From contig JAKFCT010000010.1 of NCBI GenBank assembly GCA_036676495.1, forward strand, positions 55,939-119,938: a stretch of 64,000 nt of DNA, written 5' to 3'. The notes below the pieces were generated by a model that saw only the letters and a program-made list of their open reading frames with translations, had not been told where the DNA came from and did no database searches. Below, in pieces: positions 1 to 64,000 of the stretch (position 1 is its first letter; every line of letters starts with the position of its first letter). The stretch comes from Candidatus Sericytochromatia bacterium. GTDB lineage: Bacteria; Cyanobacteriota; Sericytochromatia; S15B-MN24; UBA4093. The translations under genes were made by a program, and so were the position numbers.

Positions 1-128
1 CGCGCCTCCCGGGGCATGGCCATGGGCGCTATGCGTGTCTGATTGCAGAGGTCACGAGGGATCGCTCGAGTCACGATCAGGCGGCGTAGGCTGTGATGGC
101 CAAGGGAACGTCACAACGGAGGAACCGC

Positions 129-515
129 ATGTCGAACCAAACGGAAGCCGTGGATCGCTTTCTGGGGGCGTTGGAGCATGACTTGAAGGAGGAGATCGCG
201 GCGCTGCGTGCGGAGATCTTGGCCTCCAACCCGGAGATCACCGAGCGCATCAAGTGGAACGCCCCGAGCTTCTGCGATCGGGGCGAGGATCGGGTGACGT
301 TCAAGTTGAACCGGAAGGATCGCGTCCAGCTCGTCTTCCATCGGGGCGCCAAGGTCAAGGACAGCCAGGACTTCGTTTTCGAGGATCCTAGCGGCCTCCT
401 GGTATGGGCAGCCGCCGACCGAGCCGTGGTCACGCTTCAGGAAGCCGCGGAGATGACGGCCAAGCGCGAGGCGCTCGTCGCCGTGGTGAATCACTGGATG
501 GAACGAACCCGCTGA
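129..515 (+). CDS. DUF1801 (YdhG-like) domain protein
   Basis: LRAEILASNPEITERIKWNAPSF motif typical of DUF1801; GGAGG RBS before ATG at 129. Confidence 0.8.
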   Translation: MSNQTEAVDRFLGALEHDLKEEIAALRAEILASNPEITERIKWNAPSFCDRGEDRVTFKLNRKDRVQLVFHRGAKVKDSQDFVFEDPSGLLVWAAADRAVVTLQEAAEMTAKREALVAVVNHWMERTR

Positions 516-569
516 GAGCAGCCTGGGGCGGATCTCAGCGGGAGAGCGAAGCCTGCGAGAGCCGGTCGG

Positions 570-1976
570 CTAGGGGCGATCGTCCCCCGCCGCATCACGC
601 GGGACCACGCGTTCCGCCCCCAACGCAGCAAGCTCGGGAGCAGCCGCCGGGATGGCCGCATCGAGGGCAATCTCGGGCGCCCGGCGCCGGATCGTGATCG
701 CGTAACAGACCGAGGCCACCCCCAGGGTCAGGGTCACCCAGAGGATGGTCAGCGGGTTGGCGATGAGGCTTCCGACCACGCTCCAGCCCACGCCCAGCAG
801 GTAGACGGCAAGGGCGGCCAGCCGCCATCCCGTGATGCCCCCACCCTTGATCTTGAGGATCGCGCTCGCGCTCAAGGCCCCGAAGATGGCCAGGGTGACG
901 CCCACGCCATTGAGCATGGCCTCGAACGTGTTCGAGAGCAGCATGAGGACGGCCACGCCCACGAGCAGGCCGACGGGCCCCACGCCCCCCATACGGCCCG
1001 TGGTCCATTTCGCCCAGGAAGGAAGAAAGCGATCGCGGGCCATGGCGTCGCAGATCCAGGGGCCACTCATGGTCATGGCGATGATGCTCGAGACCAGGAT
1101 CAGGAAGATCATCGCGGAGGCCAGGCGTCCGCCGATCTCTCCGAGCAAGCGCACCGCCACCAGGTGACCGAGGGTGATGGACCCGCCCTCGGACTGGGTC
1201 GCCAGTTGCAGCTCTTGGGGCGAGAGGGTCGTGACGAAGACGAAATTCAAAAGCAGGTACATGAGCGTCACCGCTCCCACGCCCAGCAGCATGGCCCGGG
1301 GAACGTTGCGGACGGGATTCTCCACCTGCGAGGCGAGGTAAACCGCGGCACTCCAGCCGGCGAAGGCGAAACCGACGTAGATCTGGGCGGTGGCGAACGG
1401 CAGGCTCATGATGGCGTTCAGGGTCTGCGAGGTCGGCAAGGCGCGCATCGGCTCGCTGATCCCCGAGAAGAAGGCTCCGCCCAGGAAGACCAAGATGATG
1501 CCGAGCTTGAGCACGAACCCGATGTTCTGGACGATCTCTCCCCACTTCAGTCCCGCGGCCTGCACGGCCCCGAGCCCGAGCAGCACGAAAAGCGCGACGG
1601 GCATGGCGATGGACCGCCCCGTCAGCACCTCGGCGTACGCGCCGGCCGCGAGAGCGGCCATGGCCATGGGCCCCGCGAAGGCGAAGATGAGGGAGACCCA
1701 GCCCGCCACGTAACCGGCCAAGGGATGGAAGAGATCATGCAGGTAGCGGTACTCGCCGCCGTTCAGGGGGATGCGTTGCGCCACCGCGGAATAGCACAGC
1801 GCCCCCGCCGCGGCCAAGAGACCTCCGAGCAGCCAGCTCAGGAGGATGGCCGCCGGATCGAGGTCACTGGCCAGGAACCCGCTGGTGACGAAGACCCCGC
1901 TGCCGATCATCGAGGAGATGACCAGTCCCGTGGCACTGAAGAGTCCGAGAGGCTTGGCGAGACGGGCTGTGGACAT
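570..1976 (-). CDS. APC family amino acid permease (paralog 1)
   Basis: About 12 hydrophobic segments; MIGSGVF and GGEYRYL motifs of APC transporters. Confidence 0.9.
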   Translation of the reverse strand: MSTARLAKPLGLFSATGLVISSMIGSGVFVTSGFLASDLDPAAILLSWLLGGLLAAAGALCYSAVAQRIPLNGGEYRYLHDLFHPLAGYVAGWVSLIFAFAGPMAMAALAAGAYAEVLTGRSIAMPVALFVLLGLGAVQAAGLKWGEIVQNIGFVLKLGIILVFLGGAFFSGISEPMRALPTSQTLNAIMSLPFATAQIYVGFAFAGWSAAVYLASQVENPVRNVPRAMLLGVGAVTLMYLLLNFVFVTTLSPQELQLATQSEGGSITLGHLVAVRLLGEIGGRLASAMIFLILVSSIIAMTMSGPWICDAMARDRFLPSWAKWTTGRMGGVGPVGLLVGVAVLMLLSNTFEAMLNGVGVTLAIFGALSASAILKIKGGGITGWRLAALAVYLLGVGWSVVGSLIANPLTILWVTLTLGVASVCYAITIRRRAPEIALDAAIPAAAPELAALGAERVVPRDAAGDDRP

Positions 1977-2126
1977 TCAGTCCCCTTTCAAAACAACGAC
2001 AAAACCCTTGGTTACTCCATCCTAATGCAGAAAACCACGCTTGGGAGTCACTTCGCGCAGAAATTCATCCCTAGAACAGGATTCCGCGCCGGCAAGACGT
2101 GCTCGACACGGCGATGAGCGGCGGGA

Positions 2127-3191
2127 TCAGAGGAGATGCGCCGGATCGGGCAAGGATCGGCGAAAGGTTACCTTCTTGTGCCAGCGCAGCAGCTTCTGTT
2201 CGCCGACCGCAATCTGTTGCGGCTTGAGCGTCGCGTTGAGCGCCTTGAGGGCCGTCTGGGCCTCCACATGGTTCTGAGCGGCGGCAAGCCCGAACCAGAA
2301 GTAGGCCGTGGACGGGTCCCGCTCGACATGGTTTCCGAAGTTGTAGGCCGTGCCGAGCGCGTACTGAGCCTCCGCATGCCCTTCTTCTCCCGCCTTCTGG
2401 TACCAACTCAACGCTTCTTTGCCGTCGAGGGGAACCCCGAACCCCATGGCGTGCATGTAACCGATGAGGAACATGGCGTCCGGATGATGATGTCGAGCGG
2501 CCTTGAGGAAGAGGGCATGAGCCATTGCGTAGTCCAAGGGGACACTCTGGGCATTGGCATAGAGTAAGGCCAGTTGGTAGTGCGCCTCCGCCAGATCTTG
2601 ATCGCTTGCCTTCCGGTAGTACTCCCTCGCCGCGGCGAGGTCTTGCGGAACCCCCTCCCCGCGGTGATACAGAAGGCCCAGATTCAGTTCCCCGTAGGCA
2701 TGCCCCGCCTCTGCGGCCAATCGGTACCAACGGGCAGCTTGCGAAAAGTCCTTGTCGAGCCCCTCGCCGTTTTCGTACATCCAGCCCAGGTAGACCTGGG
2801 CTGGCGGGAAGTTTTGCTGAGCAGCCAAGCGGAACCACGCTGCGGCGGCCGCTTCGTTCCGCTCCATGCCTTCGCCATCGTAGTAGACGACGCCCACATT
2901 GAACTGAGCCTCCGCGTTTCCTTGCTCCGCAGCCCGCTCCATCAAATCGAAGGCTTGAAGGAAGTCCGAATGCGACGAGAACTGAGCCGAGCCGAGGCTG
3001 AACGTGGCGACGTCCTCAGCGGGCTCACCGGCCAGCGTTCGATTTTCACTGCCGGGGGCAAGGAGCAAGTTGCCTAGCGGTTTTACCCACGCGCCTCCAT
3101 GTCCGAGACCCAGCCAGACCGAAGCGGCGACTCCGAGCAGGGCAGTGCCCCCTATGAGCAACCAAGCGCGAGGTTGAATCACCTGGACCAT
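2127..3191 (-). CDS. Sel1-like repeat protein with N-terminal membrane anchor
   Basis: Repeated AQxxLGxxYxxGxGV..D...A..WY..AA units; start codon uncertain (ORF open to 3326). Confidence 0.85.
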   Translation of the reverse strand: MVQVIQPRAWLLIGGTALLGVAASVWLGLGHGGAWVKPLGNLLLAPGSENRTLAGEPAEDVATFSLGSAQFSSHSDFLQAFDLMERAAEQGNAEAQFNVGVVYYDGEGMERNEAAAAAWFRLAAQQNFPPAQVYLGWMYENGEGLDKDFSQAARWYRLAAEAGHAYGELNLGLLYHRGEGVPQDLAAAREYYRKASDQDLAEAHYQLALLYANAQSVPLDYAMAHALFLKAARHHHPDAMFLIGYMHAMGFGVPLDGKEALSWYQKAGEEGHAEAQYALGTAYNFGNHVERDPSTAYFWFGLAAAQNHVEAQTALKALNATLKPQQIAVGEQKLLRWHKKVTFRRSLPDPAHLL

Positions 3192-3374
3192 TCCTTGACG
3201 ATTGAGGGCTCGAGCGGAAGGGAGGCCTGCACGCATCCTGGCTCGCCCGGCGTTGAATCCCGTCCGCTCCGGCTGAGCAAGCAACCCTTGGAATGATAAC
3301 ACGCATCCGCTGACTTTCCAGCTCAAAAACCTGGGCCCTACCGCGCGCAGGAGCCGGTTTTCAGGGCTCGGGGC

Positions 3375-4289
3375 TCACGCCATTTGAGGCGTCATGGCGA
3401 CGAAGCCCTGCAGCAGGGCTGCCACCTGCTCCGGGTGCTCCCACATGGGGAAGTGCCCGCAGGGATCCAGGGCCACGAGTCGCGCGTCCGGATGATGCTC
3501 GGCCGCCGCGTGGAAGAGGTCGATCGGGAAGAGGGGATCCTGCGCGCCGGCCACCATCATGATCGGGAAGGTCGCGTCCTTGAGGCGCTCGCGGTAGAGC
3601 GCGCTCGCGCCCGGCGTGAAATAGGCCTGGTTGGAGCGCATGGTGCTCAGGAAGGCCTGACGATGATACGCGTCGGCGATCACCTCGCAGCCCTGGCGCA
3701 GGACCTCCTTGAGGCGATCGCCCCCCACCTGCGGGAGGTCATGGAAGAGCGTCTCGTAATAGCGGCGAATCCCCCAGGGGTGCTCGACGCCGAGCAGCGG
3801 CGTGGCCATCAGCATGGCTTCCCCGAGCACCGGACGCAAGAAGGGTTGGAACAGCTCGGGAATCGGGACGTTCACCCAGACGGGCGGGACGCCGACGGTG
3901 GCGAGGCCCGCCACGCGGTGCGGGTTCATCAGGGCATACGAGCTGCCGATGAGACCGCCCATCGAATGGGCGACGATCGTGACCCGATCGAGGCCGAGGG
4001 CGGCCAAAAAGCTGTCCAGGAAGCGGTGATAGAACGCGAGGGTGTAGGCCGTGAGCGGCCGATCGGACTCGCCCCAGCCCGGGAAATCAGGCGCGAGGGT
4101 GCGTGCGTGGGCCGACAAGGCGACCTGGGTATCCCACCAGAACACGTTGCCGGCGGAGACCGCCCCGTGCAACAGCAGCACCGGAGGGCCGTCGCCCGCC
4201 TCGGTATACGTGATCCGGACCCCGTCGAGGACCACCTCGCGCTGGCACAAACCCTGACAACGAGATGATTCGCCGCCCTCAAAACGCAT
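3375..4289 (-). CDS. alpha/beta fold hydrolase
   Basis: LLLHG, PDFPGWG, AHSMGG nucleophile elbow, C-terminal GHFP. Confidence 0.9.
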   Translation of the reverse strand: MRFEGGESSRCQGLCQREVVLDGVRITYTEAGDGPPVLLLHGAVSAGNVFWWDTQVALSAHARTLAPDFPGWGESDRPLTAYTLAFYHRFLDSFLAALGLDRVTIVAHSMGGLIGSSYALMNPHRVAGLATVGVPPVWVNVPIPELFQPFLRPVLGEAMLMATPLLGVEHPWGIRRYYETLFHDLPQVGGDRLKEVLRQGCEVIADAYHRQAFLSTMRSNQAYFTPGASALYRERLKDATFPIMMVAGAQDPLFPIDLFHAAAEHHPDARLVALDPCGHFPMWEHPEQVAALLQGFVAMTPQMA

Positions 4290-4601
4290 CCCTACCCCCT
4301 TTCCGCCTACGCTGTCTTTTTATACCTCCTCCAAAGCGCTTGGGACACGTCAGCTTGGACGGCAATCGGCCTGTACGGGGCGGCTTACGCCGGATCCTCA
4401 TGGGATGAGCGAGGGTCCTTCGCACAACGGAAGCTCAGAGGCCTCCAGGATCCAAGGGCCGTACCGAGCCCTTCGGGTCCGCATGGCCGCGGGACGAAAC
4501 TTTGAGCCCCAGGAAGCCGATAAGGTACGGATGAGCAGGAAAAATGTCCTTTTGGCAACTCGTGTCATCCCCCCGAGCCTTGAGAACTAGAGGATCCAAC
4601 C

Positions 4602-5027
4602 GTGCCCAGTCTTGAAATCACCATGCCGCGCGTCGCCCCCGCGACCAAGCGGCGGCTCGCCGAGACCCTTACCCAAGCATTCGCTGAGACGACGACCTTC
4701 GAGCCCGAGATCTTCGGGATCTCGTTTCGCGAGTACGACCTCGAGGAAGCTGCGCATGGGGGCAAGCTCTGGGACGGCAGCGGGATTCCCCATCTGCACT
4801 TCCTGCTCTGTATCCCCCGGATCTCCCGTGCGACCAAGCAAAAGCTCGCCGAGACGCTTTCCCGGGTCTTCGGTGAGGGCATCGGCAACCCGGACTGGAC
4901 GCCGATCATCCACATCAACGAGCACCCCTACGACAATATCGTCGTCAGCGGAAAGCTCCTCACGGATCTGCACCCGCCGCTGGCGACACTTCCCTTCTAC
5001 TACCCGACGACGGATCGCGAGCCCTGA
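4602..5027 (+). CDS. tautomerase superfamily protein (fused 4-OT-like / cis-CaaD-like)
   Basis: Pro directly after the initiator; two internal ATKxxLAETL units. Confidence 0.7.
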   Translation: MPSLEITMPRVAPATKRRLAETLTQAFAETTTFEPEIFGISFREYDLEEAAHGGKLWDGSGIPHLHFLLCIPRISRATKQKLAETLSRVFGEGIGNPDWTPIIHINEHPYDNIVVSGKLLTDLHPPLATLPFYYPTTDREP

Positions 5028-5295
5028 AGGGCTCAGTGACAGGTGAGCGGCCTTGCGCCCTTCCAACGACGGCGCGCCAGCTTCGACGAGAGCGCGGGCC
5101 ATGTGCGGATAGCCGAGGGGTGTGGACGAAAAACCGACGAGATCGGTAACTGATACGGACGTAAGAACAAGGCCCCGGAGTTACCTTGAAGCTGTGAGGA
5201 GTGAGACCTGAAACGAGTGAAGCGAAGGACGGTTAACACCCTTCGAGGCGACACCGCCACGCAGTTGATTTTGTGAACAGGTCAACAGCCCCTCC

Positions 5296-5326
5296 GGCCC
5301 CCGCCATCCGCGCGGGGGCCTCTTCC
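5296..5326. terminator. GC-rich hairpin between convergent genes
   Basis: ggcccccgc...gcgggggcc followed by tcttcc. Confidence 0.45.
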
Positions 5327-5445
5327 ATTGAACCTCTTCAAAAGCCTTTCTTCCCACCTCGGATCGCCGTCAGGAGGCCTGAACGTCGGGCGATCTGGCT
5401 CAGGGAAATCCCGGAACGCGCTCAGAGTAGGCACGATCTCCCGGA

Positions 5446-6798
5446 TTAAACGTCGGCGGTCGTGGAGAGCGTGGGATCGTGGGGAACGACTTCAGTGGCG
5501 CGGCGCCAGCGGGCCGTGGCGAAGTATGCGATCGTGGCCGCGCCCAGGGTCAGGACGGTCCAGAGAAGCGCCATCGGAAAGGCGATGAGGCTTCCGATCA
5601 CGCTCCAGATCACTCCCAGCAAGTTGACGACCAGGGCCAGTAGGATCCCCTTCGAGATCGCCTTTCCCTTGATCTTAAGGACCGCGCTGGAGCTCAAGGC
5701 GCCAAAGAGGGCCAGGGTGACGCCCACGGCGTTCAGCATGACCTCGAAGGTGTTGGAGAGCAGCAGGATCACGGCCATCCCCGCGAGCAGCCCGACAGGG
5801 CCCGCACCGCCCCAGCGACCCTCGCGCCAACGCGCCCAGGACGGGAGGTAGCGATCACGGGCCATGGCGTCAGCGATCCAGGGTCCGGCCATGGCCATGG
5901 CAATGATGACCGAGACCAGGATCAGGAAGATCATGCCAGACGCCAGGCGGCCGCCGAAATCGCCCAGCAGGCGCAAAGCGACGAGGTGGCCGAGCGTGAG
6001 GGCTCCGCCTTCGGACTGCGTGGCGTGCTGCAGCTCCGCGGGCGAGAGGGCGGTCACGAAGACGAAATTCAAGAGCATGTACATGAGCGTGACGGAGCCA
6101 AGCCCGAGAAACATCGCACGAGGAACGTTCTTGACGGGGTCCTTCACCTGGGAGGCGAGATAGACCGTCATACTCCAGCCCGTGAAGGCGAAGCCGACGT
6201 AGTTCTGCGCGGTGGCAAAGGGAACGCTCGTGATCGCACTGAGGGTCTGAAGCGTGGGCAGGGCGCGCGAGGGCTCCGTGATGCCCGAGAACAACGCTCC
6301 TGCGAGGAAAACTAGGATGATCCCGAGCTTGAGCAAGACCCCGATATTCTGGACGAGTTCCCCCCACTTGAGCCCGCCGGCCTGAACCGCACTAACGGCC
6401 AGTAGGACGAGCAGGCCGATGGGCATGGCGATCGCCCGGCCCGTGAGCACCTCGGCATAAGCACCGGCGGCCACGGCGGCCAAGGCCATGGGAGCGGCAA
6501 AGCCGAAGATCAGGATGATCCAGCCTGCCAGGTAACCGGCAATGGGGTGGTAGAGGTCGTGGAGGTAGCGGTACTCTCCGCCACTCTGGGGGAGGTGGGC
6601 AGCGACCGCAGAGTAGCAAATGGCTCCGCAGGCGGCCAGGAGGCCTCCCAGCAGCCAACTCAAGAGAATGGCGGCGGGATCGAGGTCATGGGCCAGGAAG
6701 CCGCTGGTGATGAAGACTCCGCTGCCTATCATCGACGAGATGACCAGTCCGGTGGCACTGAACAGTCCAAGCGGCGCGGTGAGACGGGCGGTGGACAT
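5446..6798 (-). CDS. APC family amino acid permease (paralog 2)
   Basis: Collinear with and highly similar to 570-1976 (MSTARL..PLGLFSATGLVISSMIGSGVF). Confidence 0.9.
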   Translation of the reverse strand: MSTARLTAPLGLFSATGLVISSMIGSGVFITSGFLAHDLDPAAILLSWLLGGLLAACGAICYSAVAAHLPQSGGEYRYLHDLYHPIAGYLAGWIILIFGFAAPMALAAVAAGAYAEVLTGRAIAMPIGLLVLLAVSAVQAGGLKWGELVQNIGVLLKLGIILVFLAGALFSGITEPSRALPTLQTLSAITSVPFATAQNYVGFAFTGWSMTVYLASQVKDPVKNVPRAMFLGLGSVTLMYMLLNFVFVTALSPAELQHATQSEGGALTLGHLVALRLLGDFGGRLASGMIFLILVSVIIAMAMAGPWIADAMARDRYLPSWARWREGRWGGAGPVGLLAGMAVILLLSNTFEVMLNAVGVTLALFGALSSSAVLKIKGKAISKGILLALVVNLLGVIWSVIGSLIAFPMALLWTVLTLGAATIAYFATARWRRATEVVPHDPTLSTTADV

Positions 6799-6933
6799 TC
6801 AGCCCCCTTTCAAAACAGCATCGAAATCACGGTATTCCCCAATCCTAGAGCACGAACGCCTGGCTATGCCACTAACAGGGGGAAATATGGCGGTTGTTTT
6901 CGCAGCCTTGTTAGGTTTTAAAAGCCTCCGGCC

Positions 6934-7042
6934 GAGACCTTCGACGGCTCGCAAAACAAAGCTGACGGGATGCAAGTTGCGCACGTCAGGTAAAGTGCCC
7001 TTGAGGGGATGCCAATCGATCTTTCTTCACCAAGCTATGCGA
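6934..7042. repeat. att-like junction repeat copy A (hairpin + tRNA-3'-end-like core + arm)
   Basis: ctgacgggatgcaagttgcgcacgtcag...gtgcccttgaggggat aligns with 11471-11577 and 13406-13468. Confidence 0.65.
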
Positions 7043-7226
7043 TCGAGAGAGCATTGGTAGGTGTTCCTTGGCCCGAAGAGCTGAAGCGAGTGCATTTGTA
7101 AGCTGGAAAACCAACGGGTCCTGTATGATAGGGGAGCCTCGTAACGCGGCGCAGTTTGAGCCTCGCCTCTCTCCTTGCTCGCGGGGTGAGCCAACGTGTC
7201 ATGCTCTCATAACAAGGAGTCCGCAG

Positions 7227-8117
7227 GTGTCAAAATTGCGCTTCAAGCTAGCAGGATCTATCCTCCTGGCTTGCCTGCTCTTCCTGGCAGGATGGGCATT
7301 CTGGTTTGAGCCCCGTGTCCTTGTAGCCAGAGAAGCGGCTCTCGACGTGCCACGCTGGAACCCCGCCCATGAGGGGCTCCGTGTTGCACTCTTGGCAGAC
7401 CTCCATATCGGCTCCCCACAACATGGCATTGCGAAGTTGCGCGAGATCGTCGCCCGAGTGAACCAGGCAGAGCCCGATGTCATTCTGCTTCTGGGCGATT
7501 TCGTCATTCAAGGCGTGAGAGGCGGAACTTTCGTCCCCCCTGAGGAAGCAGCAGTCGAGCTCTCCAAGCTTCGAGCCCCGTACGGGAAATTTGGGGTCTT
7601 GGGCAACCACGATTGGTGGTTGGACGGCCCAAGAGTCGCCGCGGCGCTCGAGAGCGCAGGCGTCACGATGCTGGAGAACACCTCCACGAAGCTGACCATA
7701 AACGGTCAACCGCTGTGGCTTGCTGGTGTCAGCGACTACGTCGCAAGCCAACCCGACTTGAATTCAGCTCTCAGAGGGATCCCTGAGGATCACCCCGTCC
7801 TCTTGCTGAGCCACAATCCGGATTTTTTCCCGCACGTTCCTCAGCGGGTTTCCCTCACGGTCTCGGGGCATACCCATGGCGGCCAAGTCAATCTGCCGTT
7901 CATTGGTCGGCCCGTCGTTCCTTCCGCATTCGGCGAACGCTTTGCAGCTGGCCATGTCGTGGAGAACGGCCGACATCTCTACGTGTCTACCGGAACCGGA
8001 ACCAGTATCTTGCCTGGTCGGTTCCGAGTGCCGCCAGAATGGGGGGTGCTGACGCTTCGCCCCCTTGGACAGGTTCAATCCACCAAACCGTCTTCATCGG
8101 CGAGAATCGTCCGGTAG
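7227..8117 (+). CDS. metallophosphoesterase (calcineurin-like, YkuE/YaeI type)
   Basis: ADLH, GDF, GNHD, SHNPD, GHTHGGQ motifs; N-terminal TM; AAGGAG RBS before GTG 7227. Confidence 0.9.
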   Translation: MSKLRFKLAGSILLACLLFLAGWAFWFEPRVLVAREAALDVPRWNPAHEGLRVALLADLHIGSPQHGIAKLREIVARVNQAEPDVILLLGDFVIQGVRGGTFVPPEEAAVELSKLRAPYGKFGVLGNHDWWLDGPRVAAALESAGVTMLENTSTKLTINGQPLWLAGVSDYVASQPDLNSALRGIPEDHPVLLLSHNPDFFPHVPQRVSLTVSGHTHGGQVNLPFIGRPVVPSAFGERFAAGHVVENGRHLYVSTGTGTSILPGRFRVPPEWGVLTLRPLGQVQSTKPSSSARIVR

Positions 8118-8182
8118 CGGATCTAATCATGTAGGCCGAAACGATGTGCTTTAGATAACTTCGACCTAAGCACTACTGACAC

Positions 8183-8217
8183 GATAGTTCCTCTAACCTC
8201 TTAACCACGTTAACCGA
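8183..8217. repeat. partial junction repeat copy D (arm only)
   Basis: gatagt...cttaaccacgttaaccga matches gatagt...cttaaccatgttaaccga at 11543-11577. Confidence 0.55.
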
Positions 8218-8416
8218 GAAGGTCATCAGGTCCACACCGTGACGCTCGCGAGCAATAAAAGAAAATATCCCGAAACCTACAAGAAAATATCAAAAAAGAA
8301 CTGAGTCACATCGGGTATAAGGTCAACTAGACGATTGGCAGCAGACATGCTCGTTCCTGGAGCGTGTCAAAAGCTATGCGCCGTTTCTCGACATATTCTA
8401 CTAAGAGATCAAGCAA

Positions 8417-8863
8417 TTGAAGAATTGTAGCGAACCATGCACCTTCTGCCAGATCATTAACAAAGAAGCGCCAGCGAGTCTCGTCTTTGAAGATGAAGAC
8501 ATCATTTCATTCCTAGATTTGGCCCCCGTAAACGCTGGACATCTCTTAGTGCTGCCGAAGCAGCATGCGTTTTCTTTGTCAGACTTGGATGAGCGTATTA
8601 GCCTTCGTGTATTCGAGATAGCGCTGCAGTTGTCGAGAGTACTTCGAGATTCCGAGCAGGACTGGGAGGGGATGAACCTACATCTCGCGGAAGGGGAAGC
8701 TGCCGAGCAAGGTATTCCTCACGCCCATTTGCACGTGATCCCACGTAGACAGGGGGATGCGGTCAAAATCCATCTACCGTGTCTGCGGTCGCCTAAACGC
8801 GAAGAGCTCGACTCGCTCGCCTCACGTTTACGCCAAGGGCATCAAGTCATGAGGAATCGCTAG
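8417..8863 (+). CDS. HIT family hydrolase
   Basis: CTFCQII, GHLLVLPKQH and HAHLHVIPR histidine triad. Confidence 0.9.
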   Translation: MKNCSEPCTFCQIINKEAPASLVFEDEDIISFLDLAPVNAGHLLVLPKQHAFSLSDLDERISLRVFEIALQLSRVLRDSEQDWEGMNLHLAEGEAAEQGIPHAHLHVIPRRQGDAVKIHLPCLRSPKREELDSLASRLRQGHQVMRNR

Positions 8864-8898
8864 AGACGAGCAAGTTCGCATTTGTGAGGAGGACTACA

Positions 8899-9549
8899 TT
8901 GAAAAGTATTCGTTCCATCCTACTTGCTGGTGCGATCTGCAGCTTGATCCAAGGCCCAGCCCTGGCCTACGAGCTGGTATTCGATGTCGATTCGCGTTAC
9001 AACAACCTTGCTCGGGTAGCAAGTGCCTCAAAGGTGGTGGAGCTTGCCGTTACGAACCCTTATCATCCGGAGGCTCTGCTGAAGTCCTCGGGGCGTTTCC
9101 AGTATACTTTCACCCCGATGGTGCCGGTTCAGGACCAAGACAACGGCGTCACGATGACGCGCCATGGCCAGATCTTTAAAATTACTCCGCTGGACGCCGA
9201 GGGAAGACCTATTGGACTTGGCTCGACCTCCGTGAGCGTGGTTCCTCGCCAAGTCTTCAACGGCGCTACGGTCAAGAGCTTGCTAACACCTGCGAGTGGC
9301 CTCGTGGCATCGGCGTTGGCTGGCTACTACTCAGGAAGCCAGCTTTCCCCAAATGCCACGGCCGGAGCGAACATGGTTAATGCAACGGCGCTCGTGGCTT
9401 CGGTGCTAAGCTTGGTAGCCCATGGGATGACTACCTGGGAGATAATTACCGCCAGTTACCAGTATGACGAACGCTACGTCTTCGAAGCCAGACCCAGCCA
9501 AGATCAGGCTAGTGGCATAAGGTTCACGCGGCGGCTGAGCAGCAACTAG
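8899..9549 (+). CDS. hypothetical secreted/membrane protein
   Basis: AGGAGG RBS before TTG; signal peptide ending ALA; two hydrophobic segments near the C-terminus. Confidence 0.6.
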   Translation: MKSIRSILLAGAICSLIQGPALAYELVFDVDSRYNNLARVASASKVVELAVTNPYHPEALLKSSGRFQYTFTPMVPVQDQDNGVTMTRHGQIFKITPLDAEGRPIGLGSTSVSVVPRQVFNGATVKSLLTPASGLVASALAGYYSGSQLSPNATAGANMVNATALVASVLSLVAHGMTTWEIITASYQYDERYVFEARPSQDQASGIRFTRRLSSN

Positions 9550-9558
9550 GAGGTTCAC

Positions 9559-9717
9559 ATGCATGGCACTGGTAAGAAACCGGACGTAGAGGGCGGCTGC
9601 ATGGGCACTTTTGCCCTGCAAGAATGTAATGGTTGCGGCCACGATAATTGTGTGAACGCCAGTTGGAAAACGTGGACCTGTTGGTCATGCAACCATCATA
9701 ACCACATCGGCCGTTGA
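9559..9717 (+). CDS. 52-aa zinc-ribbon-like microprotein (not in ORF track)
   Basis: GGAGG RBS; MHGTGKKPDVEGGCMGTFALQECNGCGHDNCVNASWKTWTCWSCNHHNHIGR with CNGC and CWSC. Confidence 0.55.
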   Translation: MHGTGKKPDVEGGCMGTFALQECNGCGHDNCVNASWKTWTCWSCNHHNHIGR

Positions 9718-9854
9718 ATTTCCTTTGAACCGCTCCTCAAGGAACCTAACCCCACAGGAGTTCAGCCGAAAGACCAATTACATGGAGTGAGACAGAAGCT
9801 TTAGGCGACTCTATTACTGGTGTCAGGTCAGGCCTATAATAGACAATGAATATA

Positions 9855-11279
9855 CTAAGAGTTCGTACCGGGGAGCGTTAGAATTTTCATTGGTTCCCTC
9901 ACTTGCCCAGTTTCGTCTACCAGCGAGTAGGGTTCTTTCTTCTTTACCTTGCCTAACACTTCCACAAGCGCCTGAGAGTAGCGCCCATTATGGTTCCCAT
10001 TTAGGCCAACATCAAGATGGTACTTATTATTACCGAATTTAACATCGAAGCCCGTATCTAACTTCACCTGCTTAATCAGCCGATCAACGTGGTACCAGCT
10101 TTTGTATCCTAATTTTTTTCCTACATCGCTGAGAGAGTAAGGATAGAGCAAGGCAATAGCATCGGGGTCGGAAACAGTACCAAACCCTAGCACGTTCATA
10201 AGATTGCTTTCCGTCGATGAGGAGTCAAGAGTCGCAATGTTTACTGAAAGACTTGCGTTTGCCGATTTGTTCTTAACAATATCATAGATATTAGTCATCA
10301 AGTTCCTAAGATAACGAACGTCGATTTGTTTAACTGCTACTGGTTGCGATATGGTCTCGAATAGTGCTCCAAAACTGTCAACCAAAAGGTAGTTTACCCT
10401 AATTGAGCGGCCATCACCAAGATCAATAACTTTCTCACTAGGTGGTCTTTTACTCTGATCAAACGAGCTCTGCCAATCGACAAACCAAATATTTCCGACC
10501 AAGTCGCCTGACTCACCTGGGACCATCTCCGCGATATCAGACAGTATTTCCTTGATATTCATATCTGAAACGGAATATCCCATAATTATTAACGGGAATT
10601 CAATGAAATAGGTCAAGAGTTTTGCAGTGAGATACTTCTTCTTCCTCATGAATTCTTGGTAGTCTTCGTGAGATATCACTAGTGACTCTGGTTCCGAAGC
10701 ACATCCATGAACCTTAAGGATTTCGCCAATTGCCTCAAAAACTGGCTTTCGAATAATTTTCTGACCAATAATAGGATTGAAGAAGGGAAAGACCTTTTCC
10801 ATTAGACCATCGTAATTAGTTGTAATCACAGCATGGGGTTCGACCTTTGACAGAAGTTTGAGTTCGACAGAGGTCGGCGTATCAGTAAGATCAAGATTGA
10901 CCTTCTCGGTCAGGCTAGTAAACAATGACGCAATCTTATGCTTTAGAAAAATACCTTTGGAATAAGTTCCCGTATAAAGGTAGTCAGGGAACAACCCACT
11001 GCCGTGCTGTTCCCAGGCATAGGTCTGGTAACCATCCTCAAGTAATGACGCAACCTTTGGAAGATCGTGGTCGGCCCTTTGCGAATAAAATCCAAACGGC
11101 ATATCAAGCTTAGGGTTCTCTGAAACTAGATACTCCAGCAATTCAGGCCAAGATGGTGCCTGTAGATACCTTTTGGATAGGCCTGCGCCTACAAAGAGAA
11201 TCGGTCGGCAGCCCATCTCTTGAATAACGGATCGCAGATGGAGAAGAGAATCTCTTAAATAGTCGTCATAAATTTTCAT
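9855..11279 (-). CDS. SIR2-like (SIR2_2) domain protein, candidate anti-phage NADase
   Basis: ILFVGAGLS, ITTNYD, LKVHG, IMGYSVSD motifs; AT-rich. Confidence 0.85.
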   Translation of the reverse strand: MKIYDDYLRDSLLHLRSVIQEMGCRPILFVGAGLSKRYLQAPSWPELLEYLVSENPKLDMPFGFYSQRADHDLPKVASLLEDGYQTYAWEQHGSGLFPDYLYTGTYSKGIFLKHKIASLFTSLTEKVNLDLTDTPTSVELKLLSKVEPHAVITTNYDGLMEKVFPFFNPIIGQKIIRKPVFEAIGEILKVHGCASEPESLVISHEDYQEFMRKKKYLTAKLLTYFIEFPLIIMGYSVSDMNIKEILSDIAEMVPGESGDLVGNIWFVDWQSSFDQSKRPPSEKVIDLGDGRSIRVNYLLVDSFGALFETISQPVAVKQIDVRYLRNLMTNIYDIVKNKSANASLSVNIATLDSSSTESNLMNVLGFGTVSDPDAIALLYPYSLSDVGKKLGYKSWYHVDRLIKQVKLDTGFDVKFGNNKYHLDVGLNGNHNGRYSQALVEVLGKVKKKEPYSLVDETGQVREPMKILTLPGTNS

Positions 11280-11470
11280 AACTGCTCCAAAATAATGAAG
11301 ACTTGCTTGCCTTGTACATTCATAGCGCTACGACCTATTTAGGTCAAATGACTGATAGAATTATTGCCTGACGCATGCACCCTAATCTACGGTATCTACT
11401 CGTTTCGCGGCGTTTATGGGTAATTGTCGAACCGACTTGCTCTCCTGGAAAGTCCACGTCTCTCCAAATA

Positions 11471-11577
11471 GAGGCCTTCGACAGCAAAGCAAAACCGGCG
11501 TGATGCAATGTGCATCACGCCGGTTTTGAGTACCCCTTACGGGATAGTCTTCAAACTTACTTAACCATGTTAACCGA
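11471..11577. repeat. att-like junction repeat copy B
   Basis: aaaaccggcgtgatgca-atg-tgcatcacgccggtttt then gagtaccccttacgggat; close match to 13406-13468. Confidence 0.85.
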
Positions 11578-11686
11578 CTTAGAGTCCCTTTGCGATCTCT
11601 AACGTGTAAGCAAATAGCGGGGCAAGGTCACCCTCGATAGTTTGAAAACCTGGATCAAGGCCATAGGAGCTATAATCGAGACATAG

Positions 11687-13276
11687 TTGCCACGTCAAAC
11701 GCCGGATCGGAGGGACGCGTTGTCTGAGGATGTTGAAACCCAAGGCACGACCTGGTGTGAGTGTTGCCGTTCGCCCATGAACGAGGGCATACAGACCGAA
11801 CATGGCTTTGTGTGCTCGGTCCAATGTCTCAACACCGAACGAATCTGCGGTTCCATCCTCGAAAAGGCTCTAACTACCGGTTCGGCCTCCACCGCCATTC
11901 CAGGTTCAGTGAACAACTATGGGGATACCGTGGTCTTCGGTCCCGAACGCGGCCATGGAATTGCGGCAGAGCGAGCCAACCATTTCGTCGACGTTCTTAA
12001 AGGGCGAGACGCCAGTCACGTTGGCGGAGACAATGCCAAGAACGGTCCAGATCGCTTGGTAAACGGTATCAATATCCAAAGTAAGTATTGCCACTCTGGT
12101 TCAAAATGCATTGCCGAATGCTTCGATGAAAAGGGCGCATTTCGCTATCGCAACGTCGATGGCAGCCCAATGCAAATCGAGGTTCCATCGAACTACTACG
12201 AGGATGCTGTTAAAGCTTTAGAGAATCGAATTCGCCGAGGCCAGGTCCCCGGTGTAACCGATCCAGCAAAAGCCAAGGAGATCATTCGAAAGGGCGCGCT
12301 GACCTATCAACAGGCACGGAACGTCGCCAAGTTTTGCACGGTCGAATCACTCACCTACGACGCTATCACGGGGATCCAGGTAGCCGGCACAGCCTGTACG
12401 GTGACGGTTGCCATTTCATTTGCGCACGCCCTGTGGAACGGCGAAGACTGGAACGCCGCCGTCAAGCTTGCGGCTTCGTCAGGGCTCAAGGTCGGTGGCG
12501 CGGCATGGCTTACCAGCATCATTTCCGCTCAGCTAGCCAGAACCGGAGTGGAGGGGGCGATGCGCCCGGCCACCGATTTCATGGTCAAGAAGCTCGGTGC
12601 AAAGACCGCGGCTCAGCTGGCGAATGCCCTGCGGAACGGGAGTACGATTCATGGTGCCGCCGCCATGAATCACCTCTCCAAGGTGTTTCGCGGGAATATA
12701 GTTACCGGGCTAGTGACAACTGTGGTGCTCTCATCTGCGGACATTTCTCGCATGGTTCGAGGCCGGATCTCTGGACTCCAAGCCTTTAAGAACATTACGA
12801 CGACGGCAGTCGGCGTCGCAGGCGGAACTGGAGGATGGATGGCCGGCGCTGCCGCTGGGGCAGCGCTCGGATCGGTGGTTCCCATCATTGGCACAGCGGC
12901 TGGCGGACTGGTGGGCGGATTGTTCGGCGCATTTGCAGGAGGCTCTCTGGGGAGTTCAGGAACCAAGGCCATCCTCGATTGCTTTATTGAAGATGATGCC
13001 AAGCAAATGGCTGAACGCTTCGAATCAGAGTTGGTCCTTCAAGTTGAGGAATTCATGCTCAATGAGGGGGAAATAGCCCGTCTACTTGAGCAAGTGGATA
13101 AGATTGACTTCGGAAAGGAACTTCAGAATATATACGCGTCCAGCAGCCGCAAGGCCTACCTGGTTCATCTTATCAAGCCACTCGTCGTCAGCGTCGTGGC
13201 CGAGCGCGGTTCGATCGCTCTCCCGAACGAAGATCAGCTATTGGATAGCATCAGCGACCTTGTAGAAACCCCCTGA
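11687..13276 (+). CDS. YeeR-like protein (Cys-rich N-terminus, possible nuclease-like core, Gly-rich hydrophobic C-terminal region)
   Basis: GHGIAAERANH..GGDNAKNGPDRLVNG..IQSKYC..PMQIEVP resembles, from recall, the C-terminal part of E. coli CP4-44 YeeR; start uncertain. Confidence 0.65.
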   Translation: MPRQTPDRRDALSEDVETQGTTWCECCRSPMNEGIQTEHGFVCSVQCLNTERICGSILEKALTTGSASTAIPGSVNNYGDTVVFGPERGHGIAAERANHFVDVLKGRDASHVGGDNAKNGPDRLVNGINIQSKYCHSGSKCIAECFDEKGAFRYRNVDGSPMQIEVPSNYYEDAVKALENRIRRGQVPGVTDPAKAKEIIRKGALTYQQARNVAKFCTVESLTYDAITGIQVAGTACTVTVAISFAHALWNGEDWNAAVKLAASSGLKVGGAAWLTSIISAQLARTGVEGAMRPATDFMVKKLGAKTAAQLANALRNGSTIHGAAAMNHLSKVFRGNIVTGLVTTVVLSSADISRMVRGRISGLQAFKNITTTAVGVAGGTGGWMAGAAAGAALGSVVPIIGTAAGGLVGGLFGAFAGGSLGSSGTKAILDCFIEDDAKQMAERFESELVLQVEEFMLNEGEIARLLEQVDKIDFGKELQNIYASSSRKAYLVHLIKPLVVSVVAERGSIALPNEDQLLDSISDLVETP

Positions 13277-13353
13277 CCAATCCTTGCCGAGTGTATTTTC
13301 TCTGATTTTCAGAACGGGCAATGAGTCCTACACTTCACCTGGACGGCCGCGTC

Positions 13354-13391
13354 TGACCTGCCCCCGAAAACTCCTCCAACCCGCATTAGAA
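13354..13391 (+). mobile_element. possible isolated IS3-family (IS407-like) terminal inverted repeat
   Basis: TGACCTGCCCCCG start resembles IS407-group ends; no transposase or partner IR seen. Confidence 0.3.
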
Positions 13392-13415
13392 GCTCTCAAG
13401 CCGATCAGCAAAGTA

Positions 13416-13450
13416 AAACCGACGTGATGCAAGTTGCATCACGTCGGCTT
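13416..13450 (-). terminator. intrinsic terminator of tRNA-Glu (part of repeat copy C)
   Basis: ccgacgtgatgcaa/ttgcatcacgtcgg stem, followed by a T-rich run on the minus strand. Confidence 0.8.
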
Positions 13451-13453
13451 GAG

Positions 13454-13526
13454 TACCCGATACGGGATTCGAACCCGTGTTACCGCCGTGAGAGGGCGGC
13501 GTCCTAGGCCTCTAGACGAATCGGGC
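13454..13526 (-). tRNA. tRNA-Glu (anticodon CUC); CCA not encoded
   Basis: GCCCGATTCGTCTAGAGGCCTAGGACGCCGCC-CTCTCAC-GGCGGTAACACGGGTTCGAATCCCGTATCGGGTA folds as a cloverleaf. Confidence 0.97.
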
Positions 13527-13540
13527 TTGGAACAAGGTTC

Positions 13541-13570
13541 ATCCTAGCATAACGCCTCAAAGAGTGTCAA
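13541..13570 (-). promoter_or_regulatory. sigma70-type promoter of tRNA-Glu
   Basis: TTGACA-N18-TAGGAT with TGn extended -10. Confidence 0.65.
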
Positions 13571-13668
13571 AGAGAAATTAAACCCAATTTAAATCGCGCA
13601 AGACCAAGGGACTGGGTAGGTATATAGAAGATGGTCTCGAGTAATCCCTTCCCGAAAGGAGCCGACCC

Positions 13669-16458
13669 ATGGTGCAAGTGGCGGATGCCGGTGGAACGCG
13701 GCCCGTAAACCCTACGGCCGCAACCATTTCTGCTGCGGCCAACGCTCCGGCTCCTCAGGCGGCCGCAACCCCGGAGGCTGCCGCGCAGCCCCGGATGTCC
13801 AGTGATACCTTCGAAGGTATCCCCGAGACCCTCAAGATCAAGTCCGGGGACACCCTGGGCAGCCTGGTCGCCAAGTACCAGGTGACTTACGACCAGCTCA
13901 AAGAGCTGAACCCCGAAATCTTCAAAGAAGGCACCGACGCCAAGGGCCGCAAGCGCGCAAGCGACGGACACTGGATCTATCCCGGCGACGTCATTCGCCT
14001 GCGGACGGCCTCCGCCCCCAAGCCCGCAACCCCTCCGGCCACGGCTCCCGCCACGACTCCGACGGCCACCGCCACGACCGCCAACGGGAAGGTCGTCGAG
14101 GCCGCCAAGTCCGCCATCAACGAGGCAGCGATCATCCCCTCGACGGCTTCCAACGGCCGCGAGCTCTCCCAGCAGGTCTTGAGCAAGGCCCAGGAGATGC
14201 TCAAGCTGATCCCCGCGAGCGATCCGGCCCGGGGCCAGTTCGAAGGCAAGGTCAGCCGACTCGAGCGGGAATTCAAGGCCATTTACCCGCCTCCCGCCAG
14301 CGCGCAGGAGCGCTTCGACACGGCCAACGAGGGCTTCAACCAGGCCGTCCAGAACTACTACGACGCGTCCGGCAAGGCCGCCCAGGGCGAGTCCCGCGAT
14401 CAGGCGATTCGCTACTTCAGCGAAGCCCGGGACGCCGCCCGTGAGCTGACCTCGGACGATGCCAAGCTGGAAGCCGGCGAGCGGCTCGAAATGATGGAGT
14501 TCGCCCTCACGGACATGGGCGTCAACGCCTCGGCGATCGCCCTGGCCCGCGGCGAGGGAACGGACGCGACTCCGAGCGCCGCCGCCCCCGAGCCGACGTT
14601 CGCCGAGCGCGACAAGAACCAGGACGGCTACCTCTCAGGCAACGAGCTCGATGCGAAGGCCCGCTCCTTCGATGCCGACGGCAACCAGCGCGTCACCCGC
14701 GAAGAGTGGGAGATGGGCCAGATGGCCGAGCGCGAAGTCGAGTGGAAGCGCGAGTTCAAGCAGGCCGACGCCAACCAGGACGGCTGGCTCTCGGGATCCG
14801 AGGCGGCTTCCTTCAGCGCCCACGACGCCAACGGAGACTTCGAGGTCACCGAGCAGGAGTACCTCAACGCCAAGCGCGCCCAGGTGATGAACGGCGTCTA
14901 CGATCAGGACTTCGCCGCGCGGGATAAGAACCAGGACTCCTACCTGTCGGGCAACGAGCTCGACGCAGCGACCCGCGCCTTCGACACCAACATGGACGGT
15001 CGGGTCACCCGCGAGGAGTACATGGCCGCCAAGTCGGGCGCCATGCCGGCGGGAAGCGCTCCCATGACCGCGACGCCCGTCGGCCAGATGCCGGGGGCGA
15101 CCGTGCCTGCCGCCGGAATTCCGCAGCCGCAGCCGACGGCTCCCTCCAACCCGCTGGAGGCCTTCGAGGGCGCGAGCGCTCGCTTCAACGACGCGGCGAC
15201 CCGCAACGACGTGCTCACCATGACCACGGCCTACCAGGACGCGGCCTACGCCATCGCCTACATGCCGACCGGCGCCGAGCGTGACACGCTGGCCGCACAA
15301 CTGGAGATCATGGGCTTCACGCTCCAGCAGGCCTACGCCGCCACGGGTACCCCCGTCGCCGCCGGCGGCAGCGTGACCGGCCTGACGGCCCAGCCCCTCA
15401 CCCCCGGCGTGCAGGTTCCTGTCACTCCTGCCGCCATCCCGGGTCAAGCCGGTTACCCGGCCACCGCTTACCAGGCGGCTGGCTACCCGGCAGCGGGCTA
15501 TCCCGCCGGCGCCTATCCTGCCGGTGCCTACCCCGTCCAGCCCGGCGCGCCCATGGCTCCGGCGGCGTATCCGCAGGCCGGTTATCCCGTCACGGCGACG
15601 GGCGTCCCTCAGGCGGCCGTGGTGCCTCCGGCGGCTCCTGCCGCTCCGGCCGAGCCTCCGCGCCAGACCTACACCCAGGTCTGGTCCAGCCCCGACTACC
15701 TTGCCGAGGCCATGGGCTACAACAAGCCGGCTCCCGCGTCGCCCAACGGCAATCAATCGGCGCAAGGCACCACTCCTCCGGGAACTGACGCCACCCAGGG
15801 CACCCAGACTCCGAACGGAGCCAATGGCCAGCCTCCGGTGAACGAACAGGCGGTCCGGGAGATCGATGCCTTCCTCCAGCGCTCGGACGCCAACGCCGTC
15901 CGCGACATGCTGGCCAGCCGCCCCGAGTTGCTCTACGACTCGCTGCCGCGCCAGAAGGCCGCCATGCTTCGCCTGCTGGTCGAGGGACGGACGGATGCGG
16001 GCGATCGCTCCGCCATCGTCAACATCCTCGACATGGCCGCCAAGACCGAGCAAGTGGACACCATGCTCAACGAGCTCGACGGCCTCTACGGCGGTGCCGG
16101 CAAGGGCATCAAGCGCATGTTCGAGGACCTCGACCAGGCCACCAAGGGTGCGGCGCTCAAGGCGATGTTCACCCCCTCGCTCATGCAGTACCGCAAGTAC
16201 GATCCCGCGGCCTTCGACGCGGTGGTCGGCGCCATGACCAAGGACGACATCAAGCTCCTGATGGAGTCCATGGGCTACGGAGTCTCGTCCCCCTGGATGA
16301 GCGTCTTCTCGCCCCAGGCCCGCCAGATGATGATGGACAAGCTGGGCAGCGGCTTCAACCTCTTCGGGCTCTTCGGAGGCACCGAGAAGCAGATGATCGC
16401 GGCCTTGCAGCAATCCGCCGTCGCCTACACCCCGCAGGTCCAGCCCCCGGCCAAGTAA
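13669..16458 (+). CDS. LysM and EF-hand-repeat protein, 929 aa
   Basis: KIKSGDTLGSL..LKELNP..IYPGDVIRL LysM; six DxxxDG-like Ca-binding loops; Pro/Ala/Tyr-rich linker. Confidence 0.8.
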   Translation: MVQVADAGGTRPVNPTAATISAAANAPAPQAAATPEAAAQPRMSSDTFEGIPETLKIKSGDTLGSLVAKYQVTYDQLKELNPEIFKEGTDAKGRKRASDGHWIYPGDVIRLRTASAPKPATPPATAPATTPTATATTANGKVVEAAKSAINEAAIIPSTASNGRELSQQVLSKAQEMLKLIPASDPARGQFEGKVSRLEREFKAIYPPPASAQERFDTANEGFNQAVQNYYDASGKAAQGESRDQAIRYFSEARDAARELTSDDAKLEAGERLEMMEFALTDMGVNASAIALARGEGTDATPSAAAPEPTFAERDKNQDGYLSGNELDAKARSFDADGNQRVTREEWEMGQMAEREVEWKREFKQADANQDGWLSGSEAASFSAHDANGDFEVTEQEYLNAKRAQVMNGVYDQDFAARDKNQDSYLSGNELDAATRAFDTNMDGRVTREEYMAAKSGAMPAGSAPMTATPVGQMPGATVPAAGIPQPQPTAPSNPLEAFEGASARFNDAATRNDVLTMTTAYQDAAYAIAYMPTGAERDTLAAQLEIMGFTLQQAYAATGTPVAAGGSVTGLTAQPLTPGVQVPVTPAAIPGQAGYPATAYQAAGYPAAGYPAGAYPAGAYPVQPGAPMAPAAYPQAGYPVTATGVPQAAVVPPAAPAAPAEPPRQTYTQVWSSPDYLAEAMGYNKPAPASPNGNQSAQGTTPPGTDATQGTQTPNGANGQPPVNEQAVREIDAFLQRSDANAVRDMLASRPELLYDSLPRQKAAMLRLLVEGRTDAGDRSAIVNILDMAAKTEQVDTMLNELDGLYGGAGKGIKRMFEDLDQATKGAALKAMFTPSLMQYRKYDPAAFDAVVGAMTKDDIKLLMESMGYGVSSPWMSVFSPQARQMMMDKLGSGFNLFGLFGGTEKQMIAALQQSAVAYTPQVQPPAK

Positions 16459-16475
16459 GGGGTTGTAACAGTCAC

Positions 16476-16499
16476 CGGCCCACCCTCTTGGGTGGGCCG
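16476..16499 (+). terminator. hairpin terminator
   Basis: cggcccaccc-tctt-gggtgggccg after the stop codon. Confidence 0.6.
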
Positions 16500-16549
16500 C
16501 TTGCTTTCGGGTATAGGGGATAGAGAGCCTGATTCGAGGAGGCACGACC

Positions 16550-17209
16550 ATGGCGTTTCTTGCCGCTTGGACCCTGACGGCCGCGCTTGCAAGCAAGCCC
16601 AACCTGGTTTACTCGCTGCCGGCTCCCGTCGTGCGCACCTATCCGGTCTCCGGGCAAAGCCTGGAGGAGCTGCTGGAGGCATGCCGCACGCTGGGCCCCA
16701 GCGACACCGAAGGCCGGAAGTTCCCGGGATTGACCCGCTACGCGTACCGGACGCAGTACCGCTACGACTACAAGGTCGAGGACGGGCTCGCCATCATTCG
16801 CTTGACCGAGCTCGCGGTCGACTGGAGCCACGAGATCACCCTGCCGACCCTGGCCCCGGGCGTCCGCCTCCCGGCCCGCGAGGCCTCCCGCTGGAAACAA
16901 TTCCTCGAGCAGCTCCAGGCGCACGAGGAGGGCCACCTGGGGATCACCGCCGATCCGCGGCTGAAGGATCACTTCGAGGCGATCGCCCACCGCCACCGGG
17001 TCCTCTACAAGCCCGTCGGTCCCTCCGGAGCCGTCACCGCCGAAGGCCTCCAGGAGGTGATCGACCAGGCGATACAACCCGCCATCCAGCGCATCTCCGC
17101 GCAGATCGCGCGACGGAACCGCGAGTTCGACTTCACGACCGAGCACGGGCTCCGGCCGGACGCCCTCGATCGGACCCGCTTCTTCGCCGAGCTCTGGGAC
17201 GGGCTCTAG
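16550..17209 (+). CDS. DUF922-like predicted secreted Zn-dependent protease
   Basis: YPVSGQS N-terminal motif, WKQF..L..HEEGH zincin motif; GAGGAGG RBS. Confidence 0.7.
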
Positions 17210-19266
17210 CCTTCGAGCGCTTCCGTGAGGGCCAGGGGATCGGTGACCGGCCGCTGGCAGGCGAATCGCTCGCAGACGTATGCGGCGGGCCGGCCCTCGA
17301 GTGGGGTTCGCCCCTCCAGCAAGGGAAGGCTCGCGCCATCTCCTGCCGTGTGGGCGATCGCCACTCCGGGCAGGTAGCGAAGCATCACCACCTTCAAGAG
17401 CGCCTGGGTCTCGGGAGCCTCGCGCGGGCCTGCCACCACGACCTCGCGGCTGCCGACGAGAAAATCGTCCACGATCGCCAGCATGGCCGGATAGGCCGAC
17501 GGGAACTTGCCGAGCGCCGACGAGAAAGCCTTGAGCGTTCCCTCGGCTTTCTCCCGGAAGTTCGATTCCCAGGTCAGGCTCGCCAGGCGCAAGAGGGCGT
17601 CGGCCGCCGCCGAGTTCCCGGAGGGAAGGGCATTGTCCATGGAGTCCTTGGTGCGCGCCTTCAGGAGCGGATCCTGATCGACTCCGGTGAAGTAGAAGCC
17701 CTCGTCCTCATGGTCCCAGAAGCGGGCGATCGCCTCCGCCATGAGGCCGCGCGCCTCCTTCACCCAGTAGGGATCGAACGTGACCTCGTAGAGATCGAGC
17801 AAGCCGCCGGCCAGGAAGGCGTAATCGTCGAGGAATCCCTCGATCGCAGCCTCGCCGTCCCGCCAGCGCCGCAGGAGGCCTCCCGGGGTCTTCATGCGAT
17901 CGAGCACGAAGCGGGCGGCGCGCTCCGCGCCTTCCCGGTAGCGCGGCTCCGAGAGGGCGCGCGCGGCATAGGCCATGGCACCGATCATCAGGCCGTTCCA
18001 GGACGTGAGGATCTTGTCGTCGAGGCCCGGACGAACCCGACGCTCGCGCGCCTCGAAGAGGCGCCGGCGCACGCGTTCCAGGCGCTCACCCACGTCGCGA
18101 AGGCTCATGTTGAACTCCGAGGCCAGGACCTCGGGAGTCGCCCCGACGTGCAGAACGGTCTCGCCGGAATGCTCGAAGTTGCCTTCCGGCGTCACGCCGT
18201 AGGCGCGCCTCGCAAAGGCGGCGTCGTCGCCCAGGACCTCGGAGAGTTGCTCGGGCGTCCAGACGTAGAAGGCGCCCTCCCGTCCCTCGGAATCGGCGTC
18301 TTCCGCCGAGAAGAACCCGCCTTCCGCATGGGTCATGTCGCGAAGCACGTAATCGAGCGTCTCGCGGGCTATCCGGGCGTGCTCGGGGTTTCCCGTCACC
18401 TGGTAGGCTTCGACGTACGCGCGGGCGAGGAGCGCGTTGTCGTAGAGCATCTTCTCGAAGTGAGGCACCTGCCAGAAGGCGTCCACCGAGTAGCGGGAGA
18501 AGCCGCCGCCCAGCTGGTCGTAGATTCCTCCACGCGCCATGGCCGTGAGGGTTTTCTCAACCATGACGAGCGATTGGCGATCGCCCCGGCGGACGGCCTG
18601 CCGCAGCAGGAGCGAGAAGATCATCGGGCGGGGAAACTTGGGAGCTTGACTGAAGCCGCCGTGGCGGGGATCGAACTGCTGCTTGAAGCTCGCCACCGCT
18701 TGCTCCACCAGGTGCACTCCCAGCGTTCCGGGACCGTGGCTGGCCTGATCCTGCTGGATGGCAGCCAGGATCTCGGAGCCCGAACGCTCGATCTCGTCGC
18801 GCTTGGTCTTCCAGACATTGTCGATGAGGCGGATCAAGCGCTTGAAGCTGGGGCGCCCATGGGCGTCCACGGGCGGGAAGTAGGTTCCAGCGAAGAAAGG
18901 CTTTCCTTCGGGGGTCATGAAGACCGTCATGGGCCAGCCTCCCTGGCCGGTCATCGCCTGAACGGCGGTCATGTAAAGGCTGTCGACGTCCGGGCGCTCC
19001 TCGCGGTCCACCTTGATGCTGACGGCGGTCTCGGCCAGCAGATCGGCGACTTCCTGGCTCTCGAAGGACTCATGCGCCATGACGTGGCACCAGTGGCACG
19101 TGGAGTAGCCCACGCTCAGGAAGATGGGTTTGTCCTCGCGCTTGGCCTTGTCGAAGGCCTCATCCCCCCACGGGTACCAGTCGACGGGATTGGTGGCATG
19201 CTGCTGCAAGTACGGTGATTTCGCGTGAATCAAGCGATTGGGATGGCGCCCCGCGTCGTTCGTCAT
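17206..19266 (-). CDS. thioredoxin-domain protein, YyaL/SSP411 family (DUF255)
   Basis: [39 protein letters not shown]. Confidence 0.95.
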
Positions 19267-19408
19267 GAGCCCTCCTCCCCCGGACGAGCCCTCGCCCGAG
19301 CAATCCCTCGATCGTAGCCTCCCGGGCAGGTGCGGTCAACCAGAGGCATGATCGGCCAACGGCCGGGATCCTGGGAGAGGATCCCGGCCGTTGGCCGATG
19401 ATTTACCG

Positions 19409-20320
19409 TCAGGCGCAGGTGATGACGACGTTCCCCTTCTTGCGGCCTTGCTCGACGTACGCATGCGCCTCGGGGATCTGCTCCAGCGAATAGCGCCGGT
19501 CGATCACCGATTTGATCGCGCCCTGTTCCAACAGCTCGCCGAGGAAGATCAGGTCTTCGAGACGCTCCTTGGCAATCCCCTGCCCGTCGAGGGTCACGTA
19601 GGCTCCGTTCGGTGCAAGGGCTTTCAGGCAGCGGGATTTCTCGCACTTTCCGACCGCATCCATGACGAGGTCGTACTTCTGGGGCTGGGTCGAGAAGTCC
19701 TCCTGCGTGTAATCGATGACCGCATCGGCTCCCAGCGATCGCACCAGGTCCAGGTTGGCGGTACTGCAGACTCCGGTGACATGGGCCCCGAAGTGCTTGG
19801 CGAGTTGGACCGCGAAGGTTCCCACCGACCCGGACGCGCCGTAGACGAGGACCTTTTGGCCCTTGCTGATCTTGCCCTTCCTCAGGAAGTACAGCGCGGA
19901 GTTGGCCCCCACCGGCAGGGCGGCGGCTTGCTCGTAGCTCACCGTGGGCGGCTTGTGCACCACCATCCCGTTCTCCGGCAGGCAGGCGTACTCGGCATGC
20001 GCGCCGAAACGCAATCCCGTCAACGCGAAGACCTGATCCCCGGGCTTGAACCGGGTGACCTTCGCCCCGACGGCATCGACTTCCCCGGCGAGCTCGATCC
20101 CCAGGATCGGCTTTCTCGGTCGGCGAAGGCCCAGAACGAGACGCATGGGCAGCCACAGCAAGAGGGGACTGTCGAAGCCGCGCACTCTCAGGTCCCCGGC
20201 CGCCACGGTCGTCGCATGAACCTTCACCCGGATTTCATGGTCCTTGGGAGTCGGCTTCTCGACTTCCTGGAGGCGAAGCACCTCGGGGGGGCCGTAGTTC
20301 GTACAAACGATCGCTTTCAT
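19409..20320 (-). CDS. NAD(P)-dependent alcohol dehydrogenase / quinone oxidoreductase (MDR family)
   Basis: [28 protein letters not shown]. Confidence 0.9.
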
Positions 20321-20598
20321 CAGGAATCCTCCGTGTCTGCCGTCGAGGCTGAGCGGGTACTTTCGGCGCAAGTGACCGAGCGCAAGGGCAGGGCGAGATC
20401 GCGCACTTTTCTCAGCACGCCATGCAAGGCGGCCTGATCCGGCAAAGGGCCGGTCAAACGCGTGTCGCCATCGGCTTCCAGCGTGATGGTAAGGCCGTCG
20501 AACCAGTCCGTCCATTGACGGCCCAGGTGGCCCTTGATCCGGATTTCCCAGATCGTCCCCTCGCCTGAACCTGTGTTGGGTTGTCCGTCCTCTGCCAT
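20320..20598 (-). CDS. conserved small protein associated with MalT-like regulators
   Basis: [27 protein letters not shown] motif; stop overlaps the next ATG. Confidence 0.7.
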
Positions 20599-20704
20599 GG
20601 TGCGGCCCTCTTCTTGGTCCGTCCGACCAAGTGCTCTCGTTACGAGCAGTATAGAGGCGCCCCCTGGGGCTCGTAAGACACTTTGGTGTGGAGTTGCGCG
20701 CGCC

Positions 20705-22813
20705 TTACAAGAGCTTGAGCTCGCGGGCGCGGGCGACCGCTTCCGTGCGCCGCTGGACCTGTAGTTTGTCGAAGAGGGTGCGGTTGTAGCCTTTGACCGT
20801 GTCGAGGGCGAGGAAGAGCTGCTCGCCGATCTCCCGGTTCGAGTGCCCCCGGGCGATGAGGCGCAGGATTTCCAGTTCGCGCGCGCTGAGCGGCTCGAGA
20901 AGCGCCGCCGCTTCCCGCGCCCGGATCACCTGGGCGAGGACCTCCTCGCACGCCGAGAACCGGTCGGTGCTCTCCAGGTGCCGTGCCAGCTGGGCTCCCT
21001 GCCGGGCGTGACGCTCCGCGGCATCCAGGTCGTTCCAAGCGACGCTGATCCGGGCCAGGCCGAGGTGCGCTTCACAGACGACCGGCAGCGGCGACTCTCC
21101 CGCCAGGTCCAAGACGCGCCGGTAGGTCTGAGCCGCCTGTTCGAGCTTGTTCTCCGCCTCGTCGAGGCGGCCGAGCCCAGTCGATGCCCCGAGCGTAATC
21201 ACGATGTGGCCGATCGCCTGGCTGTTCGAGAGGGCTTCGCTATAGGCCCGGCGCGCCTCGGCGCGCTCCCCCTGGAGCTCATAGGCATGACCGAGCGTCC
21301 AGGCCGTGGCCGTGCGGACCGGCAAGTTGCCGGGATGCAGGTACTCCAGCGCCCGCTGGGATTGGTGGAGGATGGTCTCTGCCTCATGCCGGGTGATGGC
21401 CAGCGTGGCCCGGATGGAGGCGATATGGCCGATCAGATCCCGGATCCGCTCGTCCAGCAGAGCGCCTTCCAGCGCGGCTTCGGCGGCTTGCAGCTTCGGC
21501 TCGACGCCGGGCATTTGCCCGACGAAGAGCAGGGCCGACGCGTACATGACCCACAATGAGGGGCTAGCATTCAGATCCGCCGCCGGCAGCGACGCCAGCC
21601 AGCTCAAGACCGGAGCCACCGCGCCGCGGAAGTGCAGCGGCATCCCCTCTCCTTCCACCAGACGCGTGGCGCGCGGCAGGTCATGCGCGGCGGCCGCGTG
21701 CCGGAACGCGTCGAGCTCCATCCCGTTCTCCTCGAACCAGACGCTGGCCCGCCGATGGTACGCGGCCACGCTCCCCTCCTCGCCGCTTTTGGGGGCGCTC
21801 TGGAGCAGCCGCTGCCGCAGCAACTCTGCGAAGAGGTGATGATACCGGTACCAGCGCCGCTCGTCGTCCAGGGGGACGATGAAGAGATTGGCGTGTTCGA
21901 GGACGTTCAAGGTCTCCTGGCCGCCGTCCCGGCCCAGGACCGCCTCGCAAAGGGGAGCGCAGATGCGATCGAGGATCGAGGTCGCGAGCAAGAAGGCCTG
22001 GAGATGTTCGGGCTGGCGCTGAAGGACTTCCTCCACCAGGTAGTCCAGGACGAAGCGATGGCTGCCGGTGAAGGACGCGATGAAGCCGGCGGGATCCTGA
22101 TGCCCCCGCATGGAAATCGCCGCCAGTTGCAAGCCGGCAATCCAGCCCTCGGTGCGGGTTTCAAGGAGCGCGACGGCTTCCGGCGACAGGTCGAGGCCCA
22201 TGGCCTGGTTGAGGAAGGCGGCTGCTTCGGCCTGGGTGAAGCGCAGGTCCTCGGCGCGAAGCTCGGCCAGCTGATCCCGGACCCTCATGCGTGCGAGAGG
22301 CAGTTGCGGATCCTCGCGGGTGGCGATGACCAGGTGCAGCTGAGGAGGCAGGTGTTCGAGCAGAAAGGTCAGGACCTGATCGACCGGCTGCGCGTCAATC
22401 ACGTGGTAATCGTCAAGGACGAGCAAGCCCTCGATCGGGAGGGTGGTCATCTCGTTGATCAAGGCCGTCAGCACCCCCTCGAGGGAGGGCGGCAAGGGGG
22501 ATTGGAGCTGACCCATCACGCCGCTGCCGAATCCCTCCACGAGCGTTTGCATGGCCGCGACGAGGTAAGTCAGGAAGCGGATGGGGTCGTTATCCCCTTC
22601 GTCCAGCGAGAGCCATGCGGCCGGCCTCCCGCAGGCGGCCAGCCATTCGCTGACCAGGGTGGATTTGCCGAAGCCCGCGGAGGCGGAGAGGAGCGTCAGT
22701 TTACGGTGCAGGCCCGCGTTGAGGCCCGCGTTGAGGCGCGCGACGAGGTGGGGACGAGGGACCGCCTGGGGGCGGGGCGCCGGGACATGCAGCTTGGTGG
22801 CTAAAACCGGCAT
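20705..22813 (-). CDS. MalT-like LuxR family transcriptional regulator
   Basis: TKLHVP, SAGFGKST P-loop, WLSLDEGDND, C-terminal LSARELEIL..SNREI HTH. Confidence 0.92.
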   Translation of the reverse strand: MPVLATKLHVPAPRPQAVPRPHLVARLNAGLNAGLHRKLTLLSASAGFGKSTLVSEWLAACGRPAAWLSLDEGDNDPIRFLTYLVAAMQTLVEGFGSGVMGQLQSPLPPSLEGVLTALINEMTTLPIEGLLVLDDYHVIDAQPVDQVLTFLLEHLPPQLHLVIATREDPQLPLARMRVRDQLAELRAEDLRFTQAEAAAFLNQAMGLDLSPEAVALLETRTEGWIAGLQLAAISMRGHQDPAGFIASFTGSHRFVLDYLVEEVLQRQPEHLQAFLLATSILDRICAPLCEAVLGRDGGQETLNVLEHANLFIVPLDDERRWYRYHHLFAELLRQRLLQSAPKSGEEGSVAAYHRRASVWFEENGMELDAFRHAAAAHDLPRATRLVEGEGMPLHFRGAVAPVLSWLASLPAADLNASPSLWVMYASALLFVGQMPGVEPKLQAAEAALEGALLDERIRDLIGHIASIRATLAITRHEAETILHQSQRALEYLHPGNLPVRTATAWTLGHAYELQGERAEARRAYSEALSNSQAIGHIVITLGASTGLGRLDEAENKLEQAAQTYRRVLDLAGESPLPVVCEAHLGLARISVAWNDLDAAERHARQGAQLARHLESTDRFSACEEVLAQVIRAREAAALLEPLSARELEILRLIARGHSNREIGEQLFLALDTVKGYNRTLFDKLQVQRRTEAVARARELKLL

Positions 22814-22868
22814 CGCCGTCCTTTCCTCCGTGGTCGTTCGTCGTGCGTCACCGGTCGGGGTGCGCGGT

Positions 22869-23723
22869 TCAACGACGGAGCCAAGCGAGCAACTGGGCCT
22901 CGAAGGCCGCGGCCTGCTCCTGCATGGGGTTGTGCCCGCTCTGCTCGAAGACGACCTTGGTGACATGGGGGCAGCGCTCGTCGACCGCATCCCACAGGGA
23001 GACGGGCCCCACCAGGTAGTCATGACGCCCGAGTCCCAAGAAGACCGGCTTATCCAGGTGCGGGAGGCGGTCCAGCAGATTGAGCTGCCCGAAGGCCTCA
23101 CCCCAGAGACGGTCGATGATCGGCATGGTCATGCGCACTCCCTCCCAGAGGGGCGCGCCGTCCGTCATGAAGTCATGGAAGGCGAGGGCTCCCATCCGGG
23201 TGACCACGTGCGCAAAGCGCCGATGCGGCTCCCGCTCGAAATCTCCGGGAAGCAAGGCCATCTCCGCCTCGAAGTGGCGCTTGCGCTCGGCGCTCGCATT
23301 CGCGTCGAAGAAGGCGAAACTCTGCTGCTGGCGCTCCGGGGAGTTGGTCGGAGCCGTGTTGAGCAAGATTAGGCCCCGCACATGCTCCGGATACCTCAAG
23401 GCGTACTCGACGGCCATGAAGGCGTGCCCCGAATGGCCCAAGACGAGGACGTCGTCGAGCCCCAGGGCTTGCCGCATGACCTCGACGTCCTCGATGACCC
23501 GCTCCAGCAGGGCAGGGCCTTCGGGGAGGTCGGGATCGGGGGAGGGCGATTCGGAGAAGCCGCGGTGATCGAGGTAGACCCAGCGCACGGCCCTGGAGAG
23601 ATCGGGGGCGAAGAGCCGGGGGTAGTAGCGGGCACTTCCGATGACGAGGATCGTCGGACCCTCGCCCTCGATGCGATAGGCCAGCGGAAATCCGTCGATG
23701 GTGATGACCCCGTGATCCGGCAT
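22869..23723 (-). CDS. alpha/beta hydrolase (proline iminopeptidase-like)
   Basis: DHRG, GHSGH nucleophile, GRHD, SGHNP; GGAGGG RBS. Confidence 0.85.
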   Translation of the reverse strand: MPDHGVITIDGFPLAYRIEGEGPTILVIGSARYYPRLFAPDLSRAVRWVYLDHRGFSESPSPDPDLPEGPALLERVIEDVEVMRQALGLDDVLVLGHSGHAFMAVEYALRYPEHVRGLILLNTAPTNSPERQQQSFAFFDANASAERKRHFEAEMALLPGDFEREPHRRFAHVVTRMGALAFHDFMTDGAPLWEGVRMTMPIIDRLWGEAFGQLNLLDRLPHLDKPVFLGLGRHDYLVGPVSLWDAVDERCPHVTKVVFEQSGHNPMQEQAAAFEAQLLAWLRR

Positions 23724-23928
23724 CGCCCCTCCTGAGTGATGGCTGCGCCCCATTCGACCGAAGGCCCCGTGCCTCCGGAGGGAAATGCGCGCCATTCCGG
23801 ATCGTAGCCCCCGGCGGGGATCCCGGTCAACCACCCGCCGGGTTTGACAGGTGGAAACCCGTCTGGTTTGATGCTACAGCCCCAATGCCATTGAATACGC
23901 CCCCCGCAGCCTTCGAAGGTGAGGAAAG

Positions 23929-24768
23929 ATGAACCGTCGCGACCTCGAAACCGGCATGGAGCTCGACCTGCGCGAGCGGATGAGCTACGGAGGCTACCTC
24001 TGCCTCGACCAGTTGCTCTCGGCCCAGCGCCCGTTGAGCGAGCACCACGACGAGATGCTCTTCATCATCCAACATCAGACCTCGGAGCTGTGGATGAAGC
24101 TGATCCTGCATGAGTTGAAGGGGGCGATCGCCTCCATCCAGGCCGACCAGCTCGATCCGTGCTTCAAGATCCTCACCCGGGTCAAGAACATCCAGGCCCA
24201 GCTCTTCGACCAGTGGGCGGTGCTCGCGACGCTCACCCCCAGCGAGTATGCGCAGTTCCGCGGGGCGCTCGGGCCCGCCTCGGGCTTCCAGTCGGCCCAG
24301 TACCGCGCCATCGAGTTCATGCTCGGCAACAAGAACGCCGCCACCCTCGAGGTCTTCAAGCACGACCCCGAGGTGATGGCCGAGCTGCAGGCCGTCCTCG
24401 AGGCCCCCAGCCTCTACGACGAGTTCCTGCTCCACCTGCACCGCCGCGGCTTCGCGGTTCCCGAGGCATGCCTCTCCCGGGACTGGTCCCAGCCCTACGA
24501 GCGCCATGAAGGCTTGATTCCGGTCTTCAAGCAAATCTACGAATCCCCGGACGGGCACTGGGACGCCTACGAGATGTGCGAGAAGCTGGTCGACATCGAG
24601 GATCAGTTCCAGCTCTGGCGCTTCCGGCACATGCGGACCGTCCAGCGCACCATCGGGTTCAAGCGCGGGACCGGCGGCTCCTCGGGAGTGGCCTTCCTGA
24701 AGCGGGCCCTCGAGCTCACGTTCTTCCCCGAGCTCTTCGACGTCCGCACGGAGATCGGCCAGCCGTGA
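23929..24768 (+). CDS. kynA: tryptophan 2,3-dioxygenase
   Basis: [34 protein letters not shown]. Confidence 0.97.
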
Positions 24769-26045
24769 TCCGCCCGACCTTCCAGGCCCTGGCCGCGGCG
24801 CTGCGGGGCCCCGACCCGACGCGGGAAGCCCCCCTCACCGAAGAGAACCTGCGCACGCACGTGCACCCGCTCTTCTCGCGCGTGCTCGCCCGCGACGAGA
24901 TCTACCTGGCCAACCACTCGCTGGGCCGCCCGCTCGACGTCACCGCGAACGACGTCCAGGAAGCCCTGGACCTCTGGTACCGGGACCTGGACGGGGCCTG
25001 GGAGGCATGGCTGGACGAGATCCAGGCCTTCCGAAGCCGGACGGCCGCGCTGATCGGCGCGCCGCGGCCGGATTGCATCGCCCCCAAGACCAGCGCCGGG
25101 CAAGGGCTGCGCACCGTTCTCAACGCCAGCTCCAGTGGGGCCAGCCCCAGAGGGGCGAACCCGAGTGGGGCGAGCCCCCGAGGCTTGCGGGTGGTGACCA
25201 CCCGCGGCGAGTTCGATTCCATCGACTTCATCCTCAAGGTCTACGCCCAGCAGGGCCTCATCGACCTGAAGGTGGTCGAGCCGGATGCGGCGGGGCGCTT
25301 CCATGCGGACGCGCTCCTGGACGCGCTGGGATCCGAGCCGGGCCTGATCGTGGTCTCGATGGTCATGTTCGGCACCGGTCAGGTGGTCTCGGGGCTCGAT
25401 GCGTTCATCGCGCAGGCGCATGCGCGCGGGGCGCGGGTGCTGCTGGATCTCTACCATGCCGTGGGGGTCTTGCCCGTGGATCTTACGGCCCTGGACGCGG
25501 ACTTCGCCATCGGAGGATCTTACAAGTACCTGCGGGGCGGAACCGGTGCCTGCTGGCTCTACCTGCACCCGCGCCACCTGGACGGCAGCATGGTGCCGCT
25601 GGATACCGGCTGGTTCGCCAAGCAGGAGCCGTTCGGCTACGAGCGCCACGACCCTCCCCGCTTCGGGCCGGGGGGGGACGCCTTCCTGGAGTCCACCCCC
25701 CCGATTCTCCCCTTCTACCAGGCGCGTGCCGGTCAAGAGTTCACGCTCGCTCTCGGCATCCCGCGCCTTCGCGCATACTCGTTGACGCAGCAGCGGGAGC
25801 TGGTCTCCGCGCTGCAGGCCGAGGGCATTCCCGCCGTGGGTGGGCGCGAGGATCACGGCGCCTTCGTGGTGGTCACGCATGCCGAGGCTCCCGCGCTCGC
25901 CAAGCGATTGAAAGCCGAGGGCATCAACACCGATGCGCGGGGCCGCTCGCTCAGGCTCTGCCCCGACCTGCTCACTTCCTCCGAGGATCTGCGCAAAGCC
26001 GCGCGCCGCCTGGCTCAGGCCTGGCATGGGATAACAATCGGTTAG
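24765..26045 (+). CDS. kynU: kynureninase-like PLP enzyme (aminotransferase class V)
   Basis: [22 protein letters not shown]; GTGA overlap with kynA. Confidence 0.75.
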
Positions 26046-26290
26046 GTTTCTTTAGAATGCTTAGAGAAGCGACGAAACGGGCCGGCTGAGGGCGACTCCC
26101 GGATCCGAAACCGGGTCTCGCGCCCCCCGCGCGGCATGTGGCCGATGTAAACTCGGTGACAACTCAGCGACGGGCCAAACAGCCTGCTTGCTTAATATTG
26201 TTGCGGTTTGTAGGCCCTTCTAAGGGCGATCGAAAGGCTCTAGAATCCTCCTTGTGGACGTGATCTCGGACGTCAGAAGGGAAGGACGCC

Positions 26291-26599
26291 ATGGATAACT
26301 GCAACTCCAGCAACCCCTCCAAGCCTACCCGCGGCCGCAAGCCCGCTTCGACCCCCAAGCCCCGCCGGAAGACCACCAAAAAGGCGGCAGCACCGGACTT
26401 CAACGTCGGGCAGGTCCATCTGCTCCTCGATCTGATGAAAGAATTCGCCTCGGACCTCGAAGCTCCGTCGTTCGAGGAGGATGGGGACATCGAGCTGACC
26501 CTGACCTCGGAAATGCCGGGCCTCGAAGCCTTCGTGCAGTTCAAGCTCGAGAACCTCCGGCGCCAGCAGGACGTGCTCGAAGCCCTGTGGAACTTGTAA
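26291..26599 (+). CDS. hypothetical protein (basic N-terminus, acidic C-terminus)
   Basis: AAGGA RBS, host-like codon usage, followed by a terminator. Confidence 0.55.
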   Translation: MDNCNSSNPSKPTRGRKPASTPKPRRKTTKKAAAPDFNVGQVHLLLDLMKEFASDLEAPSFEEDGDIELTLTSEMPGLEAFVQFKLENLRRQQDVLEALWNL

Positions 26600-26607
26600 G
26601 CCGCTAT

Positions 26608-26644
26608 CGAAGGGCCCCCGGGAAGCGTTCCCGGGGGCCCTTCG
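26608..26644. terminator. bidirectional hairpin terminator
   Basis: cgaagggcccccgggaa-gcg-ttcccgggggcccttcg perfect inverted repeat between convergent genes. Confidence 0.8.
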
Positions 26645-26682
26645 CGTCGGGTGGCGCCGGCGGCTCGGGCGACGATAGACCG

Positions 26683-27483
26683 TCAGAAGAGGCGTTTGAG
26701 GAAGGCCGTCAGCGCCTCCCAGGAGCGCTGATCCGCCTTCTCGTTGTAGGCCGCTCCCTTGGAGGGGTCGTTGCCCGCAGCGGGGTTGGTGAAGGAGTGA
26801 ACGGCCCCGCCGTAGGAATTCATCTGCCAATCGACCTTCGCGCTTCGCATCTCCGCCTGGAAGGCGCTCACCTCCGCGGGGGGCACGAACGGATCGTCGG
26901 CACCGTGGAGACTCAGGACCTGCCCCTTGATGTTGCGAGCATCGGCGGGATTGGGAGTGTCCAGGTTGCCATGGAAGCTCACGGTCCCCCGCAGGGGGGC
27001 GCCACTACGGGCCAATTCCAAGGCGACGCCGCCTCCGAAGCAGTACCCCATCGCCGCGAGCTGGGTCCCGTCCACCCGCGGGTGAGTCCTCAAGGCCTCG
27101 AGCCCTGCCTGAGCCCGCGCGCGCATCAAGGCTCGATCCTGGCGCAGCGCGGTTGCCCACTGCGCCGCCTCCTTGGCATCCTTGGCCGTCCGCCCCTCAC
27201 CGTACATGTCGGCGGCGAGCGCCACGTAGCCCAGTTTCGCCACCGCTTCGGCCTTCTGGCGGGTCAGCGGGACCAGCCCCATCCATTCATGGACGACCAG
27301 GACGCCGGGACGGCGCCCTGGTAGCGCATCGTCGTAGACCAGGTCCCCGCGAAAGGTCTGACCGGCATGCTGGTAGGTCACGGGCTCGTGCTTGATGGCC
27401 GCCGCCGCGGGAGCGGCGTGGGCAGCGACGAGAAGCGGGGCCACGAGAAACGGGGCAAATCGAAGCGGCTTCAAACGCGACAT
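26683..27483 (-). CDS. dienelactone hydrolase family protein, secreted
   Basis: HEWMG, GYCFGG, HGADDP, GAVHSF; signal peptide. Confidence 0.92.
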   Translation of the reverse strand: MSRLKPLRFAPFLVAPLLVAAHAAPAAAAIKHEPVTYQHAGQTFRGDLVYDDALPGRRPGVLVVHEWMGLVPLTRQKAEAVAKLGYVALAADMYGEGRTAKDAKEAAQWATALRQDRALMRARAQAGLEALRTHPRVDGTQLAAMGYCFGGGVALELARSGAPLRGTVSFHGNLDTPNPADARNIKGQVLSLHGADDPFVPPAEVSAFQAEMRSAKVDWQMNSYGGAVHSFTNPAAGNDPSKGAAYNEKADQRSWEALTAFLKRLF

Positions 27484-27592
27484 GGCGATCCTCCGATGAA
27501 CATGGAAGCGAACGGTCCAAGCTCGGTATACGGCATGACGACTCCCGGAGCAAGGTCGCGTTAGACCCGTGGGGGCGAGGGGTAGATAGATA

Positions 27593-27610
27593 ATTAGCCA
27601 AACGTCTAAA
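27593..27610. promoter_or_regulatory. putative ArsR/SdpR operator
   Basis: TTAG-N8-CTAA inverted repeat in an AT-rich patch just upstream of the repressor gene. Confidence 0.5.
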
Positions 27611-27631
27611 TGCTAGATGATGGGAGCAGCC

Positions 27632-27940
27632 ATGTCCCAAACCTCGGTATTCAAGGCCCTTGCCGATCCCACGCGACGGCAGATCCTGTCCCGCCTCAAG
27701 GCAGGCCCTCTGAGCGCGGGGCAGATCGCCGACGGCTTCGCCATGTCCAAGCCCTCGATCTCCCACCACTTGAGCCTGCTCAAGGCCGCGGAGCTCATCG
27801 TGAGTGAAAAAGACGGCCAATTCCTGATCTACTCGCTCAACCTGTCGGTCTTCGAGGAAGTCGCCGCCGCCATGTTCGAACTCTTTGCGACTCCCCCCCT
27901 TCCCGAGATCCCCAAGAAAGGAGCGCCCCATGAAGCCTGA
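27632..27940 (+). CDS. ArsR/SdpR family transcriptional repressor
   Basis: FKALADPTRRQIL, SKPSISHHL, YSLNLSVFEE. Confidence 0.9.
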   Translation: MSQTSVFKALADPTRRQILSRLKAGPLSAGQIADGFAMSKPSISHHLSLLKAAELIVSEKDGQFLIYSLNLSVFEEVAAAMFELFATPPLPEIPKKGAPHEA

Positions 27941-28655
27941 CCGCGCCAAACTCGCGCTGCCGCTCGGCTTGCTCGGCCTGAACGTCGCCATCAGCCTCGG
28001 CTTCTTGCTCGGCGGCAAGCTGCCCGACCCGGCACCCGCGGGCTTCTGGATCGACGGTTCGGTGCTCTCCGAAGCTCCCGCCTGGGTGGTGGCCTTCCGG
28101 TTGCCCATGATCATGGCCGTGCTGCTCCTCAGCATCGGAGCGGCCCTCAAGTGGGACCCGCGCTTCTCCGCCCCGCAGCGGCGCCGCAGAGGCGCCTGGG
28201 GGGCCGCCACCAACATCGTCCTGGCCGTGGGCTGCCTCGGGAACTTCAACTATCTTTCAGCGGCTTCAGCGGGCGCCTTCCTCATGACGCCCCTGCACGT
28301 GATCCCCTTGGGGCTCCTGCTAATCGGCGTCGGCAACGTCGTCGCCAAGAGCGCCAGCAATGGCTTCTGGGGGCTCCACACCCCCTGGACCCGCCAGCAT
28401 GAATCCGTGGAACGTCGAACCAACCGGCTCCTCGGAATCCTTTGGATGCTCGAAGGCCTGGGACTCGTTCTGGCCAGCCCGTTCATCGGGGACGCCACCT
28501 CCTGGGTCGCTTCCTGGGCGGCTCTCGGCGCGGGAGGCTATCTGGCCCTGACGGGCGTGGCGATCGTCCTTCTCGCCTTCTTGCCAATCGGCATCGCCGC
28601 GTTGGCCTCCTACCAGTTCGCCAAGCAAGCGCCCACGCCGGCTGTGGTGGACTGA
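27930..28655 (+). CDS. SdpI/YfhL family membrane immunity protein
   Basis: Multi-TM; NGFWGLHTPWT..W/E..TNR motif; coupled to the SdpR-like gene. Confidence 0.75.
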   Translation: MKPDRAKLALPLGLLGLNVAISLGFLLGGKLPDPAPAGFWIDGSVLSEAPAWVVAFRLPMIMAVLLLSIGAALKWDPRFSAPQRRRRGAWGAATNIVLAVGCLGNFNYLSAASAGAFLMTPLHVIPLGLLLIGVGNVVAKSASNGFWGLHTPWTRQHESVERRTNRLLGILWMLEGLGLVLASPFIGDATSWVASWAALGAGGYLALTGVAIVLLAFLPIGIAALASYQFAKQAPTPAVVD

Positions 28656-28657
28656 CC

Positions 28658-28951
28658 ATGCTTTCGCTCTTTCCATTCCTGATCATCGGAGCGATCGGCG
28701 GCGGATTCCTCCTGTTGATCCTCACCGACAAGCTCGGCTGGACCAGCGTCTACAAGAAGCGAGACCCGGGGACCTCGATCCTCGGAGGCGTTCTGCTGGG
28801 CTCGGAGCAGCTCTTCGCCCCGGAACACCGGCGGGCTGCCATCGAATACCGGATCGAGGGAAAGGATCGCCTCCGGCAGCAGCAGGCAGGGGACGGCCAT
28901 GACCGCGACGGACAGGGCCCCTCGGAGGCCGGAGAGGGAAGGTCCCTTTAA
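28658..28951 (+). CDS. small membrane protein (DUF6191-like)
   Basis: N-terminal TM, then EQLFAP...AGDG. Confidence 0.45.
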
Positions 28952-30330
28952 GCCGGCCGGCCGGCCCGCACCTCGCGCTCGAGGCGGTCATGCAGCCATG
29001 GCACCACCGCCGCATGCTCGGGCTTCATGAGGCACGAGCGCAGGACCGTGACCGTCGGCTGATCCCAAACCAGGTTCGGAGCCCGTGCCTCCACCAGCGC
29101 CCGCGGAAGCACCAGCTTGGCGAGGTAGAGCGGCTCGGCCGGATCGGCCATGAGCGCCTCGAAGATCCGATCCGTCTCGCGGCTGACGGCGCTGGCCGCC
29201 GCCCCCTGCGTCCCCCCGAGCTGAGGGAAGAACGCCAGGATGTCCAGTTCCGGAGGCATCACCAGGTGCAGCCAGGGGCTTGCCTCGATCCGGGCTGCCC
29301 AGTCGAGAGCGGCGCGGCGGGTGGCCTGGAGCACCGGCCCCAGCCCTTCCGAGGCCGACAGCGGGAAACAGCGCAAGGTGGCCCAGAACGCAGCCGCCGC
29401 GGCGCCTGCCCGCGAGCACTCCAGGCTGATCTCCCCGAGGTGCAGCTCCGCGGAAGTGAAGTAGGTGTAAGGCGAGTCGTGCTTGTAGAAGCGCCCCACC
29501 GAGGCGTCCCGGAACAGCACCGCCCCGCAGCCGTAGGGCTGCAAGCCGTGCTTATGGGGGTCGATCACCACAGAATCCGCCTGGGCGATCGCCCGGAACG
29601 CCTCCGCGGCCAACGGAGCGAGCTCGGAATCGGCAAGCAGGCGATAGAACCCCCCGTAGGCCGCATCGACGTGCAAGCGGAAGCCCCGCTCGCGGCCCAT
29701 CGCAACCAAGCGATCGATCGGATCCACGGCTCCCAGCCCGGTGGTGCCGGCCGTCGCCACCACCGTTCCGATGGCCTCGGACTCCAGCAACCGCTCGAGC
29801 ATGGTCAGATCCATGCGGCCATGGGCGTCCACGTCGACGGGAAACGCCTTGAGGCCCAGCACCTCGCTCATGCGGGAATGGGTGTAATGGGCCTGGCGCG
29901 AGTAGGCGATCGCCTTCTCCGGATGCAGCGAGCGCGCGACCCAAAGCGCCTCGAGGTTGGCGATGGTCCCGGAGCTGGTGAGGTGAGCCAAGGGCGCGTC
30001 GAAGCCGAACATGGCCGCGAGCTGGGCGATCGCCTCGCGCTCCAAGGCCGCGGTGGCGGGGCCTCCGTCGAGGGCATGGTTGTTGGGATTGACGGTCATG
30101 GCCATCATGTAGGCCATCATCGCCACGGGATGGGGAGGCTTCAGCATCTGCCCCGCGTAGTGGGGATGGAAGAAGGGATAGTTGTCGCGAAGCCGCTCGG
30201 CGAGCTCGTCGAGGGTATGCTGCAACTTGCCGGGATCGACCGAGAGCTCGGGGGCCGGATCGAACGAAGGCCAAAGCTGTTGCCAGGCGGCCATCATATC
30301 GAGCCCTCGATTGAGCAAATGCCGATCCAT
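28948..30330 (-). CDS. PLP-dependent group II amino acid decarboxylase
   Basis: [15 protein letters not shown] lysine, LECSRAG. Confidence 0.88.
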
Positions 30331-30564
30331 GATTCCCCCTCCATCCGGGCGCCCGTGAAGGCGCCCATGCCGCGTATCCGTCTCCTTCCATTCAACGCGC
30401 CGCGCCAGGGGGCGTCAACCACGCCTCCTGGCGACGCCGTTCCGGCGCAGGCCTTGACAAAGATCCGAAACAGACTATCTGGACCTCGGCAAACTTGTCC
30501 GGTAAACTAGCCTTTGTAATGAGGTCAGCCTGCCCTTGGGCAGGGCCGATGAGGCAGGGAAGGC

Positions 30565-32418
30565 ATGATCAACCGAGAACTCATCCCGGACGTCGCGGCT
30601 GACGAGCTTTTGCGGCTGCGCGCCGAACTGGCGGAAGCCCATGAGGCGATCGCCGAACTCGAGGCCCGAAACCAGAAGCTGCAGGCCGAGCTCGCCTCTC
30701 GTCAACGCGCGGTGCTTCAGAGTTTCGAAGCGACCCTTCACTCCTTTGCCAAGAGCCTGCTGAGCTCGACCGAAAAAGCCTTTTTCAGCTTGCTGAGTCA
30801 ATCCCTGGCCAAGGCGCTGGGAGTGGACCACGTCCTGATTGGCGAGGTGAGCGAGCCGGGCCAGGGGCGAACCCTCGCCTACTATGCCGACGGCCAGACC
30901 TCGGAGAACTTCAGCTATCCCCTCGCGGGCACTCCCTGCGCCGTGGCCCTCGAGTGGCAGAACTGTCTCTTCGCACAGGGGGTCCAGGAACGCTTTCCCG
31001 AGGCGATCGCCCTGCGCGAGTTGCAAGTCGACGCCTACGCCGCAACGGCCCTTTGCGACGAGTCGGGAGAGGCCCTGGGCTTGATCGCGGTCATGCAGCG
31101 GACGCCCTTCGCCTTTCCGGAGGCCGTCGAAACGCTGCTGCGCTTGGTGGCAAAACCGGCCACGGCCGAGCTCCTGCGCCTCCGCTCGGAATCGGAGAGC
31201 GCCCGGCGGGCGCGGGCGCTGGAAGCGGCGTATGCGGCCCTGCAGGACCACAGCCTGCGGATCGAGGCCGAGATCGCCCAGCGCAACCGGGAGCTGACCA
31301 GCGAGAAAGCGCTCATCGACCACATCATCGCCTCGATTCCGGTCGGCATCCTGTACCTGGATCGCAACCTGGTCGTGCGCTGGACCAATGCCGAACAGCT
31401 GCGCATCACGGCCATGGGGCCCGATCGCATCGTCAACCGCTCGATTTTCGAACTCTTCCCGGGCCTGGAGCCGGAGGATGCGCGCTTCGACGACGTGCTG
31501 ACCCACGGCAAGGATATCCGCATCACGAGCCATGCCCTGGAAGTCGGCAACCGCACCATCCACATCGACGGGACCATGGTCCCCATTTTCGAGGAAGACC
31601 GGTCGGTCAAGGGGATTCTGCTCTTCGCCAACGACGTCTCCGCCCGGGTCGAAAACGAACGGCTTCAGCAGGAGCAAATCGAGGCCCTCCGCGAGCTCGA
31701 CCGGCTGAAGGGGGATTTCATCAACGCCGCGTCCCATGAGTTGCGCACGCCGCTGACGTCCATCACGGGCTATTCCGAGTTCCTCGAGGACGAGGTCGGC
31801 GGGCCGTTGAGCCTCGATCAACGGGGGTTCGTCACCCAGATCCAGGAAGGTGCGAAGCGGCTGCAGCGAATCGTCGACGACATGCTCGACTTCGCCCGGC
31901 TGGAAGCCGGCTCCTTCAAGCTGGTCGTCCGGGAAGCCGACCTGGGATTGCTGGTTCAAGAGGAGCTGGCTTTCGTGCAACCCCAGGCGCAGGACGCCCA
32001 CGTGACCCTACGGACGGAGCTGCCCTCGGAGCCGCTGCACGTCCCCATGGATCCGAGCCGGATCGGCCAGGTGCTCTTGAATCTCCTGGGGAATGCCATC
32101 AAGTTCACCCCGGCGGGCGGACAGGTCACCATCGCGATCCGGACCGAGCGCGACGCCGTGCGGGTGGAGGTGCGCGATACCGGGATCGGTATCTCCGAGG
32201 ACCATATCGGAAGGTTGTTCCAGAAGTTCTTTCAGGTGGACCCCAGCATGACGCGGGAGCGCGGCGGGGCGGGCCTGGGGCTTTCGATCGCCAAGGCCCT
32301 GATCGAGGCGCATGGCGGCCGGATCGGAGTGGCCAGCCGTCTCGGAGAGGGAAGCACCTTCTGGTTCACCCTCCCGCGGCTCGGCGAGATCGACGAATCG
32401 GCCCTTATCCTCGAATGA
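30565..32418 (+). CDS. GAF/PAS sensor histidine kinase (no adjacent response regulator)
   Basis: SHELRTPL H-box, NAIKFT, DTGIGI, GAGLGL. Confidence 0.93.
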   Translation: MINRELIPDVAADELLRLRAELAEAHEAIAELEARNQKLQAELASRQRAVLQSFEATLHSFAKSLLSSTEKAFFSLLSQSLAKALGVDHVLIGEVSEPGQGRTLAYYADGQTSENFSYPLAGTPCAVALEWQNCLFAQGVQERFPEAIALRELQVDAYAATALCDESGEALGLIAVMQRTPFAFPEAVETLLRLVAKPATAELLRLRSESESARRARALEAAYAALQDHSLRIEAEIAQRNRELTSEKALIDHIIASIPVGILYLDRNLVVRWTNAEQLRITAMGPDRIVNRSIFELFPGLEPEDARFDDVLTHGKDIRITSHALEVGNRTIHIDGTMVPIFEEDRSVKGILLFANDVSARVENERLQQEQIEALRELDRLKGDFINAASHELRTPLTSITGYSEFLEDEVGGPLSLDQRGFVTQIQEGAKRLQRIVDDMLDFARLEAGSFKLVVREADLGLLVQEELAFVQPQAQDAHVTLRTELPSEPLHVPMDPSRIGQVLLNLLGNAIKFTPAGGQVTIAIRTERDAVRVEVRDTGIGISEDHIGRLFQKFFQVDPSMTRERGGAGLGLSIAKALIEAHGGRIGVASRLGEGSTFWFTLPRLGEIDESALILE

Positions 32419-32467
32419 GCGCGCATGGCCAGGCGGCCTTGCCGGGCGCGGGCCGTCGCCCTCGGCG

Positions 32468-32629
32468 CTAGGCGCCCAGCGCGGCTCCCATGAGCATCAC
32501 GAGCACGAGCAGCGTGAGCTTGAGTTCGAAGAGCTCCTCGACATCCCAGAAGCGCCGGATCCAGGATCGCCGTCCGCCTGAAAGCACGCGCAGGCGGGGA
32601 GCTTTGACAGGTTGATGCGTCCGGATCAT
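32468..32629 (-). CDS. 53-aa membrane microprotein, candidate SOS-induced
   Basis: GAGGGAGG RBS; basic N-terminus and C-terminal TM (LTLLVLVMLMGAALGA); downstream of a promoter with a LexA-type box. Confidence 0.55.
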   Translation of the reverse strand: MIRTHQPVKAPRLRVLSGGRRSWIRRFWDVEELFELKLTLLVLVMLMGAALGA

Positions 32630-32767
32630 CACGACCTCCCTCGATAAACGTTGTTGCCGCATGGACCAGCCTTGGTCGCTTCAGGCCCGCTTCGCGTTCC
32701 CAACCGCAGGCGCTGCGCCATCGCCGCTGGGAGCGCAGGCCCGTCTCCCTGCCCATCGAACAAACAA

Positions 32768-32815
32768 TCGACCAATTTCCTCCGCGAGTGTATAATCGAA
32801 CATACGTACTGTCAA
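32768..32815. promoter_or_regulatory. overlapping divergent sigma70 promoters with a LexA-type SOS box
   Basis: Minus: TTGACA(32815-10)-N17-TACACT; plus: TCGACC-N17-TATAAT(32791-96); box CGAAC-ATAC-GTACT at 32797-32810. Confidence 0.65.
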
Positions 32816-32923
32816 GCGCCGGAGGCACGCCCTAGGCAATCGACCGGCTTGATGTTACGATATGAATCATTGTTAAGCTTGCTGCCAAACCATGGCACTC
32901 ACTGGGAAGCGAAGGAGAGCACG

Positions 32924-33064
32924 ATGCAGAAGGCTCGGGAAGCGAAGCTGGGGTTGCTGGCCCTGCTCAAGGTCTCACATACGCTGAAGGGGCAAGGAGA
33001 GCTTCAGTTCATCGGGCGCACGGGCCTTCTGGGTCGGATGATGGGCTGGGCCCGCCGCCGCTAG
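32924..33064 (+). CDS. 46-aa basic microprotein
   Basis: AAGGAG RBS before ATG; MQKAREAKLGLLALLKVSH...WARRR. Confidence 0.4.
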   Translation: MQKAREAKLGLLALLKVSHTLKGQGELQFIGRTGLLGRMMGWARRR

Positions 33065-33134
33065 CGGATCGCGCGCGGGCGCTCCCCGCCGGCCGTGCCG
33101 GCCCCCGACGCCGCTTTCGCGGGAGAATCGTTCC

Positions 33135-33163
33135 TTGACGGGCGCATGCCGAGGCGATAAAAT
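33135..33163 (+). promoter_or_regulatory. sigma70 promoter of rnpB
   Basis: TTGACG-N17-TAAAAT ending 6 nt before P1. Confidence 0.75.
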
Positions 33164-33169
33164 GCCCGA

Positions 33170-33702
33170 GTCAGTGGGACGGGTGATCGCGGGGACCTTG
33201 GGTCCCTGAGGAAAGTCCGAGCTCCCCAGGGCAGGACGCTGGGTAACGCCCAGTGGGGGAAACCCCGAGGATAGTGCCACAGAAAGATACCGCCCGACAC
33301 ACCTGCAGCCTCCACGCATTTCGAAACCCATTCGAGATCTGCCGGCAAGGAAGACTCGCAGCTTCAATCCGCCACGCACCCGCAAGGGAACGCCGCCCCG
33401 TGACCGCCTCGCGCGGTTCCGGAACGAGGTAGGGAACGGATTGCGGAACGCGACGGAAGACGGGATTCAGCAGGGAAGCAACTGGTGTCGGGTAAGGGTG
33501 CAAAGGTGGGGTAAGAGCCCACCAGCAGTCGGGTGACCGGCTGGCTAGGTAAACCCCGTCCGGAGCAAGACCAAACAGGGGAAGTTGACGCGGCCCGCCG
33601 ATTCCCCGGGTAAGGTCGCATGAGGCGTCGGGAGACCGGCGTCCCAGAGAGATGATCACCCCCGCTGCGGGGGGACAGAACTCGGCTTACAGGCCCACTG
33701 AC
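33170..33702 (+). ncRNA. rnpB: RNase P RNA (type A) with expanded P12
   Basis: GAGGAAAGTCC, AGTGCCACAGAAA, GGTAAACCCC, ACAGAACTCGGCTTA conserved boxes; P1 gtcagtggg/cccactgac. Confidence 0.97.
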
Positions 33703-33703
33703 C

Positions 33704-33729
33704 GGGGGGCATCCCGCAGGATGCCCCCC
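33704..33729 (+). terminator. hairpin after rnpB
   Basis: gggggcatcc-cgca-ggatgccccc. Confidence 0.65.
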
Positions 33730-33813
33730 ACTTCTCATGAAAGCGCAGTTTGACTGGGTCTTGAGCCCGGCGTGTGGCGAGGGTCACAGACCCCACCCAA
33801 GGGAGAGCGTACG

Positions 33814-34743
33814 GTGAAAGACGCCGGATTCCATCACGTTTCCGTCCTACTGGAGGAAGTCCTGGACAGCCTCCGTCCCGCTCCGGGCGGGAGGTTCCTG
33901 GATGGAACCGTCGGAGGAGCCGGCCATTCCGCCGCCCTGTTGTCGCGGGTCGGGCCGGAGGGGTACCTGTACGGGATCGACCAGGATCCCGCGGCCTTGG
34001 CGGTCGCCCAGGAGCGTCTCCAGCAGGTCGGCAGCAACTTCGCGCTGCGCCAAGGCAACTTCGCCGACGTGCTGCCGGACTGGGATCTCCCCCCCTTGAA
34101 CGGGATTCTTCTCGACCTGGGGGTCTCTTCGCATCAGCTGGACACCGCCGAGCGCGGCTTCAGCTTCCGCCTCGAGGGCCCTCTCGACATGCGGATGGGA
34201 GAAGAAGGTCCCAGCGCGGCCGACCTGGTGAACGGCCTGGCTGAGCGGGAGCTGGTGGATATCCTCTTCCGGTACGGGGAGGAGCGGCACGCCCGAGCCA
34301 TCGTGCGCGCCATCCTCAAGCGCCGGTCCGAACAGCCTTTCCGGACGACCCGGGAGCTGGCGGAAGTCATCGAACGGGTGATCCCGGCCCACAAGGCGGG
34401 GGGCATCCACTCCGCGACCCGGACCTTCCAGGCCCTCAGGATCGCGGTGAACCGGGAGCTCGAGGTGCTCGAGCAGGTCCTGCCGGCGGCGATCGCCAAG
34501 CTCGCCCCAGGAGGACGGCTCGCCGTCATCAGCTTCCATTCCCTGGAGGATCGGATCGTCAAGACCGTCTTCCGGGACATGGCCAAGTCATGCGTCTGCC
34601 CGCCGAAGCTGCCCATCTGCGTCTGCGGGACGGTGCCGACGGTCAAGGTCATCACGACGAAGCCGATCGAGGCTTCGGAGGACGAGGTCCGGGCCAACCC
34701 CCGGTCGCGCTCGGCCAAGCTACGGGTGGCGGAACGGATCTAG
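33814..34743 (+). CDS. rsmH: 16S rRNA m4C1402 methyltransferase
   Basis: HVSVLL, DGTVGGAGHS, DLGVSS.QLD, FHSLEDRIVK, NPRSRSAKLR. Confidence 0.97.
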   Translation: MKDAGFHHVSVLLEEVLDSLRPAPGGRFLDGTVGGAGHSAALLSRVGPEGYLYGIDQDPAALAVAQERLQQVGSNFALRQGNFADVLPDWDLPPLNGILLDLGVSSHQLDTAERGFSFRLEGPLDMRMGEEGPSAADLVNGLAERELVDILFRYGEERHARAIVRAILKRRSEQPFRTTRELAEVIERVIPAHKAGGIHSATRTFQALRIAVNRELEVLEQVLPAAIAKLAPGGRLAVISFHSLEDRIVKTVFRDMAKSCVCPPKLPICVCGTVPTVKVITTKPIEASEDEVRANPRSRSAKLRVAERI

Positions 34744-34809
34744 CGGCCAAGGCCCTTGCCAACGACGGCGAGTCCACAGGGGTCGTGCACGAGGGTCGAG
34801 GGGAGAGCA

Positions 34810-35277
34810 ATGGCAGAGCCCGTATCGAAAGAAAACGCCCTGGTCCGGCGGGCTGAAACGCTGCCTCTGGCCCTGCCCCAGCTTTCCGCGAATGCCCGTC
34901 TGGCCCCGCCGCGCACGGTGCCGCTCGACGAGCGCGAGCCGTGGACCGTCCTATCGAGCAAGCCTCGGAAGCGCAAGCTCGGCATCGAGGCCGTCCTCAT
35001 GACCCTGGTGGCCGCCAACGTCGCGCTCTACACCGTCACGGTCGTCCAGGAAGCGGGGCTCACCCGCCTGCAGAGCGAGATCCGCGATCGCCGCCAAGAG
35101 CTGGTCCGCCTGCGCACCGAGCTTGCGCGCGTCCAGTCCCTGGATCAAATCGAACTGAGCGCCAAGACGCTCGGCATGGTTCGGCCCAAATCCGCCCTCT
35201 ACGTCGCCCCGCCGGCTCCCTTGCCTCTCAAGACCCGGGTGGCTCGCGCCCCCTTTGGAGCCCCTGAGGGGTACTGA
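34810..35277 (+). CDS. ftsL: cell division protein FtsL-like
   Basis: Single TM plus coiled coil ending IE..AK.LGM; located between rsmH and ftsI. Confidence 0.6.
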   Translation: MAEPVSKENALVRRAETLPLALPQLSANARLAPPRTVPLDEREPWTVLSSKPRKRKLGIEAVLMTLVAANVALYTVTVVQEAGLTRLQSEIRDRRQELVRLRTELARVQSLDQIELSAKTLGMVRPKSALYVAPPAPLPLKTRVARAPFGAPEGY

Positions 35278-37046
35278 TGGGCCGCCCCCAAATCATCCGT
35301 TCGCGCAGCAACTGGATCTACGCCGCGCTCTGCCTCGGAGCGGTCGTCCTCTCCGGACGGCTCGCCGTCCTCCAGGTCTGGGATGCCCCCAAGTTGGCGG
35401 CCCAGGCGAAGGATCAGCGCACGCGCGCGATCGATCTGGGCACGGTCCGGGGCGAAATCGTCGATCGCGAGGGCCAGGAGCTGGCCGTCTCCGTGAATTC
35501 CTGGTCGGTCTACGCCCAGCCCAGCGAGTTCGAGGAGAGCCCCGCGCAGATTGCCGCCAAGCTCGCCCCCATGCTCGGCATCCCCGCCCGCGAGCTCGAA
35601 CAGAAGCTGCATGGCTCGCATTGGCGCTGGATCTCGCGACAGTTCGACGACAAGGCGCTCGCCGAGACCATCCGCAAGCAGAAGATCCCGGGCATCGGCG
35701 TCCTGCGGGAGAAGAAACGGGTCTACCCCAAGGACACCCTGGCCGCGAACCTGCTCGGCTTCGTGGGCATCGACAACCAGGGCCTGGCCGGCATCGAGCA
35801 CGACTTCGAGGACGTCCTCCGGGGCGACTCCGAGAAGCTCTTGATCCAGGTCGACGCGCGCGGGCGCGAATTGCTTCGCGAGAACCCGGGCTCTCCCCTG
35901 GAGAGCGTCCTGACCGACGGAGCCAAGGTCGTGCTCACCCTGGACGAGCGCATCCAGCACATCGCCGAGCGCGAGCTGGCGCAGTCCGTGCAGCGACTCA
36001 AGGCCAAGCGCGGGGCCGTGTTGATCATGGATCCGGCCAACGGCGATCTCCTGGCCTTCGCCACCCACCCCACCTACGACCCCAACCGCTACCGGGACGC
36101 CGATTGGCAGACCATCAAGAACTGGGCCGCCAAGGACACCTTCGAGCCGGGCTCCACGATGAAGATGTTCACGATCGCCGCGGCCATCGAGCTGAATCGC
36201 CTCCGCCCCAGTGAGCGCTTCGCAATCGCCCCGACCATGACCATCGGCAAGCACACGATCTCGGATCACGGCGCCCCGCCCGGGATCCGCCAACTCACTC
36301 CCGCCCAGATCCTGGAGGTCTCCTCCAACGTCGGCAGCATCCTGATCGCCCAGCGCATGACGCCCGAGGAGCACCGAGATGCGCTCTTGCGCTTCGGCTT
36401 CGGCCGCGACACCGACTCCGGGATCAAGGGCGAGAGCCGGGGGCGTCTCCCCAAGCTTCCCTGGAAGCAGATCACCCAGGCCTCGCTGTCTTACGGGTAC
36501 TCCCTTGCCGTCACGCCCCTTCAGCTGCTGACGGCAGCCACCAGCCTCGCCAACGGCGGGGCCTATCACGCGCCGCGAATCATCCAGCGGATCCTCACGC
36601 CGAAAGGCGAGGTCCTTCAGGAGTTCCCGCCCGCCCCGCCTCGTCAGGCGGTCTCTCCGGAGACGGCGCGCAAGATGCTGGCGATGATGCAGAACGTCGT
36701 GGATGAAGGAACCGGAGCGTCCGCCGGGATTCCGGGGTATAATGTGGCCGGCAAAACCGGGACCGCCAACAAGGCCAAGGAAACCGGCGGCGGCTACTCC
36801 AGCGACGTCTATTCGTCGTTCATCGGGTTCGTCCCTGCTGAGAAGCCCCGGATCGTGGTTCTCGCCCTCTTGGACAGCCCCCAGAATGCCCACTATGCAA
36901 GCCAAACTGCGTCCCCGCTCTTCAAGGCGGTGGCCGCCGACACCCTCAGGGTGCTCGGAGTGGTGCCCAACTCCCCGGGGGAAGACTCCCTCGCGGGCGG
37001 CTCGACCCCCAGCACCCACGCGGAGGCAACCCATGCGACTCGCTGA
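35277..37046 (+). CDS. ftsI: class B penicillin-binding protein (FtsI)
   Basis: RGEIVDR, EPGSTMK (SxxK), SSN, KTG motifs. Confidence 0.9.
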   Translation: MGRPQIIRSRSNWIYAALCLGAVVLSGRLAVLQVWDAPKLAAQAKDQRTRAIDLGTVRGEIVDREGQELAVSVNSWSVYAQPSEFEESPAQIAAKLAPMLGIPARELEQKLHGSHWRWISRQFDDKALAETIRKQKIPGIGVLREKKRVYPKDTLAANLLGFVGIDNQGLAGIEHDFEDVLRGDSEKLLIQVDARGRELLRENPGSPLESVLTDGAKVVLTLDERIQHIAERELAQSVQRLKAKRGAVLIMDPANGDLLAFATHPTYDPNRYRDADWQTIKNWAAKDTFEPGSTMKMFTIAAAIELNRLRPSERFAIAPTMTIGKHTISDHGAPPGIRQLTPAQILEVSSNVGSILIAQRMTPEEHRDALLRFGFGRDTDSGIKGESRGRLPKLPWKQITQASLSYGYSLAVTPLQLLTAATSLANGGAYHAPRIIQRILTPKGEVLQEFPPAPPRQAVSPETARKMLAMMQNVVDEGTGASAGIPGYNVAGKTGTANKAKETGGGYSSDVYSSFIGFVPAEKPRIVVLALLDSPQNAHYASQTASPLFKAVAADTLRVLGVVPNSPGEDSLAGGSTPSTHAEATHATR

Positions 37047-38562
37047 TATCGATAGCCGCTACCCTTCGGGCCTCTCCCTCTCGGGGGAAGGACCCGGCTC
37101 GAGACCGGTCGCAGGCATCGCCTACGACTCCCGGCGCGTGCAGCCCGGCGAGATCTTCGTCGCCCTCAAGGGCCTGCGGACGGACGGTCACGACCACCTG
37201 GCCCAGGCGATCGCCCAGGGTGCGGCCGCCGTGCTGATCGATGCCGCTTGGGCCGCCGAGCATGAGACGGATCTGGGCGTGCCGGTCTTCCACGCCGCCG
37301 ACACCCGCGAGGCCCTCGCATGGCTGGCTGCCGAGCACTACGGCCACCCCTCCCGCGCCATGGAAGTCATCGGAGTCACCGGCACCAACGGCAAGACCAC
37401 CACCACCCACCTCATCGAAGCCATCCTGCAGGAAGCGGGACGCTCCACCGGCCTGATCGGGACGCTGGGCGGCCGTTACCAGGAAGGCGGCGAGTCGCAG
37501 ACCCTGGACACCGGCCACACCACGCCCCAGTCCCTGGAGCTGCAAGGCCTCTTCGCCCGCATGAAGCGCTCAGGCGTCAACTCCGTGGTCATGGAGGTCT
37601 CCAGCCACGCCCTCGACCAGCTGCGGGTGGCGCATACCGACTTCGACTCCGCGGCCTTCACCAACCTCACCCAGGACCACCTGGACTATCACCAGACCAT
37701 GGAGGCCTACGCCAAGGCCAAGGCCAAGCTCTTCGGCATGATCGAGCCCTCGTCGGGCTTCCGCGGCGTCGCCGTCAACGTCGATGACGCCCACGGCTCC
37801 ACCATGGCCCAGAACGCCCGGGTCCCCGTGCTGACCTACTCCAGCCGCCCCGCGGCGGACGGCCCCGCGAGCCGTCCCGCCGACCTGCGCGCCGAGGACA
37901 TCACCCTCACCGCCTCCGGCTCCCGCTGGAAGCTCGTCACGCCGTTTGGCGAACAAACCCTCACCCTCCGGCTGCCGGGCCTCTTCAACATCTCGAACGC
38001 CCTCGCCGCGCTGGGCTGCGCCTTGAACCTGGGCATCCCCCTGGCGACCTGTGTCGCGGGCTTGGAGCGGGTGCGCGGAGTGCCCGGCCGCGTCGAGCTG
38101 GTGACCCGGCCCGAGGATCCTTTCAGCGTGCTGGTCGACTACGCCCACACGCCCGACGGCCTGGAGAACGTCCTGAAGACGGCGCGGGAGTTCACCCGCA
38201 ACCGGCTTCTGGTGGTCTTCGGCTGCGGGGGCGATCGCGACAAGGGCAAGCGGCCCCAGATGGGGGAAATCGCCTCCCGGCTGGCCGACGGCGTCTACCT
38301 GACCTCCGACAACCCGCGCTCCGAGGACCCCCAGGCCATCATGGCCGACGTCGCCGCGGGCATCGCCGGCGAGTACGTAGCCGAGCCCGACCGCGCGGAC
38401 GCCATCGCGCGCGCCATCGACGCGGCCAAGGCCGGAGACGTGATCGTGATCGCGGGCAAGGGCCACGAGACCTACCAGATCTTCGCCGACCGGACGATTC
38501 ACTTCGACGACCGCGAGGTCGCCCGCGACGCCCTCTCGAAAAGGACCGGGGCCAAATGCTGA
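37033..38562 (+). CDS. murE: UDP-MurNAc-tripeptide synthetase (mDAP-adding)
   Basis: GTNGKTT, MEVSSH, DYAHTPD, DNPR, GKGHE. Confidence 0.96.
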   Translation: MRLADIDSRYPSGLSLSGEGPGSRPVAGIAYDSRRVQPGEIFVALKGLRTDGHDHLAQAIAQGAAAVLIDAAWAAEHETDLGVPVFHAADTREALAWLAAEHYGHPSRAMEVIGVTGTNGKTTTTHLIEAILQEAGRSTGLIGTLGGRYQEGGESQTLDTGHTTPQSLELQGLFARMKRSGVNSVVMEVSSHALDQLRVAHTDFDSAAFTNLTQDHLDYHQTMEAYAKAKAKLFGMIEPSSGFRGVAVNVDDAHGSTMAQNARVPVLTYSSRPAADGPASRPADLRAEDITLTASGSRWKLVTPFGEQTLTLRLPGLFNISNALAALGCALNLGIPLATCVAGLERVRGVPGRVELVTRPEDPFSVLVDYAHTPDGLENVLKTAREFTRNRLLVVFGCGGDRDKGKRPQMGEIASRLADGVYLTSDNPRSEDPQAIMADVAAGIAGEYVAEPDRADAIARAIDAAKAGDVIVIAGKGHETYQIFADRTIHFDDREVARDALSKRTGAKC

Positions 38563-39929
38563 CCCTCGAAGACATCCTCAAGGCCACCGGGGGCGTTCCC
38601 GCGCCGGGCCTCGCCAACGACCCGGTCACCGGCGTCTCCACCGACACCCGCTCGCTCACGCCGGGCTCGCTCTACGTGCCCTTGAAAGGCGCCAAGTTCG
38701 ACGGCCATGACTTCCTCGACGAGGCGGTCCGGCGCGGGGCCACCACCGCCCTGATCAGCCGCGAAGTCGACATCCCCAAGGGGCTCGGCACCATCCGGGT
38801 CCCCGATACGCTCGCCTCTTACGGCGACCTCGCCCGCTACTGGCGCGAGAAGCTCGGCCTGACCGTCGTGGCCGTGACCGGCAGCTCCGGCAAGACCTCC
38901 ACCAAGGAGATGGTGGCGAGCCTGCTCGGCCAGTACATGGCGGTCGGCAAGACGCACGCCAACTACAACAACGAGATCGGCCTGCCGCGCACCCTCTTGG
39001 AGACGCCTCCCGAGACCCGGGCCTGCGTGCTCGAAATGGGCATGCGCGGCCCCGGAGAGATCGCCTACCTCACCTCGATCGCCCGGCCGAACGTCGGCAT
39101 CCTCACCAACATCGGGACCGCGCATATCGGACGGCTGGGCAGCCGGGAGGCGATCGCCCGGGCCAAGGCCGAGCTGCTGCGCATCGGAGGGCCCACCATG
39201 GCCGCGGTCATCAACCATGACGACCCCTACGCCATGGCGCAGGCCGCCGATCACCCCGGCCCGCTGGCCACCTTCAGCCTCCACGACCCCAAGGCCACCC
39301 TCTGGGCGGAAGGCAACGGGCGCACGTTCCTCGCCCACTGGCAGGCGGGCCCCACGATGGAAGCCGGCTCGACCCGCGTGACCCTCCCGTTCCTCGGCGA
39401 CCACCACCGGGCCAACGCCCTCGCCGCCCTGGCCACGGCCTGGCACCTGGGCTTGCCCCTCCCCGAAGCCGTGGCCATCGCGCCAGAAGCCCTTCCGGGC
39501 CGCGCCCGCACCCTCTCCGTCGCGGGAGTGGAGATCGTGGACGAGACCTATAACGCCAATCCCGAGTCCATGCGCATGACCATCCAGGCCTTCTGCCAGG
39601 AAGAAACGCAGGGACGCCGCTTCCTGGCCATCGGCCAGATGGGCGAGCTCGGCGAGTACGCCGTGACGGCGCATCGCGAGCTCGGAGAGCTGATCGCCCA
39701 GCTGCCCATCGCCGGCGTCGTCACCATGGGAGAGCTGGCCCAGCACGTCAGCGAAGCCCTGCCGGGCCGCTCCGAGCATGTGCCGGATCACGCGGCGGGC
39801 GCGGAGGTCCTGGCCTCCTGGCTGAAGCCCGGCGATCGGCTCTTCGTGAAGGGTTCGCGTTCCATGCAGATGGAAGTCCTCATCTCGCAAGTCGTCCAAC
39901 GGCTAGAAGGGAAGCCCACTCCTCGATGA
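38556..39929 (+). CDS. murF: UDP-MurNAc-pentapeptide synthetase
   Basis: GSSGKTSTKE, NNEIGLP, YNANPES, VKGSR. Confidence 0.95.
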   Translation: MLTLEDILKATGGVPAPGLANDPVTGVSTDTRSLTPGSLYVPLKGAKFDGHDFLDEAVRRGATTALISREVDIPKGLGTIRVPDTLASYGDLARYWREKLGLTVVAVTGSSGKTSTKEMVASLLGQYMAVGKTHANYNNEIGLPRTLLETPPETRACVLEMGMRGPGEIAYLTSIARPNVGILTNIGTAHIGRLGSREAIARAKAELLRIGGPTMAAVINHDDPYAMAQAADHPGPLATFSLHDPKATLWAEGNGRTFLAHWQAGPTMEAGSTRVTLPFLGDHHRANALAALATAWHLGLPLPEAVAIAPEALPGRARTLSVAGVEIVDETYNANPESMRMTIQAFCQEETQGRRFLAIGQMGELGEYAVTAHRELGELIAQLPIAGVVTMGELAQHVSEALPGRSEHVPDHAAGAEVLASWLKPGDRLFVKGSRSMQMEVLISQVVQRLEGKPTPR

Positions 39930-40900
39930 TCCCCCTTTCGCTCGCGCTCGTCGCGACCGCCCTCCTGGCAATCGCCATCGGCAAACCCTTCATCGCCTAC
40001 CTCAAGGCCTGGAAGATCGGACAGAGCATCCGCAAGGAAGGTCCGCAGTCCCACCATGCCAAGGCGGGCACGCCCACCATGGGCGGCTGGATCATCGTGG
40101 CCCCGGCCCTCCTCGTCACGCTGACCGTCACCTTGCTCTCGGGAGGTCGCCCCAGCGCCGACCTCCTGGCCGTCATGGGCGTCGTGCTGGGCTATGCCTT
40201 CATCGGCTGGCTCGATGACTACCTGATCATCAAGAAGCGCTCGAACAAGGGGCTGAGCGCCCGCCAGAAGCTGGCGGGGCAGATCGCCCTCGGCGCGGCC
40301 TTCGCGCTCTACCTGGCCCTGACGGGCCATGGCACCACGGTCATGGTGCCGGGCGTGCATACGCTCTTCGACCTGGGCTGGCTCTACTACCCGCTCTTGG
40401 TGCTGGTGATGGTGGGGACCACCAACGCCGTGAACCTGACCGACGGGCTCGACGGGCTCGCCGCGGGGACCATGGCGATCGCCTTCGCGGGGCTCGCCTG
40501 GCTGCTCTCCCAGTACGCCAGCTTCGCCAGCCTCGGCGGAATCACCCTGCTCCTGCTGACCCTGGTCGGTGGGTGCCTGGGCTTCTTGTGGTACAACTCC
40601 CATCCGGCCCAGGTCTTCATGGGGGATACCGGATCGCTGGCGCTGGGCGGGGCGATCGCGGCATGCGCCGTGATGGGCCGCCTCGAGCTCTACCTGATCC
40701 CCCTGGGCATCATCTTCGTCGCGGAGACCCTCTCGGTCATCCTGCAGGTCTGGTCCTTCAAGACCACCGGCAAGCGCATCTTCAAGATGAGCCCGCTTCA
40801 TCACCACTTCGAGCTCTCGGGATGGGCCGAGACCAAGGTGGTACAACGCTTCTATCTGGTCGGCGGCCTGATGGCCCTGTTGACCATCGCTTTACTATAG
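39926..40900 (+). CDS. mraY: phospho-MurNAc-pentapeptide transferase
   Basis: GTPTMGG, NAVNLTDGLDGL, FMGDTGS, PLHHHFE. Confidence 0.97.
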   Translation: MIPLSLALVATALLAIAIGKPFIAYLKAWKIGQSIRKEGPQSHHAKAGTPTMGGWIIVAPALLVTLTVTLLSGGRPSADLLAVMGVVLGYAFIGWLDDYLIIKKRSNKGLSARQKLAGQIALGAAFALYLALTGHGTTVMVPGVHTLFDLGWLYYPLLVLVMVGTTNAVNLTDGLDGLAAGTMAIAFAGLAWLLSQYASFASLGGITLLLLTLVGGCLGFLWYNSHPAQVFMGDTGSLALGGAIAACAVMGRLELYLIPLGIIFVAETLSVILQVWSFKTTGKRIFKMSPLHHHFELSGWAETKVVQRFYLVGGLMALLTIALL

Positions 40901-40928
40901 GTTGGGCGCGATGTCGCCTGGAGGTGTC

Positions 40929-42317
40929 ATGGATTGGCAGAATAAGCGGGTCGCGGTACTCGGACTCGGCAAGAGCGGCCTCGCGATCGCGAAGGTGCTC
41001 GCCGCCAAGGGGGCCCGCGTGATCGCGAGCGATGCGCGCACCCGCGAGGAGCTGCAGGAGGTCGCCGCCGAGCTCCCCGAAGGCGTGGACCTGGAAGCCG
41101 GCAGCCACGCCAACGCGTGCATCGAAGCCGATCTGATCGTGGTCAGCCCCGGAGTTCCGGGCGCCTTGCCGGTCTTGCAGGCCGCCGAAGCGGATGGCGT
41201 GGAAGTGATCGGCGAGATCGAACTCGCCTACCGGCTCGCGCAGGCGGGCCCCGCCGCTCCGATCGTCGCCATCACGGGAACCAACGGCAAGACCACCACC
41301 ACGACGCTCGTGGGGGAGATCTTCAAGGCCGCCGGCCTCAACGCCCCCCTGGGCGGAAACATCGGCCATCCGTTGGTCCTACTGGCCGAAGAGCCTGCCG
41401 ATTGGCTGATCGCCGAGGTCTCGAGCTTCCAGCTGGAGACCGTTCACCAGTTCCGGCCGCATATCGCGGCCTGGTTGAACTTCACCGACGATCACCTGAA
41501 CCGGCACGGCACCCGGGAGGCGTACTTCGCCGCCAAGAAGCGGATCTTCGCGCAGCAGACGCCGGACGACTGGGCCGTCCTCAACGCCGACGATCCGGCG
41601 CTATCGGCCCTGATCGACGGGCTGACGGCGCGGGTGCTGCCCTTCAGTCTATCGGGGACGATCGCCCAGGGCATCGTGATCTCGGACGGGTGGATCGTCT
41701 GGCGCCAGGACGGCGACGAGGTTCCGGTCGCTCCCATCGCCGACATCCAGCTGCGCGGGGAGCATAACCTCGAGAACTGCCTGGCGGCGACGGCCATGGC
41801 GCTGGCCGCCGGGATCGCCCCCGGCACCATCGCGCATGCCCTGCGGGAGTTCCGGGCGGTCGAGCACCGGATCGAGCCGGTGGCCGTGATCGACGGGGCC
41901 CAGTGGTACAACGATTCCAAGGGCACCAACTACGACTCGACCATCAAGGCGATCGAATCCTTCAACGAGCCCTTGGTGTTGATTGCGGGCGGCCGGGACA
42001 AGGGCGGGGCGATCACGCCGATGATCGACGCGATCGCCCGGCGGGTTTCCCATACCGTGCTGATCGGCGAGGCCGCTCCCTACTTCGAGCGGGTCCTGCG
42101 GGCGGCCGGCTACGAGGCCATCACCTTGGCCGCCGATCTTCCCGCGGCGCTGCAGGCGGCGCGCGCCCATGCCGTCACGGGCGGGGTGGTGCTCTTCTCG
42201 CCGGCATGCGCGTCGTTCGACATGTTCCGCAACTACGAGGAGCGGGGGCGCCTGTTCAAGGAGCAGGTGCGGAGCCTGGCCGTGGCCCCCGTCGATGAGG
42301 TCTCCACGCAGGCATGA
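40929..42317 (+). CDS. murD: UDP-MurNAc-L-Ala:D-Glu ligase
   Basis: GLGKSG, GTNGKTT, EVSSFQLE, NDSKGTN, SPACASFD. Confidence 0.96.
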   Translation: MDWQNKRVAVLGLGKSGLAIAKVLAAKGARVIASDARTREELQEVAAELPEGVDLEAGSHANACIEADLIVVSPGVPGALPVLQAAEADGVEVIGEIELAYRLAQAGPAAPIVAITGTNGKTTTTTLVGEIFKAAGLNAPLGGNIGHPLVLLAEEPADWLIAEVSSFQLETVHQFRPHIAAWLNFTDDHLNRHGTREAYFAAKKRIFAQQTPDDWAVLNADDPALSALIDGLTARVLPFSLSGTIAQGIVISDGWIVWRQDGDEVPVAPIADIQLRGEHNLENCLAATAMALAAGIAPGTIAHALREFRAVEHRIEPVAVIDGAQWYNDSKGTNYDSTIKAIESFNEPLVLIAGGRDKGGAITPMIDAIARRVSHTVLIGEAAPYFERVLRAAGYEAITLAADLPAALQAARAHAVTGGVVLFSPACASFDMFRNYEERGRLFKEQVRSLAVAPVDEVSTQA

Positions 42318-43462
42318 GCCGGCTGAACCGAGGCTGGCGCTCGCGACCTGACCTCTCCCTGCTGACGATCGTCTTGATCCTGACGGTCTTCGGCTTCTTC
42401 ATGATTCTCAGCGCCTCGGCCCCCATGGCGGTCACCACGAGCGGAGACACCCTGGTCTTCGTCCGGAAGCAAGCCATCTGGGCCGTGGTCGGCCTGGTGG
42501 CGATGGGGCTGGGCATGGTGCTCTCGCTCGATCGCTTGAGAGGGCTGACCCGGCCGATCCTGATCGTCTCTGCGCTGCTCCTGATCGCCACCCACATCCC
42601 CGGGATGGGGCACACGGTCTACGGGGCCACCCGCTGGCTGAAACTGGGGCCCTTCTCGGTGCAGCCGTCCGAACTCGCCAAGATCGCGCTCGTGCTCTTC
42701 TTGGCGGACTTCCTGGCACGGCATCCCCAGAAGGGCTGGAGCCTCTTGAAGGAGCAGCGCCAAGTCCTGCTTCCCCTGGGGGGCATGCTCGGCCTGGTGC
42801 TCTTCCAGCCCGATCTCGGCAGCACGCTCATGCTGGCGCTCTGCTGCTTCGTGCTCTTCCTGGTGAACGGAACGGCCGTCTGGAAGATGGCCTTCCTGGC
42901 GATCACGGGGGCCGTGGCCGTCTTCGCCTACTCCTGGAACACCGAGTACCAGCGGCTGCGCTGGCTCGCCTTGTTCGACCCCTGGAAGTACCCCAAGGAC
43001 ATCGGCTTCCAGACGATCCAGTCCCTGCTGGCCATCGGGTCGGGCGGCATCTTCGGCATGGGCTACGGGCAGGGCAAGCAGAAGCTCTTCTACCTGCCCA
43101 TCCAGCACTCCGACTTCATCTTCGCCGTGATCGCCGAGGAATGGGGGCTTCTGGGGGCCGTGGGCACGGTGCTGCTGTTCTTGGCGCTGGCCCAGCGAGG
43201 CTTCGCGATCGCCAACCGGGCGACCAACCCGTTCCACCAGTTGCTCGTCGTGGGCATCACCACGCTGATCGTGGCCCAGGCGTTCATCAACATCGGAGTG
43301 GTGATCGGCGTCCTGCCGACCACCGGGATCCCGCTGCCCTTCCTGAGCTCGGGCGGCACCAGCCTCCTGGTGACGCTCTTCGGGGTCGGGCTGATCCTCA
43401 ACGTATCCCGCCAGAGCCAGGCTCAGTTGCGCCTCTTGAAGCACGGGGAGGTTCCCGCATGA
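42314..43462 (+). CDS. ftsW: SEDS peptidoglycan glycosyltransferase FtsW
   Basis: QPSELAK, QPDLG, DFIFAVIAEEWG, PLPFLSSGGTS. Confidence 0.93.
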   Translation: MSRLNRGWRSRPDLSLLTIVLILTVFGFFMILSASAPMAVTTSGDTLVFVRKQAIWAVVGLVAMGLGMVLSLDRLRGLTRPILIVSALLLIATHIPGMGHTVYGATRWLKLGPFSVQPSELAKIALVLFLADFLARHPQKGWSLLKEQRQVLLPLGGMLGLVLFQPDLGSTLMLALCCFVLFLVNGTAVWKMAFLAITGAVAVFAYSWNTEYQRLRWLALFDPWKYPKDIGFQTIQSLLAIGSGGIFGMGYGQGKQKLFYLPIQHSDFIFAVIAEEWGLLGAVGTVLLFLALAQRGFAIANRATNPFHQLLVVGITTLIVAQAFINIGVVIGVLPTTGIPLPFLSSGGTSLLVTLFGVGLILNVSRQSQAQLRLLKHGEVPA

Positions 43463-44547
43463 GTGTTCTTTTCGCCGGTGGCGGCACCGGAGGCCACCTC
43501 TACCCCGCGCTCGCGCTGGCCGAGGAAATCACGCAGCAGCGCCCGGATTGGCCGATCGCCTTCATGGGGACTTCGAGCCGCATGGAGGCGCAGCTGGTGC
43601 CGCAGCACGGCTACCCCTTCTACCCGGTGACCGTCGTCGGGATGCCGCGCAAGCTCGGCCCCGAGCTGCTGCGCTTCGGCAAGACGCTCGCCGGATCCGT
43701 CGGCGAGGCCCGTCGGATCATCCGGCAGGTCCAGCCGCGGATCGTGGTGGGGACCGGCGGCTACGTGAGCGCTCCGGCCGTCCTCGCCGCGCGCCTGGAA
43801 GGGATCCCCGCGGTCATCTGCGAGCAGAACGTCTTTCCGGGCCTGGCCAACCGCGCCCTGGCCCCGGTCGCGACGAGGGTCTTCACGACCTTCCCCGCGA
43901 GCGATCGCTACTTTCCCAGGGGCAAGGTCGAATGTCTCGGCAACCCCATCCGGCCCGAGGCCTACCGGCTCAGCCGGGACGAGGCCCGCGCGAAACTCGG
44001 CTTCCCGTCGGTCCCCCACCTCCTGCTCGTGACGGGGGGTAGCCTGGGGGCCAAGAGCATCAACCGGGCGACGGTGGAGGCGCTGGGGGCTTGGCTGTCG
44101 CATCCGGACTGGGCCGTTTTGCATGTGGCCGGCAAGGGCGACATGCAGGCGGTCACGGAGTTGACCGCAGCGTATCGCGAGGAGCCGCGCTACCGGCTGG
44201 TCGAGTTCCTGGGGGAGATGCCGGCAGCGATCGCCGCGGCGGATCTGGTGGTCTCCCGGGCGGGAGCGACCACGCTGGCCGAGTTGACCGCCGCGCGCAA
44301 GCCCATGGTGCTGGTGCCGTTCCAGTTCGGGGGGAAGGATCAGCCCGCCAATGCCCGGTCGCTCTCGGAAGCGCACGCGGCGATCGCCCTCGACGACCGC
44401 GATCTCGGGGGCCTGGGCGACGCGGTATCGGCCTTGATGTCGGATGCCGAGCGCCGGGGACTGATGAGCGAGGCCAGTCGGCAGTTCGGAAGGCCGGATG
44501 CCGCTCAGCGCATCGTCGAGCGCCTGATCGAGCTGGCTTCGCGCTGA
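43459..44547 (+). CDS. murG: lipid II GlcNAc transferase
   Basis: GGGTGGHLYP, GGYVS, GNPIR, GGSLGA, SRAGA. Confidence 0.96.
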   Translation: MSVLFAGGGTGGHLYPALALAEEITQQRPDWPIAFMGTSSRMEAQLVPQHGYPFYPVTVVGMPRKLGPELLRFGKTLAGSVGEARRIIRQVQPRIVVGTGGYVSAPAVLAARLEGIPAVICEQNVFPGLANRALAPVATRVFTTFPASDRYFPRGKVECLGNPIRPEAYRLSRDEARAKLGFPSVPHLLLVTGGSLGAKSINRATVEALGAWLSHPDWAVLHVAGKGDMQAVTELTAAYREEPRYRLVEFLGEMPAAIAAADLVVSRAGATTLAELTAARKPMVLVPFQFGGKDQPANARSLSEAHAAIALDDRDLGGLGDAVSALMSDAERRGLMSEASRQFGRPDAAQRIVERLIELASR

Positions 44548-44731
44548 TCTCCGAGCGAAAGCCGTGCGCTCCGCTCTCCGGTCGCGAGGCCGGAAAGCGG
44601 CAAAAAAACCTGACAAAATGTAACTTCGGTTGTAAGCTATTAACTCCGGTTTGAATCCCCGGATCTTTGCGTATAGAAAGGGAGCCGGGCCAGCGGCCCG
44701 CCCTTTCGCGTCGATTGAGAGGACCCCAGTT

Positions 44732-46123
44732 GTGATCACCCCGCACGCGCTACACTTCATCGGGATCGGCGGCGTCGGCATGAGCGCCATCGCCCAGATC
44801 ATTCACCAGCGCGGCGGCAAGGTGACCGGATCCGATCAGGCGACTTCCCCCACGGTGGCGCGTCTCCAGGCGCTGGGCATTCCCATCACCGTGGGCCATG
44901 ACGCGTCGAACCTCGGCGACACCCAGGCCATCGTCACGTCGACGGCCGTGGGCGTGGACAATCCCGAGGTCGCCGAGGCCATCTCGCGGGGCCTCAAGAA
45001 CTACCACCGCTCCGAGGTGCTGGCCCAGTTGATGGCCTCCCATCGCAGCGTCGCGGTCTGCGGCACCCACGGCAAGACGACGACCACGGGCATGATGGCC
45101 TCGATCCTGGTCAAGGCCGGCTGGGATCCCACCGTGCTGGTCGGAGGCGACCTGCCGCTGATCGGCGGCACGGCCCGTGCCGGCCAAAGCCCTTACCTGG
45201 TCGCCGAATCCGACGAGTCCGACAAGTCGATCGTACGCCTGACCGCCGAGTGGGTCATCCTCACCAACCTGGAAGCCGACCACCTCGACCATTACCGGGA
45301 CTTCGACGAGATCCTGAGCACCTTCGAGCAGTTCATCAACGCCCTTCCCGCGGGAGCGTTGGTGGTGGCCTGCCATGACGATCCCGGCGTCCAGCAGCTG
45401 CTTCCGCGCCTCAAGGCCAAGGTGCTGACGTACGGCTTCGACGCGGGCGCGGACTACCGGATCGAGGACGCCTCCCTGAGCGGGGCCGGAGCCCAGTTCA
45501 CGATGACCGGCGGGGACGAGCGGGCCTCGTACGAGCTGCGGGTCTCGGGTCGACATAACGTTTCGAACGCGGCGGCCACGATCGTGGTGGCAAGGCTGAT
45601 GGGGCTTGGATCCGAGGAGATCCGGCCGGGCCTCGCGAGCTTCACCGGAGTGGGGCGGCGCTTCCAGTCCCACGGGACGGCGGCGGGCGTCACGGTGGTG
45701 GACGATTACGCCCACCATCCGACCGAGATCCGCGCCACGCTGGCGGCGGCCAAGCTCCTCGGCAACCCGGTCTGGGCGGTCTTCCAGCCCCACCGCTACT
45801 CGCGCACGGCGGCCCTTTTCGAGGAGTTCGCCACCTGCTTCCAGGACGTGGACGGCCTCGCCCTCATGGACGTGTACGCCGCCGGCGAACCGTCCAACGG
45901 AGTCTCCTCCGAGTCCTTGATCGCGCGGATGCGTGAGCTGGACCCGACGCGGGAGGTCTTTCACTGGGGCTCGGCCCATGACGTGCTCGAGGCCCTGCCC
46001 ACCCATGTCCACCCCGGCGACCTGGTCCTGCTGATGGGGGCCGGCAACGTCAACAAGCTCGCCGAGCCCTTGCTCGAACGCCTGCGGATGGCCGAGGCCA
46101 CCCGCACCACCGCTCCGGCCTAG
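44732..46123 (+). CDS. murC: UDP-MurNAc:L-Ala ligase
   Basis: HFIGIGGVGMS, GTHGKTTT, DDYAHHPTE, FQPHRYSRT. Confidence 0.96.
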   Translation: MITPHALHFIGIGGVGMSAIAQIIHQRGGKVTGSDQATSPTVARLQALGIPITVGHDASNLGDTQAIVTSTAVGVDNPEVAEAISRGLKNYHRSEVLAQLMASHRSVAVCGTHGKTTTTGMMASILVKAGWDPTVLVGGDLPLIGGTARAGQSPYLVAESDESDKSIVRLTAEWVILTNLEADHLDHYRDFDEILSTFEQFINALPAGALVVACHDDPGVQQLLPRLKAKVLTYGFDAGADYRIEDASLSGAGAQFTMTGGDERASYELRVSGRHNVSNAAATIVVARLMGLGSEEIRPGLASFTGVGRRFQSHGTAAGVTVVDDYAHHPTEIRATLAAAKLLGNPVWAVFQPHRYSRTAALFEEFATCFQDVDGLALMDVYAAGEPSNGVSSESLIARMRELDPTREVFHWGSAHDVLEALPTHVHPGDLVLLMGAGNVNKLAEPLLERLRMAEATRTTAPA

Positions 46124-46127
46124 ACCC

Positions 46128-47060
46128 ATGCCCATGCCCGAAATTCGTGAAAACGTTCCTCTCGCCACCCTCACCAGCTGGAGAGTGGGGGGTCCCGCGC
46201 GCTACTTCGCCGAGCCCGGCTCCGTCGACGAGGTCAAGGAGCTCGTGCTCTGGGCCCAGCGCGAGGCCCATCCCTGGATGGTCATCGGGAAGGGAAGCAA
46301 CCTCCTGATCTCCGATGAGGGCTTCAAGGGGCTGGTCATCCGGCTTTCGGACAAGTTTGGAGCGGTGACGATCGCGGACGGGTTGCTGCGGGCCCAGGCG
46401 GGCTGCTCGACGATGGCGGCGGTCAAGGCCGGCGCGCAGGCGGGCTGGGGCGGAGTCGAGTTCCTCTCGACGATTCCCGGCACGATCGGCGGCACGGTCT
46501 TCATGAACGCCGGCGCCCACCAGTCCTGCCTGGCCGACATCCTGGTCGAGGCGACCCTGCTCCTTCCGGACGGCTCGGTGATCGTGGAGCCGGCCTCGGG
46601 CCTGAACTATCGCTACCGCTACTCGAACCTGCGCGAGCGGGGAGCCATCGTGCTCGAGGCCGTCATCCGGCTGCAGCCGAAGAAGGCGGAAGACGTCCAG
46701 GAGGAAGTGAAAGCGCTCTCCAAGTGGCGCCGGGAGCGGCAGCCCCAGGGCCTTTCGGCGGGTTCGGTCTTCACCAATCCGGCCATGGCCTCGGCAGGCA
46801 AGCTCATCGAGGAAGCCGGTTTGAAGGGCGAGACCCTCGGCCGCGCCCAGGTCTCGACGGTGCATGCGAACTTCATCGTGAACCTGGGGGGAGCGACGGC
46901 CGCTGACGTCAACGGCTTGATCATGCGGATCCAGGAGCGGATATTCGCCCGTCACGGGTTCTGGCTGCACCCGGAAGTGGTGGGGGTCGGACTCGACGTC
47001 GGTCATCCGGAGGCGAAACACCCCGAGGCGACTCATGACCCGGCGCAAGCGGGGGCCTAG
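46128..47060 (+). CDS. murB: UDP-N-acetylenolpyruvoylglucosamine reductase
   Basis: VGGPA, GKGSNLL, IPGTIGG..MNAGA, GSVFTNP, HANFIVN. Confidence 0.95.
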   Translation: MPMPEIRENVPLATLTSWRVGGPARYFAEPGSVDEVKELVLWAQREAHPWMVIGKGSNLLISDEGFKGLVIRLSDKFGAVTIADGLLRAQAGCSTMAAVKAGAQAGWGGVEFLSTIPGTIGGTVFMNAGAHQSCLADILVEATLLLPDGSVIVEPASGLNYRYRYSNLRERGAIVLEAVIRLQPKKAEDVQEEVKALSKWRRERQPQGLSAGSVFTNPAMASAGKLIEEAGLKGETLGRAQVSTVHANFIVNLGGATAADVNGLIMRIQERIFARHGFWLHPEVVGVGLDVGHPEAKHPEATHDPAQAGA

Positions 47061-47730
47061 CCTCTTCGCGGGGATCCTCCAGGCCTTCGTGCTGGGGGGA
47101 GCGGCGGTGGCCCTCTGGGCCATGCCGCAGTGGACCTGGGAAGGGGACTTGAAAGTCCTCGGCGCCAAGCGGCTCTTGGCGGCCCCTTTGGCCGAGACGC
47201 TCTCCGGGCGGAAGGGCCTGCCGCTCTACCGGATCGATCCGCGCGAGATTCGCGAGGAGGTCCTGAAGAACCCGGCGATCGCGGACGCCAAGGTGCGGCG
47301 CTGGTTGTTCCCGGCGCGGCTCGAGGTCACCTTGCGGGAGCGCGAGCCGCTGGCGCGGTTGAAAGACGGGCAGGTCGTCGATTTCGACGGAGTGGTCTTC
47401 CGGGTTCCCGAGGGGCGGGACGTGAAGCTGGAGCTGCACGCGCCCTTGAAAGAGGGGCGTCTGGAAGGCGAGCCGTTGCGGGCATTGCGGGAATTGGCGC
47501 TCTACGGCCAGGGTTTGGCGGGCACGGTGGACATGACGCGTCCGGGGGAATGGACGGGGAGGTTGAACGGGGTTGAGATCCGGTTTGGCGAGGGACGGGC
47601 GATCGCTGAGAAACTTCACGTGTTCCGGCACCTTCTCCCCCTAGCCATCACGGGATCCCGGGCGGTAGAATACGTTGACCTACGATCCCCTGAGTCTCCG
47701 GTCGTGAAAGGTTCCGACTCCACGCACTGA
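47035..47730 (+). CDS. ftsQ: cell division protein FtsQ/DivIB-like
   Basis: TM plus POTRA-like region (V.RWLFPARLEVTLRER) and C-terminal YVDLR. Confidence 0.75.
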   Translation: MTRRKRGPSLFAGILQAFVLGGAAVALWAMPQWTWEGDLKVLGAKRLLAAPLAETLSGRKGLPLYRIDPREIREEVLKNPAIADAKVRRWLFPARLEVTLREREPLARLKDGQVVDFDGVVFRVPEGRDVKLELHAPLKEGRLEGEPLRALRELALYGQGLAGTVDMTRPGEWTGRLNGVEIRFGEGRAIAEKLHVFRHLLPLAITGSRAVEYVDLRSPESPVVKGSDSTH

Positions 47731-47731
47731 C

Positions 47732-48448
47732 ATGGAAAAAAATTGGCAGTTACCCGTCTCCATCGTGTCGATCATCGTCGGGTTTCTGGTCACCACGCAA
47801 ATCAAGAGCCAATCGGAGCAGCGCGAGATGCTGCCGAGCCGCCGCCTGGAAGATCTGGTCTTCATGTTGAAGACCTCCGAGCAGCGCAACCAGGATCTGC
47901 TCAAGGAGCTTTCGACCCTTCGAGCGCAAGTCAAGGAGCTGGAGTCCGGGAAGATCCGGCTCGCCAAGAAGCAAGAGGCGTCGCTGGATCTCGCGGCAGG
48001 TCTCTCGGCGGTGTCGGGGCAGGGCCTCGAGGTGATCGTGCAGGACTCGGCCAAGCCGCTGACGAAGGGGGAGGATCCCAACACGGCGATCGTTCACAAC
48101 GACGACCTGCTGAGGCTGGTGAACGAGCTCAAGGCCGGCGGGGCGGAGGTCGTGTCGGTGAACGATCAGCGCCTGGTGGACACGTCGGAGATCACGTGCG
48201 CGGGCACGACCATCTTGGTCAACAAGACGCGGATCGCGCCGCCTTTCGTGATCAAGGCGATCGGGGAGCCGCAGACGATGGAAGCCGCCTTGAACATGCG
48301 CGGCGGGATCCTGGAATACTTGCAATTCTACGGAATCCAAGTTAGCATATCGAGAAAGTCCGAGGTCCTGATCCCGATGTACAGCGGCGGGAGCCAGTAC
48401 AAGTACGCCAAGCCGGTGCCGCCGGCTGCTCCCCAGGAGAGCAAGTAA
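47732..48448 (+). CDS. DUF881 family protein (YlxW/YlxX-like)
   Basis: GLSAVSGQG, IVHNDDL..LVNEL..GGAE.VSVN.QR, PPFVIKAIG. Confidence 0.88.
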   Translation: MEKNWQLPVSIVSIIVGFLVTTQIKSQSEQREMLPSRRLEDLVFMLKTSEQRNQDLLKELSTLRAQVKELESGKIRLAKKQEASLDLAAGLSAVSGQGLEVIVQDSAKPLTKGEDPNTAIVHNDDLLRLVNELKAGGAEVVSVNDQRLVDTSEITCAGTTILVNKTRIAPPFVIKAIGEPQTMEAALNMRGGILEYLQFYGIQVSISRKSEVLIPMYSGGSQYKYAKPVPPAAPQESK

Positions 48449-48795
48449 TGGGAGTCATTGTCACTCTCGGAGGATTGGCCGTCGGGGTCCTCTTGGGCAT
48501 CTTCATGCCGTGGAGCATCCCTCAAGCCATGTCGAAGTACATGGCCGTGGCGATCGTAGCCGCCCTGGACACGGGGCTGGGAGGCATCCGTTCCGGTCTG
48601 GAGGGACGCTTCGGGCTCGCAGTATTTATCAGTGGGTTCACGGCGAATACGCTTCTGGCGGCGGGGTTGACCTACCTCGGCGACATGCTGGGCGGCGATC
48701 TGTACCTGGCGGCGATCGTCGTCTTCGGAGTCCGGATCTTCGAAAACCTCGCCAAGATTCGGCGACTGATCCTGGGTCGGTTCTGGTCATTTTAA
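48448..48795 (+). CDS. small basic protein Sbp (DUF1290)
   Basis: Y.AVAIVAALD..GGIR, FGVRIF.NLA.IRR. Confidence 0.85.
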   Translation: MGVIVTLGGLAVGVLLGIFMPWSIPQAMSKYMAVAIVAALDTGLGGIRSGLEGRFGLAVFISGFTANTLLAAGLTYLGDMLGGDLYLAAIVVFGVRIFENLAKIRRLILGRFWSF

Positions 48796-48817
48796 CGGAA
48801 GGCATAGGTAGGGCATC

Positions 48818-49948
48818 GTGTTCGATATCACAGATAAGGCAGGTCTTTCCGCCGATATCAAAGTCGTTGGCGTCGGCGGAGGCGGCTCCAACGCCATCAA
48901 CCGCATGATCGCAAGCGGTCTGAGCGGAGTGGAGTTCTGGACCCTCAACACCGATGCCCAGGCGTTGGCGCTGGCCCAATCCGAGCGCCGCCTCCAGATT
49001 GGCGCGAAACTGACCCGCGGACTGGGAGCCGGCGGCAACCCGACGGTCGGCCAGAAGGCCGCCGAGGAGTCCCGTGACGAGCTGGTGGCCGCCCTCGACG
49101 GCGCCGACATGGTCTTCATCACCGCCGGCATGGGCGGAGGCACCGGGACCGGCGCCGCCGCCGTCGTCGCCCAGGTCGCCCGGGAAGTCGGCGCCCTCAC
49201 CGTCGGAGTCGTGACCCGCCCCTTCACCTTCGAGGGCCGGCGTCGCAGCCAGCAGGCCGAACAGGGCATCCAGGCCCTCAAGGACTGCGTCGACACCCTG
49301 ATCATCATCCCGAACGACAAGCTCCTGCAGGTCGTCGAGAAGCGCACGTCCATGCAGGAAGCCTTCCACATCGCCGACGACGTGCTGCGCCAGGGCGTCC
49401 AGGGCATTTCCGACATCATCACCATCCCCGGCCTGATCAACGTGGACTTCGCCGACGTCAAGTCCGTCATGTCCTCCGCCGGCTCGGCCCTCATGGGCAT
49501 CGGCATCGGCCAGGGTGAAGGCCGCGCCATCGAGGCCGCCCGGACCGCCGTCAGCAGCCCCCTGCTCGAGGCCACCATCAACGGCGCTTCCGGCGTCATC
49601 TTCAACGTCACCGGCGGCAACGACCTCACCCTCTACGAAGTCAACGAGGCCGCCGAGGTCATCTACTCGTCGGTGGACTCCGAGGCCAACATCATCTTCG
49701 GCGCGGTGGTCGACGAGCGCCTCCAGGGCGAGATCCGGATCACCGTCATCGCCACCGGCTTCGACGGCAAGATGCAGATGGCGACCGCCACCGCCCCGCA
49801 GGCCGTCAAGGAGCCCGTCCGCCAGCAGGTGATTCCCGCCACTCCGGCCACGCCGGTCGCTCCGGTCGCCCCTCCGGCGCTCGATCCCCAGGGCTCGCCG
49901 GATATCCCCGAGTTCCTCCGCGGCTCGGGCTTCAAGCGGCCCTTCTAA
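48818..49948 (+). CDS. ftsZ: cell division protein FtsZ
   Basis: [26 protein letters not shown]-terminal DIPEFLR. Confidence 0.99.
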
Positions 49949-49974
49949 GCGCCCCGCCCCAACCTCGTGCCTGA

Positions 49975-50008
49975 GCAACCCCTCCGCGCCTTCCGTCGGA
50001 GGGGTTGC
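49975..50008 (+). terminator. hairpin after ftsZ
   Basis: gcaacccctccg...cggaggggttgc. Confidence 0.6.
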
Positions 50009-50053
50009 CCGCTTGAGGCGCGAGTCCCGTGAGTGCCGCATGCCTCCGAGGGC

Positions 50054-50080
50054 CTGGATTCCCGCTTTCGCGGGAATGAC
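50054..50080. repeat. REP-like palindrome (ATTCCC-N8-GGGAAT)
   Basis: ctggattcccgctttcgcgggaatgac; single copy in the window. Confidence 0.6.
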
Positions 50081-50203
50081 GCCCAAGCGTGCGTCGGCGC
50101 CAAGCGCATAGCCACTCTACGCGCGTCGCTGGCCTGATGACACGGGTTTACGATAGAATGGACGATGGGACCGCATTCCCATTTCCAGAAAGGCAGAGCA
50201 TCC

Positions 50204-52999
50204 GTGGAGTACAAGCAAACCGTCAATCTTCCCACGACCGACTTTCCCATGCGGGCTAATTCCGCCGCACGCGAGCCCGAAATCCAGGCGAAATGGTCGG
50301 AGCAGGGAATTTACGAGCGGATGCTGGAAAAGCGTGAGGGTGCTCCGTCCTACATCCTGCATGACGGCCCTCCCTACTCCAGCTCGGGCAACATCCACAT
50401 CGGCCATGCCCTCAACAAGACCCTCAAGGACATCGTGGTCAAGTACAAGGCCATGAGCGGCTTCTACGCCCCCTTCGTGCCCGGCTACGACACGCACGGC
50501 CTCCCCACCGAGCTCGCCGCCCTCAAGGCCCTCAAGACGAGTTCCAAGGACCTCTCGGCCCTCGAAGTCCGCGCCCTCAGCAAGGAGTTCGCCCTCAAGT
50601 CCATCGAGACCCAGAAGGGGCACTTCATGCGCCTGGGCGTCTTCGGGGACTGGGACCATCCCTACGTCACCCTGGATCCCAAGTTCGAGGCCGCGCAGAT
50701 TCGCGTCTTCGGCGACATGATGCAGGCCGGCTACATCTACAAGGGCCTGAAGCCCGTCTACTGGTGCTCGTTCGACACCACCGCCTTGGCCGAGGCCGAG
50801 GTCGAGTACGCCGACCACACCTCGCCCTCCATCTTCGTGCGTTTCCCGGTGGGGGACAGCCCCAACCCCGCCATCAAGGCCATGGTGGGCGACCTCTCTA
50901 TCGCCATCTGGACCACCACCCCCTGGACCCTTCCCGCCAACCTGGCCGTGGCCCTGGGGCCCGACTTCGACTACGGCGTCTACCAGGTGGAAGGCCACGG
51001 CCGTGTGCTGATGGCGACGGCGCTCGCTGAGGACGTCCTCGCGACCGCCGGTCTCACGGGCGTCCCGTTCGAGGGGATGACCTTCAAGGGCCGCGACCTC
51101 GAGGGCACCACCTACCAGCACCCCTTCCTCGACCGCAAGAGCCCCGTGATCCTGGGCGATCACGTCACGCTCGACGCCGGTACCGGCGCGGTCCACACCG
51201 CCCCCGGCCACGGTCTCGAGGACTACCAGGTCGGCCTCAAGTACGGCCTTCAGGTGCTCGCCCCCCTCAACGACCGGGGCATCTTCACCGCCGAGGCCGG
51301 CCCCCTTGTCGAGGGCATGCCCTACTTCAAGGCCAACCCGACCATCATCGAGGCCCTGCGCGAGCGCGGCGTGCTGCTGCACCACCAGGAGTTCCAGCAC
51401 TCCTACCCCCACTGCTGGCGCTGCCATAACCCGGTCATCTATCGCGCCACCGAGCAGTGGTTCGCCTCGATCGACGCCTTCCGCCAGAAGACCCTCGATG
51501 CCATCAAGGGCGTCAAGTGGCTGCCCGGCTTCGGCGAGGTCCGCATCTCCAACATGGTCGCCGACCGCGGCGACTGGTGCATCTCGCGTCAGCGCAGCTG
51601 GGGCGTGCCCATCCCCGTCTTCTACTGCGCGCACGACCATGAGCCCCTGATCACCCCCGAGACCATCGACCGCGTCGCGGCGAAGTTCGAGGCCGAAGGC
51701 TCGGATGCCTGGTGGAAGTACGACGCCGAGGCCTTCCTGGGCCATGACTTCTCCTGCACCAAGTGCGGCTCCACGGAGTTCATCCAGGAGCGCGACGTCA
51801 TGGACGTCTGGTTCGACTCCGGCACGACCTGGAGCGGCGTCCTGGAAGCGCGCCCCGAGCTGCGCTTCCCGGCCGACCTCTACTTGGAGGGCGCCGACCA
51901 GTACCGCGGCTGGTTCCAGTCCTCGCTGCTGACCGCCATCGCGACCCGGGGTCAGGCTCCCTACAAGATGGTCCTCACCCACGGCTTCACCATGGACGCT
52001 CAAGGCCGCAAGATGAGCAAATCGCTCGGCAACACGATCGAGCCCCAAAAGGTGATCCAGCAGTACGGCGCGGACGTCCTCCGGCTCTACGTCTCCAGCG
52101 TGGACTACACCGGCGACGTGCGGATCTCGGATCTCAGCTTCAAGCAGCTCTCCGAGGTCTACCGCAAGATCCGCAACACAGCGCGCTATCTGATGGCCAA
52201 CCTCAACGACTTCGATCCCAAGGATGCGGTCGCCTACGACGCGCTCCCCGAGATCGACCGCTACGCCCTGCACCGGCTCTATCAGGTCACCCAGGAGATC
52301 ACGTCGAACTTCGAGACCTTCCAGTTCTTCCAGTTCTTCCAGACCATCCAGAACTACGCGGTGGTGGACCTTTCGAGCTTCTACCTGGACGTGGCCAAGG
52401 ACCGCCTCTACGCCGAGGCGCCCGATGCCCTCTCGCGCCGCGCCGCCCAGACGGTCATGCACGAGATCCTGCAGGCCATGCTGCGGATGGTGGCCCCGGT
52501 GCTTTCGCACCTCGCCGAAGACATCTTCACCTACCTGCCCGCCGCGCAGAAGCCGGACGCCGCTTCGGTCTTCTTGCTCGACTGGCCGAAGATCCCCGAG
52601 TCCTACCGTAACGAGGAGCTCGCCGAGCGCTGGGAGCGGATCCTCACGCTTCGCGAGATCGTCAACAAGGGCCTCGAAGAGGCGCGTCAGGCCAAGGTCA
52701 TCGGCTCGGGCCTGGACGCGCACGTGACGCTCGCTCCCAAGACCCGCGAGGCGCGCGAGCTGCTCGAAGGGCTGGGCGACGATCTGACCAAGGTGCTGAT
52801 CGTCTCGGGCGTCACCATTGCGGACGCCGCGGCTGCCGAGGGTCCCGAGGGTGACCTCGGAGTCACGGTGGAGCGCGCCTCGGGCGAGAAATGCGAGCGC
52901 TGCTGGACGTACTCGGTGGAAGTCGGCACGCATCACGCTCACCAGACTCTCTGCACGCGCTGCGTCGGAGTGGTCGGTGGTCTGGTATCCCACGGTTAG
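50204..52999 (+). CDS. ileS: isoleucyl-tRNA synthetase (type 1)
   Basis: HDGPPY, HIGH, WCISRQR, KMSKS, C-terminal CERC..C..C. Confidence 0.98.
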   Translation: MEYKQTVNLPTTDFPMRANSAAREPEIQAKWSEQGIYERMLEKREGAPSYILHDGPPYSSSGNIHIGHALNKTLKDIVVKYKAMSGFYAPFVPGYDTHGLPTELAALKALKTSSKDLSALEVRALSKEFALKSIETQKGHFMRLGVFGDWDHPYVTLDPKFEAAQIRVFGDMMQAGYIYKGLKPVYWCSFDTTALAEAEVEYADHTSPSIFVRFPVGDSPNPAIKAMVGDLSIAIWTTTPWTLPANLAVALGPDFDYGVYQVEGHGRVLMATALAEDVLATAGLTGVPFEGMTFKGRDLEGTTYQHPFLDRKSPVILGDHVTLDAGTGAVHTAPGHGLEDYQVGLKYGLQVLAPLNDRGIFTAEAGPLVEGMPYFKANPTIIEALRERGVLLHHQEFQHSYPHCWRCHNPVIYRATEQWFASIDAFRQKTLDAIKGVKWLPGFGEVRISNMVADRGDWCISRQRSWGVPIPVFYCAHDHEPLITPETIDRVAAKFEAEGSDAWWKYDAEAFLGHDFSCTKCGSTEFIQERDVMDVWFDSGTTWSGVLEARPELRFPADLYLEGADQYRGWFQSSLLTAIATRGQAPYKMVLTHGFTMDAQGRKMSKSLGNTIEPQKVIQQYGADVLRLYVSSVDYTGDVRISDLSFKQLSEVYRKIRNTARYLMANLNDFDPKDAVAYDALPEIDRYALHRLYQVTQEITSNFETFQFFQFFQTIQNYAVVDLSSFYLDVAKDRLYAEAPDALSRRAAQTVMHEILQAMLRMVAPVLSHLAEDIFTYLPAAQKPDAASVFLLDWPKIPESYRNEELAERWERILTLREIVNKGLEEARQAKVIGSGLDAHVTLAPKTREARELLEGLGDDLTKVLIVSGVTIADAAAAEGPEGDLGVTVERASGEKCERCWTYSVEVGTHHAHQTLCTRCVGVVGGLVSHG

Positions 53000-53062
53000 C
53001 GCGCTCAACGCCGCGCAGGTCCTGTTAGACAACGACGTTTAAAGGAGGCCCCCTTGGAGACC

Positions 53063-54007
53063 ATGTCCTCGTCCGCCTTGCAGATTCGCAAGTTCACCAT
53101 CGGCGACCTTCCGCGGGTCGCCGAGATCCGGAACGCTTCGCTCGCCATTTCCCCCGACTTCTACTCGATGACGGTGGACCGGATCCGGTCGACGGGCATG
53201 ACCTCCGAGCTGCAGCTCACCAGCGAGATCCTGGTGGCCGAGCGCGACGGCGTGGTCCGCGGGTACATCCACATCTACACCGATCCGCACCTCATGGGGC
53301 TCGGCCGCATCAACATCGACGCCTTCCACGTGCATCCCGAGGAGCGCCGCAGCGGCGTCGGGGCCTTGCTGCTGGAAGCCGCCGAGGCCAAGGCCCGCGA
53401 GTGGAACGGCCGCTACATGAGCATCGCCATTCCCGCCGCCGTCGAGACCTCCCAGACCTTCCTCATCAAGCACCAGTTCCAGCTGATGCGCTACTTCTGG
53501 AAGCTGCGGCACGCGGGCCTGGAGGGCCTTCCCGCCGCCGAGCTGCCCGGCAACCTCCGCTTCCGGACGTTCCGGCGGGGGATGGACGAGGCCGCCTACG
53601 TCGAGCTGCTCAACGCCACCTTCGCGGAGCACTGGGACTTCGCTCCGATCACCCAGCCCGAGCTCGAGGAGTGGAACCAGCGGCCGGATTTCGATCCCCG
53701 CGGCTGCTTCTTCATCGTGGACGGCGAGCGCGAGATCGCCCACATCACCGTGCTGGTCGATCCGAAGCGCTTCGAGGAGACCCATGACGCCGCGGCGCGG
53801 GTCTTCGAGCTGGGCGTCCTTCCCGAGTACCGCGGCAAGGGCCTGGGCTACCAGCTGCTCTTGAAGGCCTCGGAGTTCAGCCGCATGCACGAGCTCAACG
53901 CCCTCGAGCTGGTGGTGGACGGCCAGAACGACGGCGCCAAGGGCATGTACGAGCAGATGGGCTTCCAGGAGAAGCGCGCCATCCTGGTCTTCCACAAGGC
54001 GCTCTGA
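53063..54007 (+). CDS. tandem GNAT acetyltransferase (MshD-like fold)
   Basis: Two motif A segments (VHPEERRSGVG; VLPEYRGKGLG); start may be TTG 53054. Confidence 0.85.
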   Translation: MSSSALQIRKFTIGDLPRVAEIRNASLAISPDFYSMTVDRIRSTGMTSELQLTSEILVAERDGVVRGYIHIYTDPHLMGLGRINIDAFHVHPEERRSGVGALLLEAAEAKAREWNGRYMSIAIPAAVETSQTFLIKHQFQLMRYFWKLRHAGLEGLPAAELPGNLRFRTFRRGMDEAAYVELLNATFAEHWDFAPITQPELEEWNQRPDFDPRGCFFIVDGEREIAHITVLVDPKRFEETHDAAARVFELGVLPEYRGKGLGYQLLLKASEFSRMHELNALELVVDGQNDGAKGMYEQMGFQEKRAILVFHKAL

Positions 54008-54807
54008 TGCCCGAGCCCGCGTCCACCCCGAAGCGCCTCGGAAACGGCTTCGAGCTGACCCGGGAGAGCGTCATGCGCTGCCCGGGCCTTGACGTGCCTC
54101 ACGCCTTCTCCACCCGTCAGGGAGGCGTGAGCACGGGCCCCTACGCCAGCCTCAACCTCGCCCTCGCCTCGGGGGACGCCCGCGAGAACGCCCTGGAAAA
54201 CCGCCGCCGCTTCGCGGAGCGAGCGGGCTTCGGGGCGTTTCCCCGCACCGCCCACCAGGTGCATGGGGCGGTCGTCAACGTGGCCACTTCCCAGCCCTTC
54301 CCGGAAGGAACCCAGGGCGACATCGTCATCACGAACGAGAAGGGCCTGGCCGTGGGAGTCTTCGTGGCGGACTGCGTGCCCGTCTTGCTGCATGCCCCCG
54401 ACGTCGGGGCGGTGGCGGCCGTGCACGCCGGCTGGCGGGGAACGGCCCTCGGAGCATCCCGCGTGGCCGTGGAAGCCTTGCAGGCGACCTACGGCGCGGA
54501 TCCCCGGCACATGGTCGCGGCGATCGGCCCGAGCATCAAGGGCTGCTGCTACCAGGTCGGCCCGGAGGTCGCGGAGGCCATGCAGGCGCTACCCGATCCG
54601 GCGGCGTGCCTCGCGGCGGACGGCGATCGCTACAAGCTCGACGTCCAGGAAGCCAACCGGCAGCAACTGGAAGCCGCGGGACTCCTGGCGGCGAACGTCC
54701 ACGTGAGCGGGCTCTGCACCCATTGCCGGGAAGACCTGTTCTTCTCGTACCGGCGCGACGGGGCGCAATCGGGTCGCTTGATCGGGGCGATCGCCCTGCC
54801 CTCCTGA
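54007..54807 (+). CDS. pgeF: peptidoglycan editing factor PgeF (YfiH/YlmD)
   Basis: QVHG, ADCVP, HAGWRG, IGPSI..CCY, FFSYRR. Confidence 0.93.
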   Translation: MPEPASTPKRLGNGFELTRESVMRCPGLDVPHAFSTRQGGVSTGPYASLNLALASGDARENALENRRRFAERAGFGAFPRTAHQVHGAVVNVATSQPFPEGTQGDIVITNEKGLAVGVFVADCVPVLLHAPDVGAVAAVHAGWRGTALGASRVAVEALQATYGADPRHMVAAIGPSIKGCCYQVGPEVAEAMQALPDPAACLAADGDRYKLDVQEANRQQLEAAGLLAANVHVSGLCTHCREDLFFSYRRDGAQSGRLIGAIALPS

Positions 54808-54992
54808 TCGAGAACCGCCTTGCCGTTCCGGCCTCAAACCCAAAAGACAAGCCAATCTTAACGTAAGCTACGCTTTCAAGCGCCCGATGACTAAGGCAGG
54901 AGGCGCCGCCATGCGCGCGGCCTTTCGGCCGGCCTCCTGCCACGCGGATTCGCGTGTTCGTCCCCGAGACCTCGCACCCAAAGGAGTCGTCC

Positions 54993-56309
54993 GTGGTAGC
55001 AAAGCATTCGATGGCAGCCATGCTCGTTGGCACCCTGGTCATGGGCACGGTGGGTTGTGCGATGGTCCCCGGAGCGACGGATTCCCGCGGCTTCGGCACG
55101 GGTGGCTCCGACAGCGTTTCCGCTTCGGCCGTGGCCAAGCAATTGATCGTCAAGCGGCGCGACGGTTACCTCGGCGCCAAGCTCACCATGACCGGCGTGC
55201 GGACCCTCCGGGCCAACACGGCGCTCGGCATGGAAGTGGTCACCGCGGAAGGCCGCTCGCCCAGCGAGCTGGCCGAGCAGTTGAAGCGCGACCCGTCGGT
55301 CGAGTGGGTGGAGCCCAACCGCTACCTCTCGCTCCCGGCTCCGTTCAACGGCAAGCCTGCAAAGGCGGCCTCCTTTGTCGACGCCAAGCCCAACGATCCT
55401 TCCGCCAAGGACCAGTACCACCTCGGCAAGGTGAACGCCTTCTCCGCCTGGGACCTCACCCAGGGCGCCGGCGTCACCGTGGCGGTCCTCGACACCGGCG
55501 TGGACCTCAACCACCCCGACCTCAAGGCCAACCTCGTCAAGGGCTACGACGCCATCGCCAAGACCAACACCCCCAAGGACATGAACGGCCACGGCACCCA
55601 CGTGGCGGGCGTCATCGCGGCCGTCACCAACAACCGCCAGGGCGTCGCCGGCGTCGCTCCCGGCGCCAAGATCATGCCCATCAAGGTGCTGGGTGAGAAC
55701 GGCGGGGGCGACCTCGGCTCGATCATCGACGGCATCCAGTGGGCCACCGACAACGGCGCCCAGGTCATCAACATGAGCCTCGGCGGCCCCATCGAGAGCC
55801 CCTCCTGGGCCGAAGCCGTGAAGTACGCCTCCAAGAAGAACGTCGTGGTCGTGGCGGCCATGGGCAACGAGCGCGACCAGGGCAACCCCAAGAACCAGCC
55901 CGCGGCGACCCCCGGCGTGATCGCGGTCGGCGCGACCGACCCCAACGACAAGGTCACCGAGTTCTCGTCCTTCGGCGAGTGGATCTCGGTGGCGGCTCCC
56001 GGCTTCGCCATCAAGTCGACCTTCCCGACCTATGCCTGCGAAACCTACACCGCCTACAAGCAGAACCCCGAGTACTTCCCCCCCGAGACCAAGATCTCGC
56101 TGAAGTACGCCGCCGTCTCGGGCACCTCTCAGGCCTCTCCGGTGGTCGCCGGCGTCGTCGCCCTGCTGAAGGCCAAGAACCCCCGCCTCACCCCCGCGCA
56201 AGCTCGCCAGGCCCTCATGAGCACGGCCGTGGACCTGGGCAAGAAGGGCTTCGACGAGGACTTCGGAGCCGGCCGGGTGGACGCCCTCAAGGCCCTCAAG
56301 GCCATCTAG
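54993..56309 (+). CDS. S8 subtilisin-like serine protease, probable lipoprotein
   Basis: DTG, HGTHVAG, GTSQASP catalytic triad; TVGC lipobox. Confidence 0.92.
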   Translation: MVAKHSMAAMLVGTLVMGTVGCAMVPGATDSRGFGTGGSDSVSASAVAKQLIVKRRDGYLGAKLTMTGVRTLRANTALGMEVVTAEGRSPSELAEQLKRDPSVEWVEPNRYLSLPAPFNGKPAKAASFVDAKPNDPSAKDQYHLGKVNAFSAWDLTQGAGVTVAVLDTGVDLNHPDLKANLVKGYDAIAKTNTPKDMNGHGTHVAGVIAAVTNNRQGVAGVAPGAKIMPIKVLGENGGGDLGSIIDGIQWATDNGAQVINMSLGGPIESPSWAEAVKYASKKNVVVVAAMGNERDQGNPKNQPAATPGVIAVGATDPNDKVTEFSSFGEWISVAAPGFAIKSTFPTYACETYTAYKQNPEYFPPETKISLKYAAVSGTSQASPVVAGVVALLKAKNPRLTPAQARQALMSTAVDLGKKGFDEDFGAGRVDALKALKAI

Positions 56310-56324
56310 CTCACCGCCATCGAC

Positions 56325-56358
56325 AAGGCCCCCGGAACCCAAGGGTTCCGGGGGCCTT
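56325..56358. terminator. bidirectional terminator
   Basis: aaggcccccggaaccc-aa-gggttccgggggcctt. Confidence 0.8.
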
Positions 56359-56408
56359 CTTCGGTTAATCGTCTCGACGGGGGGACTCCAGGAGGGTCTT
56401 ACGGGTCA

Positions 56409-56927
56409 TTACACGCCGCGGAAACGCGCCTCGGCGTGCCGGGTGCTCTCCTGGTCGAAGAGCTCGAGCTCGTAACGCACCACCCGGAAGGAAAGGCGCA
56501 ACTCCATGAACTGCTCGATCAGGCCCGCGAAGATCATCCCGATGGAGGCCAGGAAGATGGCCTTGGTGGCCACCTGGAGCCAAGGCCAGCCGAGATCTTG
56601 CTGCAGCGCGATGAAGAAGCAGGTGACGATGATCAGGAAGACGGAGACGAAGAGCATGACCGTCGCGTCGCGAAGGTGCCGGGCCCGGCGGAAGATCAAG
56701 GCGAGTTGGCGGTCCAGGCTCTCGCGGCGGCTGAGCTGCTCCGCCGAGAGGCCGGTGGAGAGCATGAGGGCGCGGCGCTCTTCGTTGAGCGTCCGCAAGC
56801 GGGTGATGAGATCCGAGTACTTGGTCTCGGTCGCGGAAATCAGGACCGCGCAGCCGGACAGCACCACGGCGGGCGCCAGCGCGCTGGAAACGAACGTGAT
56901 GGGGTTGAGAGCCGCCACTACTCCCAT
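56409..56927 (-). CDS. DUF2721 family membrane protein
   Basis: ALAPAVVLSG..RLR.L pattern, 3 TMs. Confidence 0.75.
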   Translation of the reverse strand: MGVVAALNPITFVSSALAPAVVLSGCAVLISATETKYSDLITRLRTLNEERRALMLSTGLSAEQLSRRESLDRQLALIFRRARHLRDATVMLFVSVFLIIVTCFFIALQQDLGWPWLQVATKAIFLASIGMIFAGLIEQFMELRLSFRVVRYELELFDQESTRHAEARFRGV

Positions 56928-57745
56928 TTGATTTCGATGCCTCCTACCCGGGTCTCTGCTTCGAGGTCGATCCGCCCCGTGGCGGTCGCGAAGTTGGGGC
57001 TCACCCAGCGGCCTTCTTCCTGGACCAGCTCGGCGGGGAGCTTGACCCGGGAAGCCCAGCCGTCAGCGGCCTTGACTCTCAGGCCCAGGCTGCGGGGAAC
57101 GCGAATGACGAGGCGGCCGACCGAAACGGAGGCCTTGACCAGCCCCTTGCGGCGGTAATCCCCGGCGAAGTCCAGTTCCGAGTTGCCGACGCCGCCCTTG
57201 AACTCGAAGGTCTCGAAGTTGGCGTTGCCGAGGCCGATCCCCTGCACGTTGGCGGCGGCCGCCTCGATGCGCATCTTCTCCAGGACGACGGGGTTGGGGG
57301 TGTTGAAGCGGAGAGTCGCGAGGCTGGCCCCCATCAGCAAGGTGCAGTCCTTGAGGCGCAGGCCGGTGAAGTCGAGGTCGCTCTTGGCGGTGCCGAGGTC
57401 GGCGTGGAGCGTCAGGGGCAGCTTCTGGGTGAAGGACAGGGTCCAGGAGTTCTTGCCCGGAACCGCGAGCTTGCGCTGAGCGAGGGTATAAATCGAGAGC
57501 GTGCCCTCGGCGTAACGCGCCTTGGGCTCGAGATTCTCCGGATCGACCTCGGCGCGCACGTCGTAGAGCTTGTCGAAAGCTCCCGGCTCGAGCCTCACCT
57601 CTCCGGTTCCGAGGGTCATCTCGACGGCCAGGGCTTTCTCCCCCTTGATGGGGCGAGCGTCGTGGAAGGTTTGGGAAAGGGCCCGGGCCGGAGCGCTCGT
57701 AAGCAAGAGGATCGCGGCGGTCAGGGGAATCATGGCGTTCATCAT
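56918..57745 (-). CDS. secreted beta-solenoid protein (toast-rack / LiaF-like)
   Basis: Signal peptide; repeated G.G...LDF.G beta motifs. Confidence 0.55.
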   Translation of the reverse strand: MMNAMIPLTAAILLLTSAPARALSQTFHDARPIKGEKALAVEMTLGTGEVRLEPGAFDKLYDVRAEVDPENLEPKARYAEGTLSIYTLAQRKLAVPGKNSWTLSFTQKLPLTLHADLGTAKSDLDFTGLRLKDCTLLMGASLATLRFNTPNPVVLEKMRIEAAAANVQGIGLGNANFETFEFKGGVGNSELDFAGDYRRKGLVKASVSVGRLVIRVPRSLGLRVKAADGWASRVKLPAELVQEEGRWVSPNFATATGRIDLEAETRVGGIEIKWE

Positions 57746-57802
57746 GCCTCTATGCTAGGCCATTCCAAGCTTTCAAGCAACTAAATCGGGAGGAGAATTG
57801 CC

Positions 57803-58579
57803 GTGCCGAAAGCCCCCCTCGTCATCGGGCACCGTGGGGCCGGGGGCCATGCCCCGGAAAATACGCTCGCCGCGTTCCGGCTCGGCCTCGCCATGGGGGC
57901 GGACGGGGTGGAATGCGACATCCACATGAGCCGCGACGGGCGGATCGTGGTGATCCACGACGCCACGCTGGATCGGACCACCAGCGGCACGGGCCGGGTG
58001 GGAGAGCAGAGCTTCGCCGAGCTTCAGGCACTGGATGCCGGGAGCTGGTTCGATGAGGCTTTCGAGGGCGAGCGGATCCCGTCCCTGGAAGCGGTCTTCG
58101 AGGTTCTGCGGGAGGCCGAGCGCGAGACGGGTCGGGAGCGTTGGTTCTTCATCGAGCTGAAGCACGGCAACGAGATTTACCCGGGGATCGAGGAGCAGTT
58201 GGTGCTGGCGATCGCCGCCTCGGGGCATGCCGAGCGCGTGGGGGTGATCAGCTTCGATCACCGGGCGATCTCACGGCTGCGAGCGCTGAATCCGAGCCTG
58301 CGGACGGGGGTCCTTTACGACGCGCGGCCGGTGGATGCGGCGGCGCTGGCGCAGGCGGCCGGAGCGGGCTGGATCGGGCCCGCGGTGAAGTGGGTGGACG
58401 CCGCGGAAGTGGCGCAGGCGCGCGAGGCCGGTCTGGAGGTCTTCGTCTGGACGGCGAACCAGGAGGAGGCGATGCGCCGGGTGCTGGAGCTGGGGGTGAC
58501 GGCGGCGGGGAGCGACTATCCGGATCGCTTGCTCGCCATGCGCGCGAATTCCCGCTTCCCCGCCACCAACCCGAATTAG
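57803..58579 (+). CDS. glycerophosphodiester phosphodiesterase
   Basis: GHRG, PENTLAAF, ECD, HDATLDRTT, IELK, VWTAN, DYP. Confidence 0.93.
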   Translation: MPKAPLVIGHRGAGGHAPENTLAAFRLGLAMGADGVECDIHMSRDGRIVVIHDATLDRTTSGTGRVGEQSFAELQALDAGSWFDEAFEGERIPSLEAVFEVLREAERETGRERWFFIELKHGNEIYPGIEEQLVLAIAASGHAERVGVISFDHRAISRLRALNPSLRTGVLYDARPVDAAALAQAAGAGWIGPAVKWVDAAEVAQAREAGLEVFVWTANQEEAMRRVLELGVTAAGSDYPDRLLAMRANSRFPATNPN

Positions 58580-58649
58580 GCACGCCGAACACGCCGCATG
58601 CCGCCCGCGAGGCTAGGATGGTTCTCGGCGACGCGTCGAGGAGGGAACC

Positions 58650-59564
58650 ATGCGCAATGGCGAGCGCGGCTGGCGGGCGGGAATCGTAGCCGGGGCCCTG
58701 GGGCTCTGGGCGGTGGCGTGCGGGTCGCCTCCCTCAGGCGAGACGGGGCCTTACCGCGTGCATCCCAGCCCCGAGGCGAGCCCTGGAAGGGCAGCCTCGC
58801 CTGGCGCTCCGCGCATGTCCCCGCCGCCGGAGACGGCCCTGCCGGCTCCCTATCCGTACCCGACCCCGGAGCTTCCGGAGGCCGAGCCCTTCGAGGCCGT
58901 TGGCATGGTGCTGCTGCGCGGAGCGCCGCTAGCGGGCATCACGCTCAGCGTCGTGAACAACCAAACGTTTCGCAACGTGCTGGTCAAGACGGACGCGCAG
59001 GGGGTCTTCCGAGCCACGGGGCTGGCGTCCGGCTCTTATTTCGTCCACTACTACAACGACCGGGACAACTTCAAGATCGGGTACTGGAAGACCCAGGTGC
59101 GGCCGGTCAACGCGGCTTACGGGGCGCGCTACCCGGCCTTCGACCTCTACCTGATCGGGATGCAGAACACGCCGGGGATGGGGGAGTCGACCGTGCTGCC
59201 GGCGCGCTTCGCGTGGGAGCCCTATCCCCTGGCGCTGCGCTACCGCTTCCGGGTGCATAACCGCGGCGGGCCGAGCGGGAAGCCCTACTACGTCTCGAAC
59301 TGGCTGGCGCCGGACGTGAGCGCGTTCGCGTACGACGGGACCATCAACCAAGCAGGCATGGGAGAGGGCCGGCTGGGGGCTGGACGGTACCTCTGGGGCG
59401 TCTACTGGGATGCGGGGCAAGCGGGGGAAGGGGGAAACCTCTACCAGGACTTCGTCGTCCGGTCCCGACCCGAGCCTAGCGAGCCTCCTCCCGCGCCGGA
59501 GCCCCAGGAGGAGGAACCCCCGGCCAGTTGGCCGGGGGAACTCGAGGCCCTTCGAGGGCGCTAG
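58650..59564 (+). CDS. putative lipoprotein with carboxypeptidase-regulatory-like domain
   Basis: AVAC lipobox, Pro-rich linker, KTDAQGVF..GL..GSY. Confidence 0.6.
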   Translation: MRNGERGWRAGIVAGALGLWAVACGSPPSGETGPYRVHPSPEASPGRAASPGAPRMSPPPETALPAPYPYPTPELPEAEPFEAVGMVLLRGAPLAGITLSVVNNQTFRNVLVKTDAQGVFRATGLASGSYFVHYYNDRDNFKIGYWKTQVRPVNAAYGARYPAFDLYLIGMQNTPGMGESTVLPARFAWEPYPLALRYRFRVHNRGGPSGKPYYVSNWLAPDVSAFAYDGTINQAGMGEGRLGAGRYLWGVYWDAGQAGEGGNLYQDFVVRSRPEPSEPPPAPEPQEEEPPASWPGELEALRGR

Positions 59565-61189
59565 TTGTGGAACTTCGTGGGGTTGACCGGGCGTCCGCCG
59601 ATCCGGACCTCGTAGTGGAGGTGGGGGCCTGAAGCCCGGCCGGTCTCGCCGACCAGGCCGATCAACTCGCCCTTCGAGACCGTGTCGCCCGGCTTGACGG
59701 TGATCTTGGAGCAGTGGGCGTAACGGGTCACGACTCCGTTGCCGTGGCTGATGTCCACGCACTTGCCGTAGTCGCCGTTCCAGCCCGCCGCGATCACGGT
59801 GCCGGCCTTGGCCGCATGGATGGGCGAGCCCTTGGGACGCGGGATGTCCACGCCATGGTGCGGGCGACCGTCACGCTCGCCGAAGTAGGACGAGACCTTT
59901 CCGGCCGTGGGCCAGATGAACTTCTTGCCGACGGCGCGGCCGAGGTCTCCGATCAGGCCGCGGCTGGCTTGCTTGAAGTCGCCGCGCTCCCGGCGCGCTT
60001 CCCGGCTGACCGGCTGGGGCTCGGCACCCGGAAGGAAGAGGGTCTGGCCTTCCCGCAGCGAGCGAGGATTGGCAATCCCGTTGGCCTCCTGGATGGCGCT
60101 GGCTTTCACGCCGTAGCGAGTGGCCAGGTGGGAAAGGCTCTCGCCCGCCCGCACCTTCACGTAGACTCCGTCGGCGGGCGGCACCTTCAAGACCTTGCCC
60201 ACCGGGAGGGTGTCCGTCGCCGAGAGATCGTTCGCGCTCGCCAGCGTCGAGGCCTTGATGCCATGCCGGCTCGCGATCTTGGAGAGGTTATCCCCCGAGC
60301 GAATCGTGTAGGTGACCGGCTCCGTGGACTTGGGCTCGGGCTTCGATTCCTCGGCATTCGGTGCGGCGGCCAGCTTCGCGGCGTCGGTCGGCGCCGGCTG
60401 CTCGGGTTTGGGAGCCAGGACGAGCGGCTCGGCAGGGACCTTGAAGGCCGTGGCCGCAGGCTTCTGGGGCTCCGCCTTCGCCGCTTCCTGGACGACGGGA
60501 ATCCGGATCTCCTGACCGACCCTCAGCGCGTGAAGGTTCTTCATGTCGTTGAAGTCGGCGAGCTCGCGGGTGGTGAGGCCGTTCCGGCGGGCGATCCGCT
60601 CCAGGGTGTCCCCCGAGCGAACCTTGACGATCTGCTCCGTGACCACGGGAGCCTGCGGCGCGGCGGGAGCCGCCTCCGCGAGGGCCGGCGCGGTATCGGT
60701 GGGCAGCTCGGCGGGAGGCTGAGGGCCAACCAGCAGGTCGGGGGTCGGAGGGGTGGCGGTCTTCTCGGTCTCCGCGACGGAGGCCTGGGCGACCGGCTCG
60801 GACGGTCCCAGCTTGCCCAGCACGGTCACGCCGACGGGGACGGCCACAGCCAGGCAAGCGGCAATCAAAAGCGGGCGACCGTAGGCATGGAAGCGGGCCT
60901 GGCGACGCCGGCGCTGCATGCGATAGGTCTCGATGGGAGAGGGGACGTTGTAGCGGATGACGCCCATGTTGCCGGAAGGGGCTTCGGGAGGTGCCTCGGG
61001 CGCCTTGGGCTGAGTCAGGGCTTCGAACCCACGGAGCAGGCGATCGCCCAGGCCGTTCTGCTTGGCATGGGATCCTAGACTGAGGCCGTTGAAGTTGATT
61101 GGCACGTACGCCTTGGGGTTCTGGGGGGCGCCATCGTACTTCAAAGTCCCGATCTCGGGGAGCGACTGCTCGGTGTTTGGTTCTAGCAC
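59561..61189 (-). CDS. M23 peptidase with three LysM domains and a TM anchor
   Basis: 3x V/IR.GD/E.L..IA; HHGVD and GPHLHYE zinc motifs. Confidence 0.92.
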   Translation of the reverse strand: MLEPNTEQSLPEIGTLKYDGAPQNPKAYVPINFNGLSLGSHAKQNGLGDRLLRGFEALTQPKAPEAPPEAPSGNMGVIRYNVPSPIETYRMQRRRRQARFHAYGRPLLIAACLAVAVPVGVTVLGKLGPSEPVAQASVAETEKTATPPTPDLLVGPQPPAELPTDTAPALAEAAPAAPQAPVVTEQIVKVRSGDTLERIARRNGLTTRELADFNDMKNLHALRVGQEIRIPVVQEAAKAEPQKPAATAFKVPAEPLVLAPKPEQPAPTDAAKLAAAPNAEESKPEPKSTEPVTYTIRSGDNLSKIASRHGIKASTLASANDLSATDTLPVGKVLKVPPADGVYVKVRAGESLSHLATRYGVKASAIQEANGIANPRSLREGQTLFLPGAEPQPVSREARRERGDFKQASRGLIGDLGRAVGKKFIWPTAGKVSSYFGERDGRPHHGVDIPRPKGSPIHAAKAGTVIAAGWNGDYGKCVDISHGNGVVTRYAHCSKITVKPGDTVSKGELIGLVGETGRASGPHLHYEVRIGGRPVNPTKFHN

Positions 61190-61232
61190 CGCTAGCCTCC
61201 TTGGATGTTAAGCAAGTTCAATAACAAGTTTT

Positions 61233-61258
61233 AAGCCCCCGGTTTGCACCGGGGGCTT
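61233..61258 (-). terminator. hairpin after rho
   Basis: aagcccccgg-tttgca-ccgggggctt. Confidence 0.65.
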
Positions 61259-61263
61259 CTGGC

Positions 61264-63213
<1,950 letters not shown>

Positions 63214-63333
63214 GAGCTTGACTCGCTTTCGGGGGTGTATTTCAGACGTCAGGGATAAAAAGAGAAGGATGGTGATACACGTCACCATCCCTCATCCTAT
63301 CACCCTCGACGCTTCGGCGTCAAGAAAGCGTGG

Positions 63334-63987
63334 TTAGCCTACCGGCTGGCCCACCTTGGCCCAATCGGCCATGAATTTCGCGATGCCGACGTCGGTCAGC
63401 GGGTGGTGGTAGAGCTGCTTGAGGATCTTGAAGGGCATGGTCGCGACGTCCGCTCCCAGCTTGGCCGCCTCGGTGACGTGCATGGGGTGCCGCACCGACG
63501 CCACCAGGATCTGGGTGTCGAAGTCGTAGTTCGTGAAGATCTCGACGATCTCGGCGATCAGGGCCATGCCGTCCTGACCCTCGTCATCCAGGCGGCCGAC
63601 GAAGGGCGAGACGTAGGTCGCGCCGGCGCGGGCGGCCAGGAGCGCCTGGTTGGCCGAGAAGACCAGGGTCACGTTGGTCTTGATGCCTTCCTCGGTCAGG
63701 GCCTTGCAAGCCTTCAGGCCCTCGATGGTCATGGGCAGCTTCACGATGACATTGGGATGCCACTTGGCGAAGCCCAGGCCCTCGCGGATCATGCCCTCGG
63801 CATCGGGGCTGACGGCCTCGGCGGAGATGGGGCCGTCGACGATCGTGCAGATCTCTTCGATGACCTGGCGGAAGTCGCGCCCTTCCTTGGCGATCAGGCT
63901 GGGATTGGTGGTGACGCCGTCCACTTGGCCCCAGCTGGCGGCCTCGCGGATCTCATCGAGATTGGCGGTGTCGAGAAAGAACTTCAT
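63334..63987 (-). CDS. fsa: transaldolase / fructose-6-phosphate aldolase family
   Basis: [38 protein letters not shown]. Confidence 0.93.
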
Positions 63988-64000
63988 CGGTCCTCCCTTT

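Follow-up and report, generated by a model that had tools for sequence, protein, structure and literature searches.

Integrases that target tRNA genes cross over inside the T-loop, and Williams, writing in Nucleic Acids Res in 2002, is said to have distinguished a T-loop sublocation class of tRNA integration sites. In streptococci, CIMEs (cis-mobilizable elements) and site-specific accretion were reportedly described by Pavlovic in 2004 and by Bellanger in 2011. In these bacteria, elements decay into att-flanked modules that then accrete: CIMEs, which no longer have integration and transfer genes, retain att-type repeats on either side at a tRNA 3′ end and come to stand in tandem through repeated integration at the same site, and by definition they have as a counterpart a related ICE or IME with an integrase able to mobilise them (PMC5704250). 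The tRNA-linked islands of Prochlorococcus arise by serial integration and hold tycheposons and their remnants, separated only by partial tRNA copies, with newer insertions pushing older ones inward; most of these islands are without an intact element, and their cargo includes defence genes (10.1101/2020.12.28.424599).

We analysed a 64-kb stretch of DNA (hereafter the window), in which an island of ~6.5 kb lies behind a tRNA-Glu(CUC) gene in a Sericytochromatia-like chromosome. Sericytochromatia are the little-studied non-photosynthetic sister group of cyanobacteria, and the host, like Prochlorococcus, is a member of the cyanobacterial lineage broadly defined. Like the Prochlorococcus islands, the locus is tRNA-adjacent, punctuated by partial tRNA copies, devoid of an intact element and furnished with defence-type cargo. 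It differs from them in that its blocks are very small (1.1–3.2 kb), its junctions add a conserved arm and the tRNA terminator, and its target is tRNA-Glu(CUC). Tycheposons have a tyrosine recombinase of their own type and a replication module; the island has neither, nor even an integrase fragment, and as it resembles them in architecture alone, we make no claim of tycheposon membership. The modules resemble CIMEs in that they lack integration and transfer genes, are flanked by att-type tRNA 3′-end repeats and stand in tandem, but no helper ICE or IME is known for the island, and only one junction pair (units A and B below) still looks intact. As in the T-loop class, target and scar share an identity block that begins on the T-loop's 3′ side and takes in the acceptor strand as far as the tRNA end, whereas in the island it continues ~65 nt further, through the terminator and leader.

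The first-pass annotation had called the array integron-like. CALINs are clusters of attC sites lacking the integron integrase, and the island shares with them and with integron arrays the short unrelated cargo units, the recurring recombination-site-like element and the absence of a recombinase nearby. Its repeat, however, is a tRNA-end copy, its array is anchored on a tRNA, and its genes do not follow one shared promoter in the manner of promoterless cassettes. An Rfam search (E up to 1; no dedicated attC model) returned only the tRNA and one overlapping sub-threshold tRNA-like match, the arm part of the repeat has no conserved fold (−2.5 kcal/mol), and the cargo genes lie on both strands (SIR2 on the minus strand, the other five on the plus strand). 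With no attC-like fold and genes on both strands, the integron-like label finds no support.

Four direct repeat units and the blocks between them

The island (6930–13468) is made up of four repeat units, all in the same orientation as the tRNA-Glu gene, which bound three blocks of 1.1, 3.2 and 1.8 kb. It sits at the 3′ end of an intact tRNA gene, and direct repeats of the 3′ part of that tRNA bound the inserted DNA. The features are:

5446–6798, minus strand: left flank, amino-acid permease gene, core-like; GC3 0.83
6930–7030, minus strand: unit C, outermost and most diverged; leader, weakened hairpin, tRNA-end copy and an arm of the AAGCTA subtype
7031–8129: block 3 (~1.1 kb), membrane-anchored metallophosphoesterase
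7227–8117, plus strand: metallophosphoesterase (Metallophos; YaeI/LpxG-like; 296 aa, start and length confirmed by P0137, a protein record of the window itself); GC3 0.67
~8130–8217, minus strand: unit D, decayed; stem remnant, degenerate tRNA-end segment, GATAGT and a well-kept arm (8200–8217)
8218–11464: block 2 (~3.2 kb), HIT, signal-peptide protein, Cys-rich peptide and SIR2_2/PDC-S25
8417–8863, plus strand: HIT protein (HIT family match)
8899–9549, plus strand: signal-peptide protein (sequence read by eye)
9559–9717, plus strand: Cys-rich peptide (‘Zn-ribbon’), 52 aa (sequence read by eye)
9855–11279, minus strand: SIR2_2/PDC-S25 (PADLOC PDC-S25, E = 3.7e-85); GC3 0.45
11465–11577, minus strand: unit B; leader, perfect 18-bp hairpin (11490–11528), tRNA 3′-end copy (11530–11545), variable spacer and arm (11560–11577)
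11578–13384: block 1 (~1.8 kb), sole gene a YeeR_C-family protein
11777–13276, plus strand: YeeR_C protein (PF27347; 499 aa, P0017); GC3 0.60
13385–13468, minus strand: unit A; last 16 nt of the tRNA, terminator hairpin (13415–13450) and ~20-nt leader
13453–13526, minus strand: tRNA-Glu(CUC), intact, the presumed integration target (ARAGORN; Rfam tRNA, 59 bits)
13570–13541: predicted promoter-like site by tRNA-Glu(CUC)
13669–16458, plus strand: right flank, LysM/EF-hand protein, syntenic with the tRNA in the relative L001; GC3 0.87

The tRNA part of unit A begins at the end of the T-loop and reaches the tRNA 3′ end, and A has no arm because its sequence runs on into the real tRNA; in the units, resemblance to the tRNA breaks off within the T-loop (GGGAT). 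We reproduced the earlier count of 55 identical positions in 64 aligned columns, with one gap, between A (13406–13468) and B (11482–11545), and in a repeat search the 45-nt hairpin part came out at 87% and the 20-nt tRNA-end part at 90%. When B alone was used as the nhmmer query against the window plus four further loci (L001–L004; 137 kb in total), it retrieved A (E = 8e-10), C (6934–7055, E = 6.9e-7, which corresponds to the weaker copy already noted near 6950–7010), a unit in L001 (E = 2.2e-5) and D (8144–8218, E = 0.11); A alone retrieved C at E = 5.7e-4. The 18-nt arm CTTAACCAYGTTAACCGA has two sites in the window at up to 3 mismatches, 8200–8217 and 11560–11577, which are identical at 17 of 18 positions, and none of 100 shuffled sequences gave any match. 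Its core motif reads TGGTTAAG on the minus strand and CTTAACCA on the plus strand. As observed earlier, the upstream copies continue into an arm missing from the tRNA copy; the arm of C is diverged (CTTCACCAAGCTATGCGA, 13/18 against B by manual count on the alignment). The arm at 8200–8217 had been described as standing alone; the arm copy is indeed there, but it is preceded by GATAGT, a decayed tRNA end and a stem remnant, and therefore belongs to a fourth unit, D.

A scatter of the unit away from tRNA genes was named by the first-pass annotation as counting against its reading: when searched with the unit profile, the other ~57 kb of the window proved free of additional copies, as did, the single L001 unit apart, the 73 kb of L001–L004. 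We therefore regard as very improbable a generic dispersed repeat, whether REP-like or from a terminator family, that lies near the tRNA only incidentally. Although a terminator-like hairpin, flanked on either side by T-runs, is what is strongest in A and B, the unit also takes in 16 nt copied from the tRNA end, every copy is oriented like the tRNA, a plasmid collection gave no match, and a phage collection gave only two records with a common 27-nt stretch at E = 0.1, which is not meaningful. Even less credence is due to an assembly artefact, in which strain alleles of the tRNA-Glu island would have been joined at a common repeat: while the source looks metagenome-assembled, its relatives are almost all metagenomic and the proteins of the window lie on a contig of 119,938 nt, the longest exact word common to A and B (10 nt, manual count on the alignment) is too short for assembly-graph bridging at usual k-mer sizes, and pairwise divergence among the units is 14–40%.

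Likeness between the units ends at their edges, with 14 of 16 flank comparisons at background and the remaining two borderline (z 3.2 and 3.5), neither exceeding the best shuffle. GC3 of all six cargo genes is 0.45–0.67, as compared to 0.83–0.87 in the flanking core genes; the foreign composition starts directly past the tRNA-Glu terminator, and unit C, the left edge of the island, lies at a composition boundary. The repeats thus partition a low-GC region into unrelated cargo, much as had been noted before.

As RNA, the hairpins of A and B fold at −26.5 and −32.6 kcal/mol, respectively, and that of B is predicted to be terminator-like on the minus strand. Two compensatory pair changes keep the hairpin among A, B and C, as expected if each element has to supply a working tRNA terminator. 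The strong hairpin is lost in C, D and the L001 unit, all of which fold no better than shuffles (z near 0).

The tRNA-Glu(CUC) locus of a relative

Among the four loci obtained, only L001, from a Candidatus Sericytochromatia MAG, is an ortholog; L002–L004 are distant matches to part of the LysM/EF-hand flanking protein only. Homology between the window and L001 extends from the LysM gene across the intergenic region and the entire tRNA (one difference over 74 nt) and then ends exactly at the tRNA 3′ end, so that the suggested comparison of this locus across relatives yielded, for one relative, a break at the tRNA. Behind the same tRNA L001 carries different cargo (hipBA, GSH peroxidase, MarR, isochorismatase, pirin and a Sel1 protein): as compared with this one relative, the island thus differs in gene content as well as being foreign in composition. 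The L001 unit, 9.1 kb from its tRNA, has the same arm and the same 5-nt insertion, both of which are common to B, C, D and L001 and absent from the tRNA. L001, the single relative compared, is distant (its flanking protein is 68% identical), and its left flank is not syntenic. Since neutral sequence of the two genomes is not alignable (even the terminators differ), the arm must be either constrained or horizontally spread.

The L001 unit also bears on the possibility that a module of pseudo-tRNA and terminator was multiplied by local duplication or unequal recombination, the cargo having come in some other way and dedicated site-specific recombination having played no part. The derived features that B, C and D share would fit this, as would the hairpin type, which is common to A, B and C and different at the L001 tRNA, pointing to concerted evolution or duplication. 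What local duplication leaves unexplained is that three unrelated and compositionally different cargo sets lie exactly between the units, that the tRNA likeness ends at the T-loop, and that the same arm accompanies different cargo at the L001 tRNA-Glu locus; we consider it improbable. Nevertheless, the genome-specific hairpin type may reflect within-genome homogenisation and not independent donors, which speaks against serial insertion. So does the tRNA-end copy of B. B and the L001 unit have ACCCCTT(A/G)CGGGAT in common, where both tRNAs have ACCCGATACGGGAT, and, as a tRNA 3′ end, the B fragment would form two mismatched pairs with the 5′ acceptor strand GCCCGAT (manual reading). Either this fragment is the element side, or the crossover lay 3′ of it, or the tRNA was defective for a time.

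Serial insertion and the search for a recombinase

We favour, as the probable origin of the island, stepwise accretion at tRNA-Glu(CUC), in which elements of one att design inserted site-specifically at least three times in succession and later decayed. Successive insertion, also the proposal of the first-pass annotation, is the best reading because the repeats are direct, confined to the locus, placed at the edges of foreign DNA and limited by the T-loop, and because homology with the relative breaks at the tRNA 3′ end. Integrative elements with a common attachment-site design would have inserted serially at the T-loop/3′ end of tRNA-Glu(CUC), presumably by means of a tyrosine-type integrase crossing over in the T-loop. 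Each insertion would leave a junction consisting, in the tRNA direction, of a short element-side arm followed by the displaced tRNA end (T-loop onwards) and terminator, and older insertions would be displaced from the tRNA by newer ones. The integrase and most other element genes would then have been lost, leaving the three integrase-less modules. A and B have an identical TACGGGAT core beside the arm boundary; in the presumably older junctions the presumed core is altered (D, ACACGAT instead of ACGGGAT; C, GGGGAT), and its altered state in D and intactness in the A/B pair alone point to decay of older junctions. The pattern of tRNA-end scars from serial insertion is already known from other bacteria, and the island is ordinary in kind, a small accretion of decayed modules. 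As such it shows two Sericytochromatia genomes to have an insertion hot spot at tRNA-Glu(CUC), where the scars carry a recognisable common arm motif that can serve as a probe for the integrative elements and the recombinase of this lineage.

As already remarked in the first-pass annotation, the island blocks have no integrase of their own. None was found, even as a fragment, in the five main island ORFs or in the other 63 of 68 stop-to-stop frames of ≥45 aa (6800–13450), and none of the 51 ORFs of ≥100 aa in the 64-kb window, those of the island included, has a recombinase domain. Neither did the search for a recombinase beside the same arm elsewhere succeed in the L001 segment carrying the arm unit, where none was detected in the 12 longest ORFs or, within 600–9790, in 103 of 110 stop-to-stop frames of ≥45 aa (the other seven being ORFs already scanned). 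We have therefore filed the island blocks only as remnants or dependants and not as autonomous elements. That four of four blocks in two genomes are without an integrase is somewhat odd for random decay, and counts against serial insertion followed by decay.

The same absence would suit living minimal cassettes, each a cargo plus a ~110-nt bipartite attachment module, moved by a tRNA-Glu-specific recombinase encoded elsewhere. Consistent with such cassettes are the sharp bounds of the units, beyond which nothing is shared, the identical core in the A/B pair around block 1, and the arm, which is conserved across two species and in D is better kept (17/18) than the adjoining tRNA segment (11/17 identical to B, manual count on the alignment). 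This differential decay is, however, equally predicted if the blocks are relics, since the D arm would then stem from a younger insertion than the D tRNA fragment. Given the decayed core at the junctions of blocks 2 and 3, the loss of the strong hairpin from three units, the recombinase searches above and an island of only three blocks, we find living minimal cassettes unlikely. Slightly more doubtful still is the wider proposition that the ~110-nt unit (leader, hairpin, tRNA-end copy, spacer and TTAACC arm) is a complete attachment module with which cassettes of 1–3 kb are captured serially behind tRNA-Glu(CUC) in Sericytochromatia by a recombinase encoded elsewhere; if true, this would amount to a tRNA-anchored counterpart of the integron, collecting defence and accessory genes. 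Only movement of the modules in trans as minimal cassettes would constitute a new mechanism.

Cargo genes

Most of the cargo labels assigned from the letters alone could be substantiated: phosphoesterase, HIT, SIR2 and YeeR are backed by family matches, while the ‘secreted’ and ‘Zn-ribbon’ ORFs gave no match in the family search and keep labels read by eye. The earlier mention of defence-type cargo holds for one block, in which the SIR2 protein of block 2, as judged by its sequence match to PDC-S25, is a candidate single-gene defence system. GC3 within block 2 ranges from 0.45 (SIR2) to 0.64, and block 2 is therefore itself a mosaic. Finally, the YeeR_C protein of block 1 is widely transferred.

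The tRNA-Glu(CUC) island and its repeat units

Judged by its high overall G+C (0.65), its dcw cell-division cluster and its Rho gene, the window appears to come from the chromosome of a Sericytochromatia-like bacterium. Its sole tRNA gene, detected by both ARAGORN and Rfam, is tRNA-Glu(CUC), and the 6.5 kb separating it from an amino-acid permease gene is lowered in G+C (minimum 0.41). Third-position G+C is 0.45–0.67 in the six genes of this island, as compared to 0.83 in the permease gene on the left and 0.87 in the LysM/EF-hand gene on the right. The permease gene has an AA_permease_2 paralogue (570–1976, minus strand) less than 5 kb away, with genes for a Sel1-repeat protein and a hydrolase in between. 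Four repeat units (A–D), all in direct orientation, divide the island into three cargo blocks, counted outward from the tRNA.

Features of the island and its flanks, from left to right
5446–6798, minus: AA_permease_2 permease gene, left flank
6930–7030: unit C
7031–8129: block 3, membrane-anchored metallophosphoesterase (nearest named relatives Acidobacteria, 58–59%)
8130–8217: unit D
8218–11464: block 2, HIT protein and the following three genes
8899–9549, plus: signal-peptide-like protein, 216 aa; no family match, and no usable match in the Atlas search
9559–9717, plus: Cys-rich peptide, 52 aa, seven cysteines with CxxC-type spacing; no family match
9855–11279, minus: SIR2_2 protein (PDC-S25), 474 aa
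11465–11577: unit B
11578–13384: block 1, YeeR_C-family protein
11777–13276, plus: YeeR_C (PF27347) protein, with an in-frame stretch upstream (11687–11776)
13385–13468: unit A
13453–13526, minus: tRNA-Glu(CUC)
13669–16458, plus: LysM/EF-hand gene, right flank

The first-pass annotation aligned 13406–13468 with 11482–11545, and this alignment is correct (55/64 identical). Four parts make up the repeated stretch: the final 16 nt of the tRNA, which start at the T-loop end and finish with the discriminator base; three bases beyond the tRNA end; a terminator hairpin of 17–18 bp; and a short leader. The presumed core in the A and B junctions is TACGGGAT. The third, diverged copy proposed at the same time is recovered at approximately 6934–7055 with either B (E=6.9e-7) or A (E=5.7e-4) alone as the query. 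The arm, an 18-nt motif with TTAACC repeats, is found in the window at 8200–8217 and 11560–11577 only, with no matches in 100 shuffles. The copy at 8200 was thought to stand alone, which is wrong: in the alignment of all copies a decayed segment of the tRNA end and a stem remnant stand before it, which makes it part of a fourth unit, D. The same alignment reveals an arm of a diverged subtype in unit C. Units B, C and D have in common a 5-nt insertion 3' of GGGAT that the tRNA lacks, and the hairpins of A, B and C differ by two compensatory pair changes.

Outside the units, 14 of the 16 flank comparisons are at background. The other two are borderline: the left flanks of C and D (z=3.5, not above the best shuffle), and the right flanks of B and of the unit in L001, a locus from a related Candidatus Sericytochromatia MAG (z=3.2, the same as the best shuffle). 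None of the 16 comparisons uncovered shared sequence beyond the units, be it longer arms or integrase remnants. As the DNA just outside is unrelated between copies, the unit forms a module with definite boundaries, about 110 nt long. The B/L001 similarity is gapped (window 11601–11654, L001 762–813) and lies just inside the arms at similar offsets; it might reflect a longer element-side arm or chance.

Several other readings of the unit were rejected or are unlikely. A generic dispersed repeat is unlikely so far as the rest of the 64-kb window and loci L001–L004 go, a profile of the units having found no further copies there. The reading as whole pseudo-tRNA genes was rejected: ARAGORN and Rfam detect the real tRNA only, and beyond the T-loop the arm and the tRNA agree at about 12 of 27 positions (manual count). 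The label ‘integron-like’ is not supported, since neither Rfam nor folding yields an attC-type fold and genes are present in both orientations: Rfam matched the tRNA only, the arm has no conserved fold, and three of five unit sequences folded no better than shuffles. A search of a phage collection with the unit returned two records with a 27-nt match (E=0.1), which we treat as chance, and a plasmid collection returned no match. That the array is an assembly artefact is unlikely, because the longest exact word common to A and B is 10 nt (manual count).

A related locus

Of at least 598 stretches listed in a genome scan with the LysM/EF-hand protein, four loci were confirmed, and among these L001 alone holds an orthologue (68% identity across the entire protein); the locus comparison covers this one distant relative. 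Its tRNA occupies the same place as that of the window, with one difference in the 74 nt compared. Starting from the LysM gene, homology crosses the promoter region and the entire tRNA unbroken and ends at the tRNA 3' end: the terminator hairpins that follow are different and unrelated. Between the tRNA and the LysM/EF-hand gene, the intergenic DNA (13527–13668; L001 9860–10000) is strongly conserved, including the TTGACA of a predicted tRNA promoter-like site.

Behind the L001 tRNA lie hipBA, glutathione peroxidase, MarR, isochorismatase, pirin and large Sel1 protein genes. The hipBA-type toxin-antitoxin set is directly behind the tRNA, with the HipA kinase split across two ORFs.

Features of the related locus (L001 coordinates)
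696–750: repeat unit, 9.1 kb from the tRNA; tRNA-end copy, 5-nt insertion and arm
8111–9685: hipBA-type set; HTH antitoxin-like, HipA N-terminal and HipA C-terminal ORFs

The L001 unit is detected with B as the query (E=2.2e-5), and its arm is most like that of C, the outermost unit of the window (about 25/32, manual count). Since unconstrained sequence is unalignable between the two genomes, the arm must be either constrained or spread by transfer; whichever applies, it belongs to something targeting tRNA-Glu(CUC) in more than one species.

Cargo and the search for a recombinase

In PADLOC the SIR2_2 protein of block 2 matches PDC-S25, a candidate family of single-gene defence systems (3.7e-85), and, less strongly, the ThsA and LmuA models. 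The G+C of its gene (0.43, GC3 0.45) is far below that of its block neighbours, which makes block 2 itself mosaic. No repeat was found between the gene and these neighbours. The Cys-rich peptide gene begins 9 nt past the gene for the signal-peptide-like protein, and the two may form a pair. The YeeR_C protein is 55–58% identical to homologues from Vibrio, Citrobacter, Heliophilum and cyanobacteria; forms fused to TerD, GTPase or zinc-ribbon domains are known among the homologues, and the contig encoding one homologue of 85% identity is only 1,823 nt long. Judged by these sequence matches, the distribution suggests a frequently transferred, mobile gene, possibly linked to defence. The flanking LysM/EF-hand protein has close homologues at 94% and 73–74% identity. 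Among the matches listed, no contig, judged by its length, is common to LysM/EF-hand homologues and homologues of YeeR_C or the metallophosphoesterase, which carries little weight.

The earlier statement that the island has no recombinase ORF holds: no recombinase domain was found in the five main island ORFs. Of the 68 stop-to-stop frames of at least 45 aa (6800–13450), the 63 not among these ORFs yielded neither a domain nor an integrase fragment. The 51 window ORFs of at least 100 aa, those of the island included, also lack a recombinase domain. In L001 no recombinase was found in the 12 longest ORFs. Of its 110 stop-to-stop frames of at least 45 aa (600–9790), 103 were scanned and yielded no integrase fragment, and the remaining seven correspond to ORFs covered by the scan of the 12 longest. 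None of the four blocks of the two genomes retains an integrase trace.

Origin of the array, and the DNA beyond its right flank

The anatomy of the units, as read from sequence, is most likely that of att scars left by tRNA-targeting integrative elements. The tRNA likeness of the units begins in the T-loop, which, as Williams reportedly described in 2002, is a usual crossover place of tRNA-targeting tyrosine integrases. The arm, which is element-specific sequence, lies on the tRNA-5' side of each scar, and every scar is oriented like the tRNA. The order of the array would follow from elements inserting one after another at the functional tRNA, each junction joining the arm of the younger element to the tRNA end and terminator of the older one, which would account for the well-kept arm and badly decayed tRNA fragment of D. 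Each element would supply a working terminator, with which the two compensatory hairpin changes are consistent.

Two points are awkward. The acceptor-strand copies of B and the L001 unit have two changes in common, CT for GA, which would mismatch the tRNA 5' strand, and hence the segment may travel with the element instead of being a host tRNA end that was displaced; alternatively, the crossover may have taken place 3' of the T-loop. Furthermore, A, B and C have one hairpin type and the L001 tRNA another, which may point to an element subfamily peculiar to the lineage, or to homogenisation inside the array. Together with the missing integrase trace, both points leave room for minimal cassettes mobilised in trans, although we consider this improbable: the presumed core is altered in the junctions that bound blocks 2 and 3, and there is no sign of mobility.

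A review (PMC5704250) describes the same picture for streptococci as in the island here: elements decay to gene-poor modules flanked by att sites, and accretion follows. The type of structure is well known; what is new is the lineage of the host, the target, tRNA-Glu(CUC), and the arm motif, and the locus itself may have appeared in print before.

On the far side of the LysM/EF-hand gene, L001 continues at once with orthologues of the window genes at 26273–26830 and 30565–32418 (L001 12700–15000), and window 16492–26000 thus has no counterpart there. This stretch, either a rearranged segment or another region of variable content, encodes a 908-aa protein without a family (GC3 0.63), an alcohol dehydrogenase, a MalT/LuxR regulator, a hydrolase, tryptophan 2,3-dioxygenase and a class-V aminotransferase-fold protein.
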